Assembly: GCA_046328015.1 (NCBI GenBank)
Contig: JAXLXH010000001.1
Coordinates: 907,305-971,304 of the forward strand
Length of the DNA stretch: 64,000 bases
Reading direction: 5' to 3'
Origin: Candidatus Sericytochromatia bacterium
GTDB lineage: Bacteria; Cyanobacteriota; Sericytochromatia; UBA7694; JACMQJ01
Shown here: positions 1-64,000 of the stretch, in pieces
Position numbering within the stretch: position 1 is the first letter of the stretch
Layout of the letters: each line of letters starts with the position of its first letter
Notes under the pieces: model-generated
Seen by the model: the letters and a program-made list of their open reading frames with translations, nothing else
What the model was told of the DNA's origin: nothing
Databases searched by the model: none
Translations under genes and position numbers: made by a program

Positions 1-1
1 T

Positions 2-454
2 ATTAGAAAAGATGTTGATTTAGTTGGTAAATTCTCAGATGATTCATTTTTAATATTATTATCATCTACAGGTTTTCATGGAGCCTTAATTTTTTCTGAT
101 AGATTAAGAGTTAAATTATCAAGCTTAAAATATGATAGTTTTCCAGATTTATTTCTATATTTTAGTTTAGGTCTTACCTCCTTAGAAGAATCTGATAATG
201 ATAAAGATAAAGTTTTAGAAAAAGTTATAAGAGCTCTAGAAAATTCTGAAAAACAAGAAGGAAATATTCTTTCTTACTGTTATCAAAATAAGGTAGAAGA
301 GCATGTAACAGAAATAGAAAAAATATCTGGTTTATCTTCTGATATTATAAGAAGTGCTTTAGAAAATAATGTTTTTTTATTAGATGAATATGGAAACGAA
401 ATAGATTTTACTAAAACAGTTCATAAAGGTTGGTTTAATATACAAAGAAATTAG
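2..454 (+). CDS. Partial CDS, 5' end outside the window. C-terminal part of a GGDEF-like (diguanylate cyclase fold) protein with a degenerate active-site motif, SDDSF in place of GG[DE]EF
   Basis: Frame is open from the window edge to TAG at 452-454. Translation ...RKDVDLVGKFSDDSFLILLSSTGFHGALIFSDRLRVKLSSL... matches the GGDEF-domain pattern (DxxxRxGGDEFxxLL...A..R). Not in the ORF track because there is no start codon in the window. Confidence 0.4.
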   Translation: MRKDVDLVGKFSDDSFLILLSSTGFHGALIFSDRLRVKLSSLKYDSFPDLFLYFSLGLTSLEESDNDKDKVLEKVIRALENSEKQEGNILSYCYQNKVEEHVTEIEKISGLSSDIIRSALENNVFLLDEYGNEIDFTKTVHKGWFNIQRN

Positions 455-466
455 ATCTTTTCCTTA

Positions 467-1228
467 TTAAATAATTAAGCCTTTTCTTTGATTAAATAAA
501 TATATAGCAAAAGGTAACAATATTATATTTGAAATTATAGCTACAGATAAAGAAAGTATAGGGTCTATATAAGAAACTCCTAAAATGGAAAATCTAATTA
601 AATCTATAAAATATAGCATAGGATTTATATAACTAATACTTCTCCAAGGCTCTCCTAATAAAGCTACATTAAAAAAAACTCCACCTAAAAAAGACATAGG
701 AGTCATAACAAATGTACTAATCATGGTTAAACTATCAAATTGTTTTGCAAAATAACCAAAAACTACTCCCAAAGTTCCAAAAAAAGCAGATGTTAATAAA
801 GCTGCTAAAATTAGTAATGGAATACTATGTATGCTTAGATGAGTAAAAAATAATATTACTATAAAAGTTAAAAGACCTGTAAATAAAGCTCTTACCATAG
901 CTGCGCCTATATAAGATAAAGCTATTTGTGCTCCTGTTAAAGGTGAAATTAATAAATCATTTATAGTTCCTGCAAATTTTGCTATAACTAAAGCAAATGA
1001 AGGATTTGAAAAAGAACTATTTATTAATGTCATAGGAATTAGCCCAGAGGCTAAAAATTGAACATATTCAACTCCCATTACTTTTCTTCCAGTAAAAGCC
1101 ACACTAAAAATGATTAAGTATAATAAATTAGAAACTATAGGAGATACAGTCGTATCGACTAATATTTTAGTAAATCTGGTTACTTCTCTTCTAAAAAGGT
1201 GATATGCACCTATCCAATTACCTGCCAT
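467..1228 (-). CDS. ABC-2 type transporter permease
   Basis: 253-aa polytopic membrane protein, about 6 predicted TM helices, translationally coupled to the upstream ABC ATPase (stop 1231, start 1228). Confidence 0.8.
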   Translation of the reverse strand: MAGNWIGAYHLFRREVTRFTKILVDTTVSPIVSNLLYLIIFSVAFTGRKVMGVEYVQFLASGLIPMTLINSSFSNPSFALVIAKFAGTINDLLISPLTGAQIALSYIGAAMVRALFTGLLTFIVILFFTHLSIHSIPLLILAALLTSAFFGTLGVVFGYFAKQFDSLTMISTFVMTPMSFLGGVFFNVALLGEPWRSISYINPMLYFIDLIRFSILGVSYIDPILSLSVAIISNIILLPFAIYLFNQRKGLII

Positions 1229-1230
1229 TA

Positions 1231-2133
1231 TTATTGCCTCACTATTTTAACAAATATATCTTCTAATGAGGGTTTACCAACATCAACTTTTAGTAATCCT
1301 CCTTCGGTAGCAAGTTTTTGGATATAATAAGATTCATTACCTGTTTTTGTAGTAATTTTTACATCATTTTTATCAAATTTGATAATATCAGAATCGTTTA
1401 TTTTATCTAAAGTAAAATCTGTTTTTTGCAAAGTTGCATTTATTGTAGTTTCTCCAAAAAGATATTTTAATTCTTCTGTTTCTTTTTGAATAATAGCTTT
1501 ACCTTTATTTATTATAGCTATTTCAGAACATAATTTTTCAGCTTCTTCTAAATAGTGTGTAGTAAAAATTATGGTAGTACCTTTTTTATTTAGTTCTTGA
1601 ACATAATTCCAAATTATTTGTCTTAGTTCTACATCTACTCCAGCTGTAGGTTCATCTAAAATAACTAATTTAGGCTCATGAATAAGTGCTTTTGCAACCA
1701 TTAACCTACGTTTCATGCCACCAGATAACATTCTTGCTTTGGCATCTCTTTTATTAGTTAAATGAAATGCTTCTAATAACTCATCTATTCTTTTTTTTCT
1801 TTTTTCTTTTGGCACACCATAAAATCCAGAGAAAAAGTCTAATACTTCATACACAGAAAAAATCGGTTCATTTACTACTTCTTGAGGAACAACACCTAAA
1901 AGCATTTTTGCTTTTTGTAGTTCTTTAGAATTATCAATTCCAAAAATACTAACATGTCCAGAGGTTTTATATAAACTTCCTGAGATTATTCCTATTAAGG
2001 TACTTTTACCAGCACCATTGGGACCTAATAATCCAAAAATTTTACCTTCTGGAATAGTTATACTAACATCATCTAAAGCTTTTGTTTTATCTTCATATAT
2101 TTTAGATAGATTTTTTATTTCTACTGCATTCAT
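1231..2133 (-). CDS. ABC transporter ATP-binding protein
   Basis: Walker A GPNGAGKST, ABC signature LSGGMKRR, Walker B LVILDEPTAGVD, H-loop. Confidence 0.9.
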   Translation of the reverse strand: MNAVEIKNLSKIYEDKTKALDDVSITIPEGKIFGLLGPNGAGKSTLIGIISGSLYKTSGHVSIFGIDNSKELQKAKMLLGVVPQEVVNEPIFSVYEVLDFFSGFYGVPKEKRKKRIDELLEAFHLTNKRDAKARMLSGGMKRRLMVAKALIHEPKLVILDEPTAGVDVELRQIIWNYVQELNKKGTTIIFTTHYLEEAEKLCSEIAIINKGKAIIQKETEELKYLFGETTINATLQKTDFTLDKINDSDIIKFDKNDVKITTKTGNESYYIQKLATEGGLLKVDVGKPSLEDIFVKIVRQ

Positions 2134-2324
2134 TTGTTATTTTTTGTTGAAAATATTTTTACAATTATAAATCAGATTATATCTAAAAAAATCAATAATA
2201 CAAAGATATTACAAATTAAGATATTTTATTTTTTATAGGTTTTAAATTCATTTTAAACCTATGATACCATCTAAAAACCTTATAGCTACTACCTTATAAA
2301 TGAAGTACAAAATTAATTGTAAAA

Positions 2325-2374
2325 GTTGCTTATAGTCATCCTGAACTCGATTCAGGATCTAAGCAACTTTTTAT
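2325..2374. terminator. Perfect 8+7-bp nested hairpin (GTTGCTTA..ATCCTGAA-CTCG-TTCAGGAT..TAAGCAAC) followed by a T-run
   Basis: Inverted repeats read directly from the sequence. Lies in the gap between the end of the 7374->2604 operon and the start of the ABC operon. Confidence 0.45.
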
Positions 2375-2389
2375 AGCTTCTAAAATAAG

Positions 2390-2440
2390 AAAAACACACT
2401 AGATTCCGTATGCTACTACGGAAGGACAAAGTGTGTTTTT
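2390..2440 (-). terminator. Compound hairpin: 11-bp outer stem AAAAACACACT/AGTGTGTTTTT around an inner stem TTCCGT/ACGGAA. Probable intrinsic terminator of the 2604-7374 operon
   Basis: Perfect complementarity read from the sequence. T-rich on the minus strand after the stem. 160 nt downstream of the coiled-coil gene stop. Confidence 0.5.
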
Positions 2441-2603
2441 ATAATAATTTTAAGTATAGATAATTATAAACTTGTATTCTAAAAATATGGGAATAGCTAT
2501 ATAACTCCGAGGTATTCTATAATAAGAATAAAAAAATTGCCTAGTTTCTTTTATAAGAATCTAAGCAATTTAATTTATATACTTAAAATTTAATTATTAG
2601 AAA

Positions 2604-4031
2604 TTATCCTTTATAAGCTTTATAACCTTTTTCATATAAAGTTTTAACTAATATTTCTCTAGCTTTCAAGTTTATTTCTAAATCTAAAAGTGCATCAATT
2701 TTATCTTTTAAAGAATCTTTTGCTAAAATATCATCAACACTTAGTCCAAGATAATCTGCTACTATTTTTTCTTCTTGATTTATAAGTTTTATCCAAAGCT
2801 CTTCCAAAGCTACAGTTTCTGTATTATCAATCATTTGTCTAGTATTAGTATTCATTAATTGAGTTAATCTTTCTTTAGTATCATCTAAAGCATTTAATTC
2901 TTTTACTATAGATAATATTTCTGAAGAATTAAGTAAGAAGCCAGCTTTTAATTTTTCAAGTTCTTGAACTCTAACAGATAATTCTTGAACTTTACCTTGT
3001 AATTGAGTTTCAAGTTTTTTATATCTAGTTAGTTGAGAAGTAGCTTGTTCTAAATTATTTTTTAAATCTTCATTTTGTGTAGTTAATTCTTTATTATCTG
3101 TTTGTAAGTCTTCTATTCTATTTTGAACTCTATTTAAAGATTTACTAGCATCTTTACTTTGTTTACTTTGACTGATTAAATCAGAACCTATACTATTAAT
3201 TCTATCTTGGAATTTTTTATTTTCTTTTTCGATATTTTCTAATTTTTCTACATAAACTTTTCTTTCTTCTGCAAATCTTTTATCAGAATCAGCTTGTATT
3301 TTAACTAATTGAGCTTTTTCTTCGTCATACTTTGTTTTTAAAGTTTCCATTCTTTGCTCATATTTAGTTTTTAATTTTTCTTTTTCTATATCATAGTTTT
3401 GTCTTAAACTATTAGTTTCTTCTTTTTGTTTATTTTCAGAATCAGAAAGTTTTTTTTCTAATTCTTTTATTTTATCTTCAAGCTCTTTTACTTTACCAGT
3501 ATCAATTTCTCCTGATTCTATTTGTTTTTTTAATTTTTCTTCTTTATAAGAAGAAATTAAAGAAAAAACATTTTCATTAACATCTGGTTGAACTAGGTAG
3601 CAATAAGTTTCTACGTCATCTATATCAACTTCTTTAGTGATAACTTCTATATCATCAGTAGATAATGATGAAGATTTTAATTTCTCGATATCTATTTTTA
3701 AAGCTTTTTTATTTTCTAACCAATCTACACCTAATTGTTTTAAACTTTTTGGTATTTTTGATACTTGTTTTACAAGAAAATCATCAATATCTTCTTTTTT
3801 TGCATTTTTATTAGTTAATCCTTTAGTTAAAGCTAACATTTTCAAAGAAGGATTATCATTTATATACTTTGTTTTATGTATATTAGTTGGATAAAGATCT
3901 CTAAATATTTTTTTTAAAGTTTCTTCAGGAATCTCTTTTAGAGTTTTCTCTTCAGAAACTGTGTCATTTTTTTTATCTTCTTCTTTCATATTAATACCCT
4001 TATTTTTTGATTCAATAGTTATTTGCGTCAT
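2604..4031 (-). CDS. Hypothetical coiled-coil protein, 475 aa, extremely Lys/Glu-rich central heptad region
   Basis: Long ORF. Coiled-coil periodicity (EKLKTKYEQRMETLKTKYDEEKAQL...). 13-nt gap to the upstream 1109-aa gene. Confidence 0.6.
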   Translation of the reverse strand: MTQITIESKNKGINMKEEDKKNDTVSEEKTLKEIPEETLKKIFRDLYPTNIHKTKYINDNPSLKMLALTKGLTNKNAKKEDIDDFLVKQVSKIPKSLKQLGVDWLENKKALKIDIEKLKSSSLSTDDIEVITKEVDIDDVETYCYLVQPDVNENVFSLISSYKEEKLKKQIESGEIDTGKVKELEDKIKELEKKLSDSENKQKEETNSLRQNYDIEKEKLKTKYEQRMETLKTKYDEEKAQLVKIQADSDKRFAEERKVYVEKLENIEKENKKFQDRINSIGSDLISQSKQSKDASKSLNRVQNRIEDLQTDNKELTTQNEDLKNNLEQATSQLTRYKKLETQLQGKVQELSVRVQELEKLKAGFLLNSSEILSIVKELNALDDTKERLTQLMNTNTRQMIDNTETVALEELWIKLINQEEKIVADYLGLSVDDILAKDSLKDKIDALLDLEINLKAREILVKTLYEKGYKAYKG

Positions 4032-4044
4032 TTTATTCCTTATT

Positions 4045-7000
4045 CTAATTTAATTCTTCTAAAACGAATTTCTCTACTAATACACCTACCTTTTTTAATT
4101 CTCTTTCAAAAACAATGGCATCTTTATTCTCTTTAAAAAACTGTATGTATTCTAAAGCTTTTTCATCATCAATAGAATTTTTTAACGATTTTTCAAAATC
4201 ACTTAAAGCTTCGTTATAAATATTCATATCTGAATATAAAATACCTCTTTCAAAAAATGAATATGGGTTTTTATCATCAGTAGATATAATTTTATTCAAA
4301 TTATCTATTTCTTTGGCAAAAGGAAGCCCTTTAAAGTGCATTTCTTCGAAGTTTTCATTTGTACTTTCAAATAAGCCTTTTACTACAATATCTTCTATAT
4401 TATCTAAGTTATTATTATCTAAGAAAATAGAGAAACGTCTATTTTCCCACTTTTTACCATCACAAATAATAGAAAAAGAATTTCTATCTATCCTAATAAA
4501 TTTAGGTGCAAAATCATCTTCACAAAAGACTTTTTTAACATCAATAGAATTATTATTACTATCTGATACTATAAATTTTAAAGAAGAGTTTGCTAATCCT
4601 TCATAAGTTATAGAGAAATTTAAAGAATTATCTGATAAATTTATAAATGGATCATTTTTAACTTCTTGAACCTTAGAGTTCCAAATTACTGAAAATTCTA
4701 ATTCATGCTTTCCAGATTGAATAGAAACCGCATTATCATTTTTAGTTAGATATTGTTTAATAGATTTAAGTGGTTCTATTATAATTCCAGCATTATTAGC
4801 TATTAGTGGTTTTACTACACTATGATTTACTTTTAATCTAGCATCTTTAAATGGTGATTTTATTATTATAGAAGTTTTATCTAAATTATAATAATCAATA
4901 CTATTAGAAGCATATAACCTACCATCTTGATTAAATTTCATTGCTAGTACTTCAGGTTCATATTTTATATTTATTTCTGTAAAAGGCATAAATAATTTAG
5001 CTTTTTTATAATGAGTAGTTTTTTTAGCATCAATAAACTTGTTAGCATTAATTGAAAAATCGCAAGCAGCTAAATTATCAAATTTATAGTGTTGTGTATT
5101 TTTATTATTTCTAAAACAAGGTATTTGAGATTTTAAAGTTAAGATAACTTCTTCATCTTCTTTATATGAATTAGAGTATTCTTCACCTTGTAAATTTGGA
5201 ATAATAAATATAGAATATCTACCTAAATAAGAACCTTTTATATAAAATTCAAAATCATACCTACCATGAGTTAAATTAACTTCTGGCATTAATTTTTGAA
5301 TAAAGTTTTTATCTATAACATTACTATTAACATCTCTTTCTAATAACTCATTTACAAAACCCATAGAAATATTATTAGAAGTTTGAGAAGAATTAACTAA
5401 AGCTCTTATAGATATATCTTTAAATTCTATTTGAGAAATATCAGAACTAAGTGTAATGTGAGAATCATCTATATCAAGCAATTGATTAATTTCATATTCT
5501 ACATAGTTATTTCTATACGCTTGAAATTTTTGTGAAACTTTAAAGTTTATACATTCAGAAAAATTCCAACGATAATCTGAATCTATACTTAAATTAAGTG
5601 GCTTTGCAGTATTTAACCAAGCTATTTCATAAACATGAAATCTACCAAAATTTTTACATTCATAAACTTCGCAAGAATCATTTAACCATTTATAGTCAAA
5701 TCTTTTGGTTGTAAATAAAAATAATCTTTCTGGACCATATTTTATACTATAAGGAGATGGTTTTAATATCATCCCTGAATTACCATCAAAAAGAATATTA
5801 TCTTCTAATTCATAGTTTATTCTTGCTTCGAATTCTGATAAATGAATAGGTTCTTTATCAGCTATTAATAAAATATCTATTTTACCAGGTCTTTTATCTT
5901 TTATTGGATATACTATTTCACCTGTATAACAAACATCATCAATAGGGAAATCTTTAAGCATAGATATTTGATCAGTATTAATTAATTCTAATCTTTTACC
6001 TTTATTTTCTTGAGAAATTAAAATAAAATTTTCTAAATGAAGTTCAAAAATAGGAGCTGACTCTTCATTTTTTATTTTTAGGGCTAAAGAAGATATGATA
6101 TTTTCTTTAGGCAATAAAGATTCTATTTCAGCAAAATCGCTTTCTACAGATATTGTTTCATATAATGGTCTATTATCATACCAAATAAAACTTTCTACGC
6201 CTTCTAATGATAATTTTACAGCTTTTCTATGAGAATCATTATTACCAACTATTGGGATAAAAGTATTTTTTGATTTTATAAATAATTTATTACCACAAAG
6301 GCTTATTTTTTCATCTTCTAAAGAAGTTAAATCAGTTTCTTCAAAACATTGAGGAAAAAAATTATAGGCTTTTCCAGATATAGTATGTAAACCTAAATAA
6401 TGTTCTTCATCAAAGTATTGACCAGCTGTGGTTTTATTGCCATTTGGTAATATAATTTCTTCTTTACTATCAAGATTTTCTAAGATAGATAAAAATTTAT
6501 ATTCAGGAATAGAAGAAATATTTTTTACAAAATCATTTTTTATTTCTTGATGTTCAAAAATATAACTTAGTTCTTCTGAATAATGTTTATTAAATTTTTC
6601 ACAAAAATTTTGTAAATTATCTTCTGATAATGGCTCATTATCTCTATTAATAAAATCTACAAATGATACTAAAGTAGCAATAACAAGTTCTGCTTTACCT
6701 TGAAACTCTGATAATCTTTTATAAGTATTTTCTACTTCTTGTCTTACCAAACTTTCTTTACCCAAAAATTCTAATTGAGATTTATACCCTGTAATAGAAA
6801 AGTTTATTTCTTTAAAAAATTCTTTTAATTGAATACTAGGATAAAAGTATTTATAGTAAAATTTAAATAAATAAATTACATCTTCTAAACAAGATAAGGA
6901 TAACTCAGATTCTCTGGCAATATAATCAGTATAATTTATTTTACCTTTTATATTAGGAGGAATAATATTTTCTTCTATTAAAGCAGGTTCTAATATTTTT

Positions 7001-7374
7001 TTATAAAAATTTTCATTTACAGATAAATCATTATCATTGGCATAAAACTGCCAAAAATTATCTTCAGCTTTATTATCGTATTTTTTGAATGATTCTGTAA
7101 TACCTGCTAAAACAATTACACGAGCTTTTTTTAAGATTTTTTCTGTGTCATTGGTAGATAAATTATTTATATGTTCTTCCGCTATAAATAATCTATGCAA
7201 AGAAATAGTAATTTCTATTATTTCTTCCTTTAATGATGATACATCAATACTACCAAGTCTTACTCTTTGATCTGCATGGTAAGTACGTTCATTTTTTATT
7301 TTTTTTCTGTTTTGTTCGATTATATTGAAATATTTTTCAACTTCTTCGACAAACTCTCTAGGGCTTAGAGCCAT
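4045..7374 (-). CDS. Hypothetical large protein, 1109 aa, no recognisable catalytic motif, TPR-like helical C-terminus
   Basis: Uninterrupted 3.3-kb ORF. Soluble composition. Confidence 0.6.
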   Translation of the reverse strand: MALSPREFVEEVEKYFNIIEQNRKKIKNERTYHADQRVRLGSIDVSSLKEEIIEITISLHRLFIAEEHINNLSTNDTEKILKKARVIVLAGITESFKKYDNKAEDNFWQFYANDNDLSVNENFYKKILEPALIEENIIPPNIKGKINYTDYIARESELSLSCLEDVIYLFKFYYKYFYPSIQLKEFFKEINFSITGYKSQLEFLGKESLVRQEVENTYKRLSEFQGKAELVIATLVSFVDFINRDNEPLSEDNLQNFCEKFNKHYSEELSYIFEHQEIKNDFVKNISSIPEYKFLSILENLDSKEEIILPNGNKTTAGQYFDEEHYLGLHTISGKAYNFFPQCFEETDLTSLEDEKISLCGNKLFIKSKNTFIPIVGNNDSHRKAVKLSLEGVESFIWYDNRPLYETISVESDFAEIESLLPKENIISSLALKIKNEESAPIFELHLENFILISQENKGKRLELINTDQISMLKDFPIDDVCYTGEIVYPIKDKRPGKIDILLIADKEPIHLSEFEARINYELEDNILFDGNSGMILKPSPYSIKYGPERLFLFTTKRFDYKWLNDSCEVYECKNFGRFHVYEIAWLNTAKPLNLSIDSDYRWNFSECINFKVSQKFQAYRNNYVEYEINQLLDIDDSHITLSSDISQIEFKDISIRALVNSSQTSNNISMGFVNELLERDVNSNVIDKNFIQKLMPEVNLTHGRYDFEFYIKGSYLGRYSIFIIPNLQGEEYSNSYKEDEEVILTLKSQIPCFRNNKNTQHYKFDNLAACDFSINANKFIDAKKTTHYKKAKLFMPFTEINIKYEPEVLAMKFNQDGRLYASNSIDYYNLDKTSIIIKSPFKDARLKVNHSVVKPLIANNAGIIIEPLKSIKQYLTKNDNAVSIQSGKHELEFSVIWNSKVQEVKNDPFINLSDNSLNFSITYEGLANSSLKFIVSDSNNNSIDVKKVFCEDDFAPKFIRIDRNSFSIICDGKKWENRRFSIFLDNNNLDNIEDIVVKGLFESTNENFEEMHFKGLPFAKEIDNLNKIISTDDKNPYSFFERGILYSDMNIYNEALSDFEKSLKNSIDDEKALEYIQFFKENKDAIVFERELKKVGVLVEKFVLEELN

Positions 7375-7677
7375 TAATTTTTTTCAGCCTTTCAATCAAA
7401 TTAACGAAATATATTTTTTAAAGCTATTGCCAATAAAAGTTTTGAGGCAAAATATATAAATCTTGTAGTTTAAAGAAATAAGTCTTTTACTACAATTATT
7501 CAATTTTATCTTCAACTTTTACTTAGTTTAAAAGCTTCTAAAGTATTCTAAAGTTTACATTATTATTCTTTTTTGGTCAATTAAATAAATATTTAGAAAA
7601 ATTCGTAATATCGACAATCTTAAATTAATTTAATATAATTTAATTAATTTAAAAATATTTCAAAAAAGGTTTTTATT

Positions 7678-8013
7678 ATGTATGCAAAAAAAACTGACTA
7701 TGGATTAGAAATTACTCTTAAAGACAAAATGACCATGGAGCAAACAAAAGAATCAGGTATTCAAATTGAAGCTATAATGATGGAATATAAAAAGCAAAAT
7801 AAAAAGTTTTCTATTTTAGTTAATTTAACTGAAGTACAAAGACAAAGCCCTGAAGTAATGCAAGAAATAGGTAGAGGTATGTCTTTATCAAAAGAATTAG
7901 GCTCAGATAGAGTATCAGTTATTTTTAATAGTAGTGTTGCTAAATTACAAATGGCAAATAAAGCAAGAGAATCTGGGGTTTATTCTACAGAAAGACATTT
8001 TTCTATTACATAA
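7678..8013 (+). CDS. Hypothetical protein, 111 aa
   Basis: ORF with an A/G-rich region upstream of the ATG. No recognisable motif. Confidence 0.4.
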   Translation: MYAKKTDYGLEITLKDKMTMEQTKESGIQIEAIMMEYKKQNKKFSILVNLTEVQRQSPEVMQEIGRGMSLSKELGSDRVSVIFNSSVAKLQMANKARESGVYSTERHFSIT

Positions 8014-8073
8014 GATAATTATATGGAAAAAGCCTTAAATTGGGTTAAAAATGGAATAGAACCAAACTAAATA

Positions 8074-10320
8074 ATGAAAAAAAATATTAAAGGTATTGAT
8101 AAAATAGAAATTTCTAAAAATAATGATGGTGTTTCTATTGTTTTTGCAGAAAATGAAGTGGATTTATATAAAGGTTTAGGCTTTTGTCATGCAACGGATA
8201 GACCTTTACAATTATTATTAATGAGAATTTTAGGTAAAGGTTTAGCCTCTGAATTATTAGATTCTTCTGATGAACTTTTGGAAATAGATACTTTTTTTAG
8301 AAAAATGAATTTTTCATCTAGTTTAAAAACAGAAGTTGAAAAACTTACTGAAGAAAGTAAAATTAACTGCAAAGCTTATTGTGACGGTATAAACGAAGTT
8401 TTGAATAAAACTTATCCTTGGGAATTTAAATTAGTTGGTTATAAGCCAGAACCATGGACTATTGAAGATAGTATTCTAATTTCTAGGATAACAGGATATA
8501 TAACTTTAGCTCAATCTCAATATGAAATGGAAAGACTTTTTATTCAATTTGTTCAAAAAAATATAGGTATAGCTAGATTAAAAGAACTTTTCCCTAATAT
8601 TTCTGATGAAATTACTTCTGAAAATTTGGATTTGATAAAAAAAATAAAAGTATCTGAAACTATAGTTCCTGAAAGTATCAAATGGAATAATGTAATACCT
8701 AAAATGAATGCTTCTAATAATTGGGTTATATCTGGTAAAAAAACAAAATCAGGTAAACCTATTTTAGCTAATGATCCTCATTTGGAAACCAATAGACTAC
8801 CTAATATTTGGTATGAAGTTATGCTTAAAACAAAAGATAATTATGTTTTTTCTTCTACTATGCCTGGTTTACCAGCATTTTTATTGGGTAGAACTAAAAA
8901 TTTAGCTTGGGGTGCTACTTATACTTTTATGGATTCTGTAGATTCTTGGATAGAAGATTGTAAAGATGGTAAATATTTAAGAAAAAATGAATATATAGCT
9001 TTTAATAAAAGAAAAGAAGTTATAAAAAGAAAGAAAAAAGATTCTTATGAGATAACTTTTTATGAAAATGAATTAGGGGTTTTAGATGGAAACCCTAATG
9101 AAGAAGGCTATTATTTAATTACAAAATGGTTTCCTGTTTTTTCTGGTTCTAAATCTATAAATAATATTCAAAAAATTTTTAGAGCTAAAAATGTGGAAGA
9201 AGGTATGGAGTATTTAGGAAACTTAGAAACCTCTTGGAATTGGGTATTAGCAGATTCTCAAGAAAATATAGCTTATCAGATGTCTGGAATGGCTCCTAAA
9301 AGAAAAAATGGAATATCTGGTTTTTTACCAATTCCTGCTTGGGAAGAAGATACTCATATAAAAGCTTTTCATGACTATACCGAATTACCTAGAATAATTA
9401 ATCCAGAACAAGGTTTTTTTATAACAGCTAATAATAATCTTAATAATTTTGGTAAAACTTCGCCTATAAATATTTGTATGGGTGATTATAGAGAAAAAAG
9501 AATAAAACAATTATTAGAATCAAAAGAAAAAATTACTAAAGAAGATTGTTTTAAAATACATTATGATGTTTATTCTATTCAAGCTGAAAAATTTATGGAA
9601 ATAGTAAAAAAAGTTATAAGTAACTATAAAATTCAAGAAGAATTAGATAATATTTCATATAATTCATTTAATGGGCTAGTGTTAGGTGTTCCTCAAAATA
9701 AGCAAGAGTTTTTATTTAGCAAAGCTAATTTATTTATTTTAAAAAATTGGGATTTAAAATACGATTTATATTCAGAAGGAGCTTTTTTATTTGAATTATT
9801 TTATAAAAAATTGATAGCAGAAGTTTTTGGGCAATATCTAGGTAAAGATGTTATAAAATTTTTGTTAGAAGATTCTGGAATTATAATAGATTTTTATGAA
9901 AATTTTGATAACATTTTACTTTCAGAAAATTCTAATTGGTTTTATAAAGATAGAGATGAAATATATAAAGAGGCTATTTTATATGCTATTTCTAAAGAAG
10001 CTAAAAAATGGGGAGAAATTAATAAAATAAATTTAACCAATATCTTTTTTAATGGTAAATTACCTAATTTTTTAGGATTTGATAAAAATAATATACCGAT
10101 TAAAGGTGGAAGAGCTACAGTTCATCAGGGTCAAATCTATAAAAGTGGGAATAGAATAACTAGCTTTATTGCTTCTTTTAGGATGGTAACAGACTTTTCA
10201 GAAGATTATTTATATACTAATCTAATAGGAGGAAGTTCTGATAGAAGATTCTCAAAATTTTATCTATCAGGAGTAGAAGATTGGCAAAAAGGAATATATA
10301 AATGCTTGGGAAAAGATTAA
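8074..10320 (+). CDS. Penicillin acylase family protein (Ntn-hydrolase; penicillin amidase / acyl-homoserine-lactone acylase-like)
   Basis: 748 aa. SNNWVISGKKTKSGKPILANDPHL fits the N-terminal Ser nucleophile (S-N-x-W) of the beta subunit of the penicillin acylase family. Overall size and layout fit. Confidence 0.85.
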   Translation: MKKNIKGIDKIEISKNNDGVSIVFAENEVDLYKGLGFCHATDRPLQLLLMRILGKGLASELLDSSDELLEIDTFFRKMNFSSSLKTEVEKLTEESKINCKAYCDGINEVLNKTYPWEFKLVGYKPEPWTIEDSILISRITGYITLAQSQYEMERLFIQFVQKNIGIARLKELFPNISDEITSENLDLIKKIKVSETIVPESIKWNNVIPKMNASNNWVISGKKTKSGKPILANDPHLETNRLPNIWYEVMLKTKDNYVFSSTMPGLPAFLLGRTKNLAWGATYTFMDSVDSWIEDCKDGKYLRKNEYIAFNKRKEVIKRKKKDSYEITFYENELGVLDGNPNEEGYYLITKWFPVFSGSKSINNIQKIFRAKNVEEGMEYLGNLETSWNWVLADSQENIAYQMSGMAPKRKNGISGFLPIPAWEEDTHIKAFHDYTELPRIINPEQGFFITANNNLNNFGKTSPINICMGDYREKRIKQLLESKEKITKEDCFKIHYDVYSIQAEKFMEIVKKVISNYKIQEELDNISYNSFNGLVLGVPQNKQEFLFSKANLFILKNWDLKYDLYSEGAFLFELFYKKLIAEVFGQYLGKDVIKFLLEDSGIIIDFYENFDNILLSENSNWFYKDRDEIYKEAILYAISKEAKKWGEINKINLTNIFFNGKLPNFLGFDKNNIPIKGGRATVHQGQIYKSGNRITSFIASFRMVTDFSEDYLYTNLIGGSSDRRFSKFYLSGVEDWQKGIYKCLGKD

Positions 10321-10727
10321 TGGCAGTGGATCTAGGTACTAAAAGAGTTGGTGTTGCCTTAACGGATCCTCTAAATATAATAACTCAACCTTATAAAACT
10401 ATAATTTTTAGTGATAAAAAACAATTAGCTAAAGATCTTAATGAGATTATAAAAGAAAAAAATGTAGGTCTATTAGTTTTTGGTATTCCTAAAACTTTAT
10501 CTGATAAAGATTCTCAAAAAACTTTAGAAACTAAAAAATTAATAGAAGATTTAAGACCTCTTTTAGAGGAAATAGAAATTGATTTTCAAGATGAAGCTTT
10601 GACTACTACAGAAGCTCATGAAGCTATGAGAGCTATGGGTAAAAAACCAAGTAAAAATAGAGATTTGGTAGATCAAATAGCAGCTCAATTTATTTTAAAA
10701 GATTATAAAAATAGAACTAAAAGATAA
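10302..10727 (+). CDS. ruvX: Holliday junction resolvase-like protein RuvX/YqgF
   Basis: MAVDLGTKRVGVALTD... is the canonical YqgF N-terminus. The true start is probably the ATG at 10320, which overlaps the acylase stop (TAATGG). Confidence 0.85.
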   Translation: MLGKRLMAVDLGTKRVGVALTDPLNIITQPYKTIIFSDKKQLAKDLNEIIKEKNVGLLVFGIPKTLSDKDSQKTLETKKLIEDLRPLLEEIEIDFQDEALTTTEAHEAMRAMGKKPSKNRDLVDQIAAQFILKDYKNRTKR

Positions 10728-10730
10728 TTT

Positions 10731-13196
10731 TTATAGGATATTTAAGGGATCTATATCTATACCTAATCTTGTATAAGTATTTAAGTTAATTTCTTTATTA
10801 GATAGTTTTAAAAGGGTTCTTACATCATCTAAAGAATTAGTTTTAATAAGTATTTGATATCTAAAAAAACCTTTTATTTTTGGTATTCCTGCTGGTATAG
10901 GTCCTAAAATACTTTTTATTTCTGATGTTTTATTTTTTTTCAAAAAATTAGCTAAAATTTTACTATCATTTTTACAATCAGTTTCATTATTATTAGCAAT
11001 AATAATATTAACTAAGCTTGAAAATGGTGGATAATTCAAAGATTCTCTGGAAACTATTTCCTCTTTATAAAAAGCTAAAAAATCATGTTTTGAAGCAGTT
11101 TGAATACTTAAATGTTCTAAAGAATAAGCTTGAGCTATAACTTCACCCTTAGTATCACCTCTTCCTGATCTACCAGCAACTTGAGTTATTAATTGAAAAG
11201 TTCTTTCACTTGATCTAAAATCTGGTAAATTTATAGAAGTATCTGCTGTTATTACACCTACTAAAGTAACATTAGGAAAATCTAGACCTTTAGCTACCAT
11301 CTGAGTCCCAATTAAAATATCATATTCTCCATGAGAAAAATTATTTAAAACTTCAAAATGAGAATCTTTATTAACCGTAGTATCTCTGTCTAACCTTGCT
11401 ATTTTAGCATTTGGAAAAAGTTTTTGAGCAAAAGTTTCTATTTTTTGTGTTCCAACTCCAAAATGTCTAATATTTAAACTTTTACAATTTGGACAACTTG
11501 ACGGAATATTTTTGGTATCACCACAATAGTGGCATTTTAAAATTTCTGGATTATTGTGATATACCATAGAAACTGAGCAATTTTGACATTTTACACAAAA
11601 ACCACATTCTCGACACATAACAAAGGTAGAAAATCCTCTTCTATTTATAAATAAAATAATTTGTTCTTTTTTTGTCAAACGCTCTTCTATAGCTAATTTT
11701 AATTCTCTGCTAAAAATACCCTTATTACCTTCAGAAAATTCATCTTTCATATTTACTAGTTTTATTATAGGCATAATTTGATTTTTTACTCTATTAGGAA
11801 GTTCAATTAGTTTATACTTAGTATTATTTAGCGAATTATAATAAGTTTCTATACTAGGCGTAGCACTACCCAAAATTATAGTAGCATTATCTAATTCAGC
11901 TCTTTTTATTGCTACAGTTTTAGCATTATATCTAGGGTTATTATCTTGTTTATAAGAACTTTCATGTTCTTCGTCTATTACTATTACACCCAAATTTTCT
12001 ACTGGTGCAAAAATAGCCGATCTAGCTCCTATAATTATTTTAGCTAAACCATGTTTTATTCTTTGCCACTCATCAAATTTTTCGCCTTCATTTAGAGAGC
12101 TATGTAAAACAGCAATACAATCTCCAAATCTCTGTCTAAATCTTGAAACAGTTTGTGGAGTTAGTGATATTTCTGGAACTAATACAATAGCAGTTTTACC
12201 TTCATCCAAAACATAATTTATACAAGACATATAAACTTCTGTTTTTCCACTACCTGTAACTCCATGTAAAAGTATATTTGTATTTTTATTATCAGAGTCT
12301 CTAATTTTTATAAAAGCATCTAAAGCTTTTTGTTGCTCTGTATTTAAAGAAAAAATACTTTTATTTTTTACAGTATAATCTTGAGGTTTTCTTAAAACTA
12401 TTTTTTTTGAAATTTCTATACAATTTTTTTCTTCTAAATGTTTTAGTAAAAAATCACTAGTTTTAAAATCTTTTAATACATCTCTTAATTTTATATAACC
12501 GCTATTTTTTCTTATTAATTCAAGAATTTCTTCTTCTCTTTTGGTAAGCTCATCAGAGCTTTTTAAAAAAGTAACATATAAATGTTTTTTATGTTTAGAT
12601 TTATTTTCAAAAATAAAATTAGTTTTTATATAATCTATTTCTAATAATTTTCTTGTAAATCTAGTATAACCAGTTCCAAAATTGACTCTTAAGGTTGAAG
12701 TTTTAGCTGTTTTTTTTTCTAGTAAATATTCACAAAATTCTTGAAATTTACCTTTTGTATTTAATTCTATATAATCTTTAAACTCCTCTCCTGATACTTT
12801 TAGTTCTATTTCTTTTTTTACTTGAGTTAAAATTCCAGAAGGAATACTACTTTTTAGAACTTGTAAAAAACTAGCATAATAATAATCTGAAATCCATTTT
12901 ACTAATTCTATATATTTTTCTGGTAAAATCTGATTTTCACTAGCAGATAAGATTTCTTTTATAGTAATTTCTTCATCTAAATTATGTTCATTTTTTAGTT
13001 CTACAACATATCCTCCAACTTGATTTTCTTTTATTGGGACAATAACAGGAGTGCCTAAAAATATTTTATTTTCTAAATAAGTGGGTATTTTATATAAAAA
13101 AGTTTGGTTTTCTAAATCTGTATAAGCATCTATAAGTACTTCTGCGTATTGATAATTCATTTTATTATTTTTAGCCCTTTTTAAGTTTATAAGCAA
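10731..13196 (-). CDS. priA: Primosomal protein N' (replication restart helicase PriA)
   Basis: 821 aa. Walker A GVTGSGKTEVY, DEAH-like VIDEEHESS, two Cys4 zinc-finger clusters (CRECGFCVKCQNC ... CHYCGD...CPNC). Confidence 0.9.
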   Translation of the reverse strand: MLINLKRAKNNKMNYQYAEVLIDAYTDLENQTFLYKIPTYLENKIFLGTPVIVPIKENQVGGYVVELKNEHNLDEEITIKEILSASENQILPEKYIELVKWISDYYYASFLQVLKSSIPSGILTQVKKEIELKVSGEEFKDYIELNTKGKFQEFCEYLLEKKTAKTSTLRVNFGTGYTRFTRKLLEIDYIKTNFIFENKSKHKKHLYVTFLKSSDELTKREEEILELIRKNSGYIKLRDVLKDFKTSDFLLKHLEEKNCIEISKKIVLRKPQDYTVKNKSIFSLNTEQQKALDAFIKIRDSDNKNTNILLHGVTGSGKTEVYMSCINYVLDEGKTAIVLVPEISLTPQTVSRFRQRFGDCIAVLHSSLNEGEKFDEWQRIKHGLAKIIIGARSAIFAPVENLGVIVIDEEHESSYKQDNNPRYNAKTVAIKRAELDNATIILGSATPSIETYYNSLNNTKYKLIELPNRVKNQIMPIIKLVNMKDEFSEGNKGIFSRELKLAIEERLTKKEQIILFINRRGFSTFVMCRECGFCVKCQNCSVSMVYHNNPEILKCHYCGDTKNIPSSCPNCKSLNIRHFGVGTQKIETFAQKLFPNAKIARLDRDTTVNKDSHFEVLNNFSHGEYDILIGTQMVAKGLDFPNVTLVGVITADTSINLPDFRSSERTFQLITQVAGRSGRGDTKGEVIAQAYSLEHLSIQTASKHDFLAFYKEEIVSRESLNYPPFSSLVNIIIANNNETDCKNDSKILANFLKKNKTSEIKSILGPIPAGIPKIKGFFRYQILIKTNSLDDVRTLLKLSNKEINLNTYTRLGIDIDPLNIL

Positions 13197-13197
13197 A

Positions 13198-13240
13198 AAG
13201 TGAAAAGTTAGGAAATATTTTCTTTGAACTTTTCACTTAA
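13198..13240. repeat. REP-like intergenic repeat, family 1 (GTGAAAAGTTAG core as an inverted pair)
   Basis: AAGTGAAAAGTTAGG...GAACTTTTCAC. The same core is seen at eight other loci in the window. Confidence 0.6.
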
Positions 13241-13465
13241 TACTTTATTATTATTTTTTTACAGTCTCATTATTTTTTATTAAATCGTTATATATTTCCA
13301 AATCGCTTTGTGGATATTTAACGCCATCAAGTTTTCCCATGATTTTTACCTCGTTTTAATTATACAACGTTTTTGGAACACCATTGTTCATTAAAAACAG
13401 CCTATATTTTTACATAATATTATAAAAAAAGTCAAGAGGGACTATCACATTTTAAGGTGTTTTTT

Positions 13466-13535
13466 TAGTGAAAAGTGAGAAGTAGAGAACTTGTAATACT
13501 TCAACAAACTCAGTAGACAATCATGAATCGAAACA
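13466..13535. repeat. REP-like intergenic repeat, family 1 (GTGAAAAGTGAGAAG plus an ACTTCAACAAACTCAGTAGACAATC unit)
   Basis: Shares both the A-unit and the B-unit with copies at 21270, 32538 and 39585. Confidence 0.6.
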
Positions 13536-13631
13536 TCACTATTTTCAAAATTTAATTATTTTCTACAGTAAAAAAAGAACTAGTAAAAATAGGACTAGTA
13601 AAATCTGCACTTGTTATAGAATATAGTATAA

Positions 13632-14600
13632 TTGAGTGATAAAAAATATTGGGTTATAAAAATGACAGATTATCATGATTTAGGCTATAGAAAACTATTT
13701 AAAAGTAAAACCATTTTTACACAATTTTTAAAAACCTTTGTAAAAGAAGAATTTGTAGAAAAAATAGATTTTAATGAGTTAGAATACATAAATAAAACAT
13801 ATATATCAAAAAATTATCAAAAAACAGAAAGTGATGTAATTTATAAAACAAAAATACAAGATAAGGAAGCATATTTATATGTTTTATTAGAATTTCAATC
13901 TACAGTTGATAATTTTATGGCTTTAAGATGTTTGAACTATATTACCAATTTTTATATAGATTTATTACTTGAAAATAAGTATTTAGAATATTTACCTCCT
14001 ATTTTTCCTATTGTTTTATATAATGGAGATAAAAAATGGACAGCCCCCGAAAATATATCAAGTTTGATAAAAAACAATAAATTATTAGGAAAATATGGAA
14101 TAAATTTTAGATATTTAAAAATAGCAGAAAATGAGTATAAAAAAGAAGATTTAATAAAAATAAAAAATATAGTATCAAATCTTTTTATGGCAGAAGCACA
14201 TTTTGATATAGATGAAATGATAGAAGAAATCTCTAATTTGGCTGATTCTGAAACCGATAAAGAAGCATTAGATTTTTTTATTAATTGGTTTAAAAACAAG
14301 GCTATTTATGGTAAAATAGACTATGAGTATGAGAGAATTGAAGAGGCTTATTTGAGTAAAATAGAGGTAAAACAAGTGCTTTTAGAAGTTGTAAAAGAAA
14401 AACATGAAAAAATAAAGCTTGAAGGTAAACTTGAAGGAGAATCTATTGGCATTCAAAAAGGTAAACTTGAAGGCAAAATTGAAGGTATAGAATTAACAGC
14501 TATAAATATGATAAAAAAAGGCTGTGATAATTCTTTTATAAATGAAATAACTGGCTTAAGTTTTGAAAAAATTGAAGAACTAAGAAAAAATATCTCTTAA
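13632..14600 (+). CDS. Rpn-family recombination-promoting nuclease / putative transposase (YhgA-like, PDDEXK_7)
   Basis: DVIYKTKIQDKEAYLYVLLEFQSTVDNFMALRCLNYITNFY matches the YhgA/Rpn conserved core. The C-terminus has internal GKLEG repeats. Confidence 0.8.
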   Translation: MSDKKYWVIKMTDYHDLGYRKLFKSKTIFTQFLKTFVKEEFVEKIDFNELEYINKTYISKNYQKTESDVIYKTKIQDKEAYLYVLLEFQSTVDNFMALRCLNYITNFYIDLLLENKYLEYLPPIFPIVLYNGDKKWTAPENISSLIKNNKLLGKYGINFRYLKIAENEYKKEDLIKIKNIVSNLFMAEAHFDIDEMIEEISNLADSETDKEALDFFINWFKNKAIYGKIDYEYERIEEAYLSKIEVKQVLLEVVKEKHEKIKLEGKLEGESIGIQKGKLEGKIEGIELTAINMIKKGCDNSFINEITGLSFEKIEELRKNIS

Positions 14601-14792
14601 AAATAGAGGTAAAACAAGTGCTTTTAGAAGTTGTAAAAGAAAAACATGAAAAAATAAAGCTTGAAGGTAAACTTGAAGGTATAGAATTAACAGCTATAAA
14701 TATGATAAAAAATAATGAACCTAATGATAAAATAGCACTTTATACAGGTTTAACTATAGAAAAAATTGAATCTCTAAGAAAAAACAATTAGT
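14601..14792 (+). pseudogene. Tandem, internally deleted duplicate of the last ~250 nt of the rpn-like gene
   Basis: 14601-14700 is near-identical to 14351-14600 (AAATAGAGGTAAAACAAGTGCTTTTAGAAGTTGTAAAAGAAAAACATGAAAAAATAAAGCTTGAAGG...), then diverges. No independent start context. Confidence 0.55.
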
Positions 14793-14808
14793 ATACAAAT
14801 AGTTAAAG

Positions 14809-14836
14809 AAGTTATGCAAAACGTTTTGCATAACTT
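14809..14836 (+). terminator. Perfect 12+12 palindrome (GTTATGCAAAAC/GTTTTGCATAAC) followed by TTTTACTTTTAC
   Basis: Read directly. Sits after the rpn gene and its fragments. Confidence 0.5.
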
Positions 14837-14849
14837 TTACTTTTACTTA

Positions 14850-14960
14850 TGAGTTAAAAAAAATTATCAACTCTCAACTAAAAAACAAAAAAATTCACCT
14901 CTTTATAATTTTAGGTAAAAACATATAAATAGCAAACTACCTTATAACTAAAAATCTTGT
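14850..14960. repeat. About 100-nt non-coding element also present at 32682-32790 (shared blocks CAACTAAAAAA, ATAATTTTAGGTAAAA, TACCTTATAACTA)
   Basis: Block-wise similarity between the two loci, judged by eye. Confidence 0.45.
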
Positions 14961-15083
14961 TAATCATAAAAATCATTTGTTAATCAAAGTTCAGACAATA
15001 ATCCTGTAAATCCTGAAGTCATTCTCATGAAAATGGGAACAGACAATCATAAAAAATCTGCATAATCTACTTCAAAAATAGAG

Positions 15084-15150
15084 GTGAAACAAGTGCTTTT
15101 AGAAGCTGTAAAAGAAAAACATAATAAAATTACACTTCAAACTTTTATTC
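15084..15150 (+). pseudogene. Second decayed remnant of the rpn 3' segment (AAAATAGAGGTGAAACAAGTGCTTTTAGAAGCTGTAAAAGAAAAACAT...)
   Basis: Matches 14351-14420 with several substitutions. The track ORF 15084..15395 is an artefact that starts in this remnant. Confidence 0.45.
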
Positions 15151-15151
15151 A

Positions 15152-15814
15152 TCATATTCTATTTTTAAAATCCTTAAATTTTTCAAATTTCTTTCTATTG
15201 TCTTTTCTTATTATTTCATTATATTTACATACATCTTTAAATTTTATTCCATTTGATTTTCTTAATTTATCAAATTTTTTCCTACTAGTCCTAAATTTTT
15301 CTGGTATTTTTCTAAAAACGTGTAATGGTAAATCAAATTCGGGTTTTATTTTTATATATTTTCCATTTTTAAATATTGATAAAAGTCCCCAATAAAATAA
15401 GCAAAAAGTATAATTATCTTCATCACATACAAATGCCGTCCAACCAACGGCTATCATACTCTCTTTATCATATACACTTACCCAAGCATACTCTTGTATA
15501 TATCCATCCATACATTTATATAAACTTGGACTTTCTCCATGAGCGTCAGACCAATCTAAAATTAATTCTTTTTCTTCTATGTTTATATAAAAAGATAAAT
15601 CTTTTATAAGCTGTTTATTTACTTCTTTCTTTAGTTCTTTTCCATGACGATATAATTTTTTTCTAGTTATTAATAATTTATCAAGTTCTTTATTTAAAAA
15701 ACTAACTTTTTTAAAGTTATTTAAAGCAATTTCTTTATCTATTTCATTATATAAATCTAATATTAATTGTTCATGTTTTTCTTCTTCATCACTTAGAAAT
15801 TCTGACCAAATCAT
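15152..15814 (-). CDS. Hypothetical protein, 220 aa
   Basis: ORF with no recognisable motif. Confidence 0.5.
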   Translation of the reverse strand: MIWSEFLSDEEEKHEQLILDLYNEIDKEIALNNFKKVSFLNKELDKLLITRKKLYRHGKELKKEVNKQLIKDLSFYINIEEKELILDWSDAHGESPSLYKCMDGYIQEYAWVSVYDKESMIAVGWTAFVCDEDNYTFCLFYWGLLSIFKNGKYIKIKPEFDLPLHVFRKIPEKFRTSRKKFDKLRKSNGIKFKDVCKYNEIIRKDNRKKFEKFKDFKNRI

Positions 15815-15844
15815 ATTATAAATTATTCATTGTTCAAACAATTT

Positions 15845-17161
15845 TTACTGTTTTTTCTCATCCATATTAGATGCAGAACTAGAAGGTATTGGAGTTACCG
15901 TTGTACTTGGTAAAAGACTAGGTTTTATAGTAGGTTTTACACTAGGCTTTATATTTATAACTTTATTTTCTACTTTTTTAGCTATTTTTTCTTCAGGTAT
16001 CTTACCAATTATAGAACTAGCTCCATTTCTCATTTTAATTAATTTTTTTACTAAATCCCAATTAACTTTTTTATCCCACTCATAATCTGTTAAAATAGTT
16101 TTAGCCAATCCTTCAAAATCAACATTTTTATAATATATATTATTAAAAACTTCCATTCTAATATTATTTTTTTCATCAAGATTTATTTTTATTGGTTGAT
16201 AAATTATTTTTACTGGCAAATCTTTTTTTACATTTTTAAATAATACTTCAGCATTTTCAGATTTCATTCTCATACATCCATGACTAGCAGCCGAACCTAT
16301 ACTCCAAGGAGAGGTTGTAGAATGAATACCCAACCCTCCACCTAAAGACATAAACCATCTTCCAAGTGGATTTCCTGGCCCTGCTGGGATTTCTTTTATA
16401 ACAGTTTGTCCTCTTTCTTTCATTTCATTTTGTATAGAAATAGGTACATACCAAGTAGGATCTTTTACTTTTTCTTCGATTTTAAAATCTCCTGTAGGTG
16501 TTTGCCATCTAGAAGAAGGAACTCCTACTGCTACTCCATAAGACATTAATAATTTTCCATTTTGGAAATAATAAAGTTTGGTTTCTGGAATATTAACTAT
16601 AATTCCCTCAAAATTTGAAGCTGGATTAATTGTTTTATCCACTATCAGTTTTTGACCTATAATTAAAAAAGGTGATTCTAAATTATTCATTTTCATCAAT
16701 TCTTTTGTTGTTTTGTTGTATTTAAGGGCTATTTTTTTTAATTCATCATGAGGTTTTACTACATACTCTGTAACAACTAATTTTCCAGGGTGTAAAAAAT
16801 ATTTGGTAGAATTTTTAATGTTTAGTTTTTTATCTTCTTTTTTGGTTTCTTTTACTTCTTTTTTTATTGGAGTGGTAGTTTTTATAGGTTTTTTAGAGGG
16901 TTCTATACTACTTTTAGGAGTTGGAGTAACTACTGGTGTTTCAAATGGAGTTGGAGTCCATATTGCAGAGGGAGTTGATGTTGGTGTTGGTATAGGGCTT
17001 GGTGTTTTTTTTATATTTTCTTCCAAATCTTTTGCTTTTTTTTCTAATTCTTCTATAGATGAATTAGAAGGTATAGGAGTAGGTTTATTTTCTTCTGCAT
17101 AAGCTCCTATAGAAGTACTAACCAAAATAAAAGAAGTGAGACACCATAACTTAGTTTTCAT
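15845..17161 (-). CDS. L,D-transpeptidase (YkuD domain) with LysM domain, Pro/Thr-rich linker and signal peptide
   Basis: Catalytic motif SHGCMRM, LysM-like segment VKPHDELKKIALKYNKTTKELMKMNNL, N-terminal signal peptide. Confidence 0.85.
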   Translation of the reverse strand: MKTKLWCLTSFILVSTSIGAYAEENKPTPIPSNSSIEELEKKAKDLEENIKKTPSPIPTPTSTPSAIWTPTPFETPVVTPTPKSSIEPSKKPIKTTTPIKKEVKETKKEDKKLNIKNSTKYFLHPGKLVVTEYVVKPHDELKKIALKYNKTTKELMKMNNLESPFLIIGQKLIVDKTINPASNFEGIIVNIPETKLYYFQNGKLLMSYGVAVGVPSSRWQTPTGDFKIEEKVKDPTWYVPISIQNEMKERGQTVIKEIPAGPGNPLGRWFMSLGGGLGIHSTTSPWSIGSAASHGCMRMKSENAEVLFKNVKKDLPVKIIYQPIKINLDEKNNIRMEVFNNIYYKNVDFEGLAKTILTDYEWDKKVNWDLVKKLIKMRNGASSIIGKIPEEKIAKKVENKVINIKPSVKPTIKPSLLPSTTVTPIPSSSASNMDEKKQ

Positions 17162-17368
17162 TATTTTTAAATCTATAATTCAAATATTACATAAAATATT
17201 ACAAAAATAATATTCTAACTTATTTTTTAAATTAAAGTTGTATCATTTTTACAAGTATATTGCTTAAGAAAAAAAAGTTTATATTTTTTAACAATTTAAT
17301 TCTTTTTTAAAAAGAAAGTTTAAAGGTGTTTCAAGTTATAATTAAAAAAAGCAAGTTAAAATTTAACC

Positions 17369-18424
17369 ATGAAAAAATACAAATTTAAAAAAATAAATTT
17401 TATTTACCCGTTAATAGCTGTATTAATTGGGTGTAGTAATATTGCAGATAATTCTGAAATTTCTTCTAAATCTTCTATTCAAAGTAATGAAGATACTTTA
17501 TCTCCAAATACAATAAAAGTATGGGAAGAACATCTTAGCCAAGTTAAATATTCAGGAGAAATACAAAAAGGTTGCGAACCTATTTTAAAAAAAGCTGAAG
17601 GTAAAGCTTTGGGTAGTGTAGTTTTATTTCATGGTTATAGTGCTTGTCCACAACAATTTAATAAAATAGCTGATATTTTAGCTAAAAAAAATTATAATGT
17701 TTTTGTACCTCTTTTACCTGGTCATGGTAAAACACAAGTAAAAGTATCTGGTAAATTAATAGATGATTCTTCTGGATTACCAGAAACTAGTTCTGTATAT
17801 CTTTATGATAATTTTGCTCATAGTATAGGAGCTTTATTAAAAGACGAACAAGGTTCAAAAGTTGTTTCTGGTCTATCTGTTGGTGGAGTTGTTGCTACCA
17901 AAGTTATGTTAGATTATCCAGAAGTTTATGATAGAGGAATTCTTTTTGCTCCATTTTTTAATGCTTCAGGAGTTTTAAGTGCTTTAATTCCTGCTGTTAA
18001 TACAATAGTACCTAATAAAAGAATGAGCTGGGGAAATGAATGTGAATTCAAAAGAACTTTGGGTAGAGCAGGATATTGTGATTTTAAAATTGAAAATATT
18101 GCAGCCGCAAGAAAATTTGGAACAGAAACACTAAAACATGTTTCTTTAATAAAAAAGCCTATTCAAATTGTTGGGGTAGAAAGTGATCCTGCTGCTTCAA
18201 ATTCAGCCATTGCAGATGCAGTTAAAAATATGCCAAATTCTAAAGGATGTTTTTTAGAAAAAGGTACTCCACATTCTATGTTATCAAAAGAAGATAACCC
18301 TACTAATCCTATGTTTTGGTTAAAACCAGTAGAAGACCAATTAGTTGATTTTGTTAGTACTGGTAAAAACTTTGTTGAAGTAGGTAAATCTCAACATAAC
18401 TTAGGTTTGTGCAAATCTAGTTAA
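17369..18424 (+). CDS. Alpha/beta-hydrolase fold lipoprotein (esterase/lipase-like), paralog 1
   Basis: Lipobox LIGC. HGYSACPQQF...PLLPGHGK. Nucleophile-elbow-like GLSVGG. Confidence 0.7.
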   Translation: MKKYKFKKINFIYPLIAVLIGCSNIADNSEISSKSSIQSNEDTLSPNTIKVWEEHLSQVKYSGEIQKGCEPILKKAEGKALGSVVLFHGYSACPQQFNKIADILAKKNYNVFVPLLPGHGKTQVKVSGKLIDDSSGLPETSSVYLYDNFAHSIGALLKDEQGSKVVSGLSVGGVVATKVMLDYPEVYDRGILFAPFFNASGVLSALIPAVNTIVPNKRMSWGNECEFKRTLGRAGYCDFKIENIAAARKFGTETLKHVSLIKKPIQIVGVESDPAASNSAIADAVKNMPNSKGCFLEKGTPHSMLSKEDNPTNPMFWLKPVEDQLVDFVSTGKNFVEVGKSQHNLGLCKSS

Positions 18425-18426
18425 TA

Positions 18427-19458
18427 ATGAAATTTATAATTAGTTCTTTTTTAATATCATTACTAAGTTATAACTCTATAAGTAATAATAATTTTTCTGA
18501 AGAACTAAATAATCCATATACCAAAGAAAATTTAACTCCTAATACTTTAAAAATATGGGAAGAACATCTTAAACAAGTAGAAAAATTAGGAGAATTACAA
18601 AGCGAATGTGAACCTTTTTATAAATTAGCAGAAGGAAAAACTCTTGGGAATGTTTTGTTTTTTCATGGTTATACTGCTTGTCCACAGCAATTTAAGGACA
18701 TTTCAGAAATTTTAGCTAAAAAAGGCTATAATGTTTTTGTTCCTCTTTTACCTGGTCATGGTAAAGTTTCTAATTTGGTAAATAATGAAATAATAGATGA
18801 TGATTCTTTGCTTCCAGAAGTAAAAGATATAGCTATTTATGATAATTTTGCTAAAAATATGGGAGCTTTATTAAAAGATGAAAATGGTGAAAAAATTATA
18901 GGTGGCTTATCAGTTGGAGGAGTTATAGCTGCTAAAGCTCTAATTTATAATCAATCTTATTATGATAGAGCTGTATTAATGACTCCTTTTTTTAGTGCAG
19001 CTGGAGATATAAGTCCTTTTATTCCTTTTATAGGTGCAATTATTCCTAATACTAGAATGAGTTGGGGAGAAGATTGTGAAGAACAAAGAAGGTTAGGAAG
19101 AAGTGGCTATTGTAATTTTAAAATAGGTAAAGTCGCAGCTGTAAGAAAATTTGGAACAGAAACTTTAAAACAAGTAAATAAAATTACAAAACCTGTTCAG
19201 ATATTAGGTGTAGAAGATGATCCTGCTGCATCTAACTCTGCTATAGCTGAAGCTATAAAAAATATTCCTAATGCAAAAGGTTGTTTATTTAAAAAAGGGA
19301 CTCCACATTCTATGTTATCCAGAAAAGACAACCCACATTCTAACTTATTTTGGCTAAATGCTTTGGAAGAACAATTAGTTGATTTTATAGACTACGGAAA
19401 AAATTTTGATGAAATTGGTAGCTCTCAAAATAATTTACCTGCTTGTAGATATGAGTAA
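18427..19458 (+). CDS. Alpha/beta-hydrolase fold protein, tandem paralog 2
   Basis: About half the residues are identical to the upstream gene over the full length, with the same HGYTACPQQF, GLSVGG and Cys positions. Only 3 nt separate the two genes. Confidence 0.7.
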   Translation: MKFIISSFLISLLSYNSISNNNFSEELNNPYTKENLTPNTLKIWEEHLKQVEKLGELQSECEPFYKLAEGKTLGNVLFFHGYTACPQQFKDISEILAKKGYNVFVPLLPGHGKVSNLVNNEIIDDDSLLPEVKDIAIYDNFAKNMGALLKDENGEKIIGGLSVGGVIAAKALIYNQSYYDRAVLMTPFFSAAGDISPFIPFIGAIIPNTRMSWGEDCEEQRRLGRSGYCNFKIGKVAAVRKFGTETLKQVNKITKPVQILGVEDDPAASNSAIAEAIKNIPNAKGCLFKKGTPHSMLSRKDNPHSNLFWLNALEEQLVDFIDYGKNFDEIGSSQNNLPACRYE

Positions 19459-19564
19459 TTAAAAAAATTAGATTATTTCCAATTTAAACTATCAAAAAAT
19501 ATTTACATTATTTTTGCTAAAGTGGTATAATAAGATTAAAATTTGGTTAAAGAGGGAATAAATT

Positions 19565-20041
19565 TTGAGTAACAAAGATAATAATTTTGGCGACCAATAT
19601 GTAAAGATGCCTTCAGGTAAGCCATTACCTAAAATAACAAAACTCACTGTTTCAGAAAAACAAGAAGCACCAAAAGAAGAAAAAAAAGTAGTAGAACCAC
19701 CTAAAATAGAAGTAAAAAAACCAGAAGCTCAACCTCAGTTACCAAAAGTCCCTAAATTTATAAAAAAAGATGCTGAATTAGAAAAAGAAATAGTAAAAAT
19801 AATTCAAGAAGTTCCTAAAGCTGAATTAGATAGAATTTTAAAACCAACTCAAGTTGATAAAGAAAGACTTTCTAAAATGGATTTCCAAAGTAGAAGTGAT
19901 ATGTCTGATGAAGAGAAAAAAGATTTTATCGAACAAATACAAAAAAGAGAACCAGAACCTGAGGTAGCACAAATGAATGGAGCCTTGGTTTGGAAATGGC
20001 AACAAAACAGAAAAACAGGCGACAATAAGGGTAAAAAATAA
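19565..20041 (+). CDS. Hypothetical Lys/Glu/Pro-rich protein, cassette 1 gene A, TTG start
   Basis: RBS AGAGGGA 7 nt before TTG. C-terminal ...LVWKWQQNRK is paralogous to the C-terminus of the gene at 35867..36457. Confidence 0.5.
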   Translation: MSNKDNNFGDQYVKMPSGKPLPKITKLTVSEKQEAPKEEKKVVEPPKIEVKKPEAQPQLPKVPKFIKKDAELEKEIVKIIQEVPKAELDRILKPTQVDKERLSKMDFQSRSDMSDEEKKDFIEQIQKREPEPEVAQMNGALVWKWQQNRKTGDNKGKK

Positions 20042-20056
20042 TCGGGTAAAATAATC

Positions 20057-20680
20057 ATGCAAAAAGCTGTCCTTACTAAATTAATAACAAAAGCTGTTCA
20101 GGGTACATTTGATCCTCAAATTTGTAAAAGATATATAAGAGAATTCAATTTTGGAGCAACTCCTAATGCAGATGACATATATGCTTTAGCTTTAAAGTTC
20201 CTTAATCAAAATGAGACTGAGATTGCAATCAGCTATATTATAGCTTCTTTAGATGCAAATAAAGATCATAACCCTACATTCCACTTGGCTAAAACTATGG
20301 TTTTTAGTCTTTCTGAAGAATTCGAAAGAAACCAAGGTGCTATTTATAAACAGAAACAAAGCGATTTAAAAAAATATGTTTTGATGTTAGAAAAAGGAAT
20401 ACAAAAATCTGAAGCTGATATTTTAGCCTTAAAAAATGAAGCAAAAAAATTAGAAGCTGAAAGTGGTGGTTTCTTTTCTAAATTAATGAATAAAAATAAA
20501 GATAGAATTGCAGAAATAAATACTCAAATTCCAGCTGAAAGCGATAAAATGGAAAAAAGTAAATCTGAAATGAAAAAAGTAATTTATTTAGTACAAATAG
20601 AAGAATATATGAAAGTTTTATCTTTAGTAATGGAAGTACTTACTTTCCCAAGTAGATATAGTTGGGTTTTTAAACAATAA
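20057..20680 (+). CDS. Hypothetical helical/coiled-coil protein, cassette 1 gene B
   Basis: AISYIIASLDANKDHNPTFHL... is paralogous to AISFIISALDIDRKHAPTLHL in the gene at 36460..37086. Confidence 0.55.
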   Translation: MQKAVLTKLITKAVQGTFDPQICKRYIREFNFGATPNADDIYALALKFLNQNETEIAISYIIASLDANKDHNPTFHLAKTMVFSLSEEFERNQGAIYKQKQSDLKKYVLMLEKGIQKSEADILALKNEAKKLEAESGGFFSKLMNKNKDRIAEINTQIPAESDKMEKSKSEMKKVIYLVQIEEYMKVLSLVMEVLTFPSRYSWVFKQ

Positions 20681-20684
20681 TATT

Positions 20685-20733
20685 TTAGTTAGAAGCCAAA
20701 AGAAAATATCTTTTAACTTCTAACTTTTAACTA
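20685..20733. repeat. REP-like repeat, family 1, inverted orientation (CTTTTAACTTCTAACTTTTAAC)
   Basis: Reverse complement of the GTGAAAAGTTAGAAGTTAGAAG core. Confidence 0.5.
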
Positions 20734-20736
20734 ATA

Positions 20737-21159
20737 ATGATAGACATAAAAAAATACACTGTTGAAAAAATAAATAAAAATGCTAAAAACACTATGGTAG
20801 AGTTTTTAGATATAGAAATAACAGAAATAGGAGCTGATTTTATTTGCGGTAAAATGCCTGTTAGCAATAAAACTATACAACCTGCTGGAATTTTGCATGG
20901 TGGAGCTTCTGTAGTCTTAGCAGAAACTTTGGGTAGTATAGCTGGTAATTGTTGTATAGATACAGAAAAATTTTATTGTGTAGGTCTAGAAATAAATGCT
21001 AATCATATCAGACCAGTCCCTTTAGGAAATATGGTTTTTGCAAGAGCTAATGCTATTCATCTTGGAAAAAAAACTCAAATATGGGAAATAAAAATAACTA
21101 ATGCAGAGGATAAATTAGTTTGTATTAGTCGCCTAACCTTATCTGTAGTTAGTAAATAA
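20737..21159 (+). CDS. PaaI/YbdB-type hotdog-fold thioesterase
   Basis: 140 aa. GILHGGASVVLAETLGSIAG is a conserved PaaI-family motif. Confidence 0.85.
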   Translation: MIDIKKYTVEKINKNAKNTMVEFLDIEITEIGADFICGKMPVSNKTIQPAGILHGGASVVLAETLGSIAGNCCIDTEKFYCVGLEINANHIRPVPLGNMVFARANAIHLGKKTQIWEIKITNAEDKLVCISRLTLSVVSK

Positions 21160-21269
21160 ATATTTTTTGTGAAAAACTATTTTTCAATTTTTAAAACTTT
21201 TATAGCTACTCCAATATTTTAGTTTACTATTTAATTGTGTATTTAATTTTTTCCTGAATAGCTATAATT

Positions 21270-21380
21270 TTTAACTTTTCCATATACTTCTAACTTCTAA
21301 CTTTTAACTTCTAACTATTCACGGTTCACGGATTTTTACTGAGCCTGTCGAAGTATCACGAATTATTACGATACATAACT
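21270..21380. repeat. REP-like composite repeat, family 1, inverted copy (CTTCTAACTTCTAACTTTTAACTTCTAAC + TACTGAGCCTGTCGAAGTATCACG)
   Basis: Reverse complement of the units seen at 32538-32665. Confidence 0.6.
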
Positions 21381-21495
21381 TAATTTTTATAGACACATAA
21401 ATATTTCTAAATTTGCTATCTCTTTTATTGAAATAATAAGCTTTTCAATGTATAATTTCAGTCTAAAATCTTAACTTTAACTTTCTGGAGCTTTT

Positions 21496-22233
21496 ATGTC
21501 TTATATTGATGACGATAATTTATGGAAAGAAAATTTATATGAAACTTTGGGTGTAGCTGAGGATGTATCTGAATCTGATTTAAAAAAAACTTATCTTAAA
21601 TTAGCAAAAAAATATCATCCCGATAGATTTCCTGAAGAAAATGAAGAAAAAATAGAAGCTCAAAGATTATTTTCTAAAATTACGGTTGCTTATAATGTTT
21701 TAAGTGATCCACAAAAGAAAAAACATTACTTAGAATTAAGACGGTTATTAGCTGGGCACATCCCTCAAGAAAATAAATTGGCACAAGAAATACAACAACA
21801 ACCATCTACAACCACTATACCATCTACAGATACAGAACAAAAATCACCTGAAGTTAAACCTCAAGCTCAACATGATCCTAGTCAAACAGTTGAAAAAATA
21901 AAAGAAGATCAAGCCCGAAAATTTTTTGATATTGGAATGGATTTTATCAAAAAAAATAAACTCGATGACGCTATAGAACAATTTAAAAAAGCTATTACAA
22001 CTAAAGCAGACGTAGGTGATTTTCATACACAATTAGGTAATGCTTATAGAAAGAAAAATTGGAGTGGTATGGCTATAAATGAATTTAAATTAGCTCTAAA
22101 ATATAATCCTAAAGATTTTTCAGCTAAAAAAGCATTAGAAGAAATGGGTGGGAATACAACTAAACCAGCAGAGAAAGAAGAAAAAAAAGGTGGTTTTTTA
22201 AGTGGTTTATTTGGTTTTGGAAAGAAAAAGTAA
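21496..22233 (+). CDS. DnaJ (J-domain) protein with C-terminal TPR-like repeats
   Basis: J-domain with HPD motif (LAKKYHPDRF). TPR-like C-terminus. Confidence 0.8.
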   Translation: MSYIDDDNLWKENLYETLGVAEDVSESDLKKTYLKLAKKYHPDRFPEENEEKIEAQRLFSKITVAYNVLSDPQKKKHYLELRRLLAGHIPQENKLAQEIQQQPSTTTIPSTDTEQKSPEVKPQAQHDPSQTVEKIKEDQARKFFDIGMDFIKKNKLDDAIEQFKKAITTKADVGDFHTQLGNAYRKKNWSGMAINEFKLALKYNPKDFSAKKALEEMGGNTTKPAEKEEKKGGFLSGLFGFGKKK

Positions 22234-22603
22234 AGTTTAAATTTTATTTAAGCAAATATTAAATTTACTTGATAAGTAAATTATAATTTTATTATGTTGG
22301 TGTATTATCTCACATACTTGTATCTTAGTTATAGATAATAATACAAGTATAAATATCAAAGAAGATATTAAGATGTTTCGGTACATAGAAAGTTTTTTTT
22401 TGTTATACTAATATTTAGTGATTTTAAGTAAGAAAAATCTTGCGAAAAATTTTTTTATCATTTAAAAATATACAAGAAAAGATTCGTCTAAACAGCCGAG
22501 TTACAATAGAAGAGATACTTTCTTATCAGATAGGGAATAAAATTAGTAGAATAATTGAAGAAGTTAATCTAGCTTATATGCAAGATGGTTATGAGGAATA
22601 GTT

Positions 22604-24019
22604 ATGCTTTTGAATGAAAAAATGATTGAACTAAGTAAAATAAATAAAGTTCACTTTGTTGGAATAGGTGGTATAGGTATGAGTGCCTTAGCCTTTGCTC
22701 TTTTATCAAAAGGTAAAAAAGTTTCTGGTACCGATAAAAAAGCCTCTAACATTACTGATAAATTAACTGAAATGGGAGCTAAAGTAAATATAGAACATAG
22801 CTCGGATAATATAACTAGCGATATAGATATAATAGTAGTATCAACTGCAATAGACAAAACTAATCCAGAAATAATAAAAGCAAAAGAATTAAACATACCT
22901 ATATACCACAGAGCAGATTTATTAAATGCATTTCTTAGAAGCCATGAAAGTATTGCTGTAACAGGAACTCATGGTAAAACCTCTACTTCAGCTATGATGT
23001 CTCAAGTATTATATGAAGCAAACTTACAACCAACTGCTTTAGTTGGAGGACAAATAATAAGTTTTGGAACCAATTCTTTAACAGGAAATAGTAATTATTT
23101 AGTAGCAGAAGTAGATGAAAGTGATAAATCAATTCATAAATTATCAGCTTCTTATGCCATAATTACAAATCTTGAAACAGACCACTTAGATCATTATAAA
23201 GATTTAAATGATATTATAAGTACCATGAAAAGTTTTGTTGATAATATTCCTCAAGATGGAAAAATAATTATTTGTAAAGATTCTGATGGCAACAGAGAAT
23301 TAATGAAACTTTTATCTGATAGAAATGTTATTACTTATGGAGAAGAAGAAGAATCTTCTGATTATGTAATAACCGATATAGAACAAACTGACTCTAGTTC
23401 AAGATTTAAAATATTAGAAAAAGGCAAATTATTAGGTGAGTTTTTTATGCCTGTTGCAGGTAAACACTATATTTTAAATGCTTTATCAGTTATTATTTGC
23501 TCTAGATTAATGGGTGTTTCTGTAGAAAATATTAAAAAAGGACTTGAAAATTATAAAGGTGTAAAAAGAAGATTTGAAAAAATAGCAGAAAAAGATGGTT
23601 CTATAATAATAGATGATTATGCTCATCATCCAACTGAAATAAAAGCAACTTTATCTACTGCTAATTTATTTAAAAGACCAGTAACAGTAGCTTTTCAACC
23701 TCACAGATTTAGTAGAACACAAGGTTTAATGGATGATTTTTCTAAGTCTTTTGAATACGCAGATAGAGTAATTATTACTGATATTTATGGTGCTGGAGAA
23801 AAACAAGAAGACTTTCCAGAAACTACTTCTAAAAAATTATCTGAAATGATTAAAATTCATTATCCAAATAAAGAAGTTCATTATATTGCATCCTTAGAAG
23901 AAATTTCTGATTTTATTACCAAAAATAAATTAGAAAAAGAAATTATTATTACAATGGGTGCAGGAACCATCACAAATTTATCAAAAATGATTTTTAATGA
24001 ACCCCAAAAAGTAGCTTAA
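22604..24019 (+). CDS. murC: UDP-N-acetylmuramate--L-alanine ligase
   Basis: HFVGIGGIGMSALA, GTHGKTSTS, Mur ligase middle and C-terminal domains. GAGGA RBS. Confidence 0.92.
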   Translation: MLLNEKMIELSKINKVHFVGIGGIGMSALAFALLSKGKKVSGTDKKASNITDKLTEMGAKVNIEHSSDNITSDIDIIVVSTAIDKTNPEIIKAKELNIPIYHRADLLNAFLRSHESIAVTGTHGKTSTSAMMSQVLYEANLQPTALVGGQIISFGTNSLTGNSNYLVAEVDESDKSIHKLSASYAIITNLETDHLDHYKDLNDIISTMKSFVDNIPQDGKIIICKDSDGNRELMKLLSDRNVITYGEEEESSDYVITDIEQTDSSSRFKILEKGKLLGEFFMPVAGKHYILNALSVIICSRLMGVSVENIKKGLENYKGVKRRFEKIAEKDGSIIIDDYAHHPTEIKATLSTANLFKRPVTVAFQPHRFSRTQGLMDDFSKSFEYADRVIITDIYGAGEKQEDFPETTSKKLSEMIKIHYPNKEVHYIASLEEISDFITKNKLEKEIIITMGAGTITNLSKMIFNEPQKVA

Positions 24020-24045
24020 TTAGATAATAGTTTTTTTATTATAAA

Positions 24046-24078
24046 TATTAGCCACTTAAGGCTAATATTTTTATTTTT
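24046..24078 (+). terminator. Hairpin TTAGCC-ACTTA-AGGCTAA followed by TATTTTTATTTTT
   Basis: Read from the sequence, 27 nt after the murC stop. Confidence 0.45.
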
Positions 24079-24209
24079 ACTATTATAATTTTTTGGGGTT
24101 TTATTTTTATTAATCTGAAAATCTTTAATTTTCTTTAATGTTTAGCAAGGTTATTAATAAAAAAAACTATACTATATTTAGAGTATATTAAGTTTAGGTA
24201 ATTTAAAAT

Positions 24210-24830
24210 ATGGATGCTATAGGCAATTCAACTGCAATGACAACTATTGCAAATCAAAGTTTAAGCAACCTTTCAAAAAATCAAGTCGTTGAAGAATTAG
24301 AAGCAAATTCTGTATCTTCTATTTTATCTAAAAATGATGCCGTATCTTCTTCTGTTAATTCTGGTTCTGTTCCTGCTAATAGAGTTAGTATAGGAACTAG
24401 ATTAGCCAATACATCTTCTGCTATTGCAACAGGTACTGTTAATGTAACTAGAGAAGCAGGAAGGGTAATAACACAAGAAGTTTTACCTACTCCAGAACCA
24501 CTAAGTGTAAGATTAATGAGAAATAAATTTCTAAGTGCTATTTTAGTGGGTGGATTTGTAAATGGTGTAACAACTTTATTAAAAGTAAATGATGGAAAAT
24601 ATACTGTAGACCAAGCAAAACATGAAGTAGTAAAAAATACTGCTATGGGGGCTGTTTCAGGGCTTTCTTTTGCAAGTGGAATGGGTTTAACCGCATCAGT
24701 TTTGGGAAAAGCTGTAGGTGGAGTACCTTTATCTTTAGCTGCCTTAACTGTAGGAACAGTTGCATCTTATTTCTCAACTGAATTATTAAAAAATCAGGTA
24801 AATTATTTCAAAGATAATCCTGTTGCTTAA
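24210..24830 (+). CDS. Hypothetical Ser/Thr/Ala/Gly-rich protein with C-terminal glycine-zipper-like hydrophobic segment
   Basis: 206 aa. GAVSGLSFASGMGLTASVLGKAVGGVPLSLAALTVGTVASYF. Codon usage visibly less AT-biased than neighbouring genes. Confidence 0.45.
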   Translation: MDAIGNSTAMTTIANQSLSNLSKNQVVEELEANSVSSILSKNDAVSSSVNSGSVPANRVSIGTRLANTSSAIATGTVNVTREAGRVITQEVLPTPEPLSVRLMRNKFLSAILVGGFVNGVTTLLKVNDGKYTVDQAKHEVVKNTAMGAVSGLSFASGMGLTASVLGKAVGGVPLSLAALTVGTVASYFSTELLKNQVNYFKDNPVA

Positions 24831-26056
24831 TTAAAACGACTAATTACTATACTAGAATTATGACCTCCGAAACCAAAACTATTAGATAAAATATTATTTA
24901 GTTTGGTTTCTTTAAAAGTATTAAAAACATAATTTAAATTACAATTAGGATCTTCAGTTTCAAAATTAATTGTAGGTGGGATAATATTATTTTCTAAAGA
25001 TAATATACAAGAAATAGCTTCTATAGCTCCAGAAGCCCCTAACATATGTCCTGTCATAGATTTTAAAGCACTAACAAAAGGTTCTTTTTGATTATAAAAT
25101 ACTTCTCTTATTGCCATAGATTCAGTTTTATCATTTGCTTCTGTAGATGTACCATGTGCATTTATATAATCTATATCAGAAAAATTTAAACCAGAATCTT
25201 TTACAGCACCAATCATACATTTTTTTATACTTTCCCCAGAAGCTTCTGGTAAAGTAATATGAAAAGCATCGCAATTAGAATAATAACCTTTTATCTCAGC
25301 CAAAATATTAGCTTTTCTTTTTTGAGCACTTTCCAAAGATTCTAAAATTAAAATACCTGAACCTTCTCCCATAACAAAACCATCTCTTTTAGCATCAAAT
25401 GGTCGACTAGCTTTTTTAGGTTCTTCATTATGTCTAGACATAGCTCTTAAAGAACAAAAACCAGCAAAACTTAGTGGTGTAATAGCAGATTCAGTTCCTC
25501 CACAAATAGCAGATTCTAAAGTACCAGCTTGAATTAATTTAAAAGCCTGACCAATAGCATCAGTTCCAGAAGCACAAGCCGTAACAGGACAATAATTAGT
25601 TCCTTTGGCATTATATTTTATTGCTACATAAGCTCCGGCTATATTAGGAATAATCATAGGTATAGTTAAAGGGCTAACTCTTGAGTTTCCTTTTTCTAAT
25701 AAAATACTATGCTGATTTTCTGTAACTCCAAAACCACCTATACCACAACCAATAATAACGCCTGTTTTTTCTGGGTTTTCTGATATATTGAGGCCAGATT
25801 GTAATAAAGCTTCATTAGTAGCTGCTAAAGCAAAATGACAAAATCGATCCATTCTTCTTACATCTTTTTTTTCAATATAATCATCAGGATTAAAATTTTT
25901 TACTTCAGCTGCTATTTTAGTAGAAAATTCATTTGCATCAAAAAGAGTTACATAATCAACTCCACTTTGACCCAAAAGCATATTTTCATAAAAAGTTTTT
26001 ATGTTATTTCCTATAGGAGTTACACTTCCAACTCCTGTTATTACTACTCTTTTCAT
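24827..26056 (-). CDS. fabF: 3-oxoacyl-[ACP] synthase II
   Basis: 409 aa. Active-site Cys in ...TACASGTDAIG..., HGTST and GHMLGASG motifs. Confidence 0.92.
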   Translation of the reverse strand: MKRVVITGVGSVTPIGNNIKTFYENMLLGQSGVDYVTLFDANEFSTKIAAEVKNFNPDDYIEKKDVRRMDRFCHFALAATNEALLQSGLNISENPEKTGVIIGCGIGGFGVTENQHSILLEKGNSRVSPLTIPMIIPNIAGAYVAIKYNAKGTNYCPVTACASGTDAIGQAFKLIQAGTLESAICGGTESAITPLSFAGFCSLRAMSRHNEEPKKASRPFDAKRDGFVMGEGSGILILESLESAQKRKANILAEIKGYYSNCDAFHITLPEASGESIKKCMIGAVKDSGLNFSDIDYINAHGTSTEANDKTESMAIREVFYNQKEPFVSALKSMTGHMLGASGAIEAISCILSLENNIIPPTINFETEDPNCNLNYVFNTFKETKLNNILSNSFGFGGHNSSIVISRFN

Positions 26057-26116
26057 TTTTTTATAAAAAAAGTTTATTTAAAAATTAACTTTTAAATAAA
26101 CTTCTAAACTAAAATT

Positions 26117-27085
26117 TTATTTTTTTAAACCAATTTCTACTAATCTTTTATTAAGATATTCACCAGCTGTCATATCAGAGAATTTTTTAGGATGTTTTTC
26201 ATCTATACAAGAATCTAAACAAGTTAAATCCATATCAGCTACTGGATGTAAAAAGAATGGAATAGAATATCTAGAAGTACCTAAAAGTTCTTTTGGTGGA
26301 TTTATTACTCTATGAGTAGTAGAAACTAATTTACCATTAGTTAATCTTTGAAGCATATCACCAACATTAATTACTAGTTCATCATCTTTAGCATTTAAAG
26401 ATAACCATTCACCATCTAATGTTTTTACTTGTAATCCATCTGCACTAGCACCTATTAATAAAGTAATTAAATTAATATCTTCATGTGCTTCAGCTCTAAC
26501 AGCACCTTCTGGTAAATCAACATCTATAAGAGGAAAATAATGTAACATTCTTAAAATACTATTTCCTTTTTGAACTTTATCGTCGAAGTAAAACTCATCT
26601 AATTTTAAAAATAAGGCAATAGCTCTTAATAATTCAATAGCAATATCTTCTAATTTTTTATAAACTTCTAAGGCTATTTTATTAAATTCAGGCAATTCTT
26701 TTACATAAACATTTTGATAAAAACCTTCTGGAATAACTCCGTCTTCAAATTCTTGACCCCATTGCCAAAACTCTTTTAGATCAGCTACTTTAGAACCCTT
26801 AGCAATTTCTTTACCTTTTGAAGTATATCCTCTTTGACCAAAAATACCCTCTATTTCATATTTTTTCTTAAATTCTTCTGGCTGAGAAAAAAAGTTTTTT
26901 ACTTGTTCATATAAATAATCTTTAGTTTGCGGTAATAATCCATGATTTTTTATTACAACAAAACCTATTTCGTTATAAGCTTTACCAATATTTTTACAAA
27001 ATTGTTTTTTTAGTTCTGGATTTCCACTTATTAGATCAGTATAATCTAGAGTTGGGATCTCCACTTTTGTTTTAGTTGCATTCAT
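26117..27085 (-). CDS. 2-oxoglutarate/Fe(II)-dependent oxygenase family protein (isopenicillin N synthase-like)
   Basis: HxD...H iron triad (AHEDINLITLL ... TTHRV). Probably co-transcribed with fabF, gap about 60 nt. Confidence 0.7.
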   Translation of the reverse strand: MNATKTKVEIPTLDYTDLISGNPELKKQFCKNIGKAYNEIGFVVIKNHGLLPQTKDYLYEQVKNFFSQPEEFKKKYEIEGIFGQRGYTSKGKEIAKGSKVADLKEFWQWGQEFEDGVIPEGFYQNVYVKELPEFNKIALEVYKKLEDIAIELLRAIALFLKLDEFYFDDKVQKGNSILRMLHYFPLIDVDLPEGAVRAEAHEDINLITLLIGASADGLQVKTLDGEWLSLNAKDDELVINVGDMLQRLTNGKLVSTTHRVINPPKELLGTSRYSIPFFLHPVADMDLTCLDSCIDEKHPKKFSDMTAGEYLNKRLVEIGLKK

Positions 27086-27342
27086 TTTATTATTCTCTTT
27101 TTAAATTATATGTAATAAATAGGAAAAAATATTCTTTAAAGTTTATTTTTCATTTTTAAATCTAGTATAAAATAATAAAAACAACCTAAAAAGCTTTTTT
27201 AATTTATAGTTATTTTTTTTAATTTTTATTGATATTTATTTTTGATATGAATCAAATAATTTTTATGATCAGAATCATGATTAAAAAATATTTTTATTTA
27301 TAATATGATACATATAAAAAAATACAAAAAGGTATATGGTTT

Positions 27343-28638
27343 ATGTTAAAAACTAAAAAACATTCAAAAAAAATAAACTTAATTCTATCAACTTTACTTT
27401 TTTCTTTTTATGGACAAAATTCTTTTGCAGAAGAAGCTAAAAGTGACCATGATTTTAAATTTAGTGGAAACATCGTAGTAAAAAGTGAATTAGATGCTAG
27501 GGATTTTAAAAATAGTACAAACCCTTTGTTTTATACTTCATTAAGAACAACTTTGGGAGTAGAAAAAGATTTTTTTGATAAATTTAAAGTTTTTCTTCAA
27601 ATAAGAGATTCAAGATTAATGGGTGAAGAAGCTACTTTATTTACAAATATGAAAAATTTAGACCTTCATCAAGGATATGTCTTAGTAAAAAATATTTTTG
27701 ATTCACCTTTATCTTTTCAAGCGGGTAGATTTGAAAATAGTTATGCTACTCAAAGATTTATTGGTGCGGGTGATTGGCATTATATAGGAAGATCTTTTGA
27801 TGGTTTTAAATTAAATTATAAAAATAAAGAAGGTTTTGATTTTAATTTAGATATATTTGATTTTATTAGTAATAACTTCACTCCTTATATTTCAAATGCT
27901 ACCCCTACATCTTATAAAGATATTCCTTCTCCTAGTAATGATATTTTAGGTTTTTGGGCAAAAAGTAAAGTTAGTGAAGCTGTAGAATTAAATTTATTTA
28001 CTATAAAACAAAACAATAAAAAGCAAAGCAAACAAGGTTTTAATGATTTAGATTTAACTACTTTGGGTGGTACTTATATTGGTAATTATGGAGATCTTTC
28101 TTCTATATTAGAAGGTGCTTATCAATTAGGTAATTATTCAGATTTATCTACTAATGCTTATTTAGCTTCGGCTCAAGTTTTTTATAATTTTAGTGGGTTA
28201 AAAGTAGGATTAGGTGCTGATATTTTATCTGGAAATAATCCGGATAGCACAAAAACAAAAAATGTTTTTAGTGCTAGTTTAGGAACCAATCATTCTTTTT
28301 ATGGATATATGGATTATTTTACTGATATACCTACTAATACAGGAAATTTGGGTTTAAATGATTATTATTTGACAACATCTTGGAGTAATAAAAATTTTCC
28401 TTTATCAGCAACTTTAAATATTCATCATTTTATGTCTAATCAAAGTGCAAAAACAGGTGAAAATACTTTTGGTCAAGAAGCAGATTTAGTATTAAAATAT
28501 GCTATATTAGAAAAAACTAATTTTATTTTAGGTGTTAGTATGTTTATACCTTCTAATTTAATGAAAAAAGAAGGGTTTTTTAAAGATGTAAGTGATAACT
28601 CTTATTGGAGTTATGCTTCTATAGTTTCTAATTTTTAA
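27343..28638 (+). CDS. Outer-membrane beta-barrel protein (porin / alginate-export-like)
   Basis: Signal peptide, alternating amphipathic beta-strand pattern, C-terminal ...SNF (terminal Phe). Confidence 0.55.
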   Translation: MLKTKKHSKKINLILSTLLFSFYGQNSFAEEAKSDHDFKFSGNIVVKSELDARDFKNSTNPLFYTSLRTTLGVEKDFFDKFKVFLQIRDSRLMGEEATLFTNMKNLDLHQGYVLVKNIFDSPLSFQAGRFENSYATQRFIGAGDWHYIGRSFDGFKLNYKNKEGFDFNLDIFDFISNNFTPYISNATPTSYKDIPSPSNDILGFWAKSKVSEAVELNLFTIKQNNKKQSKQGFNDLDLTTLGGTYIGNYGDLSSILEGAYQLGNYSDLSTNAYLASAQVFYNFSGLKVGLGADILSGNNPDSTKTKNVFSASLGTNHSFYGYMDYFTDIPTNTGNLGLNDYYLTTSWSNKNFPLSATLNIHHFMSNQSAKTGENTFGQEADLVLKYAILEKTNFILGVSMFIPSNLMKKEGFFKDVSDNSYWSYASIVSNF

Positions 28639-28649
28639 AGGTTTATTAT

Positions 28650-29957
28650 ATGATTACCGTTGATGAAGCAGAAAAAATAATCTTAGAAGAAACTAAAGAA
28701 TTATTTGATATAGAAAATATTAATTTAGAAAAAAGTTTTAGTAGAGTTCTAAGAGAAAATATTTATTCTGATAGAGAACAACCACCTTTTGATCGTGTAG
28801 CTATGGATGGCATAGCTATAAAATATGAAAGTTTAAAAAATAATTCTTTTATAATACAAGGAATACAAAGTGCTGGGATGCCTCCATTAGAACTAACTAG
28901 TTTAGATAATTGTATAGAAGTAATGACTGGGGCTGTTTTACCTTTAGGTTGCGATTGTGTTATTAAAGTAGAAGATTTAGAAATAAAAAATAATATTGCT
29001 TATTTAAAAGATGATATAACTATAGATTTTTTTCAAAATATACATAAAAAAGGAATAGATCATCCTAAAAATGCTGAAGTAATAAAAGAAAAAACTAAAA
29101 TTCTACCTACACATATTGCAATTTTAGCATCTGTAGGTAAACATATAATAAAAGTTACTAAAAACCCATCTATAGCTATAATTTCTACAGGTGATGAATT
29201 GGTCAATATAGAGCAAGATGTTTTACCACATCAAATAAGAATGTCTAATGCTTATGCAATACAAAGTGCTTTAAACAGTTTGGGTTATAATGAGACAAAA
29301 ATATTTCATTTAAAAGATGACAAAGTTGAATTGTTAGATAAAATAGCTAATATATTACTAAAATTTGATACAGTTATCTTAAGTGGTGGAGTTTCTATGG
29401 GAAAATTTGATTTTATTCCTCAGGTTATGAAAGAACTTGAAGTTGAAACTCTTTTTCATAAAATATCGCAAAAACCTGGAAAACCCTTTTGGTTAGGAAA
29501 AACTAAAGATAAAAAATTAGTTTTTGGTTTACCTGGAAACCCTGTATCTGTTTTAGTTTGCTTTTATAGATATATAATTCCTTTTTTAATAAAAAAAAGT
29601 GGCTTAGATTTAGAAAATAAAAAAGTTATTTTGAAAGAAACTTATAATAAATTTAAGACCTCTTGTGGGGTATCAACCCCACAAGAGGAAGGGTGTGGGG
29701 GCATTGCCCCCATACCCCCTAAAACCTCAGAGCATAGCTCCGAGGTATTTTCTAATAATAAAATAAATCTTACTTCATTTTTACCAGTTAATATTAGTTA
29801 TGATAATAATGGCTTTTTGGTAGCTAATATTGTTCCAAACAATGGTTCTGGTGATTATTATTCCATTTCCAAAAGTGATGGTTTTGTAGAGATAGAAAAA
29901 GATAAAAAAGTATTTGAAAAAGGCAGTTTAGTTAAATTTTTTTCTTGGAGTTTTTAA
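28650..29957 (+). CDS. moeA: Molybdopterin molybdotransferase MoeA, carrying an in-frame insertion of about 30 aa encoded by a GC-rich palindromic element
   Basis: MoeA N- and C-domains, GGVSMGKFDF. Insert ...TSCGVSTPQEEGCGGIAPIPPKTSEHSSEVF... is encoded at 29657-29748. Confidence 0.88.
   Translation: MITVDEAEKIILEETKELFDIENINLEKSFSRVLRENIYSDREQPPFDRVAMDGIAIKYESLKNNSFIIQGIQSAGMPPLELTSLDNCIEVMTGAVLPLGCDCVIKVEDLEIKNNIAYLKDDITIDFFQNIHKKGIDHPKNAEVIKEKTKILPTHIAILASVGKHIIKVTKNPSIAIISTGDELVNIEQDVLPHQIRMSNAYAIQSALNSLGYNETKIFHLKDDKVELLDKIANILLKFDTVILSGGVSMGKFDFIPQVMKELEVETLFHKISQKPGKPFWLGKTKDKKLVFGLPGNPVSVLVCFYRYIIPFLIKKSGLDLENKKVILKETYNKFKTSCGVSTPQEEGCGGIAPIPPKTSEHSSEVFSNNKINLTSFLPVNISYDNNGFLVANIVPNNGSGDYYSISKSDGFVEIEKDKKVFEKGSLVKFFSWSF
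29657..29748. repeat. GC-rich nested-palindrome element, family 2, copy 1, in frame inside moeA
   Basis: CCTCTTGTGGGGT-ATCAA-CCCCACAAGAGG, TGGGGGCATTGCCCCCA, ACCTCAGAGC-ATA-GCTCCGAGGT. Confidence 0.8.
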
Positions 29958-29960
29958 AAT

Positions 29961-30986
29961 ATGCTACTTCAACAGGAAAATGAATTTCAATTAGTCTATA
30001 ATGCGAATAATTCTGAAAAAAAAAATAATAAAGATGAAAAAGCAAATAAAAATAAACTAATAGATTCTTATAAACGTCATATTCATAAACTAAGAGTTCA
30101 ATTAACAGATGCTTGTAATTTTAGGTGTTTTTATTGTATGCCTGAAAATATAAAATTTAAACCTCATTCAGAATTATTAACTCCAGAAGAAATATATAAT
30201 ATTTGTTCTATTTTAACAGAAAATTTTGGAGTAGATGAATTAAGATTAACTGGTGGAGAACCAACAATAAGACCAGAATTTGAAGAAATTGTAAAAAAAT
30301 TAGATACTTTAAAAGTAAAAAAATACGGTTTAACTACCAATGGCTTTATTTTAGATAAAAAACTAGATTTTTTAAAAAATACTAATTGTAAAAATATAAA
30401 TATAAGTTTGGATAGTTTAGAAAGAAATAAATTTAACCAAATAACTAAAAGTACTTATTTTGATGATACATTTAAAGCTATTATAAAAGCAAAAGAATTA
30501 GGTTTTAATGTAAAAGTAAATACTGTTTTATTAAAAGGCATTAATGACGAAGAAATTTTTAATTTTATAGATTTTTCTGCTAAATATAATATTGAAGTTA
30601 GATTTTTAGAATTAATGAAAATTGGAGAAGCTATTAATAACCCTCTTTTTATTTCTGCAAAAGATCTTATAGATATAGTTAGAACTAAAGAAAAGCTTAC
30701 TTCTTTAAAAGTAGCTCAAGATTCAACTTCTTTTAATTATAAAACTTCTTCTAATGCAAAAATAGGTTTTATTGCTTCAGAATCAATGCCTTTTTGTAAC
30801 TCTTGTTCTAGAATAAGATTAAGTGCTACAGGTAAATTAAGAGCTTGCTTGATGTCAGAAGAAGGTATAAATCTTAAAGGAAAAACCAAAGAAGAATTTT
30901 CAGCAATTTTACAAGAAGTAATAGCTATGAAACCTAATTATAGAATACCTGAAATAAATCAAACAATGAATCAAATTGGTGGGTAA
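29961..30986 (+). CDS. moaA: GTP 3',8-cyclase (radical SAM)
   Basis: CNFRCFYCMP radical-SAM cluster. C-terminal CNSCSRIR second cluster. Confidence 0.92.
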   Translation: MLLQQENEFQLVYNANNSEKKNNKDEKANKNKLIDSYKRHIHKLRVQLTDACNFRCFYCMPENIKFKPHSELLTPEEIYNICSILTENFGVDELRLTGGEPTIRPEFEEIVKKLDTLKVKKYGLTTNGFILDKKLDFLKNTNCKNINISLDSLERNKFNQITKSTYFDDTFKAIIKAKELGFNVKVNTVLLKGINDEEIFNFIDFSAKYNIEVRFLELMKIGEAINNPLFISAKDLIDIVRTKEKLTSLKVAQDSTSFNYKTSSNAKIGFIASESMPFCNSCSRIRLSATGKLRACLMSEEGINLKGKTKEEFSAILQEVIAMKPNYRIPEINQTMNQIGG

Positions 30987-31463
30987 ATGCTATCTCATAT
31001 AGATAAAAATAATCAACCTTCTATGGTTGATGTAAGTAAAAAAATTGCTACTGTAAGAACAGCACATGCAAGAGCAATTATAAAATTAAATAAAGAAATT
31101 ATAGAGCTTTTTTCTGGTGAAGATATAAAAAGTAAAAAAGGGCCTGTTTTTCAAACAGCAATAATAGCAGGTATAATGGCTGCAAAAAAAACCTCAGCTT
31201 TAATTCCTTTATGTCATCCGATAGGTTTGGAAGATTGTCAGATAAAAATAGCCCTAAATGATTCAGAAGAGGCTGTTATAGATTGTATTACAAAAGTTAC
31301 TCATAAAACAGGTGTAGAAATGGAAGCTCTAACTGGTGCTAGTGTAGCAGCTTTGACTATTTATGATATGTGCAAAGCTATATCGCATGATTTAGTTATA
31401 AAAGAAATAAAATTAATTGAAAAAAAAGGTGGTAAAAGCGATTTTTATGGGGCTAAAACTTAA
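30987..31463 (+). CDS. moaC: Cyclic pyranopterin monophosphate synthase
   Basis: 158 aa. MoaC family (…LIPLCHPIGL…, …TGVEMEALT…). Confidence 0.92.
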   Translation: MLSHIDKNNQPSMVDVSKKIATVRTAHARAIIKLNKEIIELFSGEDIKSKKGPVFQTAIIAGIMAAKKTSALIPLCHPIGLEDCQIKIALNDSEEAVIDCITKVTHKTGVEMEALTGASVAALTIYDMCKAISHDLVIKEIKLIEKKGGKSDFYGAKT

Positions 31464-32529
31464 ACAAGATTATCTTTTTAATCCTTATGAAATCTTTTTT
31501 TGTGGTTTTTCTAATTCTGGTAAAACTACTTTAATAGAAAAATTAGTAAAAAAATTAGCACCTAATTATTCTATTGGTTATGCAAAACATGATGCTCATT
31601 TTTTTGAAATGGATAAAGAAGGTAAAGATTCTAATCTAATTTATAAGGCTGGGGTAAAACAGATTATTATAAATGATAAAGACCATTTTGCTCTGATAAG
31701 TAAAAATAATGATGAATTAGTTTTTAATCAAAAAAATTTTATACCTTATGATTTTGTTTTTGTAGAAGGTTATAAATATAATAATTACCCTAAAATAGTT
31801 TTAATTGACAAAGAAAAAAAGATTTTAGATGATTATAAAGAAGGAAAAATAACTAATGTTTTAGCTTTTGTAGGAGAAAAAGAGTTTAATAGTAATATAC
31901 ATTTTTTTAATAGGAATGATATAGATAATATAAGTAGTTTTATTATAAATTATTTTGAAAGTTTAAAACCTGAATTATACGGTTTAATTTTGGTTGGTGG
32001 CAAAAGTAGTAGAATGAAAAAAGATAAAGCTACTTTAAAATATCATGGAAAAACGCAATTAGAATACAATTATGAATTATTGACTAAATATTGTGATAAA
32101 GTTTTTATTTCTTCTAGAAAAGAACAAGATTTTCAAATAGAAGTACCTTATATTTATGATTCTTTTTTAGAAATTGGACCTATGGGAGGAATTTTATCAG
32201 CTTTAAAAACAAATCCTAAAACAGCTTTTTTAGTTATAGCTTGTGATATGCCTTATGTTAATGAAAAAACTATCGAAAAGTTAATTAGTAATAGAGATTT
32301 TTTTAAATATGCCACTTCTTATATAAATAATGAAAATAATTTCCCAGAACCTTTGTGTGCTATTTATGAACCTAAAATAAAAAGTAGATTATTAGATTTT
32401 TTAAGTTTTGATATTACTTGTCCTAGAAAAGTTTTAATTAACTCTTCTATAAAAGGAATTTTTCCTGAAAATAATTTAGAAATGAGTAATATAAATACTA
32501 TAGAAGAATTTAATAATTGTATAAACTAG
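31447..32529 (+). CDS. mobA: Bifunctional MobB-MobA: molybdopterin-guanine dinucleotide biosynthesis adapter fused to molybdenum cofactor guanylyltransferase
   Basis: N-terminal Walker A GFSNSGKTTL and AKHDAHFFEMDKEGKDS (MobB). C-terminal LVGGKSSRMKKDKATL, GPMGGILS, ACDMPYV (MobA). Overlaps the moaC 3' end. The track's alternative start is 31417. Confidence 0.8.
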   Translation: MGLKLKQDYLFNPYEIFFCGFSNSGKTTLIEKLVKKLAPNYSIGYAKHDAHFFEMDKEGKDSNLIYKAGVKQIIINDKDHFALISKNNDELVFNQKNFIPYDFVFVEGYKYNNYPKIVLIDKEKKILDDYKEGKITNVLAFVGEKEFNSNIHFFNRNDIDNISSFIINYFESLKPELYGLILVGGKSSRMKKDKATLKYHGKTQLEYNYELLTKYCDKVFISSRKEQDFQIEVPYIYDSFLEIGPMGGILSALKTNPKTAFLVIACDMPYVNEKTIEKLISNRDFFKYATSYINNENNFPEPLCAIYEPKIKSRLLDFLSFDITCPRKVLINSSIKGIFPENNLEMSNINTIEEFNNCIN

Positions 32530-32537
32530 ATAAGAAT

Positions 32538-32665
32538 AGTGAAAAGTGAAAAGTTAGAAGTTAGAAGAATAGGACTGTGAAGCATGATACTTCGACAGGC
32601 TCAGTAGGCAATCGTGATACTTCGACAAGCTCAGTAGACAAGCGTGAAAAGTGAAAAGTTAGTTT
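32538..32665. repeat. REP-like composite repeat, family 1 (GTGAAAAGTGAAAAGTTAGAAGTTAGAAG + two ATACTTCGACA[GA]GCTCAGTAG[GA]CAA units)
   Basis: Most complete copy in the window. Confidence 0.65.
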
Positions 32666-32681
32666 AAAAAAGTTTTTTAAT

Positions 32682-32790
32682 TTTCAACTAAAAAAACATC
32701 TACGATTCGACTAAAGTATAAAAACATCTTATTATTATAATTTTAGGTAAAACTCTTAAAAAAATTACCTTATAACTACAACTAATCACA
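32682..32790. repeat. Second copy of the ~100-nt element at 14850-14960
   Basis: Shared blocks CAACTAAAAAA / ATAATTTTAGGTAAAA / TACCTTATAACTA. Confidence 0.45.
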
Positions 32791-32836
32791 TATTTTTTAT
32801 AAAAATCGTTTTTTTGATACTATAGAGCTATTAAAT

Positions 32837-34045
32837 TCATTTAGTAAAATAACTTATTTTATTAATACTAGCTATTATATCTTCATAATCTAACCCAAAA
32901 TCAATTAAACATGCTATTTCTGTAACTCCTATCTTAGCCAATTTAGCTATTTTATCTTCCAAAATTTCTTTATCTCCAAAAAAAGTTCTATTTTCAAAAT
33001 ATCTTTCAAAAGCAAACTCTAATAACTCTTCTTTATCATTTTTAGTCAAATTTTCAGGATTTATTGTTAAATCTGAAGCATTTCCAAATTTACCTAATAA
33101 ATCTAATGTACTTTTTAAATACTTTTTAAAGGGTTCTTTTACTTTATTTTTTACTTGTTCTTTAGATTCTCCAAAATAACTATGCATAAAAACAGCTATT
33201 TTTTTATTTTTTCTATGACCGTTTTTTTCTAAAGCTTGAAAATAAAGTTCTAATTTTTTCTCTAATTCTTCTATATCTTGATCTAATAAACAAGTCATCA
33301 AATTATAACCTTTTTCTCCTACTTTTATATAAGTTTCTGGATTCCCTATAGCAGTTACCCAAATTTCTAAATTTTTATTATAGGGTTTAGGATGAATTTC
33401 TATTTCTATTTCTTTATTAGCCCCATTTATTCTTTTTAATTTTTCTCCTTCCCATAGCTTTTTTACTTCTTCTATTCTATCAAACATAATTTCTTTTCTA
33501 TTTTGATAATTTTCTGGTTCAAAAACAAAATCATTTATATGCCAACCCGTAGCAAAAGATAACTCTACTCTACCTTTAGATAAGTTATCTATAATAGACC
33601 AATTTTCAGCGGTTCTTATTACGTCATTTATAGGTAAAACAACACTACCAGCTCTTAAACTAATATTTTTAGTAATACTACTTAAAGCAGCAGAAATAAT
33701 CGCAGGATTTGAATAAATACCGCCTAATTTATGAAAATGTCTTTCTGGAGTCCAAATAGCTGAAAAGTTATTTTCATCTGCAATTTTTGCTACTTCTAAT
33801 AATAATTTATATTTATCATTTTCATCATCTACATTATCAGAAAAAAGAAAAATACTAAAATCCATTTTTATATTATTTTTTTTAGCTAAAAAATTAATTA
33901 TTGTTTTTTTATTTTCGACTAAAAAATTTTTTATTTCTGGAGTTATAAAACCTTTGGGAGCTTGTATTTTTAGTTCTTTATCTACTAAAGAGATTATTAT
34001 ATCTTTTTCTTTTAAGTCATCTAGTATTTTTTCTATTTTTGACAT
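32837..34045 (-). CDS. Luciferase-like (flavin-dependent) monooxygenase with N-terminal TubC-N-type docking domain
   Basis: Residues ~60-402 match the LLM TIM barrel. The first ~55 aa (DIIISLVDKELKIQAPKGFITPEIKNFLVENKKTIINFL) match the TubC_N docking-domain pattern (..L...G..L...AP.G.LTPEL...L..HK..IL..L). Confidence 0.75.
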   Translation of the reverse strand: MSKIEKILDDLKEKDIIISLVDKELKIQAPKGFITPEIKNFLVENKKTIINFLAKKNNIKMDFSIFLFSDNVDDENDKYKLLLEVAKIADENNFSAIWTPERHFHKLGGIYSNPAIISAALSSITKNISLRAGSVVLPINDVIRTAENWSIIDNLSKGRVELSFATGWHINDFVFEPENYQNRKEIMFDRIEEVKKLWEGEKLKRINGANKEIEIEIHPKPYNKNLEIWVTAIGNPETYIKVGEKGYNLMTCLLDQDIEELEKKLELYFQALEKNGHRKNKKIAVFMHSYFGESKEQVKNKVKEPFKKYLKSTLDLLGKFGNASDLTINPENLTKNDKEELLEFAFERYFENRTFFGDKEILEDKIAKLAKIGVTEIACLIDFGLDYEDIIASINKISYFTK

Positions 34046-34092
34046 GTTGTATATTATAAAATAAAACTTTTACTTAATTATAGAATAAAAAT

Positions 34093-34983
34093 TTAGTTAG
34101 AAGTATTTTTACTAAATAATTTTAATGAAATAAAAACTCCTAAAATAATGCTTGTAAAACCTAATAATTCATAAATAGAGGGAAATCTTTTATCATAAAT
34201 TAAAATAAAACTTAATCCAAAAAAAGTTTCTAAAGAAATTAATTGAGAGGCTAAAGTAACTGGTAATTTTTCAACAGCTCTATTCCAACATTCATTAGCA
34301 ATAAAAGAAGATAAAAAACCTAAAATAAAACTACCTAAAATAAAATTTAAATCTAAATAAATACTATTTTGAAAAAAATAAAAGGGAATTAAAGATATTA
34401 TAGAAATAAAACCTACTAAAGATGTCCATATTTTAGTATCTAAGCTAATTTTTTTTAAAAATAAAGAATTAGATACTCCATACCAAGTCCATATTAATAA
34501 ACAAAGTATAACTAAAAAGATTCCTTGAAAATACTCTGTTGTTTTTTTGAATAAAAAACCTTCAAAATTAACACTTAAAATACCAATAAAAATAAGTATT
34601 AAAGGAAAAATTAATTTACCAAAATTTAGTTCTTTAGTTCTAATATTTCCCCAAATAGTTAGTGAAACAGGTAAAATACCTATTAGTATAGTAGTAACAC
34701 TACCACCTGTAAGTTTGATACTTTTTACCAAAATAAGGTAATATAAAACATTACCTAAAAAAGCATATAAAAATAATCTAAAATAATTAGAAATAAAAAT
34801 TTCTTTGCTTTGATTAAAGTTTTTTAATAACAATAAAAAAGATATTGCACCAAAAATAAAATACCTTCCTAAAGTTACTTCAAAAGAAGAATTATTTTTT
34901 AGCATTTTAGGAATAATAAAAGCTAAACCCCAAAAAATATTTGCAATAAAAGCGTAAAATATACCTTTTTTTATATCAAGCAT
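34093..34983 (-). CDS. EamA/DMT-family transporter
   Basis: 296 aa, 10 predicted TM helices in two repeats. Confidence 0.7.
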   Translation of the reverse strand: MLDIKKGIFYAFIANIFWGLAFIIPKMLKNNSSFEVTLGRYFIFGAISFLLLLKNFNQSKEIFISNYFRLFLYAFLGNVLYYLILVKSIKLTGGSVTTILIGILPVSLTIWGNIRTKELNFGKLIFPLILIFIGILSVNFEGFLFKKTTEYFQGIFLVILCLLIWTWYGVSNSLFLKKISLDTKIWTSLVGFISIISLIPFYFFQNSIYLDLNFILGSFILGFLSSFIANECWNRAVEKLPVTLASQLISLETFFGLSFILIYDKRFPSIYELLGFTSIILGVFISLKLFSKNTSN

Positions 34984-35019
34984 TTTTATTATATTTGTAT
35001 ATTATTACGCTAAAATAAA

Positions 35020-35643
35020 TTATTTTTTAGTTAAAGTTAAACTTATTGGTACAGGTGCTGTTGATATAGAAATAGTAGTATCATTTTCTACTGTAAAAGT
35101 ATAATCTTGATAAGCTGATATTTTTACAAAATCTTTTGCTGAAGAAAACCAACCTGCTTCTGTTTTACCCTGAGTAATTTTTACTTGATTAGTATAATAT
35201 TTATAGTTTTTATTTATATCAAAAAGAGTTAAAGCATAAGCTGATTCAGCTGTTTTTTCTAATTTTATATCAACATTTATTTTCCCATCTTTTACTTCAT
35301 AAGGTAATGGAACAGAGGGAACATTTAGATTAATATTTATAGACATAGAAGTTCCTGAATATTCTTTTACTTCTGCTATACCACTTGAAAAAGGACCTAC
35401 TACATCAAATTTTTGACCTTGAGAAAACCCTTTTATATTAACTATTGGGGTTATTGGAGTTGATACTACAGTACCTGTATTTACTTGATTAGTATTTGTC
35501 GTTTCATGGGTATTTGTAGTTACATTATTTTGTGTTACATTTACAGGTGTTTTTGTTGGAGTTGGTGTACTTGGTTTAGAATTACAAGATATAATTGATA
35601 AAAATAAAAAGTTAACTAAAAAAAGTTTTAAAAACTTAAACAT
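35020..35643 (-). CDS. Hypothetical lipoprotein
   Basis: Signal peptide with lipobox IISC, followed by a Thr/Pro-rich linker. Confidence 0.5.
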   Translation of the reverse strand: MFKFLKLFLVNFLFLSIISCNSKPSTPTPTKTPVNVTQNNVTTNTHETTNTNQVNTGTVVSTPITPIVNIKGFSQGQKFDVVGPFSSGIAEVKEYSGTSMSININLNVPSVPLPYEVKDGKINVDIKLEKTAESAYALTLFDINKNYKYYTNQVKITQGKTEAGWFSSAKDFVKISAYQDYTFTVENDTTISISTAPVPISLTLTKK

Positions 35644-35729
35644 AATAATAATAAACTAAGTCCTTTTTTGATACAATAGTATTTATATTTTATAGTATAG
35701 GACATTTTTAGTAGATGAGGTAGTATTTT

Positions 35730-35864
35730 ATGAGCTATGTTGATATAAAAAACGATCAAATAACAATAAAACCAGAAAGTATTTCTAACCTTGAGCTAAA
35801 ACTAGATAAAGAAATAACAGGAAAAGATTTAGTTAATTATGTAAAATCGCTTGAGAAAAAATAA
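35730..35864 (+). CDS. Possible small protein, 44 aa, directly abutting cassette 2 gene A
   Basis: ATG preceded by GAGGT. Stop 2 nt before the 35867 ATG. No homology evidence. Confidence 0.25.
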   Translation: MSYVDIKNDQITIKPESISNLELKLDKEITGKDLVNYVKSLEKK

Positions 35865-35866
35865 GC

Positions 35867-36457
35867 ATGGCTGAGAAAAAAAGTAATAACGATAAATTTT
35901 TTAAAGAAGATTCTAAAAAAGGTAAATCTAATTCTCAAGTTGATTTTATTAAAGGGGAGCTTTTTGATGCAGAATTAGAAGAAAGAATTAATTCTGTAAG
36001 TATAGATGAAGATGAAATAGATTCTTTTGAAATAGCGGATTTAGAATTTGATGAAATAGATGAACTTGAAATTAATGATGAAATAGACTTTGAACCACAA
36101 AATGATACTAGTTATCTAGCTACTGATAAAAAAAAGCCTACTATAGAAGTTATTAATAGAAAAGTTTTAACTAATAAAAGTGATGAAAAAAAAGCCAGTA
36201 AAATGGTTTCTAAAGAAGCCACTAAACTAGTTAAAGATTTTATAAAACAAGATTTACCTATAAATGAAGTAAGAAATATTTTAGAGTTATCTCATGGAGA
36301 TAAAGAACTTCTTATGAATACACCATTTGGTTCAAACTCTTCAAATTCTCAAGAAAAAAAAGAACTTATAAATAAATTAAATGATATAACATCTAGTGAT
36401 GAAGTAAATATAGCAAATGCTAGTTTTGTTTTGAAATGGCTGAAGAATCGTAGTTAA
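35867..36457 (+). CDS. Hypothetical acidic protein, cassette 2 gene A
   Basis: Paralogous to 19565..20041 (…NILELSHGDKELLMNTPFGSNSSNSQEKKELI… versus …RILKPTQVDKERLSKMDFQSRSDMSDEEKKDFI…; C-terminal xLKWLKNR versus xVWKWQQNR). Confidence 0.5.
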   Translation: MAEKKSNNDKFFKEDSKKGKSNSQVDFIKGELFDAELEERINSVSIDEDEIDSFEIADLEFDEIDELEINDEIDFEPQNDTSYLATDKKKPTIEVINRKVLTNKSDEKKASKMVSKEATKLVKDFIKQDLPINEVRNILELSHGDKELLMNTPFGSNSSNSQEKKELINKLNDITSSDEVNIANASFVLKWLKNRS

Positions 36458-36459
36458 CA

Positions 36460-37086
36460 ATGGAAAAAGATAAAAATAAACCTCAGCCAATAAACAATAT
36501 ACTTGAAAGAGTAATTGATGCTGAGCTTTATGAAAAATACAGAAGAAATTTAGGGTTTTCAATAACCCCTGATTATCTTTATCAATGGGCATTAATAAGT
36601 TTAAACGAAGATAATTCTGATAAAGCAATAAGCTTTATTATTTCTGCTTTAGATATAGATAGAAAACATGCTCCTACTTTACACCTATTAAAAAGTTTAA
36701 TTATAGGTATTAGTAAAGATTTTTATGAAAATGGTGGTTCTAGATATAAACAATCGCATGAAAGTTTTGATGAACTAGTATCTTCGATAAAAAAAAAGGC
36801 ATTAGTAGTTAAAAAAAAGAATGAGCAAATAAAATTAGAAATAAGTTCTTTAGAAAGTTCTATAAACTCCTCTTTTGCTCCTTTTAAAATATTAAAAAAA
36901 TTCCAAAAAGAAAAAGATTTAATAGCCTTAAAAAATAAGATTATAGAGAATCAAGATAAGATAGATTTTTATAAAAGAGAAATTAAAAAAATTAGACGCT
37001 TTCAAAAAAATGAAGAGTATTCTAAAATTTTGGGTACAATACTTGAAATTTGTGTAATGCCTAAAAAATATGCTGTAACCAATTAA
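36460..37086 (+). CDS. Hypothetical helical/coiled-coil protein, cassette 2 gene B
   Basis: Paralogous to 20057..20680. Starts 3 nt after gene A. Confidence 0.55.
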   Translation: MEKDKNKPQPINNILERVIDAELYEKYRRNLGFSITPDYLYQWALISLNEDNSDKAISFIISALDIDRKHAPTLHLLKSLIIGISKDFYENGGSRYKQSHESFDELVSSIKKKALVVKKKNEQIKLEISSLESSINSSFAPFKILKKFQKEKDLIALKNKIIENQDKIDFYKREIKKIRRFQKNEEYSKILGTILEICVMPKKYAVTN

Positions 37087-37095
37087 AGGATTTTT

Positions 37096-38133
37096 ATGTC
37101 TATTTCTGAATACAAATTAACCGAACTAACAGAGGCTGGTGGCTGAGCATCCAAAATCGGAAGTAACCGATTGGGGCAAGTTTTGTCTCAGATACCAAAA
37201 TTTGAAAGTGAAAATCTATTAGTAGATTTATCAACAAATGAAGATGCAGGTGTTTATAAATTAAATGATACTACTGCTTTAGTTCAGACTGTAGATTTTT
37301 TTACACCTGTTTTAGATAATCCTTATTTATATGGAGCAGTTTCAGCTGCTAATTCATTAAGTGATGTTTATGCTATGGGTGGTAAACCTATTACAGCTAT
37401 GAATATTTTATGTTTTCCTAATAATTTACCAGATGAAATTTTGACAGAAATATTAAAAGGTGGGGCTGACAAAGTAAAAGAAAGTGGTGCTATTTTACTT
37501 GGGGGTCATAGTGTAAAGGATAAAGAAATAAAATTTGGTTTATCTGTAACAGGTTTAATTTCTCCAGATAAAGTCTATACAAATTCAAATTTAAAAGAAG
37601 ATGATATTTTAGTACTTACAAAACCTTTAGGTGCAGGTATTTTGACAACTGCTTTAAAAAAGAAATTTGTAATAGAAGACGAAATAAAAGATTGTATTGA
37701 TGGAATGATGCAATTAAATAAAATAGCTTGTGAAGTTATGATTGATACACCTGAAGTTCATTCTTGTACAGATATAACTGGTTTTGGTTTATTAGGTCAT
37801 TTAAAAGAAATGTGTGAAGGCAGCAATAAGGGAGCTGAATTGTATTTTAATAAGTTTAAATTTTATGATAAAACCTTAGAGTTTCTTGAAAAGGGTGCTG
37901 TATCTGGAGGTTGTAAAGAAAACTTAAAAACTTTTGAATCTTTTACTTTTTTCGATTCTAAAATAACTTTAAATGAAAAATACTTATTAGCAGATCCTCA
38001 AACTTCAGGGGGACTTTTAATAAGTATTAATCAAAAATATGCTGATACTTTTTTAGATAATTTACTAAAAAAAGGTTTAAATGCTTTTATTATAGGTAAA
38101 GTTATAAAGGAAAAAGTTATAAAAATATTTTAG
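37096..38133 (+). CDS. selD: Selenide, water dikinase (selenophosphate synthetase), selenocysteine-containing: TGA at 37144-37146 is read as Sec
   Basis: ATG at 37096 is in frame with the track ORF 37171..38133. Translation MSISEYKLTELTEAGG-U-ASKIGSNRLGQVL... matches the SelD N-terminus (…AGGUAAKI / AGCGCKI) with Sec at the catalytic position. The SECIS-like hairpin begins 7 nt after the TGA. Confidence 0.85.
37151..37176 (+). promoter_or_regulatory. Bacterial SECIS-like hairpin (stem AAAATCGG/CCGATT, apical loop AAGUAA containing GU) immediately 3' of the in-frame UGA
   Basis: Complementarity read from the sequence. Position and loop content are as expected for bSECIS elements. Confidence 0.65.
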
Positions 38134-38306
38134 AGTTTGCATTTTTTACAATGAGTTAAAGCCATATTATTAAACTATTCAGGGTTAAAAAAATACAAAA
38201 CAATTTTATTTAATTCTATTAAAAATTTTATCTATAATAAAAATATGAGTATTAATTTAAAATATAACCTCAGATTTTTCTTTTTTATTTTAGAAAGGTA
38301 TTAATA

Positions 38307-39584
38307 ATGAAAAATATTAAATTTTTATCACTTATTTTAGTTTTAACTATTTTTTCTTGTAATGAAATAAAAGAAATAAAAAAATACCCTAAGGCAGAAG
38401 ATATAAAGGGATATTCAGATTTTATAATTCCAGATAAAAAAAATACATTAGATTTTATTCCAACTCCAACTCCAACTCCAAGTCCTATACCAACGCCTAA
38501 TAAAATAATACTATCTAGATGCTTAGATTTATCAGAATATAAGATAACTAAAAAAATACATTATCCCTCTGATATTGTTGTTTCAAATGATGGTAATTAT
38601 ATTTATATTGTTACAAATGAAAGTTTATATCATATCCATAAATCAGAAGGAAATTATTATAGAGAAACAAGCTTAGAGGATAAAATATATTATGATTTAT
38701 ATCCAAATTTAATTTATAAAATATCAAAAAATGGAGAAATATCAAATTTACCACCTACATCTAATAATAACAATGTAAATTGTTCTTCTAAGGTAATAGA
38801 AAAAGATATTAATGGAGATCTTTTAGTTTATGAGAATTCAAATTTATACTTATTTAAAGACAATAAATATCAGTTTTTACATAAATTTGAAGATAGAGAA
38901 ATACAAAAAGATATTTCATTAGTATGTATGCCCACTATTAATTCTATTGGAAGCTTTGTAGAAAACTGTGATAAAAATAAAAAAATAGAACCGTATAATT
39001 TTTATTATGAAAATAATTATTTTTTTATTAGTTATGTTTTTTATTTTGATAGTGCTTCGCAATACCATGAAGAGAATATTCAGTCTTATAATATACAAGA
39101 TAACGTTCAAAATGAAATTTATCAGAGTTTATCAAGTAATTATTATAGTAAGGCATTACTATATATTAATTCTAATAAAAAACAAAATCGTAAATTATAT
39201 CCAGATATAATAAATTTTACTAATAGTATTTATAATGGAAAACCTTTTTTAAGTATAAAAGATATAATAAAAGATAAAAAAGAAATAGAAAAAGTAGGAG
39301 AAATTATACGTATAAGAAAAGATTCAAAAGGAAATTTATTTGGTTTAGATACAGAAAAAAATATAATTTGGAAAATATATCCTAATGAACAAAAAATAGA
39401 GTTATTAGCTGGTAGTGGGAAAGCAGGATATAAAGATGGAAAAGGGGAAGTAGCTGAATTTGATAGAATTATAGATATTGATGTTGATAGTGAAGATAAC
39501 CTTTATGTAACTGATTTTTATAATAATGCAATAAGAAAAATAACTCCTGATGGTGTGGTTAGTACTTTTTATAAGGATGAATAG
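38307..39584 (+). CDS. Hypothetical lipoprotein with C-terminal NHL-type beta-propeller repeat(s)
   Basis: Signal peptide plus Cys (IFSC). PTPTPTPSPIPTP linker. C-terminal DSEDNLYVTDFYNNAIRKITPDG resembles NHL repeats. Confidence 0.55.
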   Translation: MKNIKFLSLILVLTIFSCNEIKEIKKYPKAEDIKGYSDFIIPDKKNTLDFIPTPTPTPSPIPTPNKIILSRCLDLSEYKITKKIHYPSDIVVSNDGNYIYIVTNESLYHIHKSEGNYYRETSLEDKIYYDLYPNLIYKISKNGEISNLPPTSNNNNVNCSSKVIEKDINGDLLVYENSNLYLFKDNKYQFLHKFEDREIQKDISLVCMPTINSIGSFVENCDKNKKIEPYNFYYENNYFFISYVFYFDSASQYHEENIQSYNIQDNVQNEIYQSLSSNYYSKALLYINSNKKQNRKLYPDIINFTNSIYNGKPFLSIKDIIKDKKEIEKVGEIIRIRKDSKGNLFGLDTEKNIIWKIYPNEQKIELLAGSGKAGYKDGKGEVAEFDRIIDIDVDSEDNLYVTDFYNNAIRKITPDGVVSTFYKDE

Positions 39585-39700
39585 TTAAAAGTGAAAAGTT
39601 AGAAGTTAGAAGTATAGGAAAAGTTATACTTCGAAAGGCTCAGTATACATTCGTGCTACGTGAATGGAAAATAGTTAAAAGTCAGAAGTAGTTGTGAAAT
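39585..39700. repeat. REP-like composite repeat, family 1 (GTGAAAAGTTAGAAGTTAGAAG + TACTTCGAAAGGCTCAGTATACA)
   Basis: Same units as at 32538. Confidence 0.6.
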
Positions 39701-39741
39701 GTAGTGGTAAGCCTTGCATTTACTACGAAATGAAGCAAAAA

Positions 39742-39802
39742 ACTACAGATTAATCAAATTTTATTAATAGATAAAAAATACAATATAATCATAATCTGTA
39801 GT
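39742..39802 (-). repeat. Inverted-repeat hairpin ACTACAGATTA/TAATCTGTAGT, 11 bp with a 39-nt loop, just downstream of pgk. Member of repeat family 3 (AAACTAC[AG]GATT)
   Basis: Perfect complementarity. The same motif is seen at 57731-57831 and 59005-59030. May act as the pgk terminator. Confidence 0.5.
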
Positions 39803-39811
39803 AAAAATATT

Positions 39812-40996
39812 TTAAATATTTTTCAAAGCCTTAATTCCAGGTAATTCTAAACCTTCCAAAAATTCTAGTGAAGCACCTCCACCTGTTGATATATGACTAA
39901 AATATTCTGCCAAACCAGCCTGTTCTATAGCTGCTACAGAATCTCCACCACCTGCAATAGTAATAGTTCCTGTTTTGGTTAATTCGGCTAAAGTTTTTGC
40001 TACTTCATTAGTACCTTTTGCAAAATTAGGATTTTCAAAAACACCTAAAGGTCCATTCCAAACTACTGTTTTAGCTGTTTTTAAAGTATTAATTATTTTT
40101 TCTATGCTTTTATTTCCTACATCAAAACCTGCTTTATTATCTGGTATTTCACCAACAATAGAAATTTCTGTTGAATCTAAAGATTCTGCAACTACATGAT
40201 CTTCTGCTAAAACTAAACTGCAATTCAATTCTTTTGCTTTATTAATTATCTCGGTAGCTGTTGATAAATAATCATCTTCAACCAAAGATTTACCCACTTT
40301 TTGACCTTGTGCTTTTAAAAAAGTATAAGTCATAGCACCACCAATTATTAAAGCATCAGTTTTTTCAATTAGATTTTTTAATACACCTATTTTAGAAGAG
40401 ATTTTAGAACCACCGATAATAGCTACAAAAGGTTTTTCTGGGCTTAAGGCTTTAGATAAATAAGCAATTTCTTTTTCCATTAAAAGACCAGAATAAGCTG
40501 GTAAAAATTCAGCAATTCCTGCTGTTGAAGAGTGGGCACGATGAGCTGTTCCAAAAGCATCATTTACGTATATTTCAGCTAAGTCTGCTAATTTTTTAGA
40601 AAAATCTGTAACATTTTTTTCTTCTTCAGGATAAAACCTTACATTCTCTAATAAAAATAATTTATTATCAGCATTATTTATTGTATTTTTAATTTCTTCT
40701 CCAATACAATCATTCAGAAAAACAAGTTCTTTGTTTATATGTTCTTTTATATAATTTGCTACTGGTAACATAGTATATTTTTCTTCTTTTCCTTTTGGTC
40801 TGCCCAAATGAGAAACTAAAATAACTTTAGCTCCATTTTCTAATAAATAGTTTATGGTAGGCATTGCTGATACAATTCTGGTAGCATCTGATACACTACC
40901 ATTTTTTAGAGGAACATTAAAATCAACTCTAACAATTACTTTTTTATTGTTTAAGTCTTCTTTACTTAAGCTTTTTATACTTGCTTTACTCATCAT
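39812..40996 (-). CDS. pgk: Phosphoglycerate kinase
   Basis: 394 aa. RVDFNVP, hinge and C-terminal nucleotide-binding motifs (GGGASLE). Confidence 0.93.
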   Translation of the reverse strand: MMSKASIKSLSKEDLNNKKVIVRVDFNVPLKNGSVSDATRIVSAMPTINYLLENGAKVILVSHLGRPKGKEEKYTMLPVANYIKEHINKELVFLNDCIGEEIKNTINNADNKLFLLENVRFYPEEEKNVTDFSKKLADLAEIYVNDAFGTAHRAHSSTAGIAEFLPAYSGLLMEKEIAYLSKALSPEKPFVAIIGGSKISSKIGVLKNLIEKTDALIIGGAMTYTFLKAQGQKVGKSLVEDDYLSTATEIINKAKELNCSLVLAEDHVVAESLDSTEISIVGEIPDNKAGFDVGNKSIEKIINTLKTAKTVVWNGPLGVFENPNFAKGTNEVAKTLAELTKTGTITIAGGGDSVAAIEQAGLAEYFSHISTGGGASLEFLEGLELPGIKALKNI

Positions 40997-41174
40997 TTTT
41001 ACCTATCTATAACATAATGATAGAGATATTATAAGCTACTTATAAAAAGATAATAGTAATTTTGAAAATTAATATTAAAAAATTAATATATGCTAATTAT
41101 CAAGTTAATTATGAAACTGTTCATAAATGTTAGCTATTCTCGAAAAAATTAAATACATAATTAAATAGTAAAAG

Positions 41175-42296
41175 TTATTTTTTACTAGGTATTATTTGTT
41201 CTATTTTTATATTAAAATTTTTAGAAATTCTATCTAATAATTCTTTTTGGTCTTTAGTAATAATAGAAATAGCCATACCTTTTTGTTCTTGTCTTCCAGT
41301 TCTTCCAACTCTATGTAAATAAGATTTTGCATCTCTATTTAGATCTAAATTAAAAACATGGCTTACATTTTTTATATCCAAACCTCTAGCAGCAATATCT
41401 GTAGCAAATAATAATTGAATAGTACCTTTTTTAAAATCTTCAATTATTTTTTTACGCTCTTCTTTTTGATTTGTTCCCAAAAGAGAACCTGCTTTTAAGC
41501 CATGATATCCAGTAAATTCAACAAGCTCTTTTATATCATCACCTTTTTGTATAAAAACTAAGGCTCTTTCTGGATTAAAAAATTTAACTAATTTTCTCAA
41601 TGTTTCTACTTTATTTTTATACTCAACAACATAATAATAATGTTCTATATTATCTGGAATGGTATTTTCACTTTCAGTTCTTATAATATTTATTTCTTTT
41701 AAATACTCTTTCATTTCTGATATATCTCTATCGGAAATAGTTGCAGAAACTAAAATAGTTTGTTTTTCTTTTGAAGTTATATTAAGTACTTTTTTTACTG
41801 TAGATACATTAGTTTTATCTAACATCCTATCAGCTTCATCTATAACAAGATTTTTTATATTAGAAGCATTTATTTTTTTCTTTTCTATTAATTCTAATAT
41901 TCTACCTGCCGAACCTATAATAATATGAGGTTTTTCTTTTAATTTATCAATTTGTCTTTTTATATTAACTTCTCCAATAATAAGTGCATAAGAAATAGGT
42001 AAATTAGAGTTTTTTGCTAATAACTCTACCTGTGTTTTTATTTGAGAAGCTAATTCATGAGTAGGAGCAAGTATGATAGTTTGTGTTTTGTCATTTATAT
42101 TTATGTTTTGAAAAATAGGTAATAAATAAGCAAAAGTTTTACCAGAACCTGTTTCAGATTGAAAAATAAGATCTTTTTTTAATAATAATTCAGGAATTAC
42201 TTTACCTTGTATTTCTGTTGGATTAGTAATACTTAACTTTTTTAATCCTTCTTCTAATTGACTATTTAAACCTAAATTTGTAAATGTATTGTCCAT
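41175..42296 (-). CDS. DEAD-box ATP-dependent RNA helicase
   Basis: Q-motif region, SETGSGKT (motif I), DEAD (VIDEADRMLD), SAT, HRVGRTGR. The start is placed at MDNTFTNLGL because the longer track ORF (to 42383) runs into the GC-rich palindromic element. Confidence 0.85.
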   Translation of the reverse strand: MDNTFTNLGLNSQLEEGLKKLSITNPTEIQGKVIPELLLKKDLIFQSETGSGKTFAYLLPIFQNININDKTQTIILAPTHELASQIKTQVELLAKNSNLPISYALIIGEVNIKRQIDKLKEKPHIIIGSAGRILELIEKKKINASNIKNLVIDEADRMLDKTNVSTVKKVLNITSKEKQTILVSATISDRDISEMKEYLKEINIIRTESENTIPDNIEHYYYVVEYKNKVETLRKLVKFFNPERALVFIQKGDDIKELVEFTGYHGLKAGSLLGTNQKEERKKIIEDFKKGTIQLLFATDIAARGLDIKNVSHVFNLDLNRDAKSYLHRVGRTGRQEQKGMAISIITKDQKELLDRISKNFNIKIEQIIPSKK

Positions 42297-42351
42297 AAAT
42301 AATTTTAACTCTAAAAATGCTAAACCCTTTATAAATTTTATTCTTATTAGA

Positions 42352-42438
42352 GAATACCTCAGAGCTCTGCTCTGGTGTTTCAAGGGAGAGCCCCCGATCC
42401 CTTCCTCCTACGGGGTTGCTACCCCGTAGGAGGTCTTA
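42352..42438. repeat. GC-rich nested-palindrome element, family 2, copy 2, inverted orientation, intergenic
   Basis: GAATACCTCAGAGCTCTGCTCTGG…CCTCCTACGGGG-TTGCTA-CCCCGTAGGAGG. Confidence 0.75.
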
Positions 42439-42511
42439 AATTCATTTTAGGGTTATTTTATTATAATATAATTTATATCTTTTATCTGATTAAATTATTG
42501 ATTCTACAAAT

Positions 42512-42543
42512 AAAAAAAGCCTCTTGTTACAGAGGCTTTTTTT
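42512..42543 (-). terminator. Intrinsic terminator of the nuo operon (AAAAAAAGCCTCT-GTTACA-AGAGGCTTTTTTT)
   Basis: Perfect GC-containing stem flanked by A/T runs, 10 nt after the nuoN stop. Confidence 0.8.
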
Positions 42544-42552
42544 ATTTAAAAA

Positions 42553-44031
42553 CTAAAATCCAATTTTTGCCATTTGTAAAAATGGAGCTGGAGCTAAGAA
42601 TAAAACTAATAAACCTAATAAGCTTATAATAGCAGCCATAGCTAAAGCAGCATTTGGAGCTTCCCAAGTAATAGATTCTTCTGGTTCTCTTAGATACATA
42701 GCTTTCATAACTTTTACATAATAGTATAAAGATACTACACTGTTTAATGCACCGATAAAAGCTAACCAAGCATAGCCTGAATTGAAAGCAGATACAAATA
42801 AATATAATTTACCAGTAAAACCGCCAAATGGAGGTAAACCTGCTAAAGAAACTAAACAACAAGAAAATACGAATGCAATAAAAGGTGATTTTTTAGCAAC
42901 TCCTGCAAAAGAATCTATATCTGTAGAACCAGTATGTTTTGAAAAGTACATTATTGCTCCAAAAGCACCTATATTCATAAATATATAGGTTGTTAAGTAA
43001 AATAAAACACTGGTAAAATCATCATAGTTTCCTTTCATTAAAGGGATAATACCAATAAGTATATAACCTGCATGAGCAATACTTGAAAAAGCAAACATTC
43101 TTTTTACATTTTTTTGAATAATAGCTAAAAAGTTTCCTGCACACATAGTAATAATAGAAACAATTACAACTAAGGTTAATAATTGATTTGCAAGCTCATT
43201 AGTGAATATTTGTATAAATCTAGCAAAAGCTGCAAAACCAGCAATTTTTGATGTTATTGATAAAAACGCAGTAACAGGAGTTGGAGCCCCTTCATAAACA
43301 TCTGGAGCCCACATATGAAATGGAGCAGCAGCTATTTTATAAGCTAAACCAGAAAAACTCATTACAGTTGCTATTACTAAAATAACATTTAAAGGTTGAG
43401 AGTATTTAGACAAACCTGCAGCTACAGTAGGAAAATCTATTGCTCCAGTCAAACCAAACATAATAGAAAAACCATAAAGAGTTAAAGCAGATGATAAACC
43501 ACCAACAACAAAATATTTTAAAGCAGATTCAGAAGATTTTGGATTATCTTTATTCATACAAGTAAGTACATAAGAGCTGATACTTAAGAGTTCAACTCCT
43601 AAGAAAAAGGTAATCATTTCATTTGCAGATGATAAAAACATACCACCTAAAGTTGCCATACAAATTAGTGAATAAAATTCACCAGAGTTTCTTATTTTTT
43701 CACTAACATATCTAAAAGAAATTAAAACAGTTAAGATTGATGATAAAACTATTATCATTTTGAAATAAACTGCAAAATCATCTAATAAAAAAGATTGATG
43801 AAAAGTAGCTTTATCTGAAGCAAAAAAGCCTTCTGTTATTCCAAAACCTACAGATTTGAAACCAACTAAAGAACCAAAAGATAAACATAAACCTACTAAA
43901 GCGGCTAAACCAATATTACGCCCTCTTTTTTCTTTTATTTTATCAACTGGTTTGAAAAACCACTCACCGAATACTACAACGCACGCCGTGAGTATTAATA
44001 TTAATTCTGGTATAAAAACAGCGAAATTCAA
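42553..44031 (-). CDS. nuoN: NADH-quinone oxidoreductase subunit N
   Basis: 492 aa, 14 TM, antiporter-like subunit, last gene of the operon. Confidence 0.9.
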   Translation of the reverse strand: MNFAVFIPELILILTACVVVFGEWFFKPVDKIKEKRGRNIGLAALVGLCLSFGSLVGFKSVGFGITEGFFASDKATFHQSFLLDDFAVYFKMIIVLSSILTVLISFRYVSEKIRNSGEFYSLICMATLGGMFLSSANEMITFFLGVELLSISSYVLTCMNKDNPKSSESALKYFVVGGLSSALTLYGFSIMFGLTGAIDFPTVAAGLSKYSQPLNVILVIATVMSFSGLAYKIAAAPFHMWAPDVYEGAPTPVTAFLSITSKIAGFAAFARFIQIFTNELANQLLTLVVIVSIITMCAGNFLAIIQKNVKRMFAFSSIAHAGYILIGIIPLMKGNYDDFTSVLFYLTTYIFMNIGAFGAIMYFSKHTGSTDIDSFAGVAKKSPFIAFVFSCCLVSLAGLPPFGGFTGKLYLFVSAFNSGYAWLAFIGALNSVVSLYYYVKVMKAMYLREPEESITWEAPNAALAMAAIISLLGLLVLFLAPAPFLQMAKIGF

Positions 44032-44043
44032 AATTTATCCTCC

Positions 44044-45585
44044 TTAAGCACCTAGACCCATAAGAAGCATTAGTTGCTTTGTTGCAGGGTTTATTATATC
44101 AAGTAAAAGTGCTGGGTATAATCCTGTTGCTACTACTATTGTCATAAGTAATACAACACTAAATGTTTCTAATTTATCTATATCTGGTAAACCTTTCCAA
44201 GCAGCTGGAAGTGGTCCAAAAAACACTCTTTCATTTAACCATAAAGTATATGCAGCACCTATAACTACACTGAAGGCTGCTAAAGCACATAAGTATGGAT
44301 GAGTTTGGAAAGAACCTGCGAATACTAAAAATTCACTAACAAAGCTATTCATACCTGGAACAGCAACTCCAGCCATAGAAATAGCTACAAAGAAAGCACC
44401 TGCGATTGGCATTTGTTGAGCCAAACCACCTAATTTAGCAATTTCTCTTGTATGAGTTCTATCATAAACAACACCTACAAATAAGAACATCATTGCAGTA
44501 ATAGTTCCGTGTGTAAACATTTGAAGTATTGCTCCATTTAAACCATTTGCATTTAAACCAGCCATACCTAAAAGTACAAATCCCATGTGGCTAACACTTG
44601 AATAAGCTATAACTTTTTTCATATCTGTTTGTGCTAATGCTAAAAAAGCACCATACATTATATTTACAGCTCCTAAAGCAGCTAACCAAAAACCTATATC
44701 TAAAACTGTATTTTTAACAGATACTACATCTGGAAATAATCCAAATCCAAATCTTATCATTCCATAAGATCCCATTTTTAAGAGTACTCCTGCAAGAACA
44801 ATACTTAATGCAGTTGGAGCTTCAACGTGAGCATCTGGTAACCATGTATGAAAAGGAACCATAGGAAGTTTTACCGCAAAACAAATCATTAAAGAAATAA
44901 AAGCTAAAGTTTGAACTGTCATTCCTAAGTTTGCAAAAACTTTATTACCAGATTGAGCAAGTTGTACATAATCAAAAGAACCTGTAGTTAAAAATATTCC
45001 TAAAAATACTACTAACATAAAAGCACTAGCAAAAGATGTATAAAGAATAAACTTCATTGCTGCATATTCTCTTCTTGCTCCACCCCATATACCAATTAAG
45101 AAGTACATAGGTATTAATTCTAATTCCCACATTACAAAGAATAAGAATAAATCTAAAGAAGTAAAAACTCCTAAAACAGCTGTTTGCATTACCATCATAA
45201 GAAAGAAATACATTCTTGGCATTTTTTCAACTTTCCAAGAAGCTAAAACAGCTACAATCATAATTAATGAAGTAAGTAAAACCATTGGAATACTTAAACC
45301 ATCAACTGCTACATAGTAATAACTATTTATTACTGGTATCCAAGAAAACTTATCCACAAATTGAAAATTAAACATTGCAGCTGGATCAGCTGAAGGCTTA
45401 AAGTTCATTGCTAACATCAAAGAAAAGATGAAAGTAATAGCTGTTGTAACAAGAGCTACTTTATGTGGCAATTTATTTCCTTCCGCAGGTTTAGGTAGTA
45501 TAAGCTGAATTAAGCCACCTAACATGGGGAAGAATATTATTAAGGTTAAAAACAAACCATTTAATGCTGATGAATCTACTGTCAT
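44044..45585 (-). CDS. nuoM: NADH-quinone oxidoreductase subunit M
   Basis: WLPDAHVEAPTALSIVLAGVLLKMG. Confidence 0.92.
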   Translation of the reverse strand: MTVDSSALNGLFLTLIIFFPMLGGLIQLILPKPAEGNKLPHKVALVTTAITFIFSLMLAMNFKPSADPAAMFNFQFVDKFSWIPVINSYYYVAVDGLSIPMVLLTSLIMIVAVLASWKVEKMPRMYFFLMMVMQTAVLGVFTSLDLFLFFVMWELELIPMYFLIGIWGGARREYAAMKFILYTSFASAFMLVVFLGIFLTTGSFDYVQLAQSGNKVFANLGMTVQTLAFISLMICFAVKLPMVPFHTWLPDAHVEAPTALSIVLAGVLLKMGSYGMIRFGFGLFPDVVSVKNTVLDIGFWLAALGAVNIMYGAFLALAQTDMKKVIAYSSVSHMGFVLLGMAGLNANGLNGAILQMFTHGTITAMMFLFVGVVYDRTHTREIAKLGGLAQQMPIAGAFFVAISMAGVAVPGMNSFVSEFLVFAGSFQTHPYLCALAAFSVVIGAAYTLWLNERVFFGPLPAAWKGLPDIDKLETFSVVLLMTIVVATGLYPALLLDIINPATKQLMLLMGLGA

Positions 45586-45626
45586 TTTGTTTTTTCCAAA
45601 TTCCGTAAAAATCTAATATCTATAAC

Positions 45627-47699
45627 TTATTTAACATTCAATATTTTTCTAGCTAAGGTATAAGCATAAGTAGCCAAGCTAAGTAATACAATTACACCCA
45701 CACTTGCTAAAACCCAAACCCATTTTTCAGTAAGGTTTTTTACAAGATAAGCATAATTAGTTGAAGCAAATATTAATAATAATACTGCGACTATTACACC
45801 CATAGCATATTGTTGAACCTTACCACTATGAAGTCTTTTTGCTGCATGTGCCACACCCAAACAAGCCCAGCTTACAGCATTAACTATCATATCAATACCA
45901 AATTTATCAAATATAGAAGATGCTTTAGCAAAAGCTAAAACAAATTTATCTATAACCCAAAGATAAGCTTCATCTACATAAAGTTTATTAAGAGATGCAT
46001 TGAATAATGGTTTCATTTTTTTAGAAAGCTCTTCAGCTTTTGTTAAGTCACCTTTTCCATAAATTGCAAAAGATAATCCTGTTCCTACTAAAAAGATTAC
46101 TAAAGAACAACCCATAACAATAAAGTTTGGTCCATGATGAGCAGAGTGTTCTGCTGCATGTTGAACCACAGGATTATAATGAACAAAATCTTTAAAATAA
46201 TCTGCCCAAGGAGTTCCAACAAAACCTATTAATAAAGAAGGGATAGATAAAAATACTAAAGGAAATTTCATTCTCCAACCTGGTTCATGTGGATGTCCAT
46301 GCCCTCTATATTCACCTTCAAAGGTTAAGAAATATAATCTAAACATATAGAAAGCTGTCATAGTTGCTGCAATACCAGCAAAAACAAAGTAAACAATATT
46401 AGCTTCAAAAATAGCATCTAACATTGCATCTTTACTCCAGAAACCTGCTAAACCTGGGGCACCTGAAATTGCTGCTGTTCCTATTAAACAAGAAATAGCA
46501 GTAATAGGCATTTTCTTTCTTAAACCACCCATTTCAAAAATATCTTGTGTATGACAAGCATGTATTACACTACCTGAACATAAGAACAACATAGCTTTAA
46601 AGAATGCGTGAGTAAATAAGTGGAAAATAGCTGCTGTATAACCTAAAGGAGTAATTCCACCTTCTGTAGAATACATACCTAAAGTTAAAATCATGAAACC
46701 TAATTGACTTACTGTAGAATAAGCCAAAATCTTTTTTATATCTCTTTGAGTGATAGCAATAAAAGCTGCCATAATTGCTGTAATACCACCAATTATAGCT
46801 ATAAAATCTAATGCATTTAGCATTCCGAACAAAGCTGGGAAGGTAGCTTGAGAAAATACAGTCATAATTTTTGCAACCATATAAACTCCAGCTGCAACCA
46901 TTGTTGCTGCGTGAATTAATGCACTCACTGGTGTAGGACCTTCCATCGCATCTGGTAACCAAACGTGTAATGGAAATTGACCTGATTTACCAATCGCACC
47001 AAAAAAGGTTAAGATTGCTGCGAAAGTTAAAACTGCACCAGTCATTTTACCTGCTGCTATTTGAGCAGCAGCAAGATCAAAATTTAATGTATTTGTATAT
47101 GTGAATATTAAAAGTATTCCTAATAAAAATCCAAAGTCACCAACTCTGTTAGCTAAAAAAGCTTTTTTAGCTGCATAAGGAGCTGATTTTTTCTCATAAA
47201 AGAAGCTAATTAATAAAAATGAGCTAACACCCACCAATTCCCAACCAGCATAAAGTACTAAGAAATTATCTGTAAGAACTAATAAAAGCATTGAGAATGA
47301 GAATAAAGAAAGTTCTGCGTAATATCTAGAAAAAGAATAACCTTTATGAATATATTCTTCCATATACTCTCTAGAATATAATTGAACTAAAGTACTTATA
47401 AGTGTAACTACTACCAACATCATGGCAGTAACGGCATCGACTCTCCAACTTACTGAAAAATCAAAGTTACCACTAGTAAACCATCTTAAAGCACCACTTG
47501 AATTTTGTAAAACATAATTAATATCTGTTACTGCTTGATAACCTATCAAGCAAGAAAGCATAAGTGCTATAAAAATAAAACCTCTTGAAATTCTTGAACT
47601 TAAAACTGGAGACTTTCTAGTAAAGAAAGTAATAACACCAGCTGAAAGTAGTGGTAAAAAGGCCACTAGCCAAGCGTTTTTTACTGCAAATTCTATCAC
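45627..47699 (-). CDS. nuoL: NADH-quinone oxidoreductase subunit L
   Basis: 690 aa. WLPDAMEGPTPVSALIHAATMV. Long C-terminal extension typical of NuoL. Confidence 0.92.
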   Translation of the reverse strand: MIEFAVKNAWLVAFLPLLSAGVITFFTRKSPVLSSRISRGFIFIALMLSCLIGYQAVTDINYVLQNSSGALRWFTSGNFDFSVSWRVDAVTAMMLVVVTLISTLVQLYSREYMEEYIHKGYSFSRYYAELSLFSFSMLLLVLTDNFLVLYAGWELVGVSSFLLISFFYEKKSAPYAAKKAFLANRVGDFGFLLGILLIFTYTNTLNFDLAAAQIAAGKMTGAVLTFAAILTFFGAIGKSGQFPLHVWLPDAMEGPTPVSALIHAATMVAAGVYMVAKIMTVFSQATFPALFGMLNALDFIAIIGGITAIMAAFIAITQRDIKKILAYSTVSQLGFMILTLGMYSTEGGITPLGYTAAIFHLFTHAFFKAMLFLCSGSVIHACHTQDIFEMGGLRKKMPITAISCLIGTAAISGAPGLAGFWSKDAMLDAIFEANIVYFVFAGIAATMTAFYMFRLYFLTFEGEYRGHGHPHEPGWRMKFPLVFLSIPSLLIGFVGTPWADYFKDFVHYNPVVQHAAEHSAHHGPNFIVMGCSLVIFLVGTGLSFAIYGKGDLTKAEELSKKMKPLFNASLNKLYVDEAYLWVIDKFVLAFAKASSIFDKFGIDMIVNAVSWACLGVAHAAKRLHSGKVQQYAMGVIVAVLLLIFASTNYAYLVKNLTEKWVWVLASVGVIVLLSLATYAYTLARKILNVK

Positions 47700-47720
47700 G
47701 ATTAATACCTCAATTTTCCC

Positions 47721-48032
47721 TTACCACTTCATAGTACTGATTCTTTCCATATCAGCAGTTTGAGAGTTTTTAAACACGTTAAAGATTATTGCTAATCCAA
47801 CTCCAGCTTCTGCTGCTGAAACGGTCATTATGAAAATAGTAAAAATTTGTCCTGTTAATTGAGCAGGGGTTATATAGTTAGAAAAAGCTACTAAATTAAC
47901 ACTCACACCTGCCAAAGCAATTTCTAATGACATAAGAACTCTCACTGCATTCTTACTAGTAAGAACGCCATATATTCCTATACAAAACAAAACTGCTGCC
48001 AAAAACAAATAATGATATAAAGTTAAACTCAT
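47721..48032 (-). CDS. nuoK: NADH-quinone oxidoreductase subunit K
   Basis: 103 aa, 3 TM, conserved acidic residues. Confidence 0.9.
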   Translation of the reverse strand: MSLTLYHYLFLAAVLFCIGIYGVLTSKNAVRVLMSLEIALAGVSVNLVAFSNYITPAQLTGQIFTIFIMTVSAAEAGVGLAIIFNVFKNSQTADMERISTMKW

Positions 48033-48047
48033 TTTATATAACCTTTT

Positions 48048-48782
48048 CTATTTTTTTACTGATACTTCTTTTTCTAATTCTTCTACTTTTGCTTTTTCAA
48101 TTAAATCTTCTTTTATATCAGACTCTCTGAGAGCTAAAACTATAGCTCCAATTAAAGCCATTAATAAAAGAATTGAAGCAATTTCAAAAGGAATTAAATA
48201 TTTATCAAAAAATGCATTACCAATTATTTCAGTTGTAGAAACAGATACTGGTTCTTTTACTGCCCATATAGATGGAGCCCAAGTAATTATATTACCTGCA
48301 TTAGCATCTACTACATTTTTTGAAAAAGGTGCCATTAAATTTATATTTACACCTAATGTTCTTAAAATTAAAATTAAAAATAATCCAAAACAACATAATA
48401 CAAATGATACAAATCTGTATTCTGAAGAATAAGGCTTTTTATCCGAATCATTTTTAGCATTTGTTAGCATAACAGCAAACATCATCATAATTGTAACAGC
48501 ACCACCATTTATTAAAATTTGTGCTGCTGCTAAAAAGTCTGCATTTAAAAGTGCATAAATACCTGCTGTACTTACAAAAGTTAAAACAAGTAAAAAACCT
48601 GCATGCATTAGGTTTGGTACAGTAACAACACCTACAGCTGAAGATATCATTAAACCTGATAAAAGATAAAAAGCAAGATCTTTACCAAAACCGATACTTC
48701 CTACCACAAGGCTAGTTAGTAAAAGTACAATAGCACTTACAAATATCCCAAAAATTACTAAAAACGACTTATCTTTCCACAT
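48048..48782 (-). CDS. nuoJ: NADH-quinone oxidoreductase subunit J
   Basis: NuoJ/ND6 membrane core with a charged C-terminal tail. Confidence 0.85.
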   Translation of the reverse strand: MWKDKSFLVIFGIFVSAIVLLLTSLVVGSIGFGKDLAFYLLSGLMISSAVGVVTVPNLMHAGFLLVLTFVSTAGIYALLNADFLAAAQILINGGAVTIMMMFAVMLTNAKNDSDKKPYSSEYRFVSFVLCCFGLFLILILRTLGVNINLMAPFSKNVVDANAGNIITWAPSIWAVKEPVSVSTTEIIGNAFFDKYLIPFEIASILLLMALIGAIVLALRESDIKEDLIEKAKVEELEKEVSVKK

Positions 48783-48809
48783 AAAAACTATTTCTCCTTG
48801 TTCTTACCA

Positions 48810-49322
48810 CTATTTTTTAGCCGGAGCTTTATCTGGTGGTAAGTACATATTAGGTTTTTCTACATACTTTGCTAATTTATGCATATCATAAAGAAAATCT
48901 TCTTGTTTAAAACCAGCTGTTTCGAACTCATGAGTCATCTCTAAAGCTCCTACAGGACAAACTTCAACACAATTTGCACATGATATACATTCACCAATAT
49001 TTATTTCATAAACAGTGGTTTTTATTTTTTTGTCTTCACCTTTTTCGGTTTCTATTTTAATAGTTTGGGGAGGACAAACTTTAGCACAAGCATGACAACC
49101 TATACATAACATTTTTCCATCTTCTTTGTTATATAAAAAAGCAAAACGTCCTCTAAATCTTTGAGGTAATTTTCTTTTTATATCAGGATATATTTCTGTA
49201 ACTTTAGCTTGAAATATATAAAAGAAAGTTAATTTTAATCCTCTATATATAGCTTCAATTCCATCAAAAATATTTTGGAAGTATTTTTCTACTGAATTTA
49301 ATTTTTGTTCTGTTCTTTCCAT
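48810..49322 (-). CDS. nuoI: NADH-quinone oxidoreductase subunit I (2x[4Fe-4S] ferredoxin)
   Basis: CIGCHACAKVCP and CISCANCVEVCP. Confidence 0.92.
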   Translation of the reverse strand: MERTEQKLNSVEKYFQNIFDGIEAIYRGLKLTFFYIFQAKVTEIYPDIKRKLPQRFRGRFAFLYNKEDGKMLCIGCHACAKVCPPQTIKIETEKGEDKKIKTTVYEINIGECISCANCVEVCPVGALEMTHEFETAGFKQEDFLYDMHKLAKYVEKPNMYLPPDKAPAKK

Positions 49323-49332
49323 TTAAAGCTCC

Positions 49333-50394
49333 TTATCTGCTAAAAACACCAAAACCTACTGCTGCTAAAAGAGCAGTAACTAATATGTTTGCCAAAGCTA
49401 AAGGCAATAAGTATTTCCAAGCAAAAGCCATAAGTTGGTCAGCTCTTACTCTTGGTAATGTACCTCTTATCCATACAACTACAGAAAAGAAAAACATTGT
49501 TTTTATAAAAAACCAAATTAATCCTAATTGGTTTGTTAATTGAATCCCAACTTCTCCTAAGTAAGAATCAAAAGGGAATCTCCAACCACCAAAAAATAAA
49601 GTAGTACATAAAGCACCTAATGTAAAAGTATTTATATACTCTGCTAAGAAGAACATAGCAAATTTAAAACCACTATATTCTGTGTTATAACCAGATACAA
49701 GTTCAGATTCTGCTTCTGGTAAATCGAAAGGTATTCTATTTACTTCTGAAAGAGAACAAGTAAAAAATATAAAAAATGCAACTGGTTGTTTTATAATATT
49801 CCAAATATCTTGTTTTTCAACAACATCAACTATACTTAAAGATCCTGTTAATAAAATAACTCCCACTAAAGATAAAAGTAATGGTATTTCATAACTAATA
49901 GCCTGAGCAACAGCTCTTATACCACCCATAAGGGAGTATTTATTGTTAGAAGCCCAACCTGCCATCATAATACCTAATGTTGTAAGTGAAGATATAGAGA
50001 AGAATAAAAATAATCCTGCTCCTACATTACTAACAACCATACCATTTCCAACAGGAACTAAACTATAAACTAATAAACCTGGTACAAAAACCAAAACAGG
50101 AGCCAAACTAAATAGAATTTGGTCAGCATCTCTTGGTACTATGTCTTCTTTTAACATTACTTTTAAAGCATCTGCAAAAGATTGAAATAAACCCGCAGGA
50201 CCTAATCTATTTGGACCTAATCTTACTTGTACAAAAGCAATAAGTCTTCTTTCCCACCATATAAGTAAGAAAACAGTTGTTAAAACTAAACTAGCAATAG
50301 CAAGGGTAGGAACAATAAGTCCTAATCCGTTTCTAACTGGTTCAAAAGGTATGAAGCTTAAAAGTGCTTCATAAATTTTTATCAATATTTCCAT
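49333..50394 (-). CDS. nuoH: NADH-quinone oxidoreductase subunit H
   Basis: RLGPNRLGP…, ND1 family. Confidence 0.92.
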   Translation of the reverse strand: MEILIKIYEALLSFIPFEPVRNGLGLIVPTLAIASLVLTTVFLLIWWERRLIAFVQVRLGPNRLGPAGLFQSFADALKVMLKEDIVPRDADQILFSLAPVLVFVPGLLVYSLVPVGNGMVVSNVGAGLFLFFSISSLTTLGIMMAGWASNNKYSLMGGIRAVAQAISYEIPLLLSLVGVILLTGSLSIVDVVEKQDIWNIIKQPVAFFIFFTCSLSEVNRIPFDLPEAESELVSGYNTEYSGFKFAMFFLAEYINTFTLGALCTTLFFGGWRFPFDSYLGEVGIQLTNQLGLIWFFIKTMFFFSVVVWIRGTLPRVRADQLMAFAWKYLLPLALANILVTALLAAVGFGVFSR

Positions 50395-50410
50395 TTTTGC
50401 TCCTTAAATG

Positions 50411-51520
50411 CTACCTATCTACTTCAGGAAGAATAACATCGAAACTTCCGAATATCGCCATAATATCAGACAAATAAGCATCTTTTAAAACATAAGGTAA
50501 AATTTGCATATTTGCATAAGAAGGAGTTCTATATTTAACTCTTGCAGCAGTATTAGTACCATTGCTCATTAAATAAACCCCCATATTTCCTCTTGGGGCT
50601 TCTACTTGGCAATAAGCTTCACCAGCAGGTATTTTAAAACTAAAGCTTAATTTTTTTCTTAAACATGGTCCAGGTGGAATTTGAGCAATAGCTTGTTTTA
50701 TAATTTTAACTGATTGTCTCATTTCTTCCATACGAACTATGTAACGATCAAAAGTATCACCTTTTTCACCTACAGGTATATCAAAATCAAATCTATCATA
50801 AACAGAATATGGTTCATCTTTTCTAACATCGTATTTTACACCAGAGCCTCTTAAGATAGGACCACAAGCTCCAAATCTTGAAACTTCTTCACCTGTAAGA
50901 ATACCTATATCTTTTACTCTAGAAATAAAAATAGGATTTTTATTAATTAAGATTTCATATTCATCGATCATTTTTAAGAAATAACCACAAAAATCTTTTA
51001 CTTTATCAAGCCATCCTTCAGGAACATCTGCATTAACACCGCCATATCTTAGGTAGTTAAACATCATTCTTTGTCCTGTAAGTTCTTCCATTAGATCAAT
51101 TATTTTTTCTCTTTCTCTAAGAGCATACATAATTACTGTGGTTGAACCAAGATCAAGCATAAAAGTACCCAACCAAAATAAATGGCTCATAAGCCTAGTT
51201 AACTCTGCGGTTATAACTCTTATGTATTCAGCTCTTTCAGGAACTTCTATTCCACCAATTTTTTCAACAGCCATAACAAGTGGCCATTCTGCTGCAATAA
51301 TAGATACATAATCTACTCTATCTACAACAGGAAAATATTGGAAATAATTTCTATCTTGAGCTAATCTCTCTATAGAACGGTGTAGATAGCCTATTACAGG
51401 CTCTACATATCTGATGATTTCACCATCTATTTTAACTATAAGACGTAAAACACCGTGGGTACTCGGATGGTGAGGACCCATGTTTATAGTCATTTCTTCA
51501 CTTTTAAATTCTATTGACAT
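50411..51520 (-). CDS. nuoD: NADH-quinone oxidoreductase subunit D (49-kDa subunit)
   Basis: MTINMGPHHPSTHGVLRL N-terminus. First gene of the cluster here. The 437 nt upstream of it are AT-rich and non-coding. Confidence 0.9.
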   Translation of the reverse strand: MSIEFKSEEMTINMGPHHPSTHGVLRLIVKIDGEIIRYVEPVIGYLHRSIERLAQDRNYFQYFPVVDRVDYVSIIAAEWPLVMAVEKIGGIEVPERAEYIRVITAELTRLMSHLFWLGTFMLDLGSTTVIMYALREREKIIDLMEELTGQRMMFNYLRYGGVNADVPEGWLDKVKDFCGYFLKMIDEYEILINKNPIFISRVKDIGILTGEEVSRFGACGPILRGSGVKYDVRKDEPYSVYDRFDFDIPVGEKGDTFDRYIVRMEEMRQSVKIIKQAIAQIPPGPCLRKKLSFSFKIPAGEAYCQVEAPRGNMGVYLMSNGTNTAARVKYRTPSYANMQILPYVLKDAYLSDIMAIFGSFDVILPEVDR

Positions 51521-51957
51521 ATTTTTTTGCCTAAAAATATTTAAAATAACTCAGTTAACTATAGTAAAAATACTCTAAGTAAAAACTAAAAATAGTAATG
51601 ATAGATAGAAAATAATTAATCTTCTAACACCTAACTTTTAACTTTTAAATAGTTTACTTTACTAAAAAAACCGATCAAAGTAAGTATTATATTACACTAA
51701 AAGTTTTAAACTGTTAATAAATACACAATTCTTATATTTGTTTTTTAAGTTAACAATAATATTTTATTAGCTAATAATTTATAATTATGTGATTTATTTT
51801 GCCTATAATTTTTTAGCTATAATTTTATATCATTTAAAATAAATTTATGATTATTTTTTTATATATTTATTTTGATTAAAATCACAGTAATTATGTGATT
51901 AGATACTTTTCAAAAAAACCTTTAGTATCATAAAATGTTTATATAATCTTTTAATTT

Positions 51958-52845
51958 TTGTACCAAAAGGATTTTAAATTTATGACAAGTATAAGTTCTA
52001 ATATTTCAGCTAGAAATATTGATGTTAAAGCTATCGACCCAGTAAAAACAAAAGAAAACACACCTATTAAAGTTGAACAAGAATCTAAAATAGAAAGAAT
52101 CAATAGCCCTATTCCTCTTACACCTGAATCACACAGAGTTCTTAATATTATAGAAACTGGGATTAGTGAGTTTAAAAGTGGTAAACTATTTTCCGATTTT
52201 AAACTTGATGAAATTGGAAAAATAGCTGGTAATGTTACTAAATCTATAAGTGATGCTGCAAGTAAAGTTCAAATTAAAATAGAAGAAGCTTCTTCTAATA
52301 ATTTTTTAGATAAAATAGTTTCTGGAGCTAAATCTGCATTAAGTGCAGTTTTTGGTAAAAATAGTGAACTTATGGGCTTAATTGATAAAGGAGATAATTT
52401 TATTAAAGGTAAGTTTAAAGAACTAGATTCTAAAGTTAAAGATATTAATTTTTTAAAAGATTTAAAAGGAGCACTTGATAAACCAACAAAAGAATTTGTT
52501 TCTTTTATAAAAAAATCGGAGAATTTTATAAATGACAGATTAAAAGATTTAAAAATAAAACCTATTGATTTTAGTAATATGAATAAAGCGTTAGATCAAT
52601 TACCTTCAGCTGTTGATAAAATGTGTGAGAAGTTGCATCAATTTGTAAAAGATTTTTCTTCTAAAGGAACTTTACTTATAAAAAAAGCATATGAAAAAGG
52701 ATCTGATTTAACTAAAGTAGCAATTACTACCATAGATAAAAAATCTCAAGAAGTTGTTAATAAAGTTGATAATGAAAAGAAAAAAGCTGTAAATACTTTT
52801 AAAGAAACACAGAAAAAAGTTTTTAAGGATTTAAAATTAACTTAG
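51958..52845 (+). CDS. Hypothetical Lys-rich helical protein
   Basis: 295-aa ORF, no motif. The start may be the internal ATG (MTSISSN…). Confidence 0.45.
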   Translation: MYQKDFKFMTSISSNISARNIDVKAIDPVKTKENTPIKVEQESKIERINSPIPLTPESHRVLNIIETGISEFKSGKLFSDFKLDEIGKIAGNVTKSISDAASKVQIKIEEASSNNFLDKIVSGAKSALSAVFGKNSELMGLIDKGDNFIKGKFKELDSKVKDINFLKDLKGALDKPTKEFVSFIKKSENFINDRLKDLKIKPIDFSNMNKALDQLPSAVDKMCEKLHQFVKDFSSKGTLLIKKAYEKGSDLTKVAITTIDKKSQEVVNKVDNEKKKAVNTFKETQKKVFKDLKLT

Positions 52846-52893
52846 TATCGTGAAAAAAATAACTTATAACAAAAACACTTTTTACAAAATGTC

Positions 52894-52917
52894 AGGGCGT
52901 AAAATTTTACGCCCAAA
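52894..52917 (+). terminator. Perfect palindrome GGGCGTAAAA/TTTTACGCCC
   Basis: Read from the sequence, 49 nt after the stop of 51958..52845. No strong T-run. Confidence 0.35.
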
Positions 52918-53062
52918 CAAGCAATAGCTAAAACAAAAAAGTGTGGTAAGTTATTTTTTTACTTTTCCTTAACTAAAGAATAAAAATCTTGTTTATATTA
53001 AAAAAATATTTACAAGCTTAAAAAATAAATAATATTTAATATGTAAAAAATATCGGGGTAAT

Positions 53063-53494
53063 ATGGATTTAAGTTTATTAGGAAATATAAAAAATAAATC
53101 AAGTGATAAAAGAAAAGATAATTCAATTAATTCTTATATTAAAGGACAAGAAATTTTCCAAGTTTTTATAGAAACAAAAGATGTTGATTTATTAAGAGAA
53201 GCTAGTGTTCTTTTTCTAGATGCTATTGCTTATAATAAAGATGATTATAAACCTTATTTGTCTTTGGGCTATGTTTTTTATTTATTAGAAAACAATGAGT
53301 TTGCTTTGAAATATTTTGATAAAGCTGAATCTTTAACTAATTTACCAGAAGAAGTAAAAGAACTAAAAAATAAAATAGAATCTAATTTGGCTTATGAAAG
53401 AAATCCTGTTAGTTTAAAAGTTAATAATATAAAACCAATTGAAATAAAAACTATGGTAAATAAAAAATCTAATTTTTGGAAATTTTTCTTTTAG
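53063..53494 (+). CDS. Hypothetical TPR-like protein
   Basis: 143 aa, helical repeat pattern. Confidence 0.45.
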   Translation: MDLSLLGNIKNKSSDKRKDNSINSYIKGQEIFQVFIETKDVDLLREASVLFLDAIAYNKDDYKPYLSLGYVFYLLENNEFALKYFDKAESLTNLPEEVKELKNKIESNLAYERNPVSLKVNNIKPIEIKTMVNKKSNFWKFFF

Positions 53495-53541
53495 AGTTAA
53501 AATAATAAAATTGCTATTATTAAAAAAGCTACTTTAGATTA

Positions 53542-53895
53542 ATGAACTTAAATTGCCATTGTGGAAATATAAAAATAGAAACTTGTAAAAATATAGAATT
53601 TCTTACTAGCTGTAATTGTTCTATATGTAATAGATATGGCTCTTTATGGGGGTATTTTTTACCAGAAGAAGTTTCTATTAGTTTTGAAAAAGAACCTAAT
53701 TTTTATTCTCATGGAGATAAAAATGTAGAGTTTTATTTTTGTACTACATGTGGTTGTTTAACACATTATAAAACTACTAAAAAAGTAAAAGATCCTAAAA
53801 TAGGTGTTAATTTTAGAATGTTAAAGTTAGAGTTATTAGAAAATTTGAAAATCAGAAAATTTGATGGTGCAAATACTTGGAAGTTTTTAGATTAA
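53542..53895 (+). CDS. GFA-family (CENP-V/glutathione-dependent formaldehyde-activating enzyme-like) zinc-binding protein
   Basis: CHCG…CNCSIC…CTTCGC cysteine pattern. Confidence 0.6.
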   Translation: MNLNCHCGNIKIETCKNIEFLTSCNCSICNRYGSLWGYFLPEEVSISFEKEPNFYSHGDKNVEFYFCTTCGCLTHYKTTKKVKDPKIGVNFRMLKLELLENLKIRKFDGANTWKFLD

Positions 53896-53904
53896 TTATA
53901 AGAT

Positions 53905-54010
53905 CGTAAGGCGTGAATAGTAAACAGTGAACAGTAAGAAGTGAAAAGTATAGAAGTATGCTCCGTAACATGTTATAAACTTATTATCTTTTCACTTTTT
54001 ACTTTTTTCT
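53905..54010. repeat. REP-like repeat, family 1 (CGTGAATAGTAAACAGTGAACAGTAAGAAGTGAAAAGTATAGAAG … inverted TTTTCACTTTTTAC)
   Basis: GTGAAAAGT core plus inverted partner. Confidence 0.5.
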
Positions 54011-54070
54011 ATATTGTATTGATTTTTTTAAGTATAATTTATTTTAAATATTTTATTTTTAAGGGAAATT

Positions 54071-54460
54071 ATGTCAGAAAATTTAAAAGATGATAACTAT
54101 TGGAAAAATAAATTAACTGAAGAGCAATTTGCTATAGCAAGAAAAAAAGGAACTGAAAGGGCTTTTACTGGAAAATACTGGGATCATAAAGAAAAAGGTA
54201 TTTATAAATGTATTTGTTGCGAAGAACCTTTATTTTCTTCAGAAGGTAAATTTGATTCTGGTTGTGGTTGGCCAAGTTTTTTTGTTCCTCTAGATTATGA
54301 AAAAATTGATGAAATTCAAGATTTATCTTATGGAATGATAAGAACTGAGATAACATGCAAAAAATGTGGAGCTCACTTAGGACACGTGTTTGAGGATGGT
54401 CCTAATCCTACTGGTTTGAGATATTGTGTTAATTCTGCTTCTATAAATTTTACTAAATAA
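54071..54460 (+). CDS. msrB: Peptide-methionine (R)-S-oxide reductase
   Basis: Two CxxC zinc motifs (CICCEEP…, CKKCGAHLGHVFEDGP) and catalytic RYCVNSASI. Cys form, not Sec. Confidence 0.9.
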   Translation: MSENLKDDNYWKNKLTEEQFAIARKKGTERAFTGKYWDHKEKGIYKCICCEEPLFSSEGKFDSGCGWPSFFVPLDYEKIDEIQDLSYGMIRTEITCKKCGAHLGHVFEDGPNPTGLRYCVNSASINFTK

Positions 54461-54560
54461 AATACTTACGTTTAAATTTTGTAATAAAAAACACCTGTTA
54501 TTTATAAAAGTAAATGGTAGAATAATATTGTTTCTTTACTTAATTTAAGGGAATTATTAA

Positions 54561-55520
54561 ATGTTTGATGTTAACGAAAAAGAGAAAAGAGTCCTCCCAA
54601 GTTGGATTTTACAAAATCTTTCTGACCTACAATTTAGTTCTATATACGATCCATTTGGTGGCAATCCTAAATTAGGAATGTATTTTAAGAAAATGGGTTA
54701 TCAGGTAATTACTAGTGATATTTTACAATGTAATTATTGGTGGAATAAAGCTTTTATAGAAAATAAATCTACCACTATTTCAGATAGATCAAAAAACACA
54801 TTGCTTAGTATAGATACAACTATAAGTGCCGTTTTTGCAGATTGGACAGATAGTTTTTTTACTATAGATGAAACCAGACAACTTGAAGTTTGGAGAAGTA
54901 ATATTGATAGATTAAAAGTTTCTGATGAAGAAAGAGCTTTACTTTATGTTGCAGTATATCTAACTATGGATTACTGGATTACTTATAATAAAAGATATTT
55001 CCAAACTAAAAACGTAGGTGCTGGAGATGTATTGAAATACTATATTGATGTAGTTAATAAAATGGTTTTTGATAATAATATGCCAAATGTAGCTTATTGG
55101 CATGATTCTTATGAAATTGCTAGTCAAATACCAACAGAACTTGTATATATTTACCCACCATCTAAAGATGGTTTTAGAAACTATAATATGAGATTTTACT
55201 TATGGGAATGTTGGACAAGAAGAGTAAGCCAATTAAATTTAGAAGGAGTACTTAACAAAGCAGAACATAGTAAATTAGGTGAAACTTTTAATGATATAAA
55301 TGCTTATTATAATGCTATAGATTCTTTTCTAAAATTAGTTCAATCTAATTCTATTTGGGTAGTTTCTTATAATGATCAAATTGCACCTAGTAAAGAAATA
55401 CTAATAGATATGATAAAAAATTATAAAAATATACACAAAGAAGTTGAAATTGAAATACCTTATCCAACCGCAGCAGGCTCTTTGAGTGTAAAAGAAGGCA
55501 TTATTATTGCGGTGTCATAG
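54561..55520 (+). CDS. Dam-like (D12-class N6-adenine methyltransferase fold) protein with degenerate SAM-binding and catalytic motifs
   Basis: IYDPFGGNPKLGMYF aligns with the Dam motif I region (FVEPFAGGGAVFF). TSDILQCNYWW aligns with the (L/V)NDIN motif. The motif-IV position has YPPS instead of DPPY. The N-terminal KWAGGK is absent. Confidence 0.5.
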   Translation: MFDVNEKEKRVLPSWILQNLSDLQFSSIYDPFGGNPKLGMYFKKMGYQVITSDILQCNYWWNKAFIENKSTTISDRSKNTLLSIDTTISAVFADWTDSFFTIDETRQLEVWRSNIDRLKVSDEERALLYVAVYLTMDYWITYNKRYFQTKNVGAGDVLKYYIDVVNKMVFDNNMPNVAYWHDSYEIASQIPTELVYIYPPSKDGFRNYNMRFYLWECWTRRVSQLNLEGVLNKAEHSKLGETFNDINAYYNAIDSFLKLVQSNSIWVVSYNDQIAPSKEILIDMIKNYKNIHKEVEIEIPYPTAAGSLSVKEGIIIAVS

Positions 55521-56378
55521 ATGATAAATAAGGGTTCTTTAAAAGATTTTAGATTATTTGATCTTTTAACAATTTTAGATCAAAGTAAAAAAAGTGGTAT
55601 TTTAACTTTAAAACTTAGAGAGTTTATTGGAAATATTTATGTAACAGATGGTTCTGTTATAGAAGTAAAAACTTCTCATCTTCATGGAGAAGATGCTTTT
55701 TATGAGCTTATGTTTTATGAGTCTGGAGAATTTGAGTTTTTAGAAGGAGAAAAATTTGAAGGTTCAAAAAACATAGAAAAATCTACACATGAGCTATTAG
55801 AAGAAGGTAATTTTAGAGTTACATTAACTAATTCACTTATTAAGAATTCTATTAATACAGATTTAAAATCTAAAATAATAATTGTTGATGAAAAAGAAGA
55901 TGATTTTATTACTATGATAAAATCAGGATTTGATACAATTATCTCTTTGGCAAGAGAGTCTAAAGTTTCTCCTAATGAATTTTCTCAGCATTTAGAATTT
56001 TTAATTAAAAATAATAATATTGAAATTGAAAAAAATATACAAAATGAAATATGGAGTTCTTTTCAAAAGCTTGTAAATACTACCTATAAAGAGTTTACGA
56101 GTATTAGTGGAATAAAAATGAATAAAGAACTTGATAAAAAAATACAAGAACTTATAGAAATTAACTCTTTGAATTTAGAGTTTAAAGATGGTAAAATTGA
56201 TACAAAGGATCTTTTTAAATTAACTTCAAACGAACAGATTAATATATATAAACTGTTTTTGAAGGAACTAAAAGCTTATGTAGTAAAGATATATGGCAAA
56301 GATTTTATAATAAATATTTTTGCAAGTGTGTCCGGAGTTGATTCTAAAACAATCGACTTATTAAATATTGAGGTATAA
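55521..56378 (+). CDS. DUF4388/PATAN-type domain protein
   Basis: FRLFDLLTILDQSKKSGILTLK…GNIYVTDGSVIEV…GEDAFYELMFYESGEFEF is the DUF4388 signature. ATG overlaps the preceding stop (TAGATG). Confidence 0.6.
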   Translation: MINKGSLKDFRLFDLLTILDQSKKSGILTLKLREFIGNIYVTDGSVIEVKTSHLHGEDAFYELMFYESGEFEFLEGEKFEGSKNIEKSTHELLEEGNFRVTLTNSLIKNSINTDLKSKIIIVDEKEDDFITMIKSGFDTIISLARESKVSPNEFSQHLEFLIKNNNIEIEKNIQNEIWSSFQKLVNTTYKEFTSISGIKMNKELDKKIQELIEINSLNLEFKDGKIDTKDLFKLTSNEQINIYKLFLKELKAYVVKIYGKDFIINIFASVSGVDSKTIDLLNIEV

Positions 56379-56405
56379 ATTAGGTTTAATAAAAGAGGTA
56401 TTTAA

Positions 56406-56825
56406 GTGCTTAATCCACAATTAACAAGTCTAATAGTAACAACTGAAGGCTTAAAAAGTATTAAGGATATATTGAACAAGCTTAGAGAAGAAACTAAAGC
56501 AAGATATATTCTTTTAGTAGAAAAAAGCGGTCAAATGATTACTAGTGTAGGAGAAGAAAGTCCTTTTTCTATGCCATTATCTGCTTTAGTAGCTGGTGCA
56601 TTTGCTTCTACTAGAGAAATTGCAAAACTACTTGGTGAAACAGAATTTAGTGTTATGTTTCAACAAGGTAAAACAAGAAATATTTATATCTCTGCACTCA
56701 GAACTCAAGATCTTCTTACAGTAGTTTTTGATGAAAGTGCAATGCTCGGTATTGTTAAGCTTAAAACAAAGCAAATTTCTGATCAATTAAGTGATGAAAT
56801 TGCAAGTATGTTAAGCAAAAAGTAA
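56406..56825 (+). CDS. mglB: Roadblock/LC7-family GTPase-activating protein MglB, GTG start
   Basis: Colinear similarity to Myxococcus MglB (YILLVEKSGQMITSVGE / PLSALVAGAFASTREIAKLLGETEF / LGIVKLKTKQISDQL). Confidence 0.8.
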   Translation: MLNPQLTSLIVTTEGLKSIKDILNKLREETKARYILLVEKSGQMITSVGEESPFSMPLSALVAGAFASTREIAKLLGETEFSVMFQQGKTRNIYISALRTQDLLTVVFDESAMLGIVKLKTKQISDQLSDEIASMLSKK

Positions 56826-56868
56826 TTACTAGTTTTTGTATAATATTAGGAAAGTCGAGAAGAATTAA

Positions 56869-57447
56869 ATGGCATTAATAAATTACTCAAGCAGAGAGAT
56901 ACACTGTAAAATCGTTTACTACGGAACAGGTTTGGGCGGTAAAACTACAAACCTAGAGTATGTTCATAAACAATTAAGCCCTACTATAAGAGGTGAAATG
57001 GTTTCTTTAAATACAGCTAATGAAAGAACCTTATTCTTTGACTTTTTACCTCTTGATTTAGGAAGTGTTCAAGGTTTTAGAACAAAATTTAGTTTATATA
57101 CTGTTCCTGGACAAGTTGAATATAATGCAAGTCGTAAGCTTGTATTAAATGGAGCTGATGGAATAGTTTTTGTTGCTGATTCTCAAATAGAAAAAATGCA
57201 AGAAAATGTAGACAGCTTAAGAAATATGGAAGAAAACTTAGCTGAGTATAATATGACTTTAGATTCAATTCCTTGGATCTTACAATATAATAAAAGAGAT
57301 TTACCTAATGCTGCTTCATTTGATGAGTTAGAAAGAGCTATGAATAGCAGAGGTGTTCCAGCTTATGAAGCTGTTGCTTATTCTGGAGAAGGAGTATTCC
57401 AAACACTTAAAGCTATTAGTAAAGAAGTTCTTAATAGATTAACTTAA
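56869..57447 (+). CDS. mglA: Ras-like small GTPase MglA
   Basis: INYSSREIHCKIVYYGTGLGGKTTNL, intrinsic Arg in ANERTLFFDFLPL, switch II YTVPGQVEY, NKRDL. Near-colinear with Myxococcus MglA. Confidence 0.88.
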   Translation: MALINYSSREIHCKIVYYGTGLGGKTTNLEYVHKQLSPTIRGEMVSLNTANERTLFFDFLPLDLGSVQGFRTKFSLYTVPGQVEYNASRKLVLNGADGIVFVADSQIEKMQENVDSLRNMEENLAEYNMTLDSIPWILQYNKRDLPNAASFDELERAMNSRGVPAYEAVAYSGEGVFQTLKAISKEVLNRLT

Positions 57448-57499
57448 AATCAAGATTATATAATTTTAAAAAATATTATTTTTATATTAACTCACACAA

Positions 57500-57545
57500 C
57501 CCCTGTCTAAATTATTAGAGAGGGGCATGTTTTCTATCTAATAAG
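57500..57545 (+). terminator. Imperfect hairpin CCCCTGTCT…AGAGAGGGG followed by a T-run, after mglA
   Basis: One mismatch in a 9-bp stem. Confidence 0.35.
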
Positions 57546-57611
57546 TCTTATAATACAATTTTGTATTTAATTTTTTCCTTTTGTAAAATTTCTGTTGAAA
57601 AAATAAAATTA

Positions 57612-57706
57612 AGACCTCTTTCGGGGTATTGAACCCCGAAGGAGGCTGGAGACGGGGCTGTGCCCCCGAATCCCCCCATTACCCCGAAGCAGAGCTTCGA
57701 GGAATT
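57612..57706. repeat. GC-rich nested-palindrome element, family 2, copy 3, intergenic
   Basis: CCTCTTTCGGGGT-ATTGAA-CCCCGAAGGAGG…GGGGCTGTGCCCCC…CAGAGCTTCGAGGAATTC. Confidence 0.75.
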
Positions 57707-57730
57707 CTATAAGATTAAAAAACTAACAAC

Positions 57731-57831
57731 CATTAAACTACGGATTAAACTCAGATTTATTTATTAATAATATGTATTCCTGTCTTCACAGGAATGACTA
57801 ATCGCTTTAATGTGTTCAATCTGTAGTTTAA
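57731..57831. repeat. Family 3 inverted-repeat element (CATTAAACTACGGATTAAAC … central hairpin ATTCCTG/CAGGAAT … GTTCAATCTGTAGTTTAAAA)
   Basis: Terminal inverted repeats of about 20 nt with 2 mismatches. Small enough to be a miniature inverted-repeat element. Confidence 0.5.
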
Positions 57832-57864
57832 AATATTCTATCCATACTTTTTTATAAAAAATAT

Positions 57865-58773
57865 TTATAAGTTTTTAGCTATTTTTGCACCAAGATTAGC
57901 ATTGTTTTTTATTAGAGCTATATTTGCTTCCAAACTTTTTCCATCAGTAATATGTTTTATTTTTGCTAAAAGAAAAGGTGTAATATCTTTACCTGTTATT
58001 TTTAAATTTTCACATTCGGTTAGGGCATTTTCTATAGATTCATTTATAAGTTTTTCATCCATAGAATATTCATCAGGAATAGGATTTCCTATTACAACTC
58101 CACCATTAAGATTTAACATATATTTGGTTTTTATAAAATCAGCTATTTCATTAGGAGTTTTTAAATTATAAAGAACTGAATAACCACTTTTTTTAGTATA
58201 AAAAGCTGGAAAATCTTCTGTATTATAACCAATAACAGGAACTCCAAATGTTTCTAAGCATTCTAAAGTTTTAGAAATATCTAAAATTGATTTTACACCA
58301 GCACAAACTACTGCTACATTAGTTTTCATTAGTTCATATAAATCTGCTGAAATATCCCAAGTTTTTTCTACTCCTCTATGAACTCCACCCAAACCACCTG
58401 TTACAAAAACTTTTATACCTGCCATTTCAGCAAAAATCATAGTACCTGCAACAGTAGTAGCTCCATTTTTTTTATTAGCTATAACATACGGAATATCTCT
58501 TCTACTAACTTTATAAACACCTTTAGCAGAACCAAAAAAATCTAATTCTTCTTTTGATAAACCAATTTTTATTTTACCTTCAATTATTCCTATAGTTGCA
58601 GGAGTTACACCATTATTTCTAATAATTTCTTCTACTTCAGAAGCAGTTTTTACATTATCAGGATAAGGCATACCATGAGAAATAATAGTTGATTCTAAAG
58701 CTACAATAGGCTTATTATTTTTCAAAGCAATTTTTACTTCATCAGAAAATTCTAAATATTTTTTTAAATCCAT
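57865..58773 (-). CDS. psuG: Pseudouridine-5'-phosphate glycosidase
   Basis: VALESTIISHGMPYPDN and overall IndA/PsuG pattern. Confidence 0.85.
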   Translation of the reverse strand: MDLKKYLEFSDEVKIALKNNKPIVALESTIISHGMPYPDNVKTASEVEEIIRNNGVTPATIGIIEGKIKIGLSKEELDFFGSAKGVYKVSRRDIPYVIANKKNGATTVAGTMIFAEMAGIKVFVTGGLGGVHRGVEKTWDISADLYELMKTNVAVVCAGVKSILDISKTLECLETFGVPVIGYNTEDFPAFYTKKSGYSVLYNLKTPNEIADFIKTKYMLNLNGGVVIGNPIPDEYSMDEKLINESIENALTECENLKITGKDITPFLLAKIKHITDGKSLEANIALIKNNANLGAKIAKNL

Positions 58774-58809
58774 AAGAGTCCTTTTTTAGTTTTTTATTTT
58801 AATTATAAA

Positions 58810-58865
58810 TCGTGAAGCGTGAAGCGTGAATAGTGAAAAGTTAGAAGTTAAAAGTAAAAAGTATA
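58810..58865. repeat. REP-like repeat, family 1 (CGTGAAGCGTGAAGCGTGAATAGTGAAAAGTTAGAAGTTAAAAG)
   Basis: Same core as at 32538. Confidence 0.55.
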
Positions 58866-59004
58866 GCTATTCTCATATAAATAAAATATACTCAAAAAAA
58901 ATTTCTTTTGCATTTTTATTTTTATTAGCTATTGACATAGTAGAATCAGATGAATCAGATGAGTTACAAATAAAAAATATCTGTTTAAATCTGTTTTATC
59001 TGCG

Positions 59005-59030
59005 TAATCCGTAGTTTAAAAAATATTTAT
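59005..59030. repeat. Family 3 solo repeat (TAATCCGTAGTTTAAAAAATAT), inverted relative to 57731-57752
   Basis: Together with 57731-57831 it brackets psuG. Confidence 0.45.
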
Positions 59031-59049
59031 AATAATTATGCTAAGCTCT

Positions 59050-60102
59050 TTATATATCATTATTAATTCCACAACTAGATAATAATTCTTTGGCCTTTAA
59101 TACAGCCTTATAAATTAAATCGTTATCATTATAAAAGTTATTATTACTAATATATTCTTTTACAATTTTTCTAGCAAAAGTTCCTATAGAAATACCTTGA
59201 AAACGTACATCATTTTGTTTAGCTAATTTAGAAGTTAAAGAATTAGTACCACCAGATAATAAAATATTAATTTCATTTTTATCTTTATAAATGCTTTTTT
59301 TAGTTTTTTTATCTATTTTTTTATTAAATCTTTTATTAACAATATCTGCAATTGATACTGCTTGTAATGTGGTATTAAAATCATCTTCTCCTCCACTCAT
59401 AGGGATTCCATCAGCTTGTATAATTAACCTATCTCCAGAAATTTCTTTGGCTTTTTTTATTCTTTTTTCCAAATCAAAATCGGATAAATGCTGTCTATCC
59501 AAGCACATAGAAACATGATTTTTAGCATTTATTTTATTTATTAATTCCCATTCTTTAAAAATAAAATCATCTTCTTTTATTCCGGCGTGTAATTCTATTT
59601 GTTCTGCACCTAATGATAAACATTTTGGTAAAAGCTCTTCTAAATTTTTATTATTATGTTTATAAAAAATAGAGTCAAAATGGCATATTGCACTACAATT
59701 TCCGCATCCAATACATTTTTCTTGTTTTATAACCAAATCATTTGGTATGGCATCTGTTGGGCAAACTGGAATACATAAATTACATGTAACACATTTTTCT
59801 AAATCTATAAAAGCTTTTCTTACATGATGATCTCCAGGCATTCCAACACTAACAGTTATAAAAGGATTAAAAGGTATTTTTATATCTAATTTTTTTGCAT
59901 AAAAATGTGATTGTTCTATACCTTCCATACAAGCTAAGACAACACTAGGAGTTGCAGAAATATCTAATCCTGAAGTCCCAGCCAGAGTATATATAATAGT
60001 TAGTTTTTTTACTTCTTCGCAATCTTCATTTCCTGCACCACAAACCAACTTAAAAAACTTACTTTTTTCAAGTAAGCTATTCATTAATTCAAATCTATCC
60101 AT
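59050..60102 (-). CDS. 4Fe-4S dicluster protein, LdpA-like family
   Basis: KLVCGAGNEDCEEVKKLTIIYTLAG N-terminus plus CVTCNLCIPVCP and CIGCGNCSAICH. Confidence 0.6.
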   Translation of the reverse strand: MDRFELMNSLLEKSKFFKLVCGAGNEDCEEVKKLTIIYTLAGTSGLDISATPSVVLACMEGIEQSHFYAKKLDIKIPFNPFITVSVGMPGDHHVRKAFIDLEKCVTCNLCIPVCPTDAIPNDLVIKQEKCIGCGNCSAICHFDSIFYKHNNKNLEELLPKCLSLGAEQIELHAGIKEDDFIFKEWELINKINAKNHVSMCLDRQHLSDFDLEKRIKKAKEISGDRLIIQADGIPMSGGEDDFNTTLQAVSIADIVNKRFNKKIDKKTKKSIYKDKNEINILLSGGTNSLTSKLAKQNDVRFQGISIGTFARKIVKEYISNNNFYNDNDLIYKAVLKAKELLSSCGINNDI

Positions 60103-60249
60103 TAAAAGTTATTTTTATTATTTTAAATCTATAATAGTAAATTATATAACTTGTATCTATTTTTAGGCAAAATGCAATATCATTAATTTGTTGCCATTCA
60201 TCCTGAGTGCAAGCAAGTAAGTTTTTCTGGCAACGAATTTATAATTCAT

Positions 60250-60425
60250 CCCCCTGCCCCCTTCTCTTTGCTAAAAGAGAAGGGGGTAACTAGTCTGAAC
60301 TCCCTCTCTTTAGACAAAGAGAGGGATGGGGTGAGTTTTGATAATTTACTTCAAAACATGCGTAACCATTATGAACAAAAACTTACCGTTTTCGACAGAC
60401 TAGGTTTGGGGTGAGTTAAGATAAA
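60250..60425. repeat. GC-rich repeat family 4: perfect hairpins CCCCCTTCTCTTT/AAAGAGAAGGGGG and CCCTCTCTTT/AAAGAGAGGG, each followed by (G)GGGTGAGTT
   Basis: Read from the sequence. A related copy is at 61408-61520. Confidence 0.6.
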
Positions 60426-60871
60426 AAAAAATTTGATACTAGCAACTTAAGTTAGTTAGTAAAAAAATAATATTTTTAAAAAATATTACTGATTTTAATA
60501 ATTTAAATTTTTAATTTATATAAAAATCATATTTTATTTATAAAAAGAGCCGTAAAGACGTTTTTTTTAATATTTATGCAATTATATATCTATATATTCT
60601 AATATATTATATTTTTTGTTAACATAAAAATGATTTTTATCAATAAAAATGTTATCATATAAAAATCAAGTTTTGTTTTTGTGATAACTGAGTGTAGTTT
60701 TTGATAAAATTATAGTCAAGAGAGTAAATTTAATATAGATTTAATAGTAATTCAATTTTTTATTAATAAATCATTATTTTCTTAACTATACTATCATGTA
60801 AAATTCACACTGTTATATCACTAAAAATGCTATATTTGAATTAGTTAATAGAGCTTTTTGAGGATGTAATT

Positions 60872-61336
60872 ATGAGAAAAATAATTCTAAGTTTATCTTT
60901 AGTTGGTTTATTTGCTTTCCCTTCTTTTGCAAAACCTGATATAAAAATAGATCTTTCGTCTAAGAAAGTAACTATGGAAAAAGGTAAAGAAGTTTATAAA
61001 GATGCAGATAAATCTAAACCAGGTGAGATTCTTTTATATACTTTAAAAGTAATGAATAAAGGTAATGAATCTGCAAGAAAACTTTCTCCTGTAGGTAATA
61101 TTCCTGAAAATACTGTTTATGTTCCAGAAAAACATAATTCTGCTGATTATAAAGTACTTTATAGCTTAGATGGAAAAACCTTTTCTGAAACACCTACTGT
61201 AAAAGTAAAAGAGAATGGTAAAGATGTAGTAAAACCAGCCCCTATTGATAAATACAAAAAAATAAAATGGGTTTTCTTAAAAGATTTCCCTTCAAATAAG
61301 ACTTATGTTTTAAATTATAAGGTAAAAATAAAATAA
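60872..61336 (+). CDS. Secreted single-DUF11 (conserved repeat domain) protein
   Basis: Signal peptide. KPGEILLYTLKVMNKGNESARKLSPVGNIPENTVYV matches the DUF11 pattern. Confidence 0.6.
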   Translation: MRKIILSLSLVGLFAFPSFAKPDIKIDLSSKKVTMEKGKEVYKDADKSKPGEILLYTLKVMNKGNESARKLSPVGNIPENTVYVPEKHNSADYKVLYSLDGKTFSETPTVKVKENGKDVVKPAPIDKYKKIKWVFLKDFPSNKTYVLNYKVKIK

Positions 61337-61407
61337 TTTATTACAAAGTTTTATTTAAAAAATGCTTACAACTCTTAAAAATATCAAAAGAAAATTGTTA
61401 AAACAAA

Positions 61408-61520
61408 CCAGGGAACCTCCCTGAGTTTTGACTTTTCACTACTTTTATCCTCTCTCTAATAACTTAGAGAAGGGGTTGGGTTGAGTTAAGAAACAGGGAG
61501 GAATTACCCTAAAATAATTC
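61408..61520. repeat. GC-rich repeat family 4, copy 2 (CAGGGAACCTCCCTG … CCTCTCTCTAATAACTTAGAGAAGGGG TTGGGTTGAGTTAAG … CAGGGAGG)
   Basis: Shares the GAGAGGG/GGTGAGTT modules with 60250-60425. Lies directly upstream of the large DUF11 gene. Confidence 0.5.
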
Positions 61521-61557
61521 AAAGTTTTTTATTTTATTTTAGAAAGGAAAATTGTTA

Positions 61558-64000
61558 TGTCGAAAACAATTCACGAAAAGACTGGAGTCTCGCAGACTCG
61601 GGTCAAAAATTATTTTATGTATTTGAGCATATTCTGCACGATGTTGCTCTCTACATTACTTTTTTCGCCTAAAGCAGAGGCGATAACCCCAGCTGGTACA
61701 ACAATAGGTAACATTGCAACTGCTACTTATGAAGATAGTACCGGAAATCCATATACAACCAACTCTTTACAAGTTAATACAGTTGTTCAACCTGTATATG
61801 GTTTTGATGTTGATAAAGATGGTACTAAAGTAACTCCAAATGCTTTAGTAACTCAACAAGCTACCCCTGGTAGTATTATTTACTATCAATATAAAATTAC
61901 CAATAACGGTAACGTTAATGATAATTTTACAATTGATAACACAGGTGTTTTAAATAAATTTTTAGGAACACCAGGTTTTACACCTTTAATTGATCCTCCA
62001 ACAGTTTATTGGGATAAAAATGGTACTGGTAATTTCCAAACAGGGGATCCAATACTTACTACTTCAACCCAATTACCAATTGCAGCTGGAGCTTTTGAAT
62101 ACGTAATAGTAGAAGTTAAAGTTCCTGCTGGAGCTGCTGCTGGTTCTTCTTATGAAAACAACATCGTTGTTAGATCTGTTGGAGATTCTACAGCAAGAGA
62201 TAATAATGAAGATTTGGTTGTAGATGGCGGTGGTCAATATGCAAAAGGTCAATGGAATAAAACAACCGTTGTTAATGATGCAGTTATTGACGTAGATAAA
62301 GCAACTAATGTTTCTCAACAAGATCCATCTGGTTTAATTACCTATACTTTAACCGTAAAAAACAACGGTAATAAAGATTCTCAAGGTGTTACAATCAGAG
62401 ACCCATTACCAAATTTTGTTGCATACGATATGGCTTCGGCTTCTTTACCAGCTAACTGGTCTATAGATTATTGTACTGCTACAACAGGAGATGGTCTTGG
62501 AAATGCAAATACAAATGCGTCTTATGGTGCATATACACCTGTGGCTACTCCGGCAACAACAACTGTTGATACAAATATCAAAGGGGTAAGATTTAGAACA
62601 ACTACAGCTATTATACCAGGTGCTAGTGTTTCTATTACCTTCAGAGTAAAAGTAAAACCTTATGGTTTAGCAGGTCAAACAGGTTCTCAATTAGCTCCAG
62701 TTACTACTGTAGTTAATACAGGTAAATTTGACTATGAACTTTTTGTTGCAGGAACACCTGTTACAGATAAACCGACTAATGATGCTCCTACAGATATCAA
62801 CAAAAAGCTTGCTGTTGCTGTAGAGCCTAATGCAGCTCAATTTGCTGCTCCTAATAACCATACTTCTTTAGGTGGAACAAGTGCTACAGCTTCTAATGTA
62901 ACCCCTGGAGATGGTCTTGCAACTGTTGCTGGTAGTGTTGCTGCAAACAGCTATGTTTATTTTAGACAAACCGTTACAAATAATGGTAACTCTACAGATA
63001 CATTTAACTTAACCGCTCATACAAGTCCAGCCCTTTTACCAGATGGTACTACAGCACCTGCATTACCTACTGGTTGGTCAGTATCTTTCTTCCAAGAAAC
63101 AGATACTACAAATGCTGCTAACAATACTTCTCCTGTAGTTGGAAACAACACTGGAAATATTGCACCAGGCGGTACTTTCAACTATATTGCAAGAGTATTT
63201 GTTCCTGCTAATGCAGCTACAACAACTCAAAATATTTATGTAAAATCTACCTCTACTTCTGCAACTGGTACAGCTTTAGGTACAACCTTTACTTTATTAG
63301 CAAATGATTATTCTTTATTAAGAATCACTGATGTAACTCCACCAGGTGGTAAAATCGAGAATATCGTTGGTGCTGCTACTGCTGCTGGAGCTTTAAGAGT
63401 AAGTAGAGCTGGAAACCCTGATGTTTCATTAACAGAATCTGCTAATGGTACAACAGTATCATTCCCATTAAGAGTTACTAATACAGGTTTAGTAAATGAT
63501 ACATTTACACTTGGAATTGGTGCTACAAATACTTTACCTTCTGGATGGACAGCTGAATATTATGATTTAGTTGCATCAGATAAAGTAACTGCTGTTACTG
63601 CTACAACTGTAACATTAAATAATGCGACAAACTTTGCTGTTGGCGATACCATTATTATTAATGGTCAATCTTTAACAGTTGGCTCTAAAGCTGGTAATGT
63701 AATTACTTTTGCTACTGGTCAAACAGTTTCAAATTTAACAGCTTATGCTGCTACAATTACCGCTACTAATTTCCCTACAGCTGTAAAACCAGGAAATATT
63801 TCTATAGTATCTACTGGTAATTTAGCTGCAAATGGTACTAAAGATGTAATAGCTGTTATTACAGTTCCTGCTGGAACAGCTCCTATTAATAAAAATCTTG
63901 ATTACAAAATTACATCTGCAAATGCTCCTACAAGTACAAGTGCATTATTAACAGTAACAGATGCTGTAGTTGTTCCAAACTTCAGAAGCTTTACTTTAAC
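61558..64000 (+). CDS. Partial CDS, 3' end outside the window: very large surface/secreted protein made of tandem DUF11 (conserved repeat domain) modules
   Basis: Frame open from 61558 to the window end. Repeated …ATPGSIIYYQYKITNNGN…, …DPSGLITYTLTVKNNGN…, …SYVYFRQTVTNNGN… modules. The signal peptide is better placed if the start is the ATG at 61618 (MYLSIFCTMLLSTLLFSPKAEA). Confidence 0.7.

Follow-up and report, generated by a model that had tools for sequence, protein, structure and literature searches.

Paralogous two-gene cassettes of Sericytochromatia encode a predicted all-helical protein and a largely disordered putative partner

The locus studied here raises the question of what two small genes, designated A and B, do side by side in two places of the same chromosome, and whether they do it together. 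Sericytochromatia, a class represented by metagenomes alone, are the nearest relatives of cyanobacteria that do not photosynthesize; to our knowledge their cell biology is almost entirely uncharted, and the literature on the class contained nothing on A or B genes. The window, by which we mean the whole stretch of 64,000 nucleotides that was analyzed, is core chromosome of a Candidatus Sericytochromatia MAG with ~26% GC, and it carries two A–B cassettes (Table 1). The original prediction had described these as paralogous copies of an uncharacterized two-gene unit, and the four open reading frames lie where it had placed them and contain the peptides that it quoted.

Table 1. Positions within the window of the cassette genes and associated features
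Feature	Position	Strand	Description
Promoter-like site, cassette 1	19502..19531	+	TTTACA, 18 nt, TG-TATAAT; 11/12 matches, extended -10
A1	19565..20041	+	Open reading frame, 158 aa, TTG start
B1	20057..20680	+	Open reading frame, 207 aa
B1 hairpin tip (residues 137-147)	20465..20497	+	GGFFSKLMNKN; exposed aromatics, then Lys cluster
Promoter-like site, cassette 2	35668..35696	+	TTGATA, 17 nt, TATAGT; consensus match only
S	35730..35864	+	Possible 44-aa gene; stop 2 nt before A2; candidate third gene of cassette 2
A2	35867..36457	+	Open reading frame, 196 aa, ATG start
B2	36460..37086	+	208 aa; full-length paralog of B1

Both genes of the two cassettes are true paralogs. Pairwise BLASTP aligned A1 with A2 at 36% identity over the C-terminal 90 residues (E = 5e-10) and B1 with B2 at 31% identity over 198 residues (E = 3e-26). 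With an HMM built from A1 orthologues only, A2 reached 33.6 bits and the best of 1000 shuffles 11.2; with one built from B1 orthologues only, B2 reached 102.6 bits (maximum of 1000 shuffles, 8.4). The paralogy originally proposed is thus borne out for B along its length; for A it holds for the C-terminal ~90 residues and fails for the N-terminal halves, which are unrelated in composition, being rich in Lys, Pro and Glu in A1 and strongly acidic in A2. No homology of A and B to each other was found (hhalign probability 0.2%).

The A–B order and tight spacing are present in both copies, as had been noted from the sequence. B follows A after 15 nt in cassette 1 and after 2 nt in cassette 2, and the two genes overlap in a more divergent cassette (L022); this spacing suggests that translation of A and B may be coupled. 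Purifying selection acts on each of the four genes, whose dN/dS values against orthologues lie at 0.09-0.39: 0.09-0.23 for A1, whose TTG start is kept in L001-L004, 0.13-0.16 for B1, 0.27-0.39 for A2 (orthologues P0110-P0117) and 0.09-0.11 for B2 (orthologues P0058 and L012-L021).

A promoter-like site lies ~34 nt upstream of the A1 start. It is a consensus match only, and the count of such sites in the region is not above that in shuffles; its position before A1 fits what would be an autonomous A1-B1 transcription unit. The corresponding site of cassette 2 lies ~34 nt upstream of S, a small open reading frame that may be a third gene of that cassette. Counterparts of S were called at the same spot in L012-L014, L016, L019 and L020, phmmer matches ranged from E = 8e-10 to 5e-8, and the C-terminal motif is E[IL][TK]GK[DN]LVxY[IV]KS[IL]EKK. 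S is absent from L021, and its dN/dS of 0.37-0.96 is ambiguous.

A and B were found only in non-photosynthetic cyanobacterial relatives; the A family comprises 35 proteins among 5.8 billion and the B family 52 representatives among 1.84 billion. A1 stands directly upstream of a B1 orthologue in all five loci from other MAGs. In the window, alpha/beta-hydrolases and a thioesterase flank the A1-B1 pair; elsewhere the flanking genes encode YfbK/VWA (L001), DUF4388 and glyoxalase (L002), SerA (L003) or FtsH and Obg (L004). The pair is therefore the sole conserved unit, with flanks that differ in every MAG examined. Four cassette types could be told apart, namely A1B1, A2B2 and the more divergent L022 and L025, with 25-35% identity among them. 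For both A and B, types 1 and 2 group together, as do types 3 and 4: A bit scores were 42.4 and 43.1 within the groups and 18.5-40.4 between them, and B bit scores were 87.8 and 105 within and 68.6-80.5 between. Because the A and B groupings agree across the four types, the pair appears to have been duplicated as a unit. Orthologues are 65-87% identical across MAGs, and as far as sequence comparison tells, they behave like core genes passed on vertically and not like mobile genes of patchy distribution.

The B family also extends beyond the cassettes. It has undergone a multi-paralog expansion, with many paralogs per genome, solo members and one tandem B-B' arrangement. Since B paralogs without A exist, the pairing is not obligate, contrary to the original prediction, and B does not depend on A. 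One solo copy stands in the housekeeping operon nusB-ftsY-ksgA-tpiA-B, and one solo paralog lies within an mlaE-mlaF-B-DUF3084 operon (L007). An association of DUF3084/COG4372 with gene clusters of the outer membrane has been described (PMC5007114). The Mla setting appeared in L007 alone, with no recurrence in further neighborhoods; J-domain-TPR genes lie at most three genes away from a cassette in two genomes only, and PATAN/DUF4388 genes adjoin cassettes in L002 and L021 only. As candidates for recurrent functional neighbors, these three gene groups were rejected because they occur too sporadically. Certain solo B proteins carry an aromatic tail, VWYG, at their end, and the C-terminus of A has VWKW. 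The idea that this tail mimics the A sequence, with binding in cis instead of in trans, was set aside as speculation; the tail is restricted to a single subgroup of higher GC and is missing from other solo B proteins.

Database searches placed neither protein in a described family. The comparison with Pfam-A and NCBIfam covered A1, B1, A2, B2 and S along with divergent members of both families (two A types, six B paralogs), and none reached a cut-off; the best matches, at E of at least 0.005, lay far under the cut-offs and belonged to generic coiled-coil families. PADLOC and PHROGs gave no match to the cassette proteins, IMG/VR contained no viral relatives of A or B, and comparison with PDB sequences and with PDB and BFVD folds matched neither protein. 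A profile search of the PDB produced coiled-coil and low-complexity matches plus a single TPR motif only. The match to 8qox was rejected as homology, as it aligns a Ser/Leu-rich repeat. These searches agree with the earlier reading of A–B as an uncharacterized conserved two-gene unit, for which no catalytic motif and no known chaperone family in Pfam or NCBIfam accounts.

The AF2 model of B1 is confident (pLDDT 90.6, pTM 0.81) and consists of helices throughout, with no strands. An N-terminal head (residues ~9-100) with one TPR-like motif is followed by a predicted antiparallel hairpin of helices 104-136 and 148-196, a coiled coil of ~45 residues. The hairpin of B2 is strongly basic, with a net charge of +9. 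In family alignments the best-conserved part of B1 is the C-terminal motif IEEYxKVLSLxxEVxTFPSRYSW. The TPR-like element, a single helix-turn-helix at B residues ~38-75 (xxTExAIxYIIxxLDxD), also aligns to one of the repeats in a TPR protein of 3260 aa, and B1 residues 50-75 match designed consensus TPR proteins, with a whole-sequence E of 9e-5 to which each single stretch contributes weakly. In TPR proteins, helix-turn-helix repeats of 34 residues follow one another in tandem, and there are usually at least three. Pfam TPR models gave no match to B at E<=1, and although B resembles TPR adaptors and co-chaperones in its single TPR-like motif, its hairpin and C-terminal FPxRYxW motif have no counterpart in the TPR family.

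Some B orthologues carry the JGI name of a RuvC/YqgF RNase H-like nuclease. The RNase H fold is alpha/beta with acidic catalytic residues. We rejected this assignment, given that the B1 model is devoid of strands and that no RuvC/YqgF Pfam model matched; the label probably arose from coiled-coil similarity.

A, unlike B, is predicted to be largely disordered. The A1 model is of moderate confidence (AF2 mean pLDDT 60): residues 1-58, the Lys/Pro/Glu-rich part, are disordered (pLDDT <50), and residues ~66-152 form a small five-helix domain (pLDDT 65-82) with the C-terminal end NGALVWKWQQNRK. A2 begins with the N-terminal motif SQVDFIKGELFD, has an acidic disordered stretch over residues 1-105 (net charge -15) and closes with a helical domain that ends in NASFVLKWLKNRS and shares homology with the C-terminal domain of A1.

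The tip of the B hairpin could be a point of contact with membranes. In most of 32 aligned divergent B members, an aromatic or hydrophobic stretch followed by Lys or Arg occupies the same position, unlike the sequence around it, which is not conserved; the hydrophobic stretch spans 6-15 residues. In 14 of the 32 members, the tip is the most favorable Wimley-White interfacial 11-mer of the whole protein. MinD-type targeting sequences bind membranes through an amphipathic helix that has one hydrophobic face and is flanked by basic residues. The B tips GGFFSKLMNKNK, GFFGRLFGGGNR and KGLWRIFQLIFFKK resemble the MinD/FtsA-type sequence KGFLKRLFGG in composition and calculated amphipathicity, with HeliQuest-type discriminants of 1.4-1.6 against 1.5 for E. 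coli MinD, although this calculation is Lys-driven, is equaled by other Lys-rich segments and does not discriminate for Lys-rich B proteins. The two also differ in placement, as the B tip stands in an internal hairpin loop and the MinD-type element is C-terminal. A membrane-contacting tip is supported by the conserved pattern, by chemistry comparable to that of MinD and by the one solo B in an Mla operon; it is weakened because the B1 tip, which the AF2 model shows as a low-confidence loop, is short, and because B contains neither a transmembrane segment nor a lipobox nor any known domain for membrane binding.

We infer that A and B may form a stoichiometric complex in which B is the docking subunit, possibly at the membrane, and we put the probability of this reading, with its interaction, membrane association and adaptor role, at roughly 35%. 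A and B would constitute a two-protein module restricted to Sericytochromatia, expressed from its own small operon, and would be made together in fixed proportion. B would be a cytoplasmic, all-helical structural protein and the folded subunit for docking. Its conserved head and C-terminal motif would bind A, either at the C-terminal domain of A or at the short N-terminal A motif D-x-[YF]-[IV]-K, and the B hairpin tip could anchor the complex to a membrane or to another interface. The disordered arm of A would then be the part presented, basic and proline-rich in cassette 1 and acidic in cassette 2, such that paralogous cassettes would be specificity variants of one scaffold. This model is supported because the pair is the sole conserved unit, is tightly spaced and was apparently duplicated as a unit, and also by purifying selection, the core-chromosome setting and the lack of any phage or defense signal; it is weakened by B paralogs that lack A, by the Lys-driven discriminant of the tip, by the unrepeated Mla link and by the moderate confidence of the A model. 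A bolder version, which we regard as distinctly unlikely, would make the B proteins membrane-anchored helical "pegs" of at least 10 paralog types, each presenting a different disordered A arm at the cytoplasmic face of the membrane. Such a modular scaffold would be specific to Sericytochromatia and lack any equivalent in other bacteria, the photosynthetic cyanobacteria included, and the fold arrangement of B would be new.

Several other explanations were weighed against a docking complex. In line with the chaperone-effector option of the original prediction, B could be a small dedicated chaperone of helical build, comparable to FlgN, FliS, CesAB or class II TPR proteins, keeping a disordered effector or structural cargo, A, soluble or export-competent. 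The resemblance to FlgN-FlgK/L, FliS-FliC, CesAB-EspA and SycD-type systems lies in a small helical protein, here with a TPR-like motif and a coiled coil, encoded beside a largely disordered partner, with tightly coupled genes and one B type for each A type, and the J-domain-TPR genes near cassettes in two genomes would suit this role as well. We nevertheless find it doubtful: B has no sequence or profile similarity to these chaperones, no chaperone family in Pfam or NCBIfam matched even at E<=1, and the YscO-like match of one B paralog (E = 0.034) is coiled-coil noise. About 12 neighborhoods lacked secretion or flagellar genes, and client-less solo B genes are many; the aromatic-basic tip would also go unexplained. 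Alternatively, B might be a self-assembling coiled-coil scaffold of the cytoskeleton, pole or division site, akin to DivIVA, GpsB or the coiled-coil-rich proteins of cyanobacteria, with A as a recruited partner. B shares with DivIVA, GpsB and PspA/Vipp1/ESCRT-III a length of ~200 aa, a coiled-coil hairpin and a putative amphipathic membrane contact; its many paralogs per genome, the position of cassette 1 four genes upstream of murC in the window and the PATAN/DUF4388 genes adjoining L002 and L021 point the same way. We consider this unlikely, because none of DivIVA, GpsB, PspA/Vipp1 and Snf7 matched B beyond noise (the best match, between Snf7 and one distant B paralog, had E = 0.039 and scored 14 bits where the cut-off is 27.3, and B1 and B2 did not match) and links to division genes are sporadic. 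The arrangement of B, with a C-terminal hairpin and an N-terminal TPR-like head, also sets it apart from these proteins. That A and B are functionally unrelated lineage-specific genes kept adjacent by operon inertia is improbable in our judgment. B does occur without A and an A–B interaction is presumed, yet the order is kept in four deeply diverged types whose flanks have been fully replaced, and stop and start codons are coupled or overlapping.

Two toxin-related explanations fared worst. The top Foldseek matches of B in the PDB were AhlC, MakA, PaxB and SmhB, and the PDB profile search listed MakA and Hbl-L1 over profile positions 103-198, which could make B a miniature membrane-inserting relative of the ClyA-family alpha-pore-forming toxins (AhlC, MakA, Hbl/Nhe, PaxB/XaxB). 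ClyA-family proteins have an elongated five-helix tail bundle and a hydrophobic head domain, with a membrane-inserting element where the helical hairpin has its tip, and are encoded by adjacent multi-component genes. A long antiparallel helical hairpin, a hydrophobic tip and multi-gene cassettes are common to both, but the matches are at noise level (Foldseek E of at least 0.14, TM 0.27-0.40, rmsd 15-19 Å; hmmsearch E ~0.04). B, at 207 aa against 215-369 aa for the Foldseek-matched ClyA-family chains, falls 60-200 residues short of every family member and has no five-helix tail bundle. A is disordered, unlike toxin components, and the genes sit in housekeeping contexts, with solo copies beside tpiA and no virulence or secretion context; relatedness to these toxins is thus very improbable. 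A toxin-antitoxin or toxin-immunity pair, the latter suggested originally, would fit a small, tightly spaced two-gene operon in several paralogous copies. It is extremely improbable in light of the PADLOC, PHROG and viral searches described above, of proteins that contain neither a DNA-binding antitoxin domain nor a nuclease, kinase or other toxin fold, and of orthologue identities and dN/dS values that look like vertical inheritance in core-chromosome settings, with solo B copies inside housekeeping operons. The partner switch that had been offered as another option finds no support, as STAS, kinase and phosphatase domains are all absent.

This analysis defines two orphan families with clear boundaries. 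B is a confidently predicted helical protein that has no match among solved structures and has expanded to many paralogs, and A is a disordered partner that has kept its linkage to B across at least four ancient duplications. Practical value is modest until interaction or localization is shown. If the docking reading is false, the gain is the correction of a misleading RNase H-like nuclease label and the removal of the toxin-antitoxin reading. Should B prove to be a scaffold that docks disordered partners at membranes, which is our best reading, the cassettes would represent a lineage-specific organizing system of Sericytochromatia, and the B family would double as a useful marker of the class.

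All four genes were found exactly where they had been predicted, as two cassettes, A1-B1 and A2-B2. Pairwise alignment matched A1 to A2 over the C-terminal 90 residues (E=5e-10, 36% identity) and B1 to B2 across 198 residues (E=3e-26, 31% identity). Because the A and B proteins are rich in Lys and Glu, we ran an additional HMM control that is independent of pairwise alignment. An HMM built from A1 orthologues only scored A2 at 33.6 bits, compared with 11.2 bits for the best of 1000 shuffled A2 sequences, and B2 reached 102.6 bits with a B1-orthologue HMM (top shuffle, 8.4). The dN/dS values of A1, B1, A2 and B2 against orthologues from other assemblies are 0.09-0.39, indicating purifying selection. 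Together, the alignments, the HMM control and the purifying selection confirm that A1/A2 and B1/B2 are paralogous and that the A-then-B order is kept in both copies. No alignment was possible between the N-terminal halves of the two A proteins, which differ in charge: the net value is +6 for A1 and -14 for A2, with -15 across residues 1-105 of A2.

Coordinates of the cassette genes and of other features in the window and in loci from other MAGs (L001-L025)
Feature	Sequence	Position	Strand	Remarks
Large ORF	window	2604..4031	-	475 aa
Large ORF	window	4045..7374	-	1109 aa
Alpha/beta-hydrolase	window	17369..18424	+	Hydrolase_4
Alpha/beta-hydrolase	window	18427..19458	+	Hydrolase_4
A1	window	19565..20041	+	158 aa, TTG start
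B1	window	20057..20680	+	207 aa, ATG start
J-domain/TPR protein	window	21496..22233	+	
Luciferase-like monooxygenase	window	32837..34045	-	
S	window	35730..35864	+	44 aa, stops 2 nt 5' of A2
A2	window	35867..36457	+	196 aa, ATG start
B2	window	36460..37086	+	208 aa
Higher-GC segment	window	62001..64000		GC 0.37
A1 orthologue start	L001	5514		TTG
A1 orthologue start	L002	5436		TTG
A1 orthologue start	L003	5422		TTG
A1 orthologue start	L004	5470		TTG
B'	L003	6717..7319		~200 aa
B'	L004	6615..7217		~200 aa
mlaE-mlaF-B-DUF3084 row	L007	1406..4224		
J-domain/TPR relative	L025	972..1700		

The evidence indicates that the A-B pairing is meaningful. A1 lies immediately upstream of B1 in 5 of 5 loci from other MAGs, and the flanking genes differ at every A1-B1 locus: alpha/beta-hydrolases and a thioesterase in the window, YfbK/VWA in L001, DUF4388, glyoxalase and WD40 in L002, SerA and B' in L003, and FtsH, B' and Obg in L004. 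The A2-B2 pair was found again in L012-L021. Inspection of the regions upstream of distant B proteins revealed two more divergent cassettes, in which a 167-aa A-like gene (A-HMM E=1e-10) overlaps the start of P0067 and a 219-aa A-like gene (A-HMM E=1.5e-3; E-values as low as 8e-12 in pairwise BLAST with the other A types) precedes P0076. The A types and their B partners group identically by similarity, type 1 (A1-B1) with type 2 (A2-B2) and type 3 with type 4 (L022 and L025), which is the pattern expected if the cassette was duplicated as a unit. A and B are separated by 15 nt or 2 nt, or overlap. Promoter-like sites, which are consensus matches only, closely precede A1 and the small ORF that lies 5' of A2.

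The original prediction also held that the two genes are obligately paired, which proved incorrect, since B-family genes exist without an A-like neighbour. Such genes follow tpiA (nusB-ftsY-ksgA-tpiA-B-thioredoxin), overlap the end of mlaF (mlaE-mlaF-B-DUF3084), precede a HEAT-repeat gene, have an HMA-domain gene on one side and an exo/endonuclease-phosphatase gene on the other, adjoin ETF genes, or form a second tandem copy (B') behind B1. The A-B-B' arrangement occurs in two other MAGs; in the window genome the B' position is taken by a hotdog thioesterase. The solo B overlapping the mlaF stop in L007 is a higher-GC paralog and has a C-terminal extension ending VWYG, and several relatives carry similar aromatic tails.

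Cassette 2 may include a third gene, the small ORF S. S-like ORFs of 44-47 aa end 0-2 nt before A2 in L012-L014, L016, L019 and L020, and three diverged genomes share the conserved C-terminus ELTGKDLVxYIKSIEKK. The ORF is absent from L021, cassette 1 has no counterpart, and the dN/dS of S (0.37-0.96) is ambiguous.

Both families are very small. The B profile matched 52 of 1.84 billion cluster representatives (37 at E≤1e-10), and the A profile matched 35 of 5.8 billion proteins; all matches with a named organism are from Sericytochromatia or "Cyanobacteriota". Apart from three weak partial matches to TPR/repeat or chimeric proteins of 519-3260 aa, the B matches are full-length (~200-240 aa) or shorter fragments. 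A neighbour-joining tree contains at least five deep B subfamilies, several of which coexist within single MAGs: B1, tandem B' and the solo paralog B3 in KatS3mg068; B1, B' and P0076 in binchicken_co248_139; and B1 and P0065 in LF-bin-423.

The window (GC ~26%) carries core genes, including priA, murC, selD and genes for molybdenum cofactor and complex I subunits. B1 shows 100% identity to a hypothetical protein encoded on a 3.55 Mb contig of a Candidatus Sericytochromatia MAG, and A2 is located 16 locus tags beyond B1 in the same genome. No tRNA or Rfam features were found in the window, and no A or B relatives in IMG/VR viral contigs. One segment is richer in GC than the rest (about 0.26) and has no Rfam or tRNA feature. 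The two hydrolases directly upstream of cassette 1 are tandem paralogs with hydrophobic, signal-peptide-like N-termini, representing another local duplication. Neither of the two adjacent large ORFs matches a Pfam family at E≤1e-5. The luciferase-like monooxygenase carries at its N-terminus a docking domain of the TubC type, as is typical of NRPS/PKS assembly lines; no synthetase gene adjoins the monooxygenase gene.

Searches of Pfam, NCBIfam, PADLOC and PHROGs with all cassette proteins and divergent relatives stayed at noise level. With the B1 model, the best Foldseek matches had E-values of 0.14 in the PDB (AhlC; TM 0.27-0.40) and 0.18 in BFVD; the A1 model matched no fold, and A and B are unrelated to each other. 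Some B orthologues carry the JGI label "RNase H-like nuclease (RuvC/YqgF)", which is incompatible with the all-helical B1 model. The prediction of an uncharacterised conserved unit stands, with no curated model, solved relative or significant fold match.

The B1 model (pLDDT 90.6, pTM 0.81) has short helices at residues 9-100, followed by long helices (104-136 and 148-196) that form an antiparallel hairpin. Residues ~38-75 can be read as one TPR-like motif, which aligns with designed consensus TPR proteins and with one repeat of a giant TPR protein; no Pfam TPR model matched B1 at E≤1. Family conservation peaks where the second long helix ends and in the residues that follow (IEEYxKVLxLxxEVxxFPxRYxW). 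Among 32 aligned members (22-35% identity), the sequence of the hairpin-tip loop is weakly conserved but its character is kept: most have an aromatic/hydrophobic stretch and then a Lys/Arg cluster (for example GGFFSKLMNKNK, SFAPFKILKKFQK, KGLWRIFQLIFFKK, GFFGRLFGGGNR and FFSFKRLFILYIFKKR), and in 14 of them this stretch is the protein's most favourable interfacial 11-mer. The tip resembles MinD-type amphipathic membrane-targeting sequences. A HeliQuest-type score does not discriminate tips in these Lys-rich proteins, and we therefore keep membrane binding by the tip as a hypothesis. The J-domain/TPR protein encoded three genes 3' of B1 has a C-terminus (KKGGFLSGLFGFGKKK) that resembles the MinD targeting sequence and the B tips. 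A protein of another MAG shares 33% identity with it (C-terminus KKPGFWETLFRRK) and is encoded three genes 5' of a distinct A-B cassette.

In the A1 model, residues 1-58 are disordered and five short helices occupy residues 70-152 (pLDDT 65-82). A-family alignments show conservation of the C-terminal domain, its terminal motif N-[GA]-[AS]-x-V-x-x-W and a short N-terminal motif, D-x-[YF]-[IV]-K; the stretch linking the N-terminal motif to the domain varies freely. The TTG start of A1, kept in four other MAGs and unlike the ATG of B1 and A2, may set the amount of A below that of B. Only in the window are A1 and B1 in frame with each other, with TAA and five codons between them.

The best-supported reading, to which we assign a probability of roughly one in three, is that A and B form a stoichiometric complex, with B acting as its folded docking subunit and A contributing a variable disordered arm. 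What the analysis establishes is homology, synteny, selection, co-duplication and the predicted folds; A-B binding, localisation and the process served are inferred. B's conserved head plus the C-terminal motif would be the likely binding surface, and the hairpin tip is a plausible anchor at a membrane or interface. Charges in cassette 2 are complementary, with an acidic A2 arm (net -15) and a basic B2 hairpin (net +9). B could instead be a dedicated chaperone for a disordered client, A, but this is rather unlikely given that no chaperone family matches and no secretion genes lie nearby. We are more doubtful of a coiled-coil scaffold that self-assembles in the manner of DivIVA, a reading that lacks homology and whose links to division genes are sporadic. 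It is improbable that A and B are merely adjacent, because their order outlasts four deep duplications. Noise-level fold scores and the much smaller size of B make a ClyA-like membrane-inserting protein very improbable. The toxin-immunity-like character suggested originally was not borne out: A and B behave as core genes and no defence signal is present, leaving a toxin-antitoxin system the least probable reading.

A and B are new families. B combines two common elements (a TPR-like motif plus a coiled coil), and the novelty lies in the family rather than in a demonstrated mechanism; we therefore class A-B among helical scaffolds that have a disordered partner.

Follow-up and report, generated by a model that had tools for sequence, protein, structure and literature searches.

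The moeA gene in the 64,000-nt stretch of DNA analyzed here (the window) contains, in frame, one copy of a GC-rich repeat. This repeat is very probably a short non-coding, non-autonomous three-hairpin element that multiplied within one AT-rich lineage, in the manner of the Rickettsia palindromic elements (RPE). Copies land both between and inside genes. Our results support a new repeat family showing behavior already known from RPE.

A three-hairpin repeat in the window

The source MAG carries the NCBI label "Candidatus Sericytochromatia bacterium" and locus tag U0457. The window has three full copies of the repeat and one fragment; six further copies are known from other loci. The window features were as follows.

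28650-29957, + strand: moeA (molybdopterin molybdotransferase), 435 aa; ORF, 100% identical to NCBI protein P0001
29651-29758, + strand: copy 1, in moeA; 108 nt (36 aa) missing from the closest orthologue; nhmmer E = 5.9e-34
29659-29688, + strand: hairpin 1 of copy 1, predicted fold; CCTCTTGTGGGGT/ATCA/ACCCCACAAGAGG; 13-bp stem, 4-nt loop
29691-29717, + strand: hairpin 2 of copy 1, predicted fold; GGGTGTGGGGGC/ATT/GCCCCCATACCC; 12-bp stem including G-U pairs, 3-nt loop
29724-29746, + strand: hairpin 3 of copy 1, predicted fold; ACCTC.GAGC/ATA/GCTC.GAGGT; 5 + 4 bp stem with one internal mismatch, 3-nt loop
42339-42446, - strand: copy 2, intergenic; about 10 nt of hairpin 2 absent; nhmmer E = 1.2e-31
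57602-57720, + strand: copy 3, intergenic; nhmmer E = 1.1e-28
2503-2535, + strand: solo 3'-end fragment, intergenic; CTCCGAGGTATTCTATAATAAGAATAAAAA; nhmmer, model positions 91-118, E = 0.0016

A sequence-only reading had described an element of about 90 nt with nested palindromes at 29657-29748, with sister copies at 42352-42438 (inverted) and 57612-57706. The sequence at 29657-29748 is as quoted there, and nhmmer recovered the copies (E from 1e-28 to 6e-34) at the extents listed. The unit is longer, however, at about 120 nt (consensus AATGAATTTAAGACCTCCTACGGGGTATCAACCCCGCAGGAGGAAGGGATCGGGGGCTCTGCCCCCGTACCCCCTGAAACCCCAGAGCAGAGCTCTGAGGTATTCTCTAATAAGAATAAA), and its three hairpins stand in tandem, adjacent rather than nested, with AT-rich tails. 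Unit length was set by the peptide alignment, in which residues just outside NEF...NKNK differ among hosts; measured against the family consensus, copy 1 occupies about 29646-29763. AATGA or AATAA adjoins the 5' end of the repeat, and AATAA lies at its 3' end. The full copies aligned along their entire length, beyond the short GC runs, with 80% column identity in a three-way alignment. The three full copies and the fragment match a single family model.

The reported contrast in base composition held. The repeat core has a GC content of approximately 64% against approximately 26% for the genome, the three full sites measured 62-68%, and 60-nt windows with at least 55% GC occurred in the 64 kb only at these sites, the sole GC islands in the window.

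The predicted folding energy of copy 1 was -63 kcal/mol (z = -10 against dinucleotide shuffles). Copies 2 and 3 each gave z of about -5.3 against the same type of shuffle, and energies across copies ranged from -48 to -63 kcal/mol. Opposite-strand folds were just as stable. No T-tract followed the hairpins, and they therefore do not resemble intrinsic terminators. Terminal inverted repeats were not significant: the end-to-end score was 16, against 11.2 ± 2.3 in shuffled sequence, and 26 of 500 shuffles reached 16. Like the RPE-like class, the family consists of short repeats that occur in several copies and have a stable palindromic fold.

Copy 2 follows the stop codon of a NuoN-like gene (42553-44031, - strand), precedes the probable ATG start (~42296) of a gene for a DEAD-box helicase, and is co-oriented with both. 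A TTG-start ORF (41175-42383) overlaps this copy and has an in-frame ATG at ~42296. Copy 3 sits between convergent genes for an MglA-like GTPase (56869-57447, + strand) and a psuG-like product (57865-58773, - strand).

Insertion into moeA

P0001 has the Pfam domains MoeA_N, MoCF_biosynth and MoeA_C. Copy 1 contributes zero stop codons, and the ORF is open through the repeat, as had been claimed. The syntenic closest orthologue (P0002, locus L001; 94.6% nucleotide identity) is without exactly 108 nt (36 aa), so that the in-frame addition stands while its size exceeds the roughly 30 residues first given. The insert was absent from all 81 aligned MoeA homologues (P0002 and 80 others). Because every outgroup is without the segment, a deletion in the relative was rejected; the comparison shows a true insertion, later than the split from the 94.6%-identical relative.

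TAATAA occurs at 29645-29650 and again at 29753-29758, so the boundary of the insert slides by 6 nt. This direct repeat flanks a 102-nt core, and the net gain of 108 nt is 12 nt below the 120-nt consensus unit. With one filled/empty pair only, the hexamer may be a target-site duplication, microhomology or the repeat's own tail.

MoeA with the insert retains all 35 columns that are invariant among 82 homologues. Its AlphaFold model had a mean pLDDT of 90.8 and a TM score of approximately 0.8 to GephE, Cnx1E and MoeA structures. Values of pLDDT below 50 were confined to residues 340-370, between confident strands at 325-333 and 375-384, a prediction that agrees with the loop placement expected by the sequence-only reading. 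Within the C-terminal part of MoeA, the model suggests, the 36 added residues form a disordered loop, with no invariant residue lost. An example of the insert-derived peptide predicted in MoeA is TSCGVSTPQEEGCGGIAPIPPK.

In-frame copies in other proteins

The segment NEFKTSYGVSTPQEEGxGGxAPVPPETPEQSSEVFSNKNK also turned up, by peptide search, in at least 17 further unrelated proteins of the same MAG; at least 18 predicted host proteins, MoeA included, carry NEFKTSYGVSTPQEEG..GG.APVPPETPEQSSEVFSNKNK. Mean column identity of the peptide consensus was 87%. In P0122 the insert falls within the PALP domain and in P0121 within the erythromycin-esterase domain; in P0128 it immediately precedes the HATPase_c domain. 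Against solved homologues of the hosts, the inserts stand out as additional residues. Neither location nor function unites the hosts, among which are cytoplasmic enzymes, polytopic membrane proteins and signal-peptide proteins. Internal deletions were present in the in-frame copies of P0140, P0142, P0146 and P0149. These alignments indicate in-frame insertion in unrelated conserved protein genes with a shared peptide, and the proposal that the repeat adds peptide segments to proteins holds genome-wide.

Three profile search matches (P0139, P0144 and P0145) were rejected as unrelated low-complexity repeat proteins. A 1.35-Mb contig was considered as a second genome and rejected, because it shares the U0457 locus-tag prefix.

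One reading frame was used in all 18 in-gene copies. Two of the six frames of the consensus are open and the other four contain stop codons; the second open frame would encode a peptide of charge +9. The counts of AATAA in window coding sequence are 196 for codon phase 0 and 167 for phase 2. By target phase alone, 18 of 18 copies in one frame has P ~1.5e-5 (0.54 to the 18th power), and target phase therefore leaves the single-frame use unexplained.

Constraint and decay

Covariation was scored on eight DNA copies, which are mutually related. Overall, 83% of stem cells paired, compared to 39-52% in slid controls. Pairs changed on both sides numbered seven, against 3.4 in shuffles, and one of 500 shuffles reached seven. 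Hairpin 1 was paired in 93% of cells with three two-sided changes, and hairpin 3 in 79% with two. Hairpin 2 was the least conserved (70% of cells) and was often decayed or deleted. These compensatory changes appear to maintain hairpin pairing, which argues for constraint on the nucleic acid.

Between the orthologues P0138 and P0147, six of seven differences fell inside the 40-aa insert (Fisher p = 2e-5). This suggests that the encoded peptide evolves faster than the host protein and is under weak constraint. Insertions common to the relative SRR1027651 (L028, L034) had hairpin 2 decayed or hairpin 3 deleted; the single-strain moeA copy had near-perfect hairpins. The copies probably form an age series, with those shared by strains decayed or internally deleted and the single-strain moeA copy almost intact.

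Distribution of the repeat

Copies were present in five to six independent assemblies (SRR1027651, SRR26348420, SRR26348422, ERZ795111, ERZ27282920 and ERZ27258550). An assembly artefact was rejected on the basis of this recurrence. An independent short-read contig from SRR26348420 (L033) was 100% identical to the window and terminates within copy 3.

Searches for the hairpin-1 pattern gave no real match in 185,579 GTDB species representatives, which presumably include Rickettsia; there was one chance match, in a GC-rich Myxococcota MAG. In JGI metagenomes the same pattern gave 25 matches, each an unrelated hairpin on a contig with 51-71% GC, and in IMG/VR it gave zero. Neither blastn of the repeat against plasmids and phages nor Rfam 15 at gathering thresholds returned a match. 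Under permissive Rfam settings the best score was 22.5 bits, where the gathering score is 80.4, and two copies matched different families. Literature searches for Sericytochromatia with palindromic repeats found nothing relevant, and searches with the run and assembly accessions found nothing; a broader one on the GC-rich/AT-rich theme was uninformative.

Judged through the hairpin-1 pattern in GTDB representatives rather than by direct alignment, the repeat has no sequence relationship to RPE, and "RPE-like" therefore denotes behavior and not membership. The match to Rickettsia palindromic elements that had been proposed is thus kept for behavior and given up for sequence.

Proposed mobilization and alternative origins

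The RPE-like reading would make the repeat selfish DNA mobilized in trans, with its hairpins as the recognition feature for the mobilizing machinery; such recognition would account for hairpin conservation. Insertions inside genes would survive only where the length is a multiple of three, the site is a tolerant loop and one particular frame is used. The permitted frame would yield an acidic, Ser/Pro/Gly/Glu-rich, unstructured peptide.

The most speculative step concerns the enzyme, which could be an HUH/Y1 transposase of the IS200/IS605 or RAYT type acting by single-strand, hairpin-guided transposition. Palindrome-associated elements derived from IS200/IS605 and REP/RAYT elements carry hairpins in sub-terminal position, lack both terminal inverted repeats and a target-site duplication, and insert beside a short conserved motif. 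In the present repeat, AATGA/AATAA on the left flank and AATAA at the right end would play this part, as a lead only. The architecture of the repeat is compatible with these elements, as judged with only one filled/empty pair. The sub-terminal hairpins, the lack of terminal inverted repeats and of a consistent target-site duplication, and the AATGA/AATAA flanks would favor HUH/Y1 over a cut-and-paste MITE. In contrast to those elements, none of the 43 window ORFs covered by scanning or annotation had a Y1/HUH or RAYT domain (40 by Pfam; moaA, moaC and mobB/mobA through the L001 listing); ten further ORFs, each 100 aa or longer, lay outside the scan. No mobilizing gene was linked to the repeat, and the window has only a YhgA/Rpn-like Transposase_31 gene (13632-14597).

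An extension of this mechanism, which we regard as unlikely, is that hairpin-guided (HUH-type) mobile DNA has been shaped so that one frame gives a harmless, disordered, acidic loop, and is in this sense adapted to translation. If true, such a repeat could colonize coding sequence in a gene-dense genome and provide a steady supply of new surface loops, with possible later gain of function.

It is quite improbable that the repeat is a classical cut-and-paste MITE with an insertion sequence as its parent and TAATAA at moeA as its target-site duplication. Its size and multi-copy distribution would fit (PMC10969869), as would the 6-nt direct repeat around the 102-nt core at the single filled/empty site. 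However, the equivalent hexamers elsewhere differ consistently (AATGAA on the left, TAATAA on the right), which marks them as the repeat's own sequence and not a duplicated target. The host-variable residues outside NEF...NKNK likewise give a unit of 120 rather than 102 nt, and the test for terminal inverted repeats was not significant. The model of a 102-nt core with a target-site duplication fits moeA only and not the other copies.

The repeat could also act at the RNA level, as a cis-regulatory or stabilizing element (REP/ERIC-like, 3' UTR) or as an mRNA segment that is excised or bypassed in the manner of yeast mitochondrial "byp". The very stable transcribed-strand hairpins (z from -5 to -10) are consistent with such a role, every known copy in or beside genes is oriented along transcription, and genes lie directly upstream of copies 2 and 3. 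The equally stable opposite-strand folds are, however, what DNA palindromes would give, no Rfam family came near its threshold and the hairpins differ from intrinsic terminators. In all 18 gene-internal copies, moreover, the frame is open, the length is a multiple of three and one and the same frame is used; excision or bypass would need no such frame keeping, and this counts against removal. An RNA-level function is therefore highly improbable. In a more radical form, the GC-rich hairpins may be skipped or excised in expression, by analogy with the mitochondrial elements.

Spread by selection of a functional 40-residue module (linker, modification site or degradation tag), with the palindromes secondary, is barely credible: the single frame, which target phase does not account for, and the 87% peptide identity speak for it, but the hosts share neither location nor function, full copies and a fragment are also found between genes, the peptide is modeled as disordered (AlphaFold, MoeA), changes faster than its host and decays through internal deletion, and the compensatory stem changes mark constraint on nucleic acid.

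Comparison with known systems

RPE are the standard example of selfish DNA that lengthens proteins without breaking them. To our knowledge, other bacterial cases are few and mostly anecdotal. With the repeat described here, a clean second system becomes available in a lineage that is unrelated, environmental and very AT-rich. It combines at least 18 in-frame hosts, a dated recent insertion in MoeA (an essential-pathway enzyme), older decayed insertions and strict frame use. The insertion filter (frame, peptide chemistry and loop position), the decay rate of inserts and the enzyme that moves a repeat with hairpins but without inverted termini thereby become testable questions.

RPE (Ogata et al. 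2000, as summarized in PMC2229807 and PMC10969869) measure about 105-150 nt, form stable stem-loops and occur both in intergenic DNA and in frame in unrelated conserved genes, including 19 R. conorii protein genes. The two systems share this size range, fold and placement, a conserved peptide and apparently intact host enzymes, and the number of host proteins here (at least 18) is set against 19 in R. conorii; a mobilizing enzyme is not known for either. They differ in build, RPE being described as one long stem-loop from terminal inverted repeats, versus three local hairpins here. They also differ in the extreme GC contrast of the present repeat and in host, here labeled Cyanobacteriota/Melainabacteria group and in RPE an obligate intracellular alphaproteobacterium.

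Small repeats fused in frame to genes have been documented before, for ERIC, Correia, YPAL and Coxiella QMITE (PMC2229807, PMC10969869), and the present case is therefore less unprecedented than the sequence-only reading implied, although its claim of a new instance of in-frame spread stands. ERIC, the 107-bp Correia element, YPAL and Coxiella QMITE1 are bacterial MITEs that, like the present repeat, have open frames. They have terminal inverted repeats and usually TA termini or target-site duplications, whereas the repeat failed the inverted-repeat test; some have a plausible parent insertion sequence.

Yeast mitochondrial GC clusters (GC42; PMC4478555) are likewise mobile, palindromic and GC-rich within an extremely AT-rich genome. 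In both systems stems are conserved more than loops, and both show strain presence/absence polymorphism and short flanking direct repeats. Yeast hairpin units merge into composite elements (PMC4478555), which resembles the three-hairpin build seen here. The yeast elements are, however, organellar, about 40 nt long and mostly intergenic (PMC4478555), and a likeness in sequence is not expected.

On the practical side, the repeat breaks short-read assemblies and spawns spurious small protein calls; the small "hypothetical protein" calls P0129-P0132 are spurious and were produced by the repeat.

Insertion in moeA

The GC-rich repeat in moeA is probably a selfish, non-autonomous palindromic element that was recently active. 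Coding sequence would tolerate it only when three filters are passed, namely the correct reading frame, a length in multiples of three and placement in a loop. The host gene (28650-29957) encodes a 435-aa MoeA identical to NCBI protein P0001, which is encoded on a 3,555,234-bp contig of a MAG with the label 'Candidatus Sericytochromatia bacterium'. The next-best homologue, P0002 (399 aa), is encoded on a syntenic 8.7-kb Logan contig from sample SRR1027651 (L001), which matched window positions 23737-32567 at 94.6% identity throughout, save one gap of exactly 108 nt. The corresponding 36 residues were missing from the seven other homologues shown in full and from all 81 in a deeper alignment, in which the window MoeA retained every invariant column. 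The sequence-only reading had put the addition at roughly 30 residues; it is in frame as described, and the actual gain is 36 residues.

The empty site reads GAAACTTA-TAATAA-TAAAAT and the filled site GAAACTTA-TAATAA-[ATTTAAGACC...GGTATTTTC]-TAATAA-TAAAAT, indicating a net gain of 108 nt whose two junctions share a direct repeat of 6 nt. An AlphaFold model of the window MoeA (82 sequences as input; mean pLDDT 90.8) matched gephyrin E, Cnx1E and MoeA crystal structures with TM scores of about 0.8. Confidence fell below 50 solely at residues 340-370, the insert, which the model places in a loop between confident strands of the C-terminal (MoeA_C) part, in agreement with the expected loop position.

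Beside the moa/mob cluster lies a luciferase-like monooxygenase gene (32837-34045, minus strand) whose product bears at its N-terminus a TubC_N docking domain of the kind usual in NRPS/PKS assembly lines.

Copies and extent of the element

The three window copies aligned over their full length with 80% column identity, well beyond short GC runs. Average GC content of the window is about 26%, and a 60-nt sliding window found exactly three stretches of at least 55% GC, at these three sites, bearing out the reported compositional contrast. DNA of six further copies was obtained from Logan and ENA contigs (L028, L029, L030, L031, L032 and L034), and an eight-copy alignment gave the consensus AAATGAATTTAAGACCTCCTACGGGGTATCAACCCCGCAGGAGGAAGGGATCGGGGGCnnTGCCCCCnTnCCCCnnnAAACCCCAGAGCAnAGCTCTGAGGTATTCTCTAATAAGAATAAAA, with a 90-nt core of 64% GC and AT-rich tails. 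A profile from the eight copies recovered all three window copies (E = 1e-28 to 6e-34) and a solo, intergenic 3'-end fragment at 2503-2535 (CTCCGAGGTATTCTATAATAAGAATAAAAA), which shows that GAATAAAA is part of the element tail. Residues directly flanking the peptide NEF...NKNK vary among host proteins; the unit is therefore 40 codons, or 120 nt, and not the approximately 90 nt proposed earlier.

A mechanically listed DEAD-box helicase ORF with a TTG start (41175-42383, minus strand) extends into copy 2. The gene more likely starts at an in-frame ATG at about 42296, which leaves copy 2 intergenic. Copy 3 lies about 155 nt downstream of an MglA-like gene, the last of a series (55521-57447, plus strand) encoding a DUF4388 protein, a Roadblock/LC7 (MglB-like) protein and a small Arf/Ras-like GTPase (MglA-like).

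The moeA gain is 12 nt less than the 120-nt unit, and the host site (TAATAATAAAATA) is similar to the element tail (TAATAAGAATAAA). From the one filled/empty pair compared, the junction may have arisen by integration at microhomology, through an AATAA end internal to the element, or as a genuine duplication of 6 nt. The direct repeat TAATAA is what a canonical MITE with target-site duplication would leave. However, no significant inverted repeats were found between the two element ends, and the would-be duplication hexamers at equivalent positions of other copies (AATGAA left, TAATAA right) were conserved and not identical to each other. A classical MITE with duplication is thus unsupported, and we consider it very unlikely.

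Hairpin structure and stem pairing

Copy 1 has the palindromic sequence reported for 29657-29748, arranged as three hairpins side by side, none of them nested as had been described:

29659-29688, hairpin 1, perfect 13-bp stem
29691-29717, hairpin 2
29724-29746, hairpin 3

The predicted fold of copy 1 was -63.3 kcal/mol (z = -10 against dinucleotide shuffles), and the sister copies 2 and 3 gave z of about -5.3 against the same kind of shuffle. In the eight-copy alignment, 83% of cells were paired; shifting the 3' partners by one to three columns gave 39-52%. Both partners had changed in seven pairs, compared with 3.4 in shuffles, of which 1 in 500 reached seven; helix 1 was 93% paired, with three compensatory pairs. 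Coming from eight related copies, the evidence for maintenance of the stems is moderate. The opposite strand folded with equal stability, as expected of DNA palindromes; an element acting at the RNA level, or an intervening sequence that is excised or bypassed, seems highly improbable.

Host proteins

The three copies were translated in all six frames, and the translations were joined into a single protein query. One frame alone gave matches, to MoeA and eight other proteins with NEFKTSYGVSTPQEEGxGGxAPVPPETPEQSSEVFSNKNK. A profile search of this peptide against 1.84 billion cluster representatives, with a word-indexed search in addition, returned further hosts, along with several very small ORFs that consist of the element alone. 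The element is carried in frame by at least 18 host proteins, a lower bound since the profile search is blind where a 50%-identity cluster representative is without the insert. All named hosts bear the locus-tag prefix U0457 in their source records, and the 3.56-Mb and 1.35-Mb contigs with this common prefix therefore belong to one MAG.

Proteins carrying the element in frame
P0001, MoeA
P0121, erythromycin-esterase family
P0122, PLP-dependent enzyme
P0124, GT2 glycosyltransferase
P0126, TPR/BTAD regulator
P0127, GT4 glycosyltransferase
P0128, HAMP histidine kinase
P0134, DUF6493 protein
P0136, O-antigen ligase
P0149/P0141, YncE-family protein
P0150, Vps62-related protein
P0123, P0125, P0133, P0135, P0137, P0146, P0147, hypothetical proteins

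Inserts fall in conserved regions of their hosts: within the PALP domain of P0122, within the erythromycin-esterase domain of P0121 and directly ahead of the HATPase_c domain of P0128. Compared with homologues of solved structure, it shows up as additional residues: a stretch of 55 in P0122 corresponds to 11 in D-cysteine desulfhydrase 7ysk, and one of 83 in P0121 to 22 in 2rad.

Intergenic copies are also annotated as 'hypothetical proteins' of 40-57 aa (P0129-P0132, that is U0457_12635, _13360, _16570 and _04920, and P0143 at L031 326-493). These look like spurious gene calls caused by the repeat; P0143 begins at the element's own ATG in the Arg-rich frame and changes frame past an extra C.

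Two of the six consensus frames are open. The used frame encodes a Ser/Pro/Gly/Glu/Thr-rich peptide (net charge -3, GRAVY -1.09), and the other (+1) encodes MNLRPPTGYQPRRRKGSGALPPYPLKPQSRALRYSLIRI, with a net charge of +9. Stop codons occur in the third forward frame and in all three reverse frames, so the reverse orientation is trivially excluded. The motif AATAA abuts the insert; counts of it in window coding sequence were 196 for codon phase 0 and 167 for phase 2. If target phase were the sole factor, all 18 hosts would share one frame with P of about 1.5e-5 (0.54^18). We infer that one-frame use is most simply explained by selection against the strongly basic peptide.

Copy age and decay

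Two insertions are common to the MAG and the SRR1027651 relative: P0138/P0147, with hairpin 2 decayed, and P0149/P0141, with hairpin 3 deleted. In contrast, the moeA copy is present in one strain only and its stems are near-perfect. Between the P0138 and P0147 orthologues, 6 of 7 amino-acid differences lie inside the 40-residue insert (Fisher p = 2e-5), so the peptide is either less constrained than its host or being homogenised with other copies; a functional peptide module is barely plausible. Shared stem-1 and loop-3 variants in the moeA and P0138/P0147 copies suggest that sub-families may exist.

Frame-keeping internal deletions were seen in the in-frame copies of P0140, P0142/P0150, P0146 and P0149. 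The yncE-like gene of SRR1027651 is intact (416 aa), with a truncated element in frame. The MAG strain has this gene in two pieces, ORFs of 201 and 190 aa, broken just past the element tail. The two sequences (L032 2369-2974 and L034 806-2056) part ways right at the element 3' tail, suggesting a rearrangement or another insertion there.

Relation to known repeats and possible mobility

Rickettsia palindromic elements (RPEs) measure 105-146 bp and sit in frame within 19 protein genes of R. conorii, and the gmk product stays active (PMC2229807, PMC10969869). The likening of the moeA repeat and its intergenic sisters to RPEs was supported by the three aligned copies, the filled and empty moeA sites, a 108-nt gain absent from orthologues and the number of host proteins. 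In behaviour the element resembles RPEs and, more loosely, the in-frame fusions of ERIC, Correia, YPAL and QMITE; by sequence it is a member of none of these, which for RPEs is judged indirectly, from the hairpin-1 scan of GTDB species representatives. Its architecture also differs: it has three local hairpins, whereas RPE/MITE-type repeats form one long stem from inverted termini. In base composition it is like yeast mitochondrial GC clusters, GC-rich hairpin mobile DNA of AT-rich genomes with constrained stems and units that merge (PMC4478555). In-frame invasion by palindromic repeats is already established as a phenomenon; this element is a clear, well-populated second example and stands out for its one-frame rule and extreme GC contrast.

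For the mover, we lean towards a hairpin-recognising HUH/Y1 enzyme of IS200/IS605 or RAYT type, which could suit sub-terminal hairpins kept by compensatory change, the lack of inverted termini and of a consistent duplication, and AATGA/AATAA at the left flank with AATAA at the right end. No Y1/RAYT transposase domain was found among the 43 window ORFs that were Pfam-scanned or otherwise annotated; ten others, each 100 aa or longer, lie outside this set. The lone transposase-like gene found (Transposase_31, 13632-14597, plus strand, E = 8e-28), with no established link to the element, belongs to the YhgA/Rpn-like PD-(D/E)XK recombination-promoting nuclease family.

Distribution

The hairpin-1 pattern gave one chance match, in a GC-rich genome, among 185,579 GTDB species representatives, 25 matches in JGI metagenomes (all unrelated hairpins of GC-rich contigs) and none in IMG/VR. 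Plasmids and phages gave no blastn match to the element, and nothing in Rfam approached a gathering threshold. Real copies outside the MAG came only from SRR1027651, SRR26348420, SRR26348422, ERZ795111, ERZ27282920 and ERZ27258550. The family looks confined to one narrow lineage, as judged by an exact stem-1 pattern that is blind to diverged relatives. A short-read Logan contig from SRR26348420 (L033) is 100% identical to window 55600-57683 and terminates within copy 3, which independently confirms that copy and indicates that the repeat breaks short-read assemblies.

An ORF at 59050-60102 (minus strand) has LdpA_C and LdpA_Fe-S-bd matches and 4Fe-4S motifs. The LdpA family (light-dependent period protein A) is known from cyanobacteria, and the ORF is consistent with the Cyanobacteriota/Melainabacteria-group label despite 26% GC. 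The last 2 kb of the window are 37% GC, compared with about 26% elsewhere, and a long ORF (about 61500-64000, plus strand) of over 800 aa, whose N-terminus resembles a signal peptide, continues past the window end.

Follow-up and report, generated by a model that had tools for sequence, protein, structure and literature searches.

The selD gene of an uncultured Candidatus Sericytochromatia bacterium, found in a 64,000-nt stretch of its genome (hereafter the window), carries a TGA triplet near its 5′ end, and the question that this locus raises is whether the triplet stops translation or is read as selenocysteine (Sec). Sec-type SelD is in itself textbook knowledge. Among prokaryotic selenoprotein families, SelD ranks second by spread (PMC13188914), and it has been described as "frequently misannotated" (PMC13326102). 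Here, we analyzed the reading frame, its relatives, and the RNA downstream of the TGA. We put at about 0.92 the probability that the locus is an ordinary bacterial selenoprotein gene, namely a Sec-type SelD in which UGA is read as Sec and in which a hairpin termed H2 is the best SECIS candidate.

The selD reading frame and its family identity

An ATG at 37096-37098 on the forward strand opens a frame that runs to a TAG ending at 38133, a total of 346 codons including the stop by direct reading and translation, and the sole interruption of this frame is the TGA at 37144-37146. The initial annotation of the locus had drawn attention to exactly this arrangement, with an in-frame ATG at 37096 and the TGA as the only barrier, and both triplets are indeed there; the TTG at 37171 from which it took the annotated gene to begin is likewise the selD start in the table-11 ORF list. 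Translation through the TGA yields ...LTELTEAGG-*-ASKIGSNRL..., and the wider protein sequence around it reads MSISEYKLTELTEAGG-*-ASKIGSNRLGQVL…. Direct reading also reveals a Shine-Dalgarno-like AAAGGA (37085-37090, forward strand) 5 nt before the ATG, overlapping the TAA stop (37084-37086) of an upstream ORF (36460-37086) that ends 9 nt before the selD start codon. Promoter and terminator scans gave results no better than shuffles, and a permissive Rfam search of 36900-37500 returned chance-level matches only. Immediately 5′ of selD lie two unannotated ORFs, which were rejected as possible selenium partners, as neither had a family match even at E ≤ 1 and their synteny with selD is absent in relatives.

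The read-through protein matches TIGR00476, the SelD equivalog of NCBIfam, at 368.5 bits (cutoff 125), residues 7-314 corresponding to profile positions 1-309 of 311, and it scores 320.5 bits against NF002098 (cutoff 299). The AIR-synthase-related N-terminal and C-terminal domains are recognized by Pfam as AIRS (PF00586, 91.9 bits) and AIRS_C (PF02769, 80.1 bits). Since the TIGR00476 match extends from profile position 1, the 16 codons before the TGA belong to the family match. Alignments with the SelD structures 2YYE and 3U0O (PDB) begin at residues 2-7. They pair U17 and K20 with Cys17 and Lys20 of E. coli SelD (3U0O). U17 also pairs with the Cys in the catalytic loop of the Aquifex aeolicus SelD constructs (2YYE/2ZOD), where the Lys matches too; in these crystal constructs Cys stands in for the natural Sec. 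The proposal in the initial annotation that the UGA sits at the catalytic Cys/Sec position of SelD is thus borne out by both structures. The catalytic Sec/Cys and the Lys of the N-terminal Gly-rich loop are present, provided that the UGA is read through. Judged from its sequence, the 345-aa read-through product is a full-length SelD (selenide, water dikinase). On the basis of translation, profiles, and PDB alignments, we propose a full-length selD CDS of 345 aa plus stop at 37096-38133 (forward strand) with UGA as a predicted Sec at residue 17. The putative Sec codon of the catalytic loop (37144-37146, forward strand) is assigned from the PDB alignment and from clade conservation, and it is followed by the conserved Lys20 codon (37153-37155, forward strand) of a U-x-x-K motif; this Lys, the equivalent of K20 in E. 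coli SelD, is invariant in the clade alignment.

Conservation of the in-frame UGA

The DNA of every close homologue available was assembled into a clade set of eight distinct sequences, consisting of the window, L001, L002/L009, L003 (with L004), L005 (through L008), L169, L170, and L171. SelD identity in the clade is 63-75%, with L001 at 74-75% and L002 and L009 at 65-67%; L009, from the Sericytochromatia MAG STL-CYA1, is the best GTDB match (67% identity) among the 80 SelD loci listed. A TGA occupies the catalytic codon in all eight distinct sequences, embedded in the motif (K/R)LT(E/Q)L(T/V)E(A/S)(G/A)G-U-ASK(I/L)G. Codon changes on either side of it are mostly synonymous, and the ten codons before the TGA differ by three synonymous and one non-synonymous changes from L001, by five and one from L005, and by six and two from L171. 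Retention of the TGA in eight lineages, together with mostly synonymous change, is unlike the behavior expected of a nonsense mutation or an untranslated leader. The initial annotation had named an upstream region not conserved as coding in relatives as evidence against its own reading; the comparison came out the opposite way, with purifying selection across the eight clade sequences.

GTDB and metagenome scans listed 160 further SelD loci, which together with the clade loci provided 153 distinct 5′ regions. When the N-terminus was aligned with Sec-type and Cys-type SelD, as had been suggested at the outset, the codon corresponding to the TGA of the window proved to be TGA in 120 of these 153 distinct genes and TGT or TGC in the other 33.

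Hairpins downstream of the UGA

The bacterial SECIS (bSECIS) consensus calls for a loop of 3-9 nt, a stem of 4-16 bp, and a minimum free energy (MFE) of ≤ -7.5 kcal/mol, with a G at the first or second loop position that in most cases precedes G or U, and a distance of 16-37 nt from UGA to loop (PMC13188914). The first hairpin after the UGA, H1, lies at 37153-37172 (forward strand) and was located by folding; it has the form AAAAUCGG/AAGUAA/CCGAUU, with the core AUCGG[AAGUAA]CCGAU at 37156-37171. The initial annotation had described this hairpin as SECIS-like. As a structure it held up, since it begins at the 7th nucleotide after the UGA, as described, and folds: the 40 nt from the UGA have an MFE of -11.2 kcal/mol (z = -2.5; 5 of 200 shuffles equal it), and H1 (-9.2 kcal/mol for nt 4-33) is part of that structure. 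As a SECIS it fared less well, because its loop is 14 nt from the UGA and carries its G at position 3, and H1 thereby fails two of the four bSECIS rules.

The next hairpin downstream, H2, lies at 37171-37191 (forward strand) and has the form UUGGGGCAA[GUU]UUGUCUCAG. It comprises 9 bp, including 3 G·U pairs, in a stem that is AU/GU-rich, and the GUU of its triloop, which encodes the Val of 'QVL', lies 33 nt beyond the UGA. It conforms to the bSECIS rules on loop length, stem length, loop G, and spacing, while its energy of -6.9 to -7.7 kcal/mol, depending on context, is borderline with respect to the threshold of -7.5. When the 60 nt that follow the UGA are folded, the MFE structure contains H1 and a different AU-rich hairpin, not H2. 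In most clade relatives, H2 has an energy of about -6 kcal/mol and a bulged C, with nucleotides that are identical even at synonymous sites. Across the clade, 95% of its positions are paired vs. 20-65% in slid controls, and there are two compensatory pairs.

At E ≤ -4 kcal/mol, a consensus-fitting hairpin occurs in 111/120 Sec-type genes vs. 6/33 Cys-type genes (Fisher p = 9e-17), and at E ≤ -7.5 kcal/mol the corresponding numbers are 77/120 and 0/33. The commonest Sec-type design, accounting for 43 of the 111 rule-fitting hairpins, places a GU-N triloop at a distance of 33 nt from the UGA, as in the window. A stem of 5 bp or more closes a GUN (Val) codon at +12 in 47/87 Sec-type genes and in none of 26 Cys-type genes (Fisher p = 9e-8), and because the comparison is limited to genes that have Val there, coding is controlled for. 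An alignment of 49 sequences of this class has 89% of the helix paired vs. 30-50% when slid, and it contains 67 doubly changed cells vs. 19.4 ± 3.2 after shuffling, with none of 500 shuffles reaching 67. Because sequences entered the alignment only if 4 bp or more formed next to the triloop, the paired percentage is inflated for the inner pairs, whereas the outer covariation is unaffected. One pair of the class helix (GC 23, UA 11, CG 7, AU 5, GU 2, unpaired 0) connects the synonymous third position of an Ala/Gly codon with the first position of the codon that follows 'QVL', which indicates that RNA structure co-determines the residue encoded there (Arg, Ser, Cys, or Gly). For spotting Sec-type selD, the '+33 GU-N triloop' class offers a simple Sec-specific signature. 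Part of the sequence conservation of H2 could stem from the conserved 'AQVLSQ' peptide; an origin in the peptide alone is weakened by the Cys-type genes that encode xVL, since these never form the H2 hairpin. Taken together, the consensus rules, covariation, and Sec specificity make H2 the likely SelB-binding SECIS.

It is conceivable that H1 is nonetheless the functional SECIS and that H2 is an accessory element or a by-product of conserved 'GQVLSQ' coding. H1 folds well, every clade member has some hairpin in its interval with G/U-containing loops (AGUU, GAUAA, AGCU, and UGUAA), and some other Sec-type selD genes place the SECIS loop at +16 to +20. The H1 region is also modestly more structured in the Sec class than in the Cys-type genes (median -6.0 vs. 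-3.4 kcal/mol, p = 4e-4). However, the spacing and loop G of H1 are outside the consensus, its in-register pairing in relatives (64%) does not exceed that of slid controls, with no compensatory change, and its position is not conserved across phyla, whereas H2 covaries and discriminates Sec-type from Cys-type genes far more sharply (p = 3e-11). We consider a SECIS function of H1 unlikely. With no common register in relatives and a poor fit to the consensus, it was rejected as the primary SECIS and kept as a rival to H2, and it may instead be an accessory or spacer hairpin.

A six-frame scan of the window for UGA-bridged ORFs with a consensus-type hairpin left selD as the only credible case and provided no second selenoprotein gene. 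The other eight matches are short antisense or overlapping ORFs inside annotated genes. A consensus-fitting hairpin is also present in one antisense candidate, which lies within the hydrolase gene at 17369-18424. As the only UGA-bridged ORF in the window that is neither antisense nor overlapping, with a consensus hairpin 3′ of the UGA and conservation in 8/8 clade sequences, the in-frame TGA of selD is not a product of chance.

Public gene calls and the Sec machinery

The public record MFN8671260.1, which is 100% identical and named 'MAG: selenide, water dikinase SelD [Candidatus Sericytochromatia bacterium]', is carried on the single 3,555,234-bp contig of the MAG. As called by NCBI, it has 325 aa, begins with MGSNRL…, and starts at a non-canonical ATC at 37156, 9 nt after the TGA. 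One Logan assembly call of the same gene has 320 aa from the TTG at 37171, and a second (P0122) has 345 aa with Trp at the UGA. The expectation in the initial annotation that automated callers would shorten the gene is thus met by both the NCBI and the shorter Logan call. A product from 37156 or 37171 would be without the catalytic Sec/Cys17-Lys20 loop.

None of the three central Sec genes was detected close to selD. ARAGORN found no tRNA in the 64-kb window, hence no tRNA-Sec, and Rfam gave no match there; tRNA-Sec was likewise absent by ARAGORN from the clade loci L001-L009. Confirmed SelA and SelB probes from L019 had no tblastn match in the window or in L001-L009. Elsewhere these probes do find matches, in 26 and 23 other selD loci, respectively, and tRNA-Sec adjoins selD in 17 of 60 loci (ARAGORN, L009-L068), so the tools work. 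The conservation of both the UGA and the SECIS leads us to infer that Sec machinery is present, with selA, selB, and selC elsewhere in the 3.55-Mb genome. The window has 57 ORFs of ≥ 100 aa, and Pfam and NCBIfam searches of about 50 of them, a set that does not include the two nuo-cluster ORFs 47721-48032 and 48810-49322, identified no other selenium-related gene except MsrB. The MsrB of the window is of the Cys type. An MGD-cofactor cluster lies at 28650-32529, and an FdhA-type UGA gene in the genome would fit with it. In L009, selD is flanked by MCP, thrS, and unknowns.

These observations bear on the possibility that the TGA is a true stop, in which case the locus would encode a 5′-truncated SelD from 37156 or 37171 or would be a pseudogene created by a Cys(TGY)-to-TGA mutation. 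Two public calls do start downstream of the TGA, TGA ends other ORFs in the window, and no Sec machinery is seen within the 64 kb. Yet the short products would be devoid of the catalytic loop, the NCBI start is a non-canonical ATC, and a true stop sits poorly with 16 upstream codons that fit the SelD profile under purifying selection, with a TGA kept in eight lineages, and with a Sec-specific covarying hairpin 3′ of that TGA. We regard termination at this codon as very improbable.

Genetic code of the window

The window has 26.8% GC, and TGA is a rare stop, ending 2 of 46 long ORFs when these are measured from the start codon; among stop-to-stop ORFs of at least 150 codons, it closes three, of which two or more are genes. 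The 17,224 long-ORF codons include 137 TGG codons for Trp, and table-11 ORFs, intact at lengths of up to 1109 aa, account for 81% of the window. That a reassigned code or near-cognate read-through, operating without Sec machinery, places Trp, Gly, or Cys at the UGA is scarcely credible, for although low GC and rare TGA stops are a typical background for reassignment and P0122 has Trp at the UGA, the intact table-11 ORFs and the 137 TGG codons are incompatible with code 4 or 25, the conserved SECIS-type hairpin would be left without explanation, and Trp or Gly at the Cys17 position of SelD would inactivate the enzyme.

Discussion

We conclude that the locus is best explained as a Sec-type selD gene whose expression would follow the established bacterial scheme. 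Translation would begin at the ATG at 37096, and codon 17, the UGA at 37144-37146, would be decoded as selenocysteine by Sec-tRNA(Sec) brought by the elongation factor SelB, so that selenium would presumably be incorporated at this position. SelB, in turn, would be tethered to an intragenic mRNA hairpin (SECIS) just 3′ of the UGA, for which 37171-37191 is the best candidate, and binding of SelB to H2 is presumed on that basis. The smaller hairpin at 37153-37172, between the UGA and H2, may act as a spacer or an accessory structure. As predicted from its sequence, the product would be a 345-aa enzyme with Sec17 and Lys20 in a flexible N-terminal catalytic loop, and it would make selenophosphate. 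Because selenophosphate is needed to make Sec-tRNA, the synthesis of this SelD would depend on its own product.

In every sequence feature examined, the gene agrees with the SelD family and with a bacterial Sec-UGA/bSECIS gene, the hairpin energy being borderline. Like the proteins encoded by the loci of Bacillaceae, Clostridia, and Chloroflexota (L012-L088), it specifies a standalone AIRS-fold SelD in which a Lys follows the UGA by three residues, and it shares the +33 GU-N triloop on a Val codon with at least 43 genes from many phyla. It differs from other Sec-type SelD in its motif, which is GG-U-ASK rather than the more common AG-U-AAK or GG-U-GCK, and from the +33 class in a weaker, AU/GU-rich stem (-7 vs. 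a class median of about -11 kcal/mol). Unlike L019, in which selA, selB, and selC are adjacent to selD, the selD of the window is without these neighbors. The Cys-type SelD of E. coli (3U0O) belongs to the same family and has the same length, residues 2-336 aligning, whereas Cys-type genes have TGT or TGC in place of the TGA and no downstream SECIS-type hairpin (0/33 at -7.5 kcal/mol). The SECIS of fdhF is the paradigm bacterial SECIS, with a 4-nt loop at about +18 and a bulged U in the stem. H2 in the window instead has a 3-nt GUU loop at +33, with the separate hairpin H1 between the UGA and the SECIS, and most clade relatives have a single bulged stem base that recalls the bulged U of fdhF. 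In keeping with E. coli fdhF and the bSECIS model, the candidate is an intragenic hairpin 3′ of the UGA with an apical-loop G followed by U (PMC13188914). The tendency toward shortened annotation is another trait that the gene shares with other Sec-type SelD (PMC13326102).

The class Sericytochromatia belongs to the Cyanobacteriota/Melainabacteria group. Public data contain few members of the clade, with eight distinct sequences. Its SelD proteins are 50-52% identical to the nearest non-clade SelD, mostly from Bacillota, among the matches listed, and the metagenome scan yielded nothing closer than 50% among the matches listed. Identities of this order are compatible with both lateral acquisition and ancient retention of the gene. 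According to earlier surveys, Sec decoding was not detected in Cyanobacteria (PMC1794560, a statement that PMC9312934 repeats), and one Sec-containing protein has been noted in a Melainabacteria proteome (PMC9529120). Our literature search found no paper joining Sericytochromatia with selenocysteine.

What is mildly new here is therefore the host lineage, with a modest extension of Sec use to the Cyanobacteriota/Melainabacteria group. A broader proposal is that an AT-rich clade of Sericytochromatia, which are non-photosynthetic cyanobacterial relatives, decodes Sec, that SelD may be the selenoprotein sustaining the trait, and that H1 and the +33 GUU SECIS constrain the N-terminal residues of the protein; we hold the chances for and against this proposal to be evenly balanced. 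The finding leaves knowledge of how selenoproteins work unchanged. For annotation, it means that MFN8671260.1, which is without the catalytic loop, should be replaced by a predicted selenoprotein of 345 aa that has a translation exception at codon 17. For the organism, the gene would imply a working Sec-insertion system in Sericytochromatia, and, if this is true, Sec decoding would occur in a phylum-level group that surveys described as being without the trait. The main value of the selD locus thus lies in a corrected annotation and in a taxonomic extension of Sec use.

Gene calls and genomic neighbourhood of selD

The Sec-type selD gene (37096-38133, + strand; UGA at 37144-37146) carries three mutually conflicting public gene calls, which begin at window positions 37156, 37171 and 37096. 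The NCBI call (MFN8671260.1, 325 aa) opens on a non-canonical ATC at 37156. One Logan call (320 aa) uses the TTG at 37171, which is codon 1 of the SECIS 5' arm, and another (345 aa) begins at 37096 and translates the UGA as Trp.

Immediately 5' of selD are two ORFs on the same strand, at 35867-36457 (196 aa) and 36460-37086 (208 aa); the stop of the latter lies 9 nt before the selD ATG. Neither ORF had a Pfam or NCBIfam match, even at E ≤ 1, and neither adjoins selD in relatives. In the clade relative L170, the stretch directly 5' of selD (583-1002) encodes a universal stress protein and a Cys-type, DCC1-like thiol-disulfide oxidoreductase bearing the motif DGVCNFC; the gene context otherwise varies across clade members.

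About 5 kb 5' of selD, moeA, moaA, moaC and a mobB-mobA fusion (28650-32529, +) make up a complete cluster for the molybdopterin-guanine-dinucleotide cofactor. Formate-dehydrogenase-type enzymes, the commonest bacterial selenoproteins, use this cofactor, but none of them was found within the 64-kb window. Among selD loci from other genomes, tRNA-Sec lies a few kb or less from selD in many phyla (L012, L015, L018, L019, L025, L033, L035, L039, L041, L044, L050, L051, L062 and L066). L019 has a complete selD-selA-selB-selC row, and in the Acidobacteriota L039, L062 and L066 tRNA-Sec adjoins a Cys-type selD.

Other genes of the window

An NDH-1/nuo run occupies 42553-51520 (-), in which N, H, J and the 49-kDa subunit D were assigned by family and the M and L subunits are probable from position and size. 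No NuoE/F/G-type gene was present among the ORFs scanned, about 50 of the 57 in the window that reach 100 aa. Two large adjacent ORFs at 2604-4031 and 4045-7374 (-; 475 and 1109 aa) matched no Pfam family at E ≤ 1e-5, and a YhgA-like (Transposase_31) gene (13632-14600, +) sits in otherwise housekeeping surroundings. Secondary-metabolism fragments occur at 24827-27085 (-) and 32837-34045 (-). One is a luciferase-like monooxygenase of the MupA/Atu3671 type, which has a TubC docking domain at its N-terminus and stops with TGA, a rare stop among window ORFs; the others are a stand-alone ketosynthase and a 2OG-Fe(II) oxygenase. A DUF4388/Roadblock-LC7/Arf-like small GTPase trio (55521-57447, +) resembles an MglA/MglB-like polarity module. 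The ORF at 59050-60102 (-) encodes an Fe-S protein resembling LdpA, a family known from the circadian input pathway of cyanobacteria and present here in a non-photosynthetic relative of theirs.

Hairpin layout and constraint on the protein

The order of two hairpins, H1 (37153-37172 in the window, with the matching interval in loci L001-L171) followed by H2 (37171-37191, the likeliest SECIS), is present in every clade member. In other phyla too, Sec-type selD genes have more structure in the H1 interval than Cys-type genes do (p = 4e-4); despite this, the H1 register is not conserved.

In the '+33' class, selD genes with a GU-N triloop on the Val codon of 'QVL' 33 nt after the UGA, columns 12/22 of the A3 alignment (window 37176/37186; loci L012-L166) pair the third base of an Ala GCN codon, a synonymous position, with base 1 of the codon following 'QVL'. 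Ala GCG accompanies Arg CGC, GCU accompanies Ser AGC, GCA accompanies Cys UGC and GCC accompanies Gly GGC. An RNA constraint is thereby recorded in the protein sequence.

Follow-up and report, generated by a model that had tools for sequence, protein, structure and literature searches.

The GTPase MglA and its Roadblock partner MglB are the model system for bacterial front-rear polarity, of which the upstream inputs and the accessory factors outside Myxococcus are poorly known. Roadblock domains occur in MglB and also in the Rag GTPases and in the proteins that regulate them. It is known that PATAN genes lie beside mglA and mglB, as stated in a survey (PMC4316618) that cites Makarova 2006. PATAN is a pilus-motor-binding output domain in Synechocystis, where its partners are PilB and PilC (bioRxiv 10.1101/2021.06.11.447907). 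SAMTOR, which senses SAM by means of a methyltransferase (MTase) fold, has an altered GxGxG motif, is without a positively charged nucleic-acid cleft and regulates GATOR1, a GAP complex for small GTPases (PMC10883374).

Gene layout of the locus

The window, the whole stretch of 64,000 nucleotides that was analysed, comes from a MAG of Candidatus Sericytochromatia, a group of non-photosynthetic relatives of cyanobacteria. Four co-directional ORFs at 54561-57447 of its + strand encode a methyltransferase-like (MT-like) protein, a PATAN protein, MglB and MglA. A four-gene module had been proposed at this place by the first-pass annotation, and all four ORFs and their family assignments were borne out. 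The features are the following.

54561..55520, + strand: MT-like protein of 319 aa, predicted pseudoenzyme derived from a D12 (Dam-class) methyltransferase; its gene opens the operon (PF02086, AF2, Foldseek)
54654..54662, + strand: motif I remnant, F32-G33-G34 in 'DPFGGN' (family alignments)
54717..54719, + strand: motif II acidic residue D53 in 'TSDIL' (family alignments)
55152..55163, + strand: degenerate motif IV 'YPPS', residues 198-201, replacing DPPY (hmmalign)
55521..56378, + strand: PATAN/DUF4388 protein, 285 aa, abutting the MT-like gene (PF14332)
56037..56315, + strand: C-terminal domain specific to the module, at residues about 173-265 of the PATAN protein (invariant columns)
56406..56825, + strand: MglB, Roadblock/LC7 GTPase-activating protein, 139 aa, GTG start (PF03259, PDB matches)
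56869..57447, + strand: MglA, Ras-superfamily polarity GTPase, 192 aa (PDB matches, R53, Q82)

The stop codon of the MT-like gene (TAG) is directly followed by the ATG of the PATAN gene; no nucleotide lies between them, and the two genes share a reading frame. The overlap of these two codons described earlier is therefore incorrect for the window and occurs only in relatives, several of which have a 1- or 4-nt overlap and the others a spacing of 28-54 nt. The mglB gene ends 43 nt upstream of mglA. The neighbours of the four genes in the window, msrB, psuG and nuo genes, are housekeeping genes. A scan for promoters and terminators in this AT-rich DNA was uninformative (27 promoter-like sites against 23 expected), Rfam found no RNA families in the window, and none of the 20 further window ORFs tested is a type IV pilus gene.

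MglB and MglA

Judged by their sequences, the GTPase MglA and its Roadblock GAP MglB are of the usual kind. MglA matches M. xanthus MglA over its full length (6hjh_A, residues 1-191, E 1.7e-77) and Thermus MglA with E 1e-69 (3t12_A). The P-loop GTGLGGKTT, R53, Q82 and NKRD are all present, and the segments 'nERTLFFDF' and 'VPGQV' align to the R53 and Q82 residues of the M. xanthus protein. MglB matches PF03259 (Robl_LC7) with E 1.3e-7 and 31.7 bits (cut-off 23), M. xanthus MglB (6h5b_B) with E 1.5e-19 and Thermus MglB (1j3w) with E 2.5e-15. Its score of 75 bits with the NCBIfam Thermus-type MglB equivalog is under the cut-off of 200, so that it is not a member of that narrow equivalog. The alignment of R53 and the matches to the M. 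xanthus structures agree with the original assignment of an MglA with an intrinsic Arg finger and a Roadblock MglB. The two genes have dN/dS values of 0.046 (MglA) and 0.057 (MglB), and mglB is immediately upstream of mglA in the window and in all complete related loci.

The PATAN protein

The second protein has a counterpart of 100% identity at NCBI, named 'DUF4388 domain-containing protein [Candidatus Sericytochromatia bacterium]'. It matches PF14332 (DUF4388) over residues 4-96 with E 8.8e-15 and 55.3 bits (cut-off 25), as had been anticipated for 55521..56378. It consists of the PATAN domain, a long helix, a small beta-alpha-alpha-alpha-beta unit and a conserved helical C-terminal domain (AF2 model, pLDDT 79). 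No receiver domain was found with Pfam (no Response_reg match at E up to 1), and the protein is therefore not a PatA-type response regulator. The C-terminal domain has no Pfam match and carries the signature 'F.SISG[ILV]K[ML] ... [IV]YG..F', which persists in the most distant Mgl-linked orthologues. Neither Foldseek of the model nor phmmer gave a significant match of the protein to the PDB.

The MT-like protein

The MT-like protein matches PF02086 (MethyltransfD12) with E 1.7e-7 and 31.7 bits (cut-off 22), over profile positions 5-246 of 253, and the substitutions in the active site that had been expected at 54561..55520 are present. The AF2 model (pLDDT 88, pTM 0.88) has E. coli Dam as its top PDB fold match in Foldseek (E 7.5e-6, probability 1.0) and is Dam-like in fold, with a weak TM-score to Dam of 0.40-0.50. 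The order of the elements (motif I, motif II, helical insert, motif IV) is that of Dam. By sequence, nothing useful connected the protein to solved Dam structures (phmmer; family profile against the PDB) or to the single authentic E. coli Dam sequence (hhalign). The link to Dam was made through Pfam, Foldseek and a bridge of active relatives that carry DPPY, and by this route the Dam (D12-class) fold originally assigned to the first gene is upheld.

The nearest active relatives match PF02086 with E 1e-19 to 1e-40 and keep both motif IV and motif X, the latter as '[QR]Y[LI]G[SN]K' (YxGxK); their profile aligns 'rYiGsK' to the KWAGGK of Dam. Motif X helps to form the AdoMet pocket in alpha-class enzymes (Dam/DpnM structures). 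Both motifs are gone in all members of the pseudo-MTase clade. With 58 active representatives in the alignment (hmmalign), 'YPPS' falls column-for-column on 'DPPY', so that the two early observations, YPPS in place of the catalytic motif and the loss of KWAGGK, hold. In the MT-like family motif IV reads [Y/N/S/F/V][P/L/F/V]P[S/A/G/T/P/D], where only P200 is invariant; position 1 is unconstrained (Y, N, S, F, V, A, C, R, Q, H), and small residues of changing identity occupy position 4. F32 and G34 of motif I are kept throughout the pseudo-MTase clade and the second Gly of GxG is replaced (mostly lost). D53 is retained in Mgl-linked and HD-linked pseudo-MTases and in the active relatives ('NDxL').

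The family comprises 26 proteins, 36-88% identical, and evolves under strong purifying selection (dN/dS = 0.098). Its invariant residues cluster in the insert that once recognised DNA and near the old catalytic loop, a region that is still highly conserved (P200, G204, E216, W218). The best conserved part is the helical insert homologous to the target-recognition domain of Dam, in which the conserved residues (F92, W95, W111, Y138, W139, Y161) are mostly aromatic or hydrophobic and not basic. The pseudo-MTases have a median pI of 5.06 and a net charge of about -9, compared with a median pI of 8.61 and a net charge of +4 in the active DPPY relatives; the window protein has pI 5.3 and its insert pI 5.06. 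As the motifs are lost family-wide, the proteins are acidic and dN/dS is about 0.10, the MT-like protein is, on the evidence of these sequences, a maintained pseudoenzyme. The word 'fossil', which had been applied to it, is misleading, because of this dN/dS and because the family has invariant motifs of its own.

Conservation of the gene order

The order MT-like, PATAN, MglB, MglA was found at 29 of 29 related loci, of which 26 are complete and 3 are cut by a contig end. These loci range in GC from 0.23 to 0.69, the identity of their MT-like proteins falls to about 23%, and their flanking genes differ and are unrelated. The shared order and the differing flanks show that the adjacency is not due to chance, which had been left as a possibility when the neighbourhood was proposed for checking. 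The reverse comparison covered 80 metagenomic MglA loci. Of these, only the three closest whose upstream DNA was long enough (MglA identity 79-81%) have the MT-like and PATAN genes, and the MT-like gene was undetected at every one of these loci with MglA at most 75% identical. From this sequence comparison, the four genes are a conserved operon of the class Sericytochromatia. The organisms that carry the module, or the sister clades described below, are all uncultured.

Sister clades linked to HD-GYP domains

Sister clades of the pseudo-MTases, grouped in a rough NJ tree, adjoin upstream HD-GYP-type domains in Eremiobacterota, beside P0045 and beside P0031, and P0056 is a natural fusion of HD_5 and a pseudo-MTase. 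The HD-GYP motifs are intact in three of these cases; the partner in Eremiobacterota has itself lost the catalytic motifs. The coupling to the partner is tight, by 4-nt overlaps or by fusion. HD-linked and Mgl-linked pseudo-MTases share F32, G34, D53, P200, E216 and W218, and both are acidic. The pairing suggests that, in general, these proteins serve signalling proteins as sensors or as regulatory partners. An acidic, motif-dead D12 clade that recurs with HD-GYP domains in other phyla would be a previously unremarked pseudoenzyme family in signalling, derived from a DNA methylase. The helical C-terminal domain of the PATAN protein was considered as a cryptic HD domain, which would unify the contexts, and was rejected (HD_5 hhalign probability 0.1%).

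Proposed function and alternatives

The operon would combine the MglA/MglB polarity switch with two accessory proteins dedicated to it, and it is proposed, with moderate confidence, that the MT-like protein is a regulatory subunit of this operon that neither methylates nor binds DNA. The protein descends from a DNA adenine methyltransferase of the D12/Dam class, is without the catalytic DPPY and the KWAGGK-type motif and has turned acidic; most likely it no longer methylates or binds DNA. Produced in constant proportion to the PATAN protein, it would bind PATAN and/or MglB/MglA and feed an input into the switch. The PATAN protein is most likely the output adaptor of the switch, and by analogy the output of the PATAN-Mgl module may be motility. 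In this account of the MT-like function we infer the physical interaction, the ligand binding and the pilus or motility output. Strictly co-inherited and strongly constrained, the pseudo-methyltransferase is a concrete new candidate regulator of MglA/MglB, and the PATAN protein with its private C-terminal domain is a second; both are testable as purified proteins.

The MT-like protein may still bind SAM/SAH or another adenosine-containing ligand as a metabolite sensor, since the Phe and Gly of motif I and the Asp of motif II survive in every clade; the loss of motif X and, mostly, of the second Gly of motif I makes such binding uncertain. It is rather doubtful, and offered as a tentative extension, that the Dam-derived protein founds a prokaryotic family of MTase-fold ligand sensors (for SAM/SAH or another adenosine nucleotide), with PATAN-MglB-MglA as output in Sericytochromatia and HD-GYP second-messenger phosphodiesterases elsewhere. 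If true, polarity or pilus-based motility of Sericytochromatia would respond directly to the methyl-cycle or metabolic state, and the system would be a bacterial counterpart of the control by SAMTOR of the Roadblock-containing Rag GTPase system.

The same surviving residues, together with the conserved old catalytic loop and the strong selection, would also suit an active SAM-dependent methyltransferase that has been retargeted to a non-DNA substrate (one of the module proteins MglA, MglB and PATAN, a component of the pilus or a small molecule) and tunes the switch. (D/N)PP(Y/F) is missing from many class I MTases with protein or small-molecule substrates, which counts for such an enzyme. Nevertheless, it is unlikely: no member has motif X, motif I is without its second Gly, and positions 1 and 4 of motif IV are variable, so that this motif shows no conserved residue for catalysis or for positioning a substrate. 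The first-pass annotation had raised a different possible role, that of a non-catalytic DNA-binding 'reader' derived from Dam, through which recognition of the chromosome or of DNA would act on the Mgl switch and thus on polarity. The ancestor was a sequence-specific DNA enzyme, and the insert homologous to the target-recognition domain of Dam is the part that is conserved best. However, DNA binding is disfavoured because the pseudo-MTases are acidic, the insert of the window protein included, whereas their active relatives are basic, and the residues conserved in the insert are mostly aromatic or hydrophobic, not basic. A role linked to DNA is further disfavoured because the partners of the sister clades, whether separate or fused, are HD-GYP signalling domains and not DNA-related genes. 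The protein thus probably does not bind DNA, and a reader of this kind is very improbable.

In favour of a leftover from a restriction-modification or defence system, or of a chance neighbour with no functional link to MglA/MglB, Type II MTase models of PADLOC match the first gene (best E 3.3e-20, N-terminal half), and NCBI and JGI label some members of the family 'DNA adenine methylase'. These labels, which are probably mistaken, would lead astray any survey of methylomes or RM systems in the lineages concerned. The PADLOC models are generic MTase_II models, PADLOC is empty for genes 2-4 and found no defence protein beyond the methylase, and no nuclease or other defence gene is nearby. The catalytic motifs are lost family-wide, dN/dS is low, and the order is the same at all 29 loci in spite of large divergence and varying flanks; the spread of GC and identity argues against one recently transferred element. 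Synteny and selection have effectively refuted a remnant or a chance neighbour, and the defence module once suggested finds no support, given the generic PADLOC match, the housekeeping flanks and the class-wide inheritance. The preferred reading remains that of a non-methylating regulatory subunit.

Comparison with known systems

SAMTOR of the eukaryotic mTORC1 pathway is an analogy and not a homologue, with no detectable sequence relationship to the MT-like protein. In SAMTOR a class I MTase fold serves for ligand sensing and not for catalysis. It belongs to a different MTase lineage (Bmt2-like) and acts with other GTPases and outputs, and SAM binding is a possibility for the MT-like protein. 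E. coli Dam and the D12-class enzymes are resembled in Pfam score, best fold match and motif order, and close relatives with DPPY are active. The window protein differs from them in having YPPS, in being without KWAGGK/YxGxK and in being acidic, not basic. Dam/D12-class enzymes are orphan or RM-linked, whereas the MT-like gene sits in a signalling operon. The HD-GYP pseudo-MTase pairs have an upstream HD-GYP domain instead of the downstream PATAN-MglB-MglA, and no GTPase.

The PATAN protein shares an N-terminal PATAN domain with the PatA-type regulators of Synechocystis (PixG, PixE). Unlike them, it has no receiver, has the module-specific C-terminal domain and is strictly paired with the MT-like gene. 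As in M. xanthus and T. thermophilus, mglB is directly before mglA, and MglA is a full-length match with Arg53 and Gln82; in Sericytochromatia, however, the MT-like and PATAN genes always precede the pair. The alignment of the window MglB (139 aa) with M. xanthus MglB, a chain of 160 residues, covers only residues 4-136 of the latter, whose C-terminal tail is missing from the window protein.

No description of a pseudo-MTase component of an Mgl operon was found in the searchable literature, in line with the early remark that a Dam-like pseudoenzyme coupled to an Mgl switch is undescribed. The window reproduces the published association of PATAN genes with mglA/mglB (Makarova et al. 2006; Wuichet & Sogaard-Andersen 2015). 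That PATAN-MglB-MglA association (PMC4316618) is hence not new. The comparison suggests that the new part is the pseudo-MTase partner, added to a PATAN-MglB-MglA link that was already known.

The four-gene module

The module occupies positions 54561-57447 of the forward strand in a genome very rich in AT (about 26% GC) that belongs to the Sericytochromatia, a non-photosynthetic sister class to the oxygenic cyanobacteria. The coordinates of the four co-directional ORFs reported by the first-pass annotation proved exact in an ORF check, and the families it had proposed for the first two genes, MethyltransfD12 and DUF4388, were both matched in Pfam. In order, the genes are:

Gene 1 (+), 319 aa: methyltransferase (MTase)-like protein; Pfam MethyltransfD12, 31.7 bits (cut-off 22), nearly the entire profile covered
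Gene 2 (+), 285 aa: protein with a DUF4388/PATAN domain at the N-terminus
Gene 3 (+), 139 aa, GTG start: Roadblock/LC7 protein, MglB
Gene 4 (+), 192 aa: small GTPase, MglA

Residues 1-191 of gene 4 match the solved MglA of M. xanthus (E 1.7e-77), with the P-loop, R53 ('ERTLFFDF') and Q82 ('VPGQV') all aligned, and gene 3 matches the MglB structures of M. xanthus (E 1.5e-19) and Thermus (E 2.5e-15). The start of gene 2 had been described as overlapping the stop of gene 1. This holds in relatives, by 1 or 4 nt, but the two codons abut in the window (TAG followed directly by ATG), so the description is slightly off here. Housekeeping genes surround the module: msrB lies upstream, with nuo genes farther out on that side, and a pseudouridine-5'-phosphate glycosidase gene is convergent downstream. 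Four terminator-like sites were found in 53900-58000, where 0.9 are expected; one, a hairpin with a 7-bp stem followed by a T-run at 55677-55695, lies within the PATAN coding region and is terminator-like on both strands.

Conservation of the gene order

The gene 1 family is small. Among 5.8 billion proteins it forms 26 clusters, all of 317-328 aa and 36-88% identical, and those with names are from Sericytochromatia. A scan of GTDB species representatives gave 16 loci, all in Sericytochromatia, Blackallbacteria or Cyanobacteriota MAGs. Remoter members (23-30% identity), found by an exhaustive profile search, come from Sericytochromatia or Cyanobacteria MAGs, and their contigs carry the same four genes again. 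When all ORFs were scored with local HMMs, the order MTase-like, PATAN, MglB, MglA was present in 29/29 loci (26 complete, 3 truncated at a contig end) ranging in GC from 0.23 to 0.69, while the flanks vary by lineage, for example with upstream 2OG oxygenase, polyprenyl synthase or LysM-PilZ-SLH genes. In the reverse test, in which MglA was the starting point and 80 metagenomic loci were retrieved, the MTase-like and PATAN genes occurred only with the three closest MglAs (79-81% identical) having enough upstream DNA; the MTase-like gene was undetected wherever MglA identity was 75% or lower. The four genes are thus an operon conserved within one lineage, not neighbours by chance, and their order is kept in relatives.

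Individual loci show further features. In three high-GC Sericytochromatia contigs (L026:1975-5985, L030:772-4970 and L031:790-4970) a conserved LysM - PilZ (weak) - SLH - CarboxypepD_reg set precedes the module in the same orientation, with nuo genes beyond it. Since nuoD/nuoH also lie about 3 kb upstream of the module in the window, the wider neighbourhood may be partly ancestral. In L001, from the KatS3mg068 Sericytochromatia MAG, the module is followed directly by two convergent genes, encoding a 404-aa protein without a Pfam match (8833-10047, -) and a 386-aa PatA-type regulator with Response_reg and PatA_N (10062-11222, -), which gives this locus a second PATAN protein. The PATAN gene of L022:217-1298 (MAG UBA7694) is apparently split into two overlapping ORFs, which a frameshift, a misassembly or a true pseudogene could explain.

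Gene 1, a degenerate Dam derivative

The AF2 model of gene 1 is confident (pLDDT 88, pTM 0.88). E. coli Dam accounts for each of its seven best PDB matches (E 7.5e-6 to 1.5e-4, probability 1.0), although the TM-scores are only 0.39-0.50. The active proteins most closely related to gene 1 are genuine D12 enzymes (PF02086, E 1e-19 to 1e-40), and their 'FDPPY' aligns directly over the 'IYPPS' of the window protein; the replacement of DPPY by YPPS, read earlier from the single sequence, thus belongs to a family-wide loss. Within the degenerate clade the second proline is the sole invariant residue of motif IV: Y, N, S, F, V, A, C, R, Q and H all occur at position 1, and position 4 varies among non-aromatic residues, mostly S, A, G, T or P. 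At their N-terminus the active relatives have '[QR]Y[LI]G[SN]K', which lines up with KWAGGK when a profile made from these relatives is compared with authentic E. coli Dam. This motif X, already thought lost from gene 1, is missing from every degenerate member. The motif I residues F32 and G34 and the motif II residue D53 are kept throughout the clade, so that the protein may still bind SAM/SAH or some comparable ligand. As motifs X and IV are absent, the labels 'adenine-specific DNA methylase' or 'DNA adenine methylase' given by JGI/NCBI to some family members (P0005, P0015 and P0272) are likely a systematic mis-annotation.

Gene 1 is not decaying: its dN/dS against the closest orthologue is 0.098, compared with 0.057 for MglB, 0.046 for MglA and 0.348 for PATAN. 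Among 40 Mgl-linked members, 17 residues reach a conservation of 95% or more. They cluster in the helical insert that is the counterpart of Dam's DNA-recognition domain (F92, W95, T101, E104, W111, Y138, W139 and Y161) and near the former catalytic loop (P200, G204, E216 and W218). The pseudo-MTases are acidic (median pI 5.06, net charge -9), whereas their active relatives are basic (median pI 8.61, net charge +4), a difference that argues against retained DNA binding.

Sister clades with HD-GYP partners

With clustering at 50%, about 33 representatives have the degenerate motifs in common. A large subgroup of 304-aa proteins, annotated just as 'hypothetical protein', belongs to Eremiobacterota, and no mgl genes lie close by these loci. 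There (L023:4820-6915, L024:4817-6915, L025:4859-6915) the end of an upstream HD_5/HD-GYP gene runs 4 nt into the start of the pseudo-MTase gene, and a PilZ gene is close to the pair. HD_5 is followed by a pseudo-MTase in two further lineages (L027:1-1688, 4-nt overlap; L029:4411-5936, 11-nt gap), and in the protein P0056 HD_5 (residues 38-188) and a pseudo-MTase (residues 300-572) are naturally fused. The HD_5 signatures 'HDIG ... HHE..DG.GYPD' are intact in these two pairs and the fusion. The HD and HHE motifs are gone from the Eremiobacterota partner, so that both members of that pair look like pseudoenzymes. A rough NJ tree places the Mgl-linked proteins in a single clade and puts the degenerate groups together, separate from the DPPY enzymes. 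The recurring theme is an acidic, motif-dead Dam derivative closely coupled with a signalling protein.

The PATAN protein

No receiver domain was found in gene 2 by Pfam, and the protein is therefore not a PatA-type response regulator. In the AF2 model (pLDDT 79) a long helix comes after PATAN, then a small beta-alpha-alpha-alpha-beta unit and, at the C-terminus, a helical domain. The signature of this last domain, 'F.SISG[ILV]K[ML] ... [IV]YG..F', is kept down to the remotest orthologues, and neither sequence nor fold search found a PDB match for it. A relationship to HD_5 was ruled out by comparison with HD_5.

Other features of the window

2604-4031 (-) and 4045-7374 (-): adjoining large ORFs, 475 aa and 1109 aa, beside an ABC-2 transporter pair; no Pfam match at E up to 1e-4
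13632-14600 (+): YhgA-like putative transposase (PF04754 Transposase_31, E 8e-28), TTG start; the only mobile-element-like gene in the tested part of the window
51958-52845 (+): 295-aa lysine-rich protein, probably all-helical, TTG start; no family, just weak, sub-threshold apolipophorin- and spectrin-like matches
59050-60102 (-): 350-aa Fe-S protein; LdpA_C E 3.7e-7, LdpA_Fe-S-bd E 6.3e-7
62001-64000: GC 0.37 against about 0.26 in the remainder; no Rfam family

In cyanobacteria LdpA senses redox state as part of the input to the circadian clock, and its match in a non-photosynthetic genome is curious.

Function of the module

PATAN genes are named as neighbours of mglA/mglB in a passage of PMC4316618 that cites Makarova 2006, and in Synechocystis the PATAN domain serves as the output domain, binding the pilus motor proteins PilB1 and PilC (bioRxiv 10.1101/2021.06.11.447907); on these grounds gene 2 is read as an adaptor. 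Most likely, the operon would comprise an MglA/MglB switch, a PATAN adaptor to a pilus or polarity machine, and a non-catalytic, Dam-derived regulatory subunit that would be produced together with the PATAN protein and would probably bind it. The scanned parts of the window contain no pilus genes.

A more novel role of gene 1 as a sensor is unlikely. Gene 1 is also quite unlikely to encode an active enzyme that methylates a new substrate other than DNA, since motif X is lost and motif IV varies freely. The charge shift and the sister clades' HD-GYP contexts speak against the earlier suggestion that the protein may bind DNA as a 'reader', which we regard as very improbable. Synteny, selection and the lack of PADLOC matches for genes 2-4 effectively refute both chance adjacency and a remnant of a defence or restriction-modification system; a defence module had been among the first suggestions.

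Full-text literature searches returned no paper tying a methyltransferase-like gene to MglA/MglB/PATAN, in line with the initial impression that such a coupling is undescribed, and nothing on MglA in Sericytochromatia or on pairs of HD-GYP and pseudo-MTase; the word 'methyl' is absent from the key survey of prokaryotic small GTPases. MglA, MglB and PATAN are already known parts, and the new element is the dedicated pseudo-MTase partner, along with the private C-terminal domain of the PATAN protein. A documented precedent for an MTase fold acting as a SAM sensor that regulates a small-GTPase GAP is SAMTOR, in which GxGxG is altered and the basic cleft is lacking, and which regulates the GAP for the Rag GTPases (PMC10883374).
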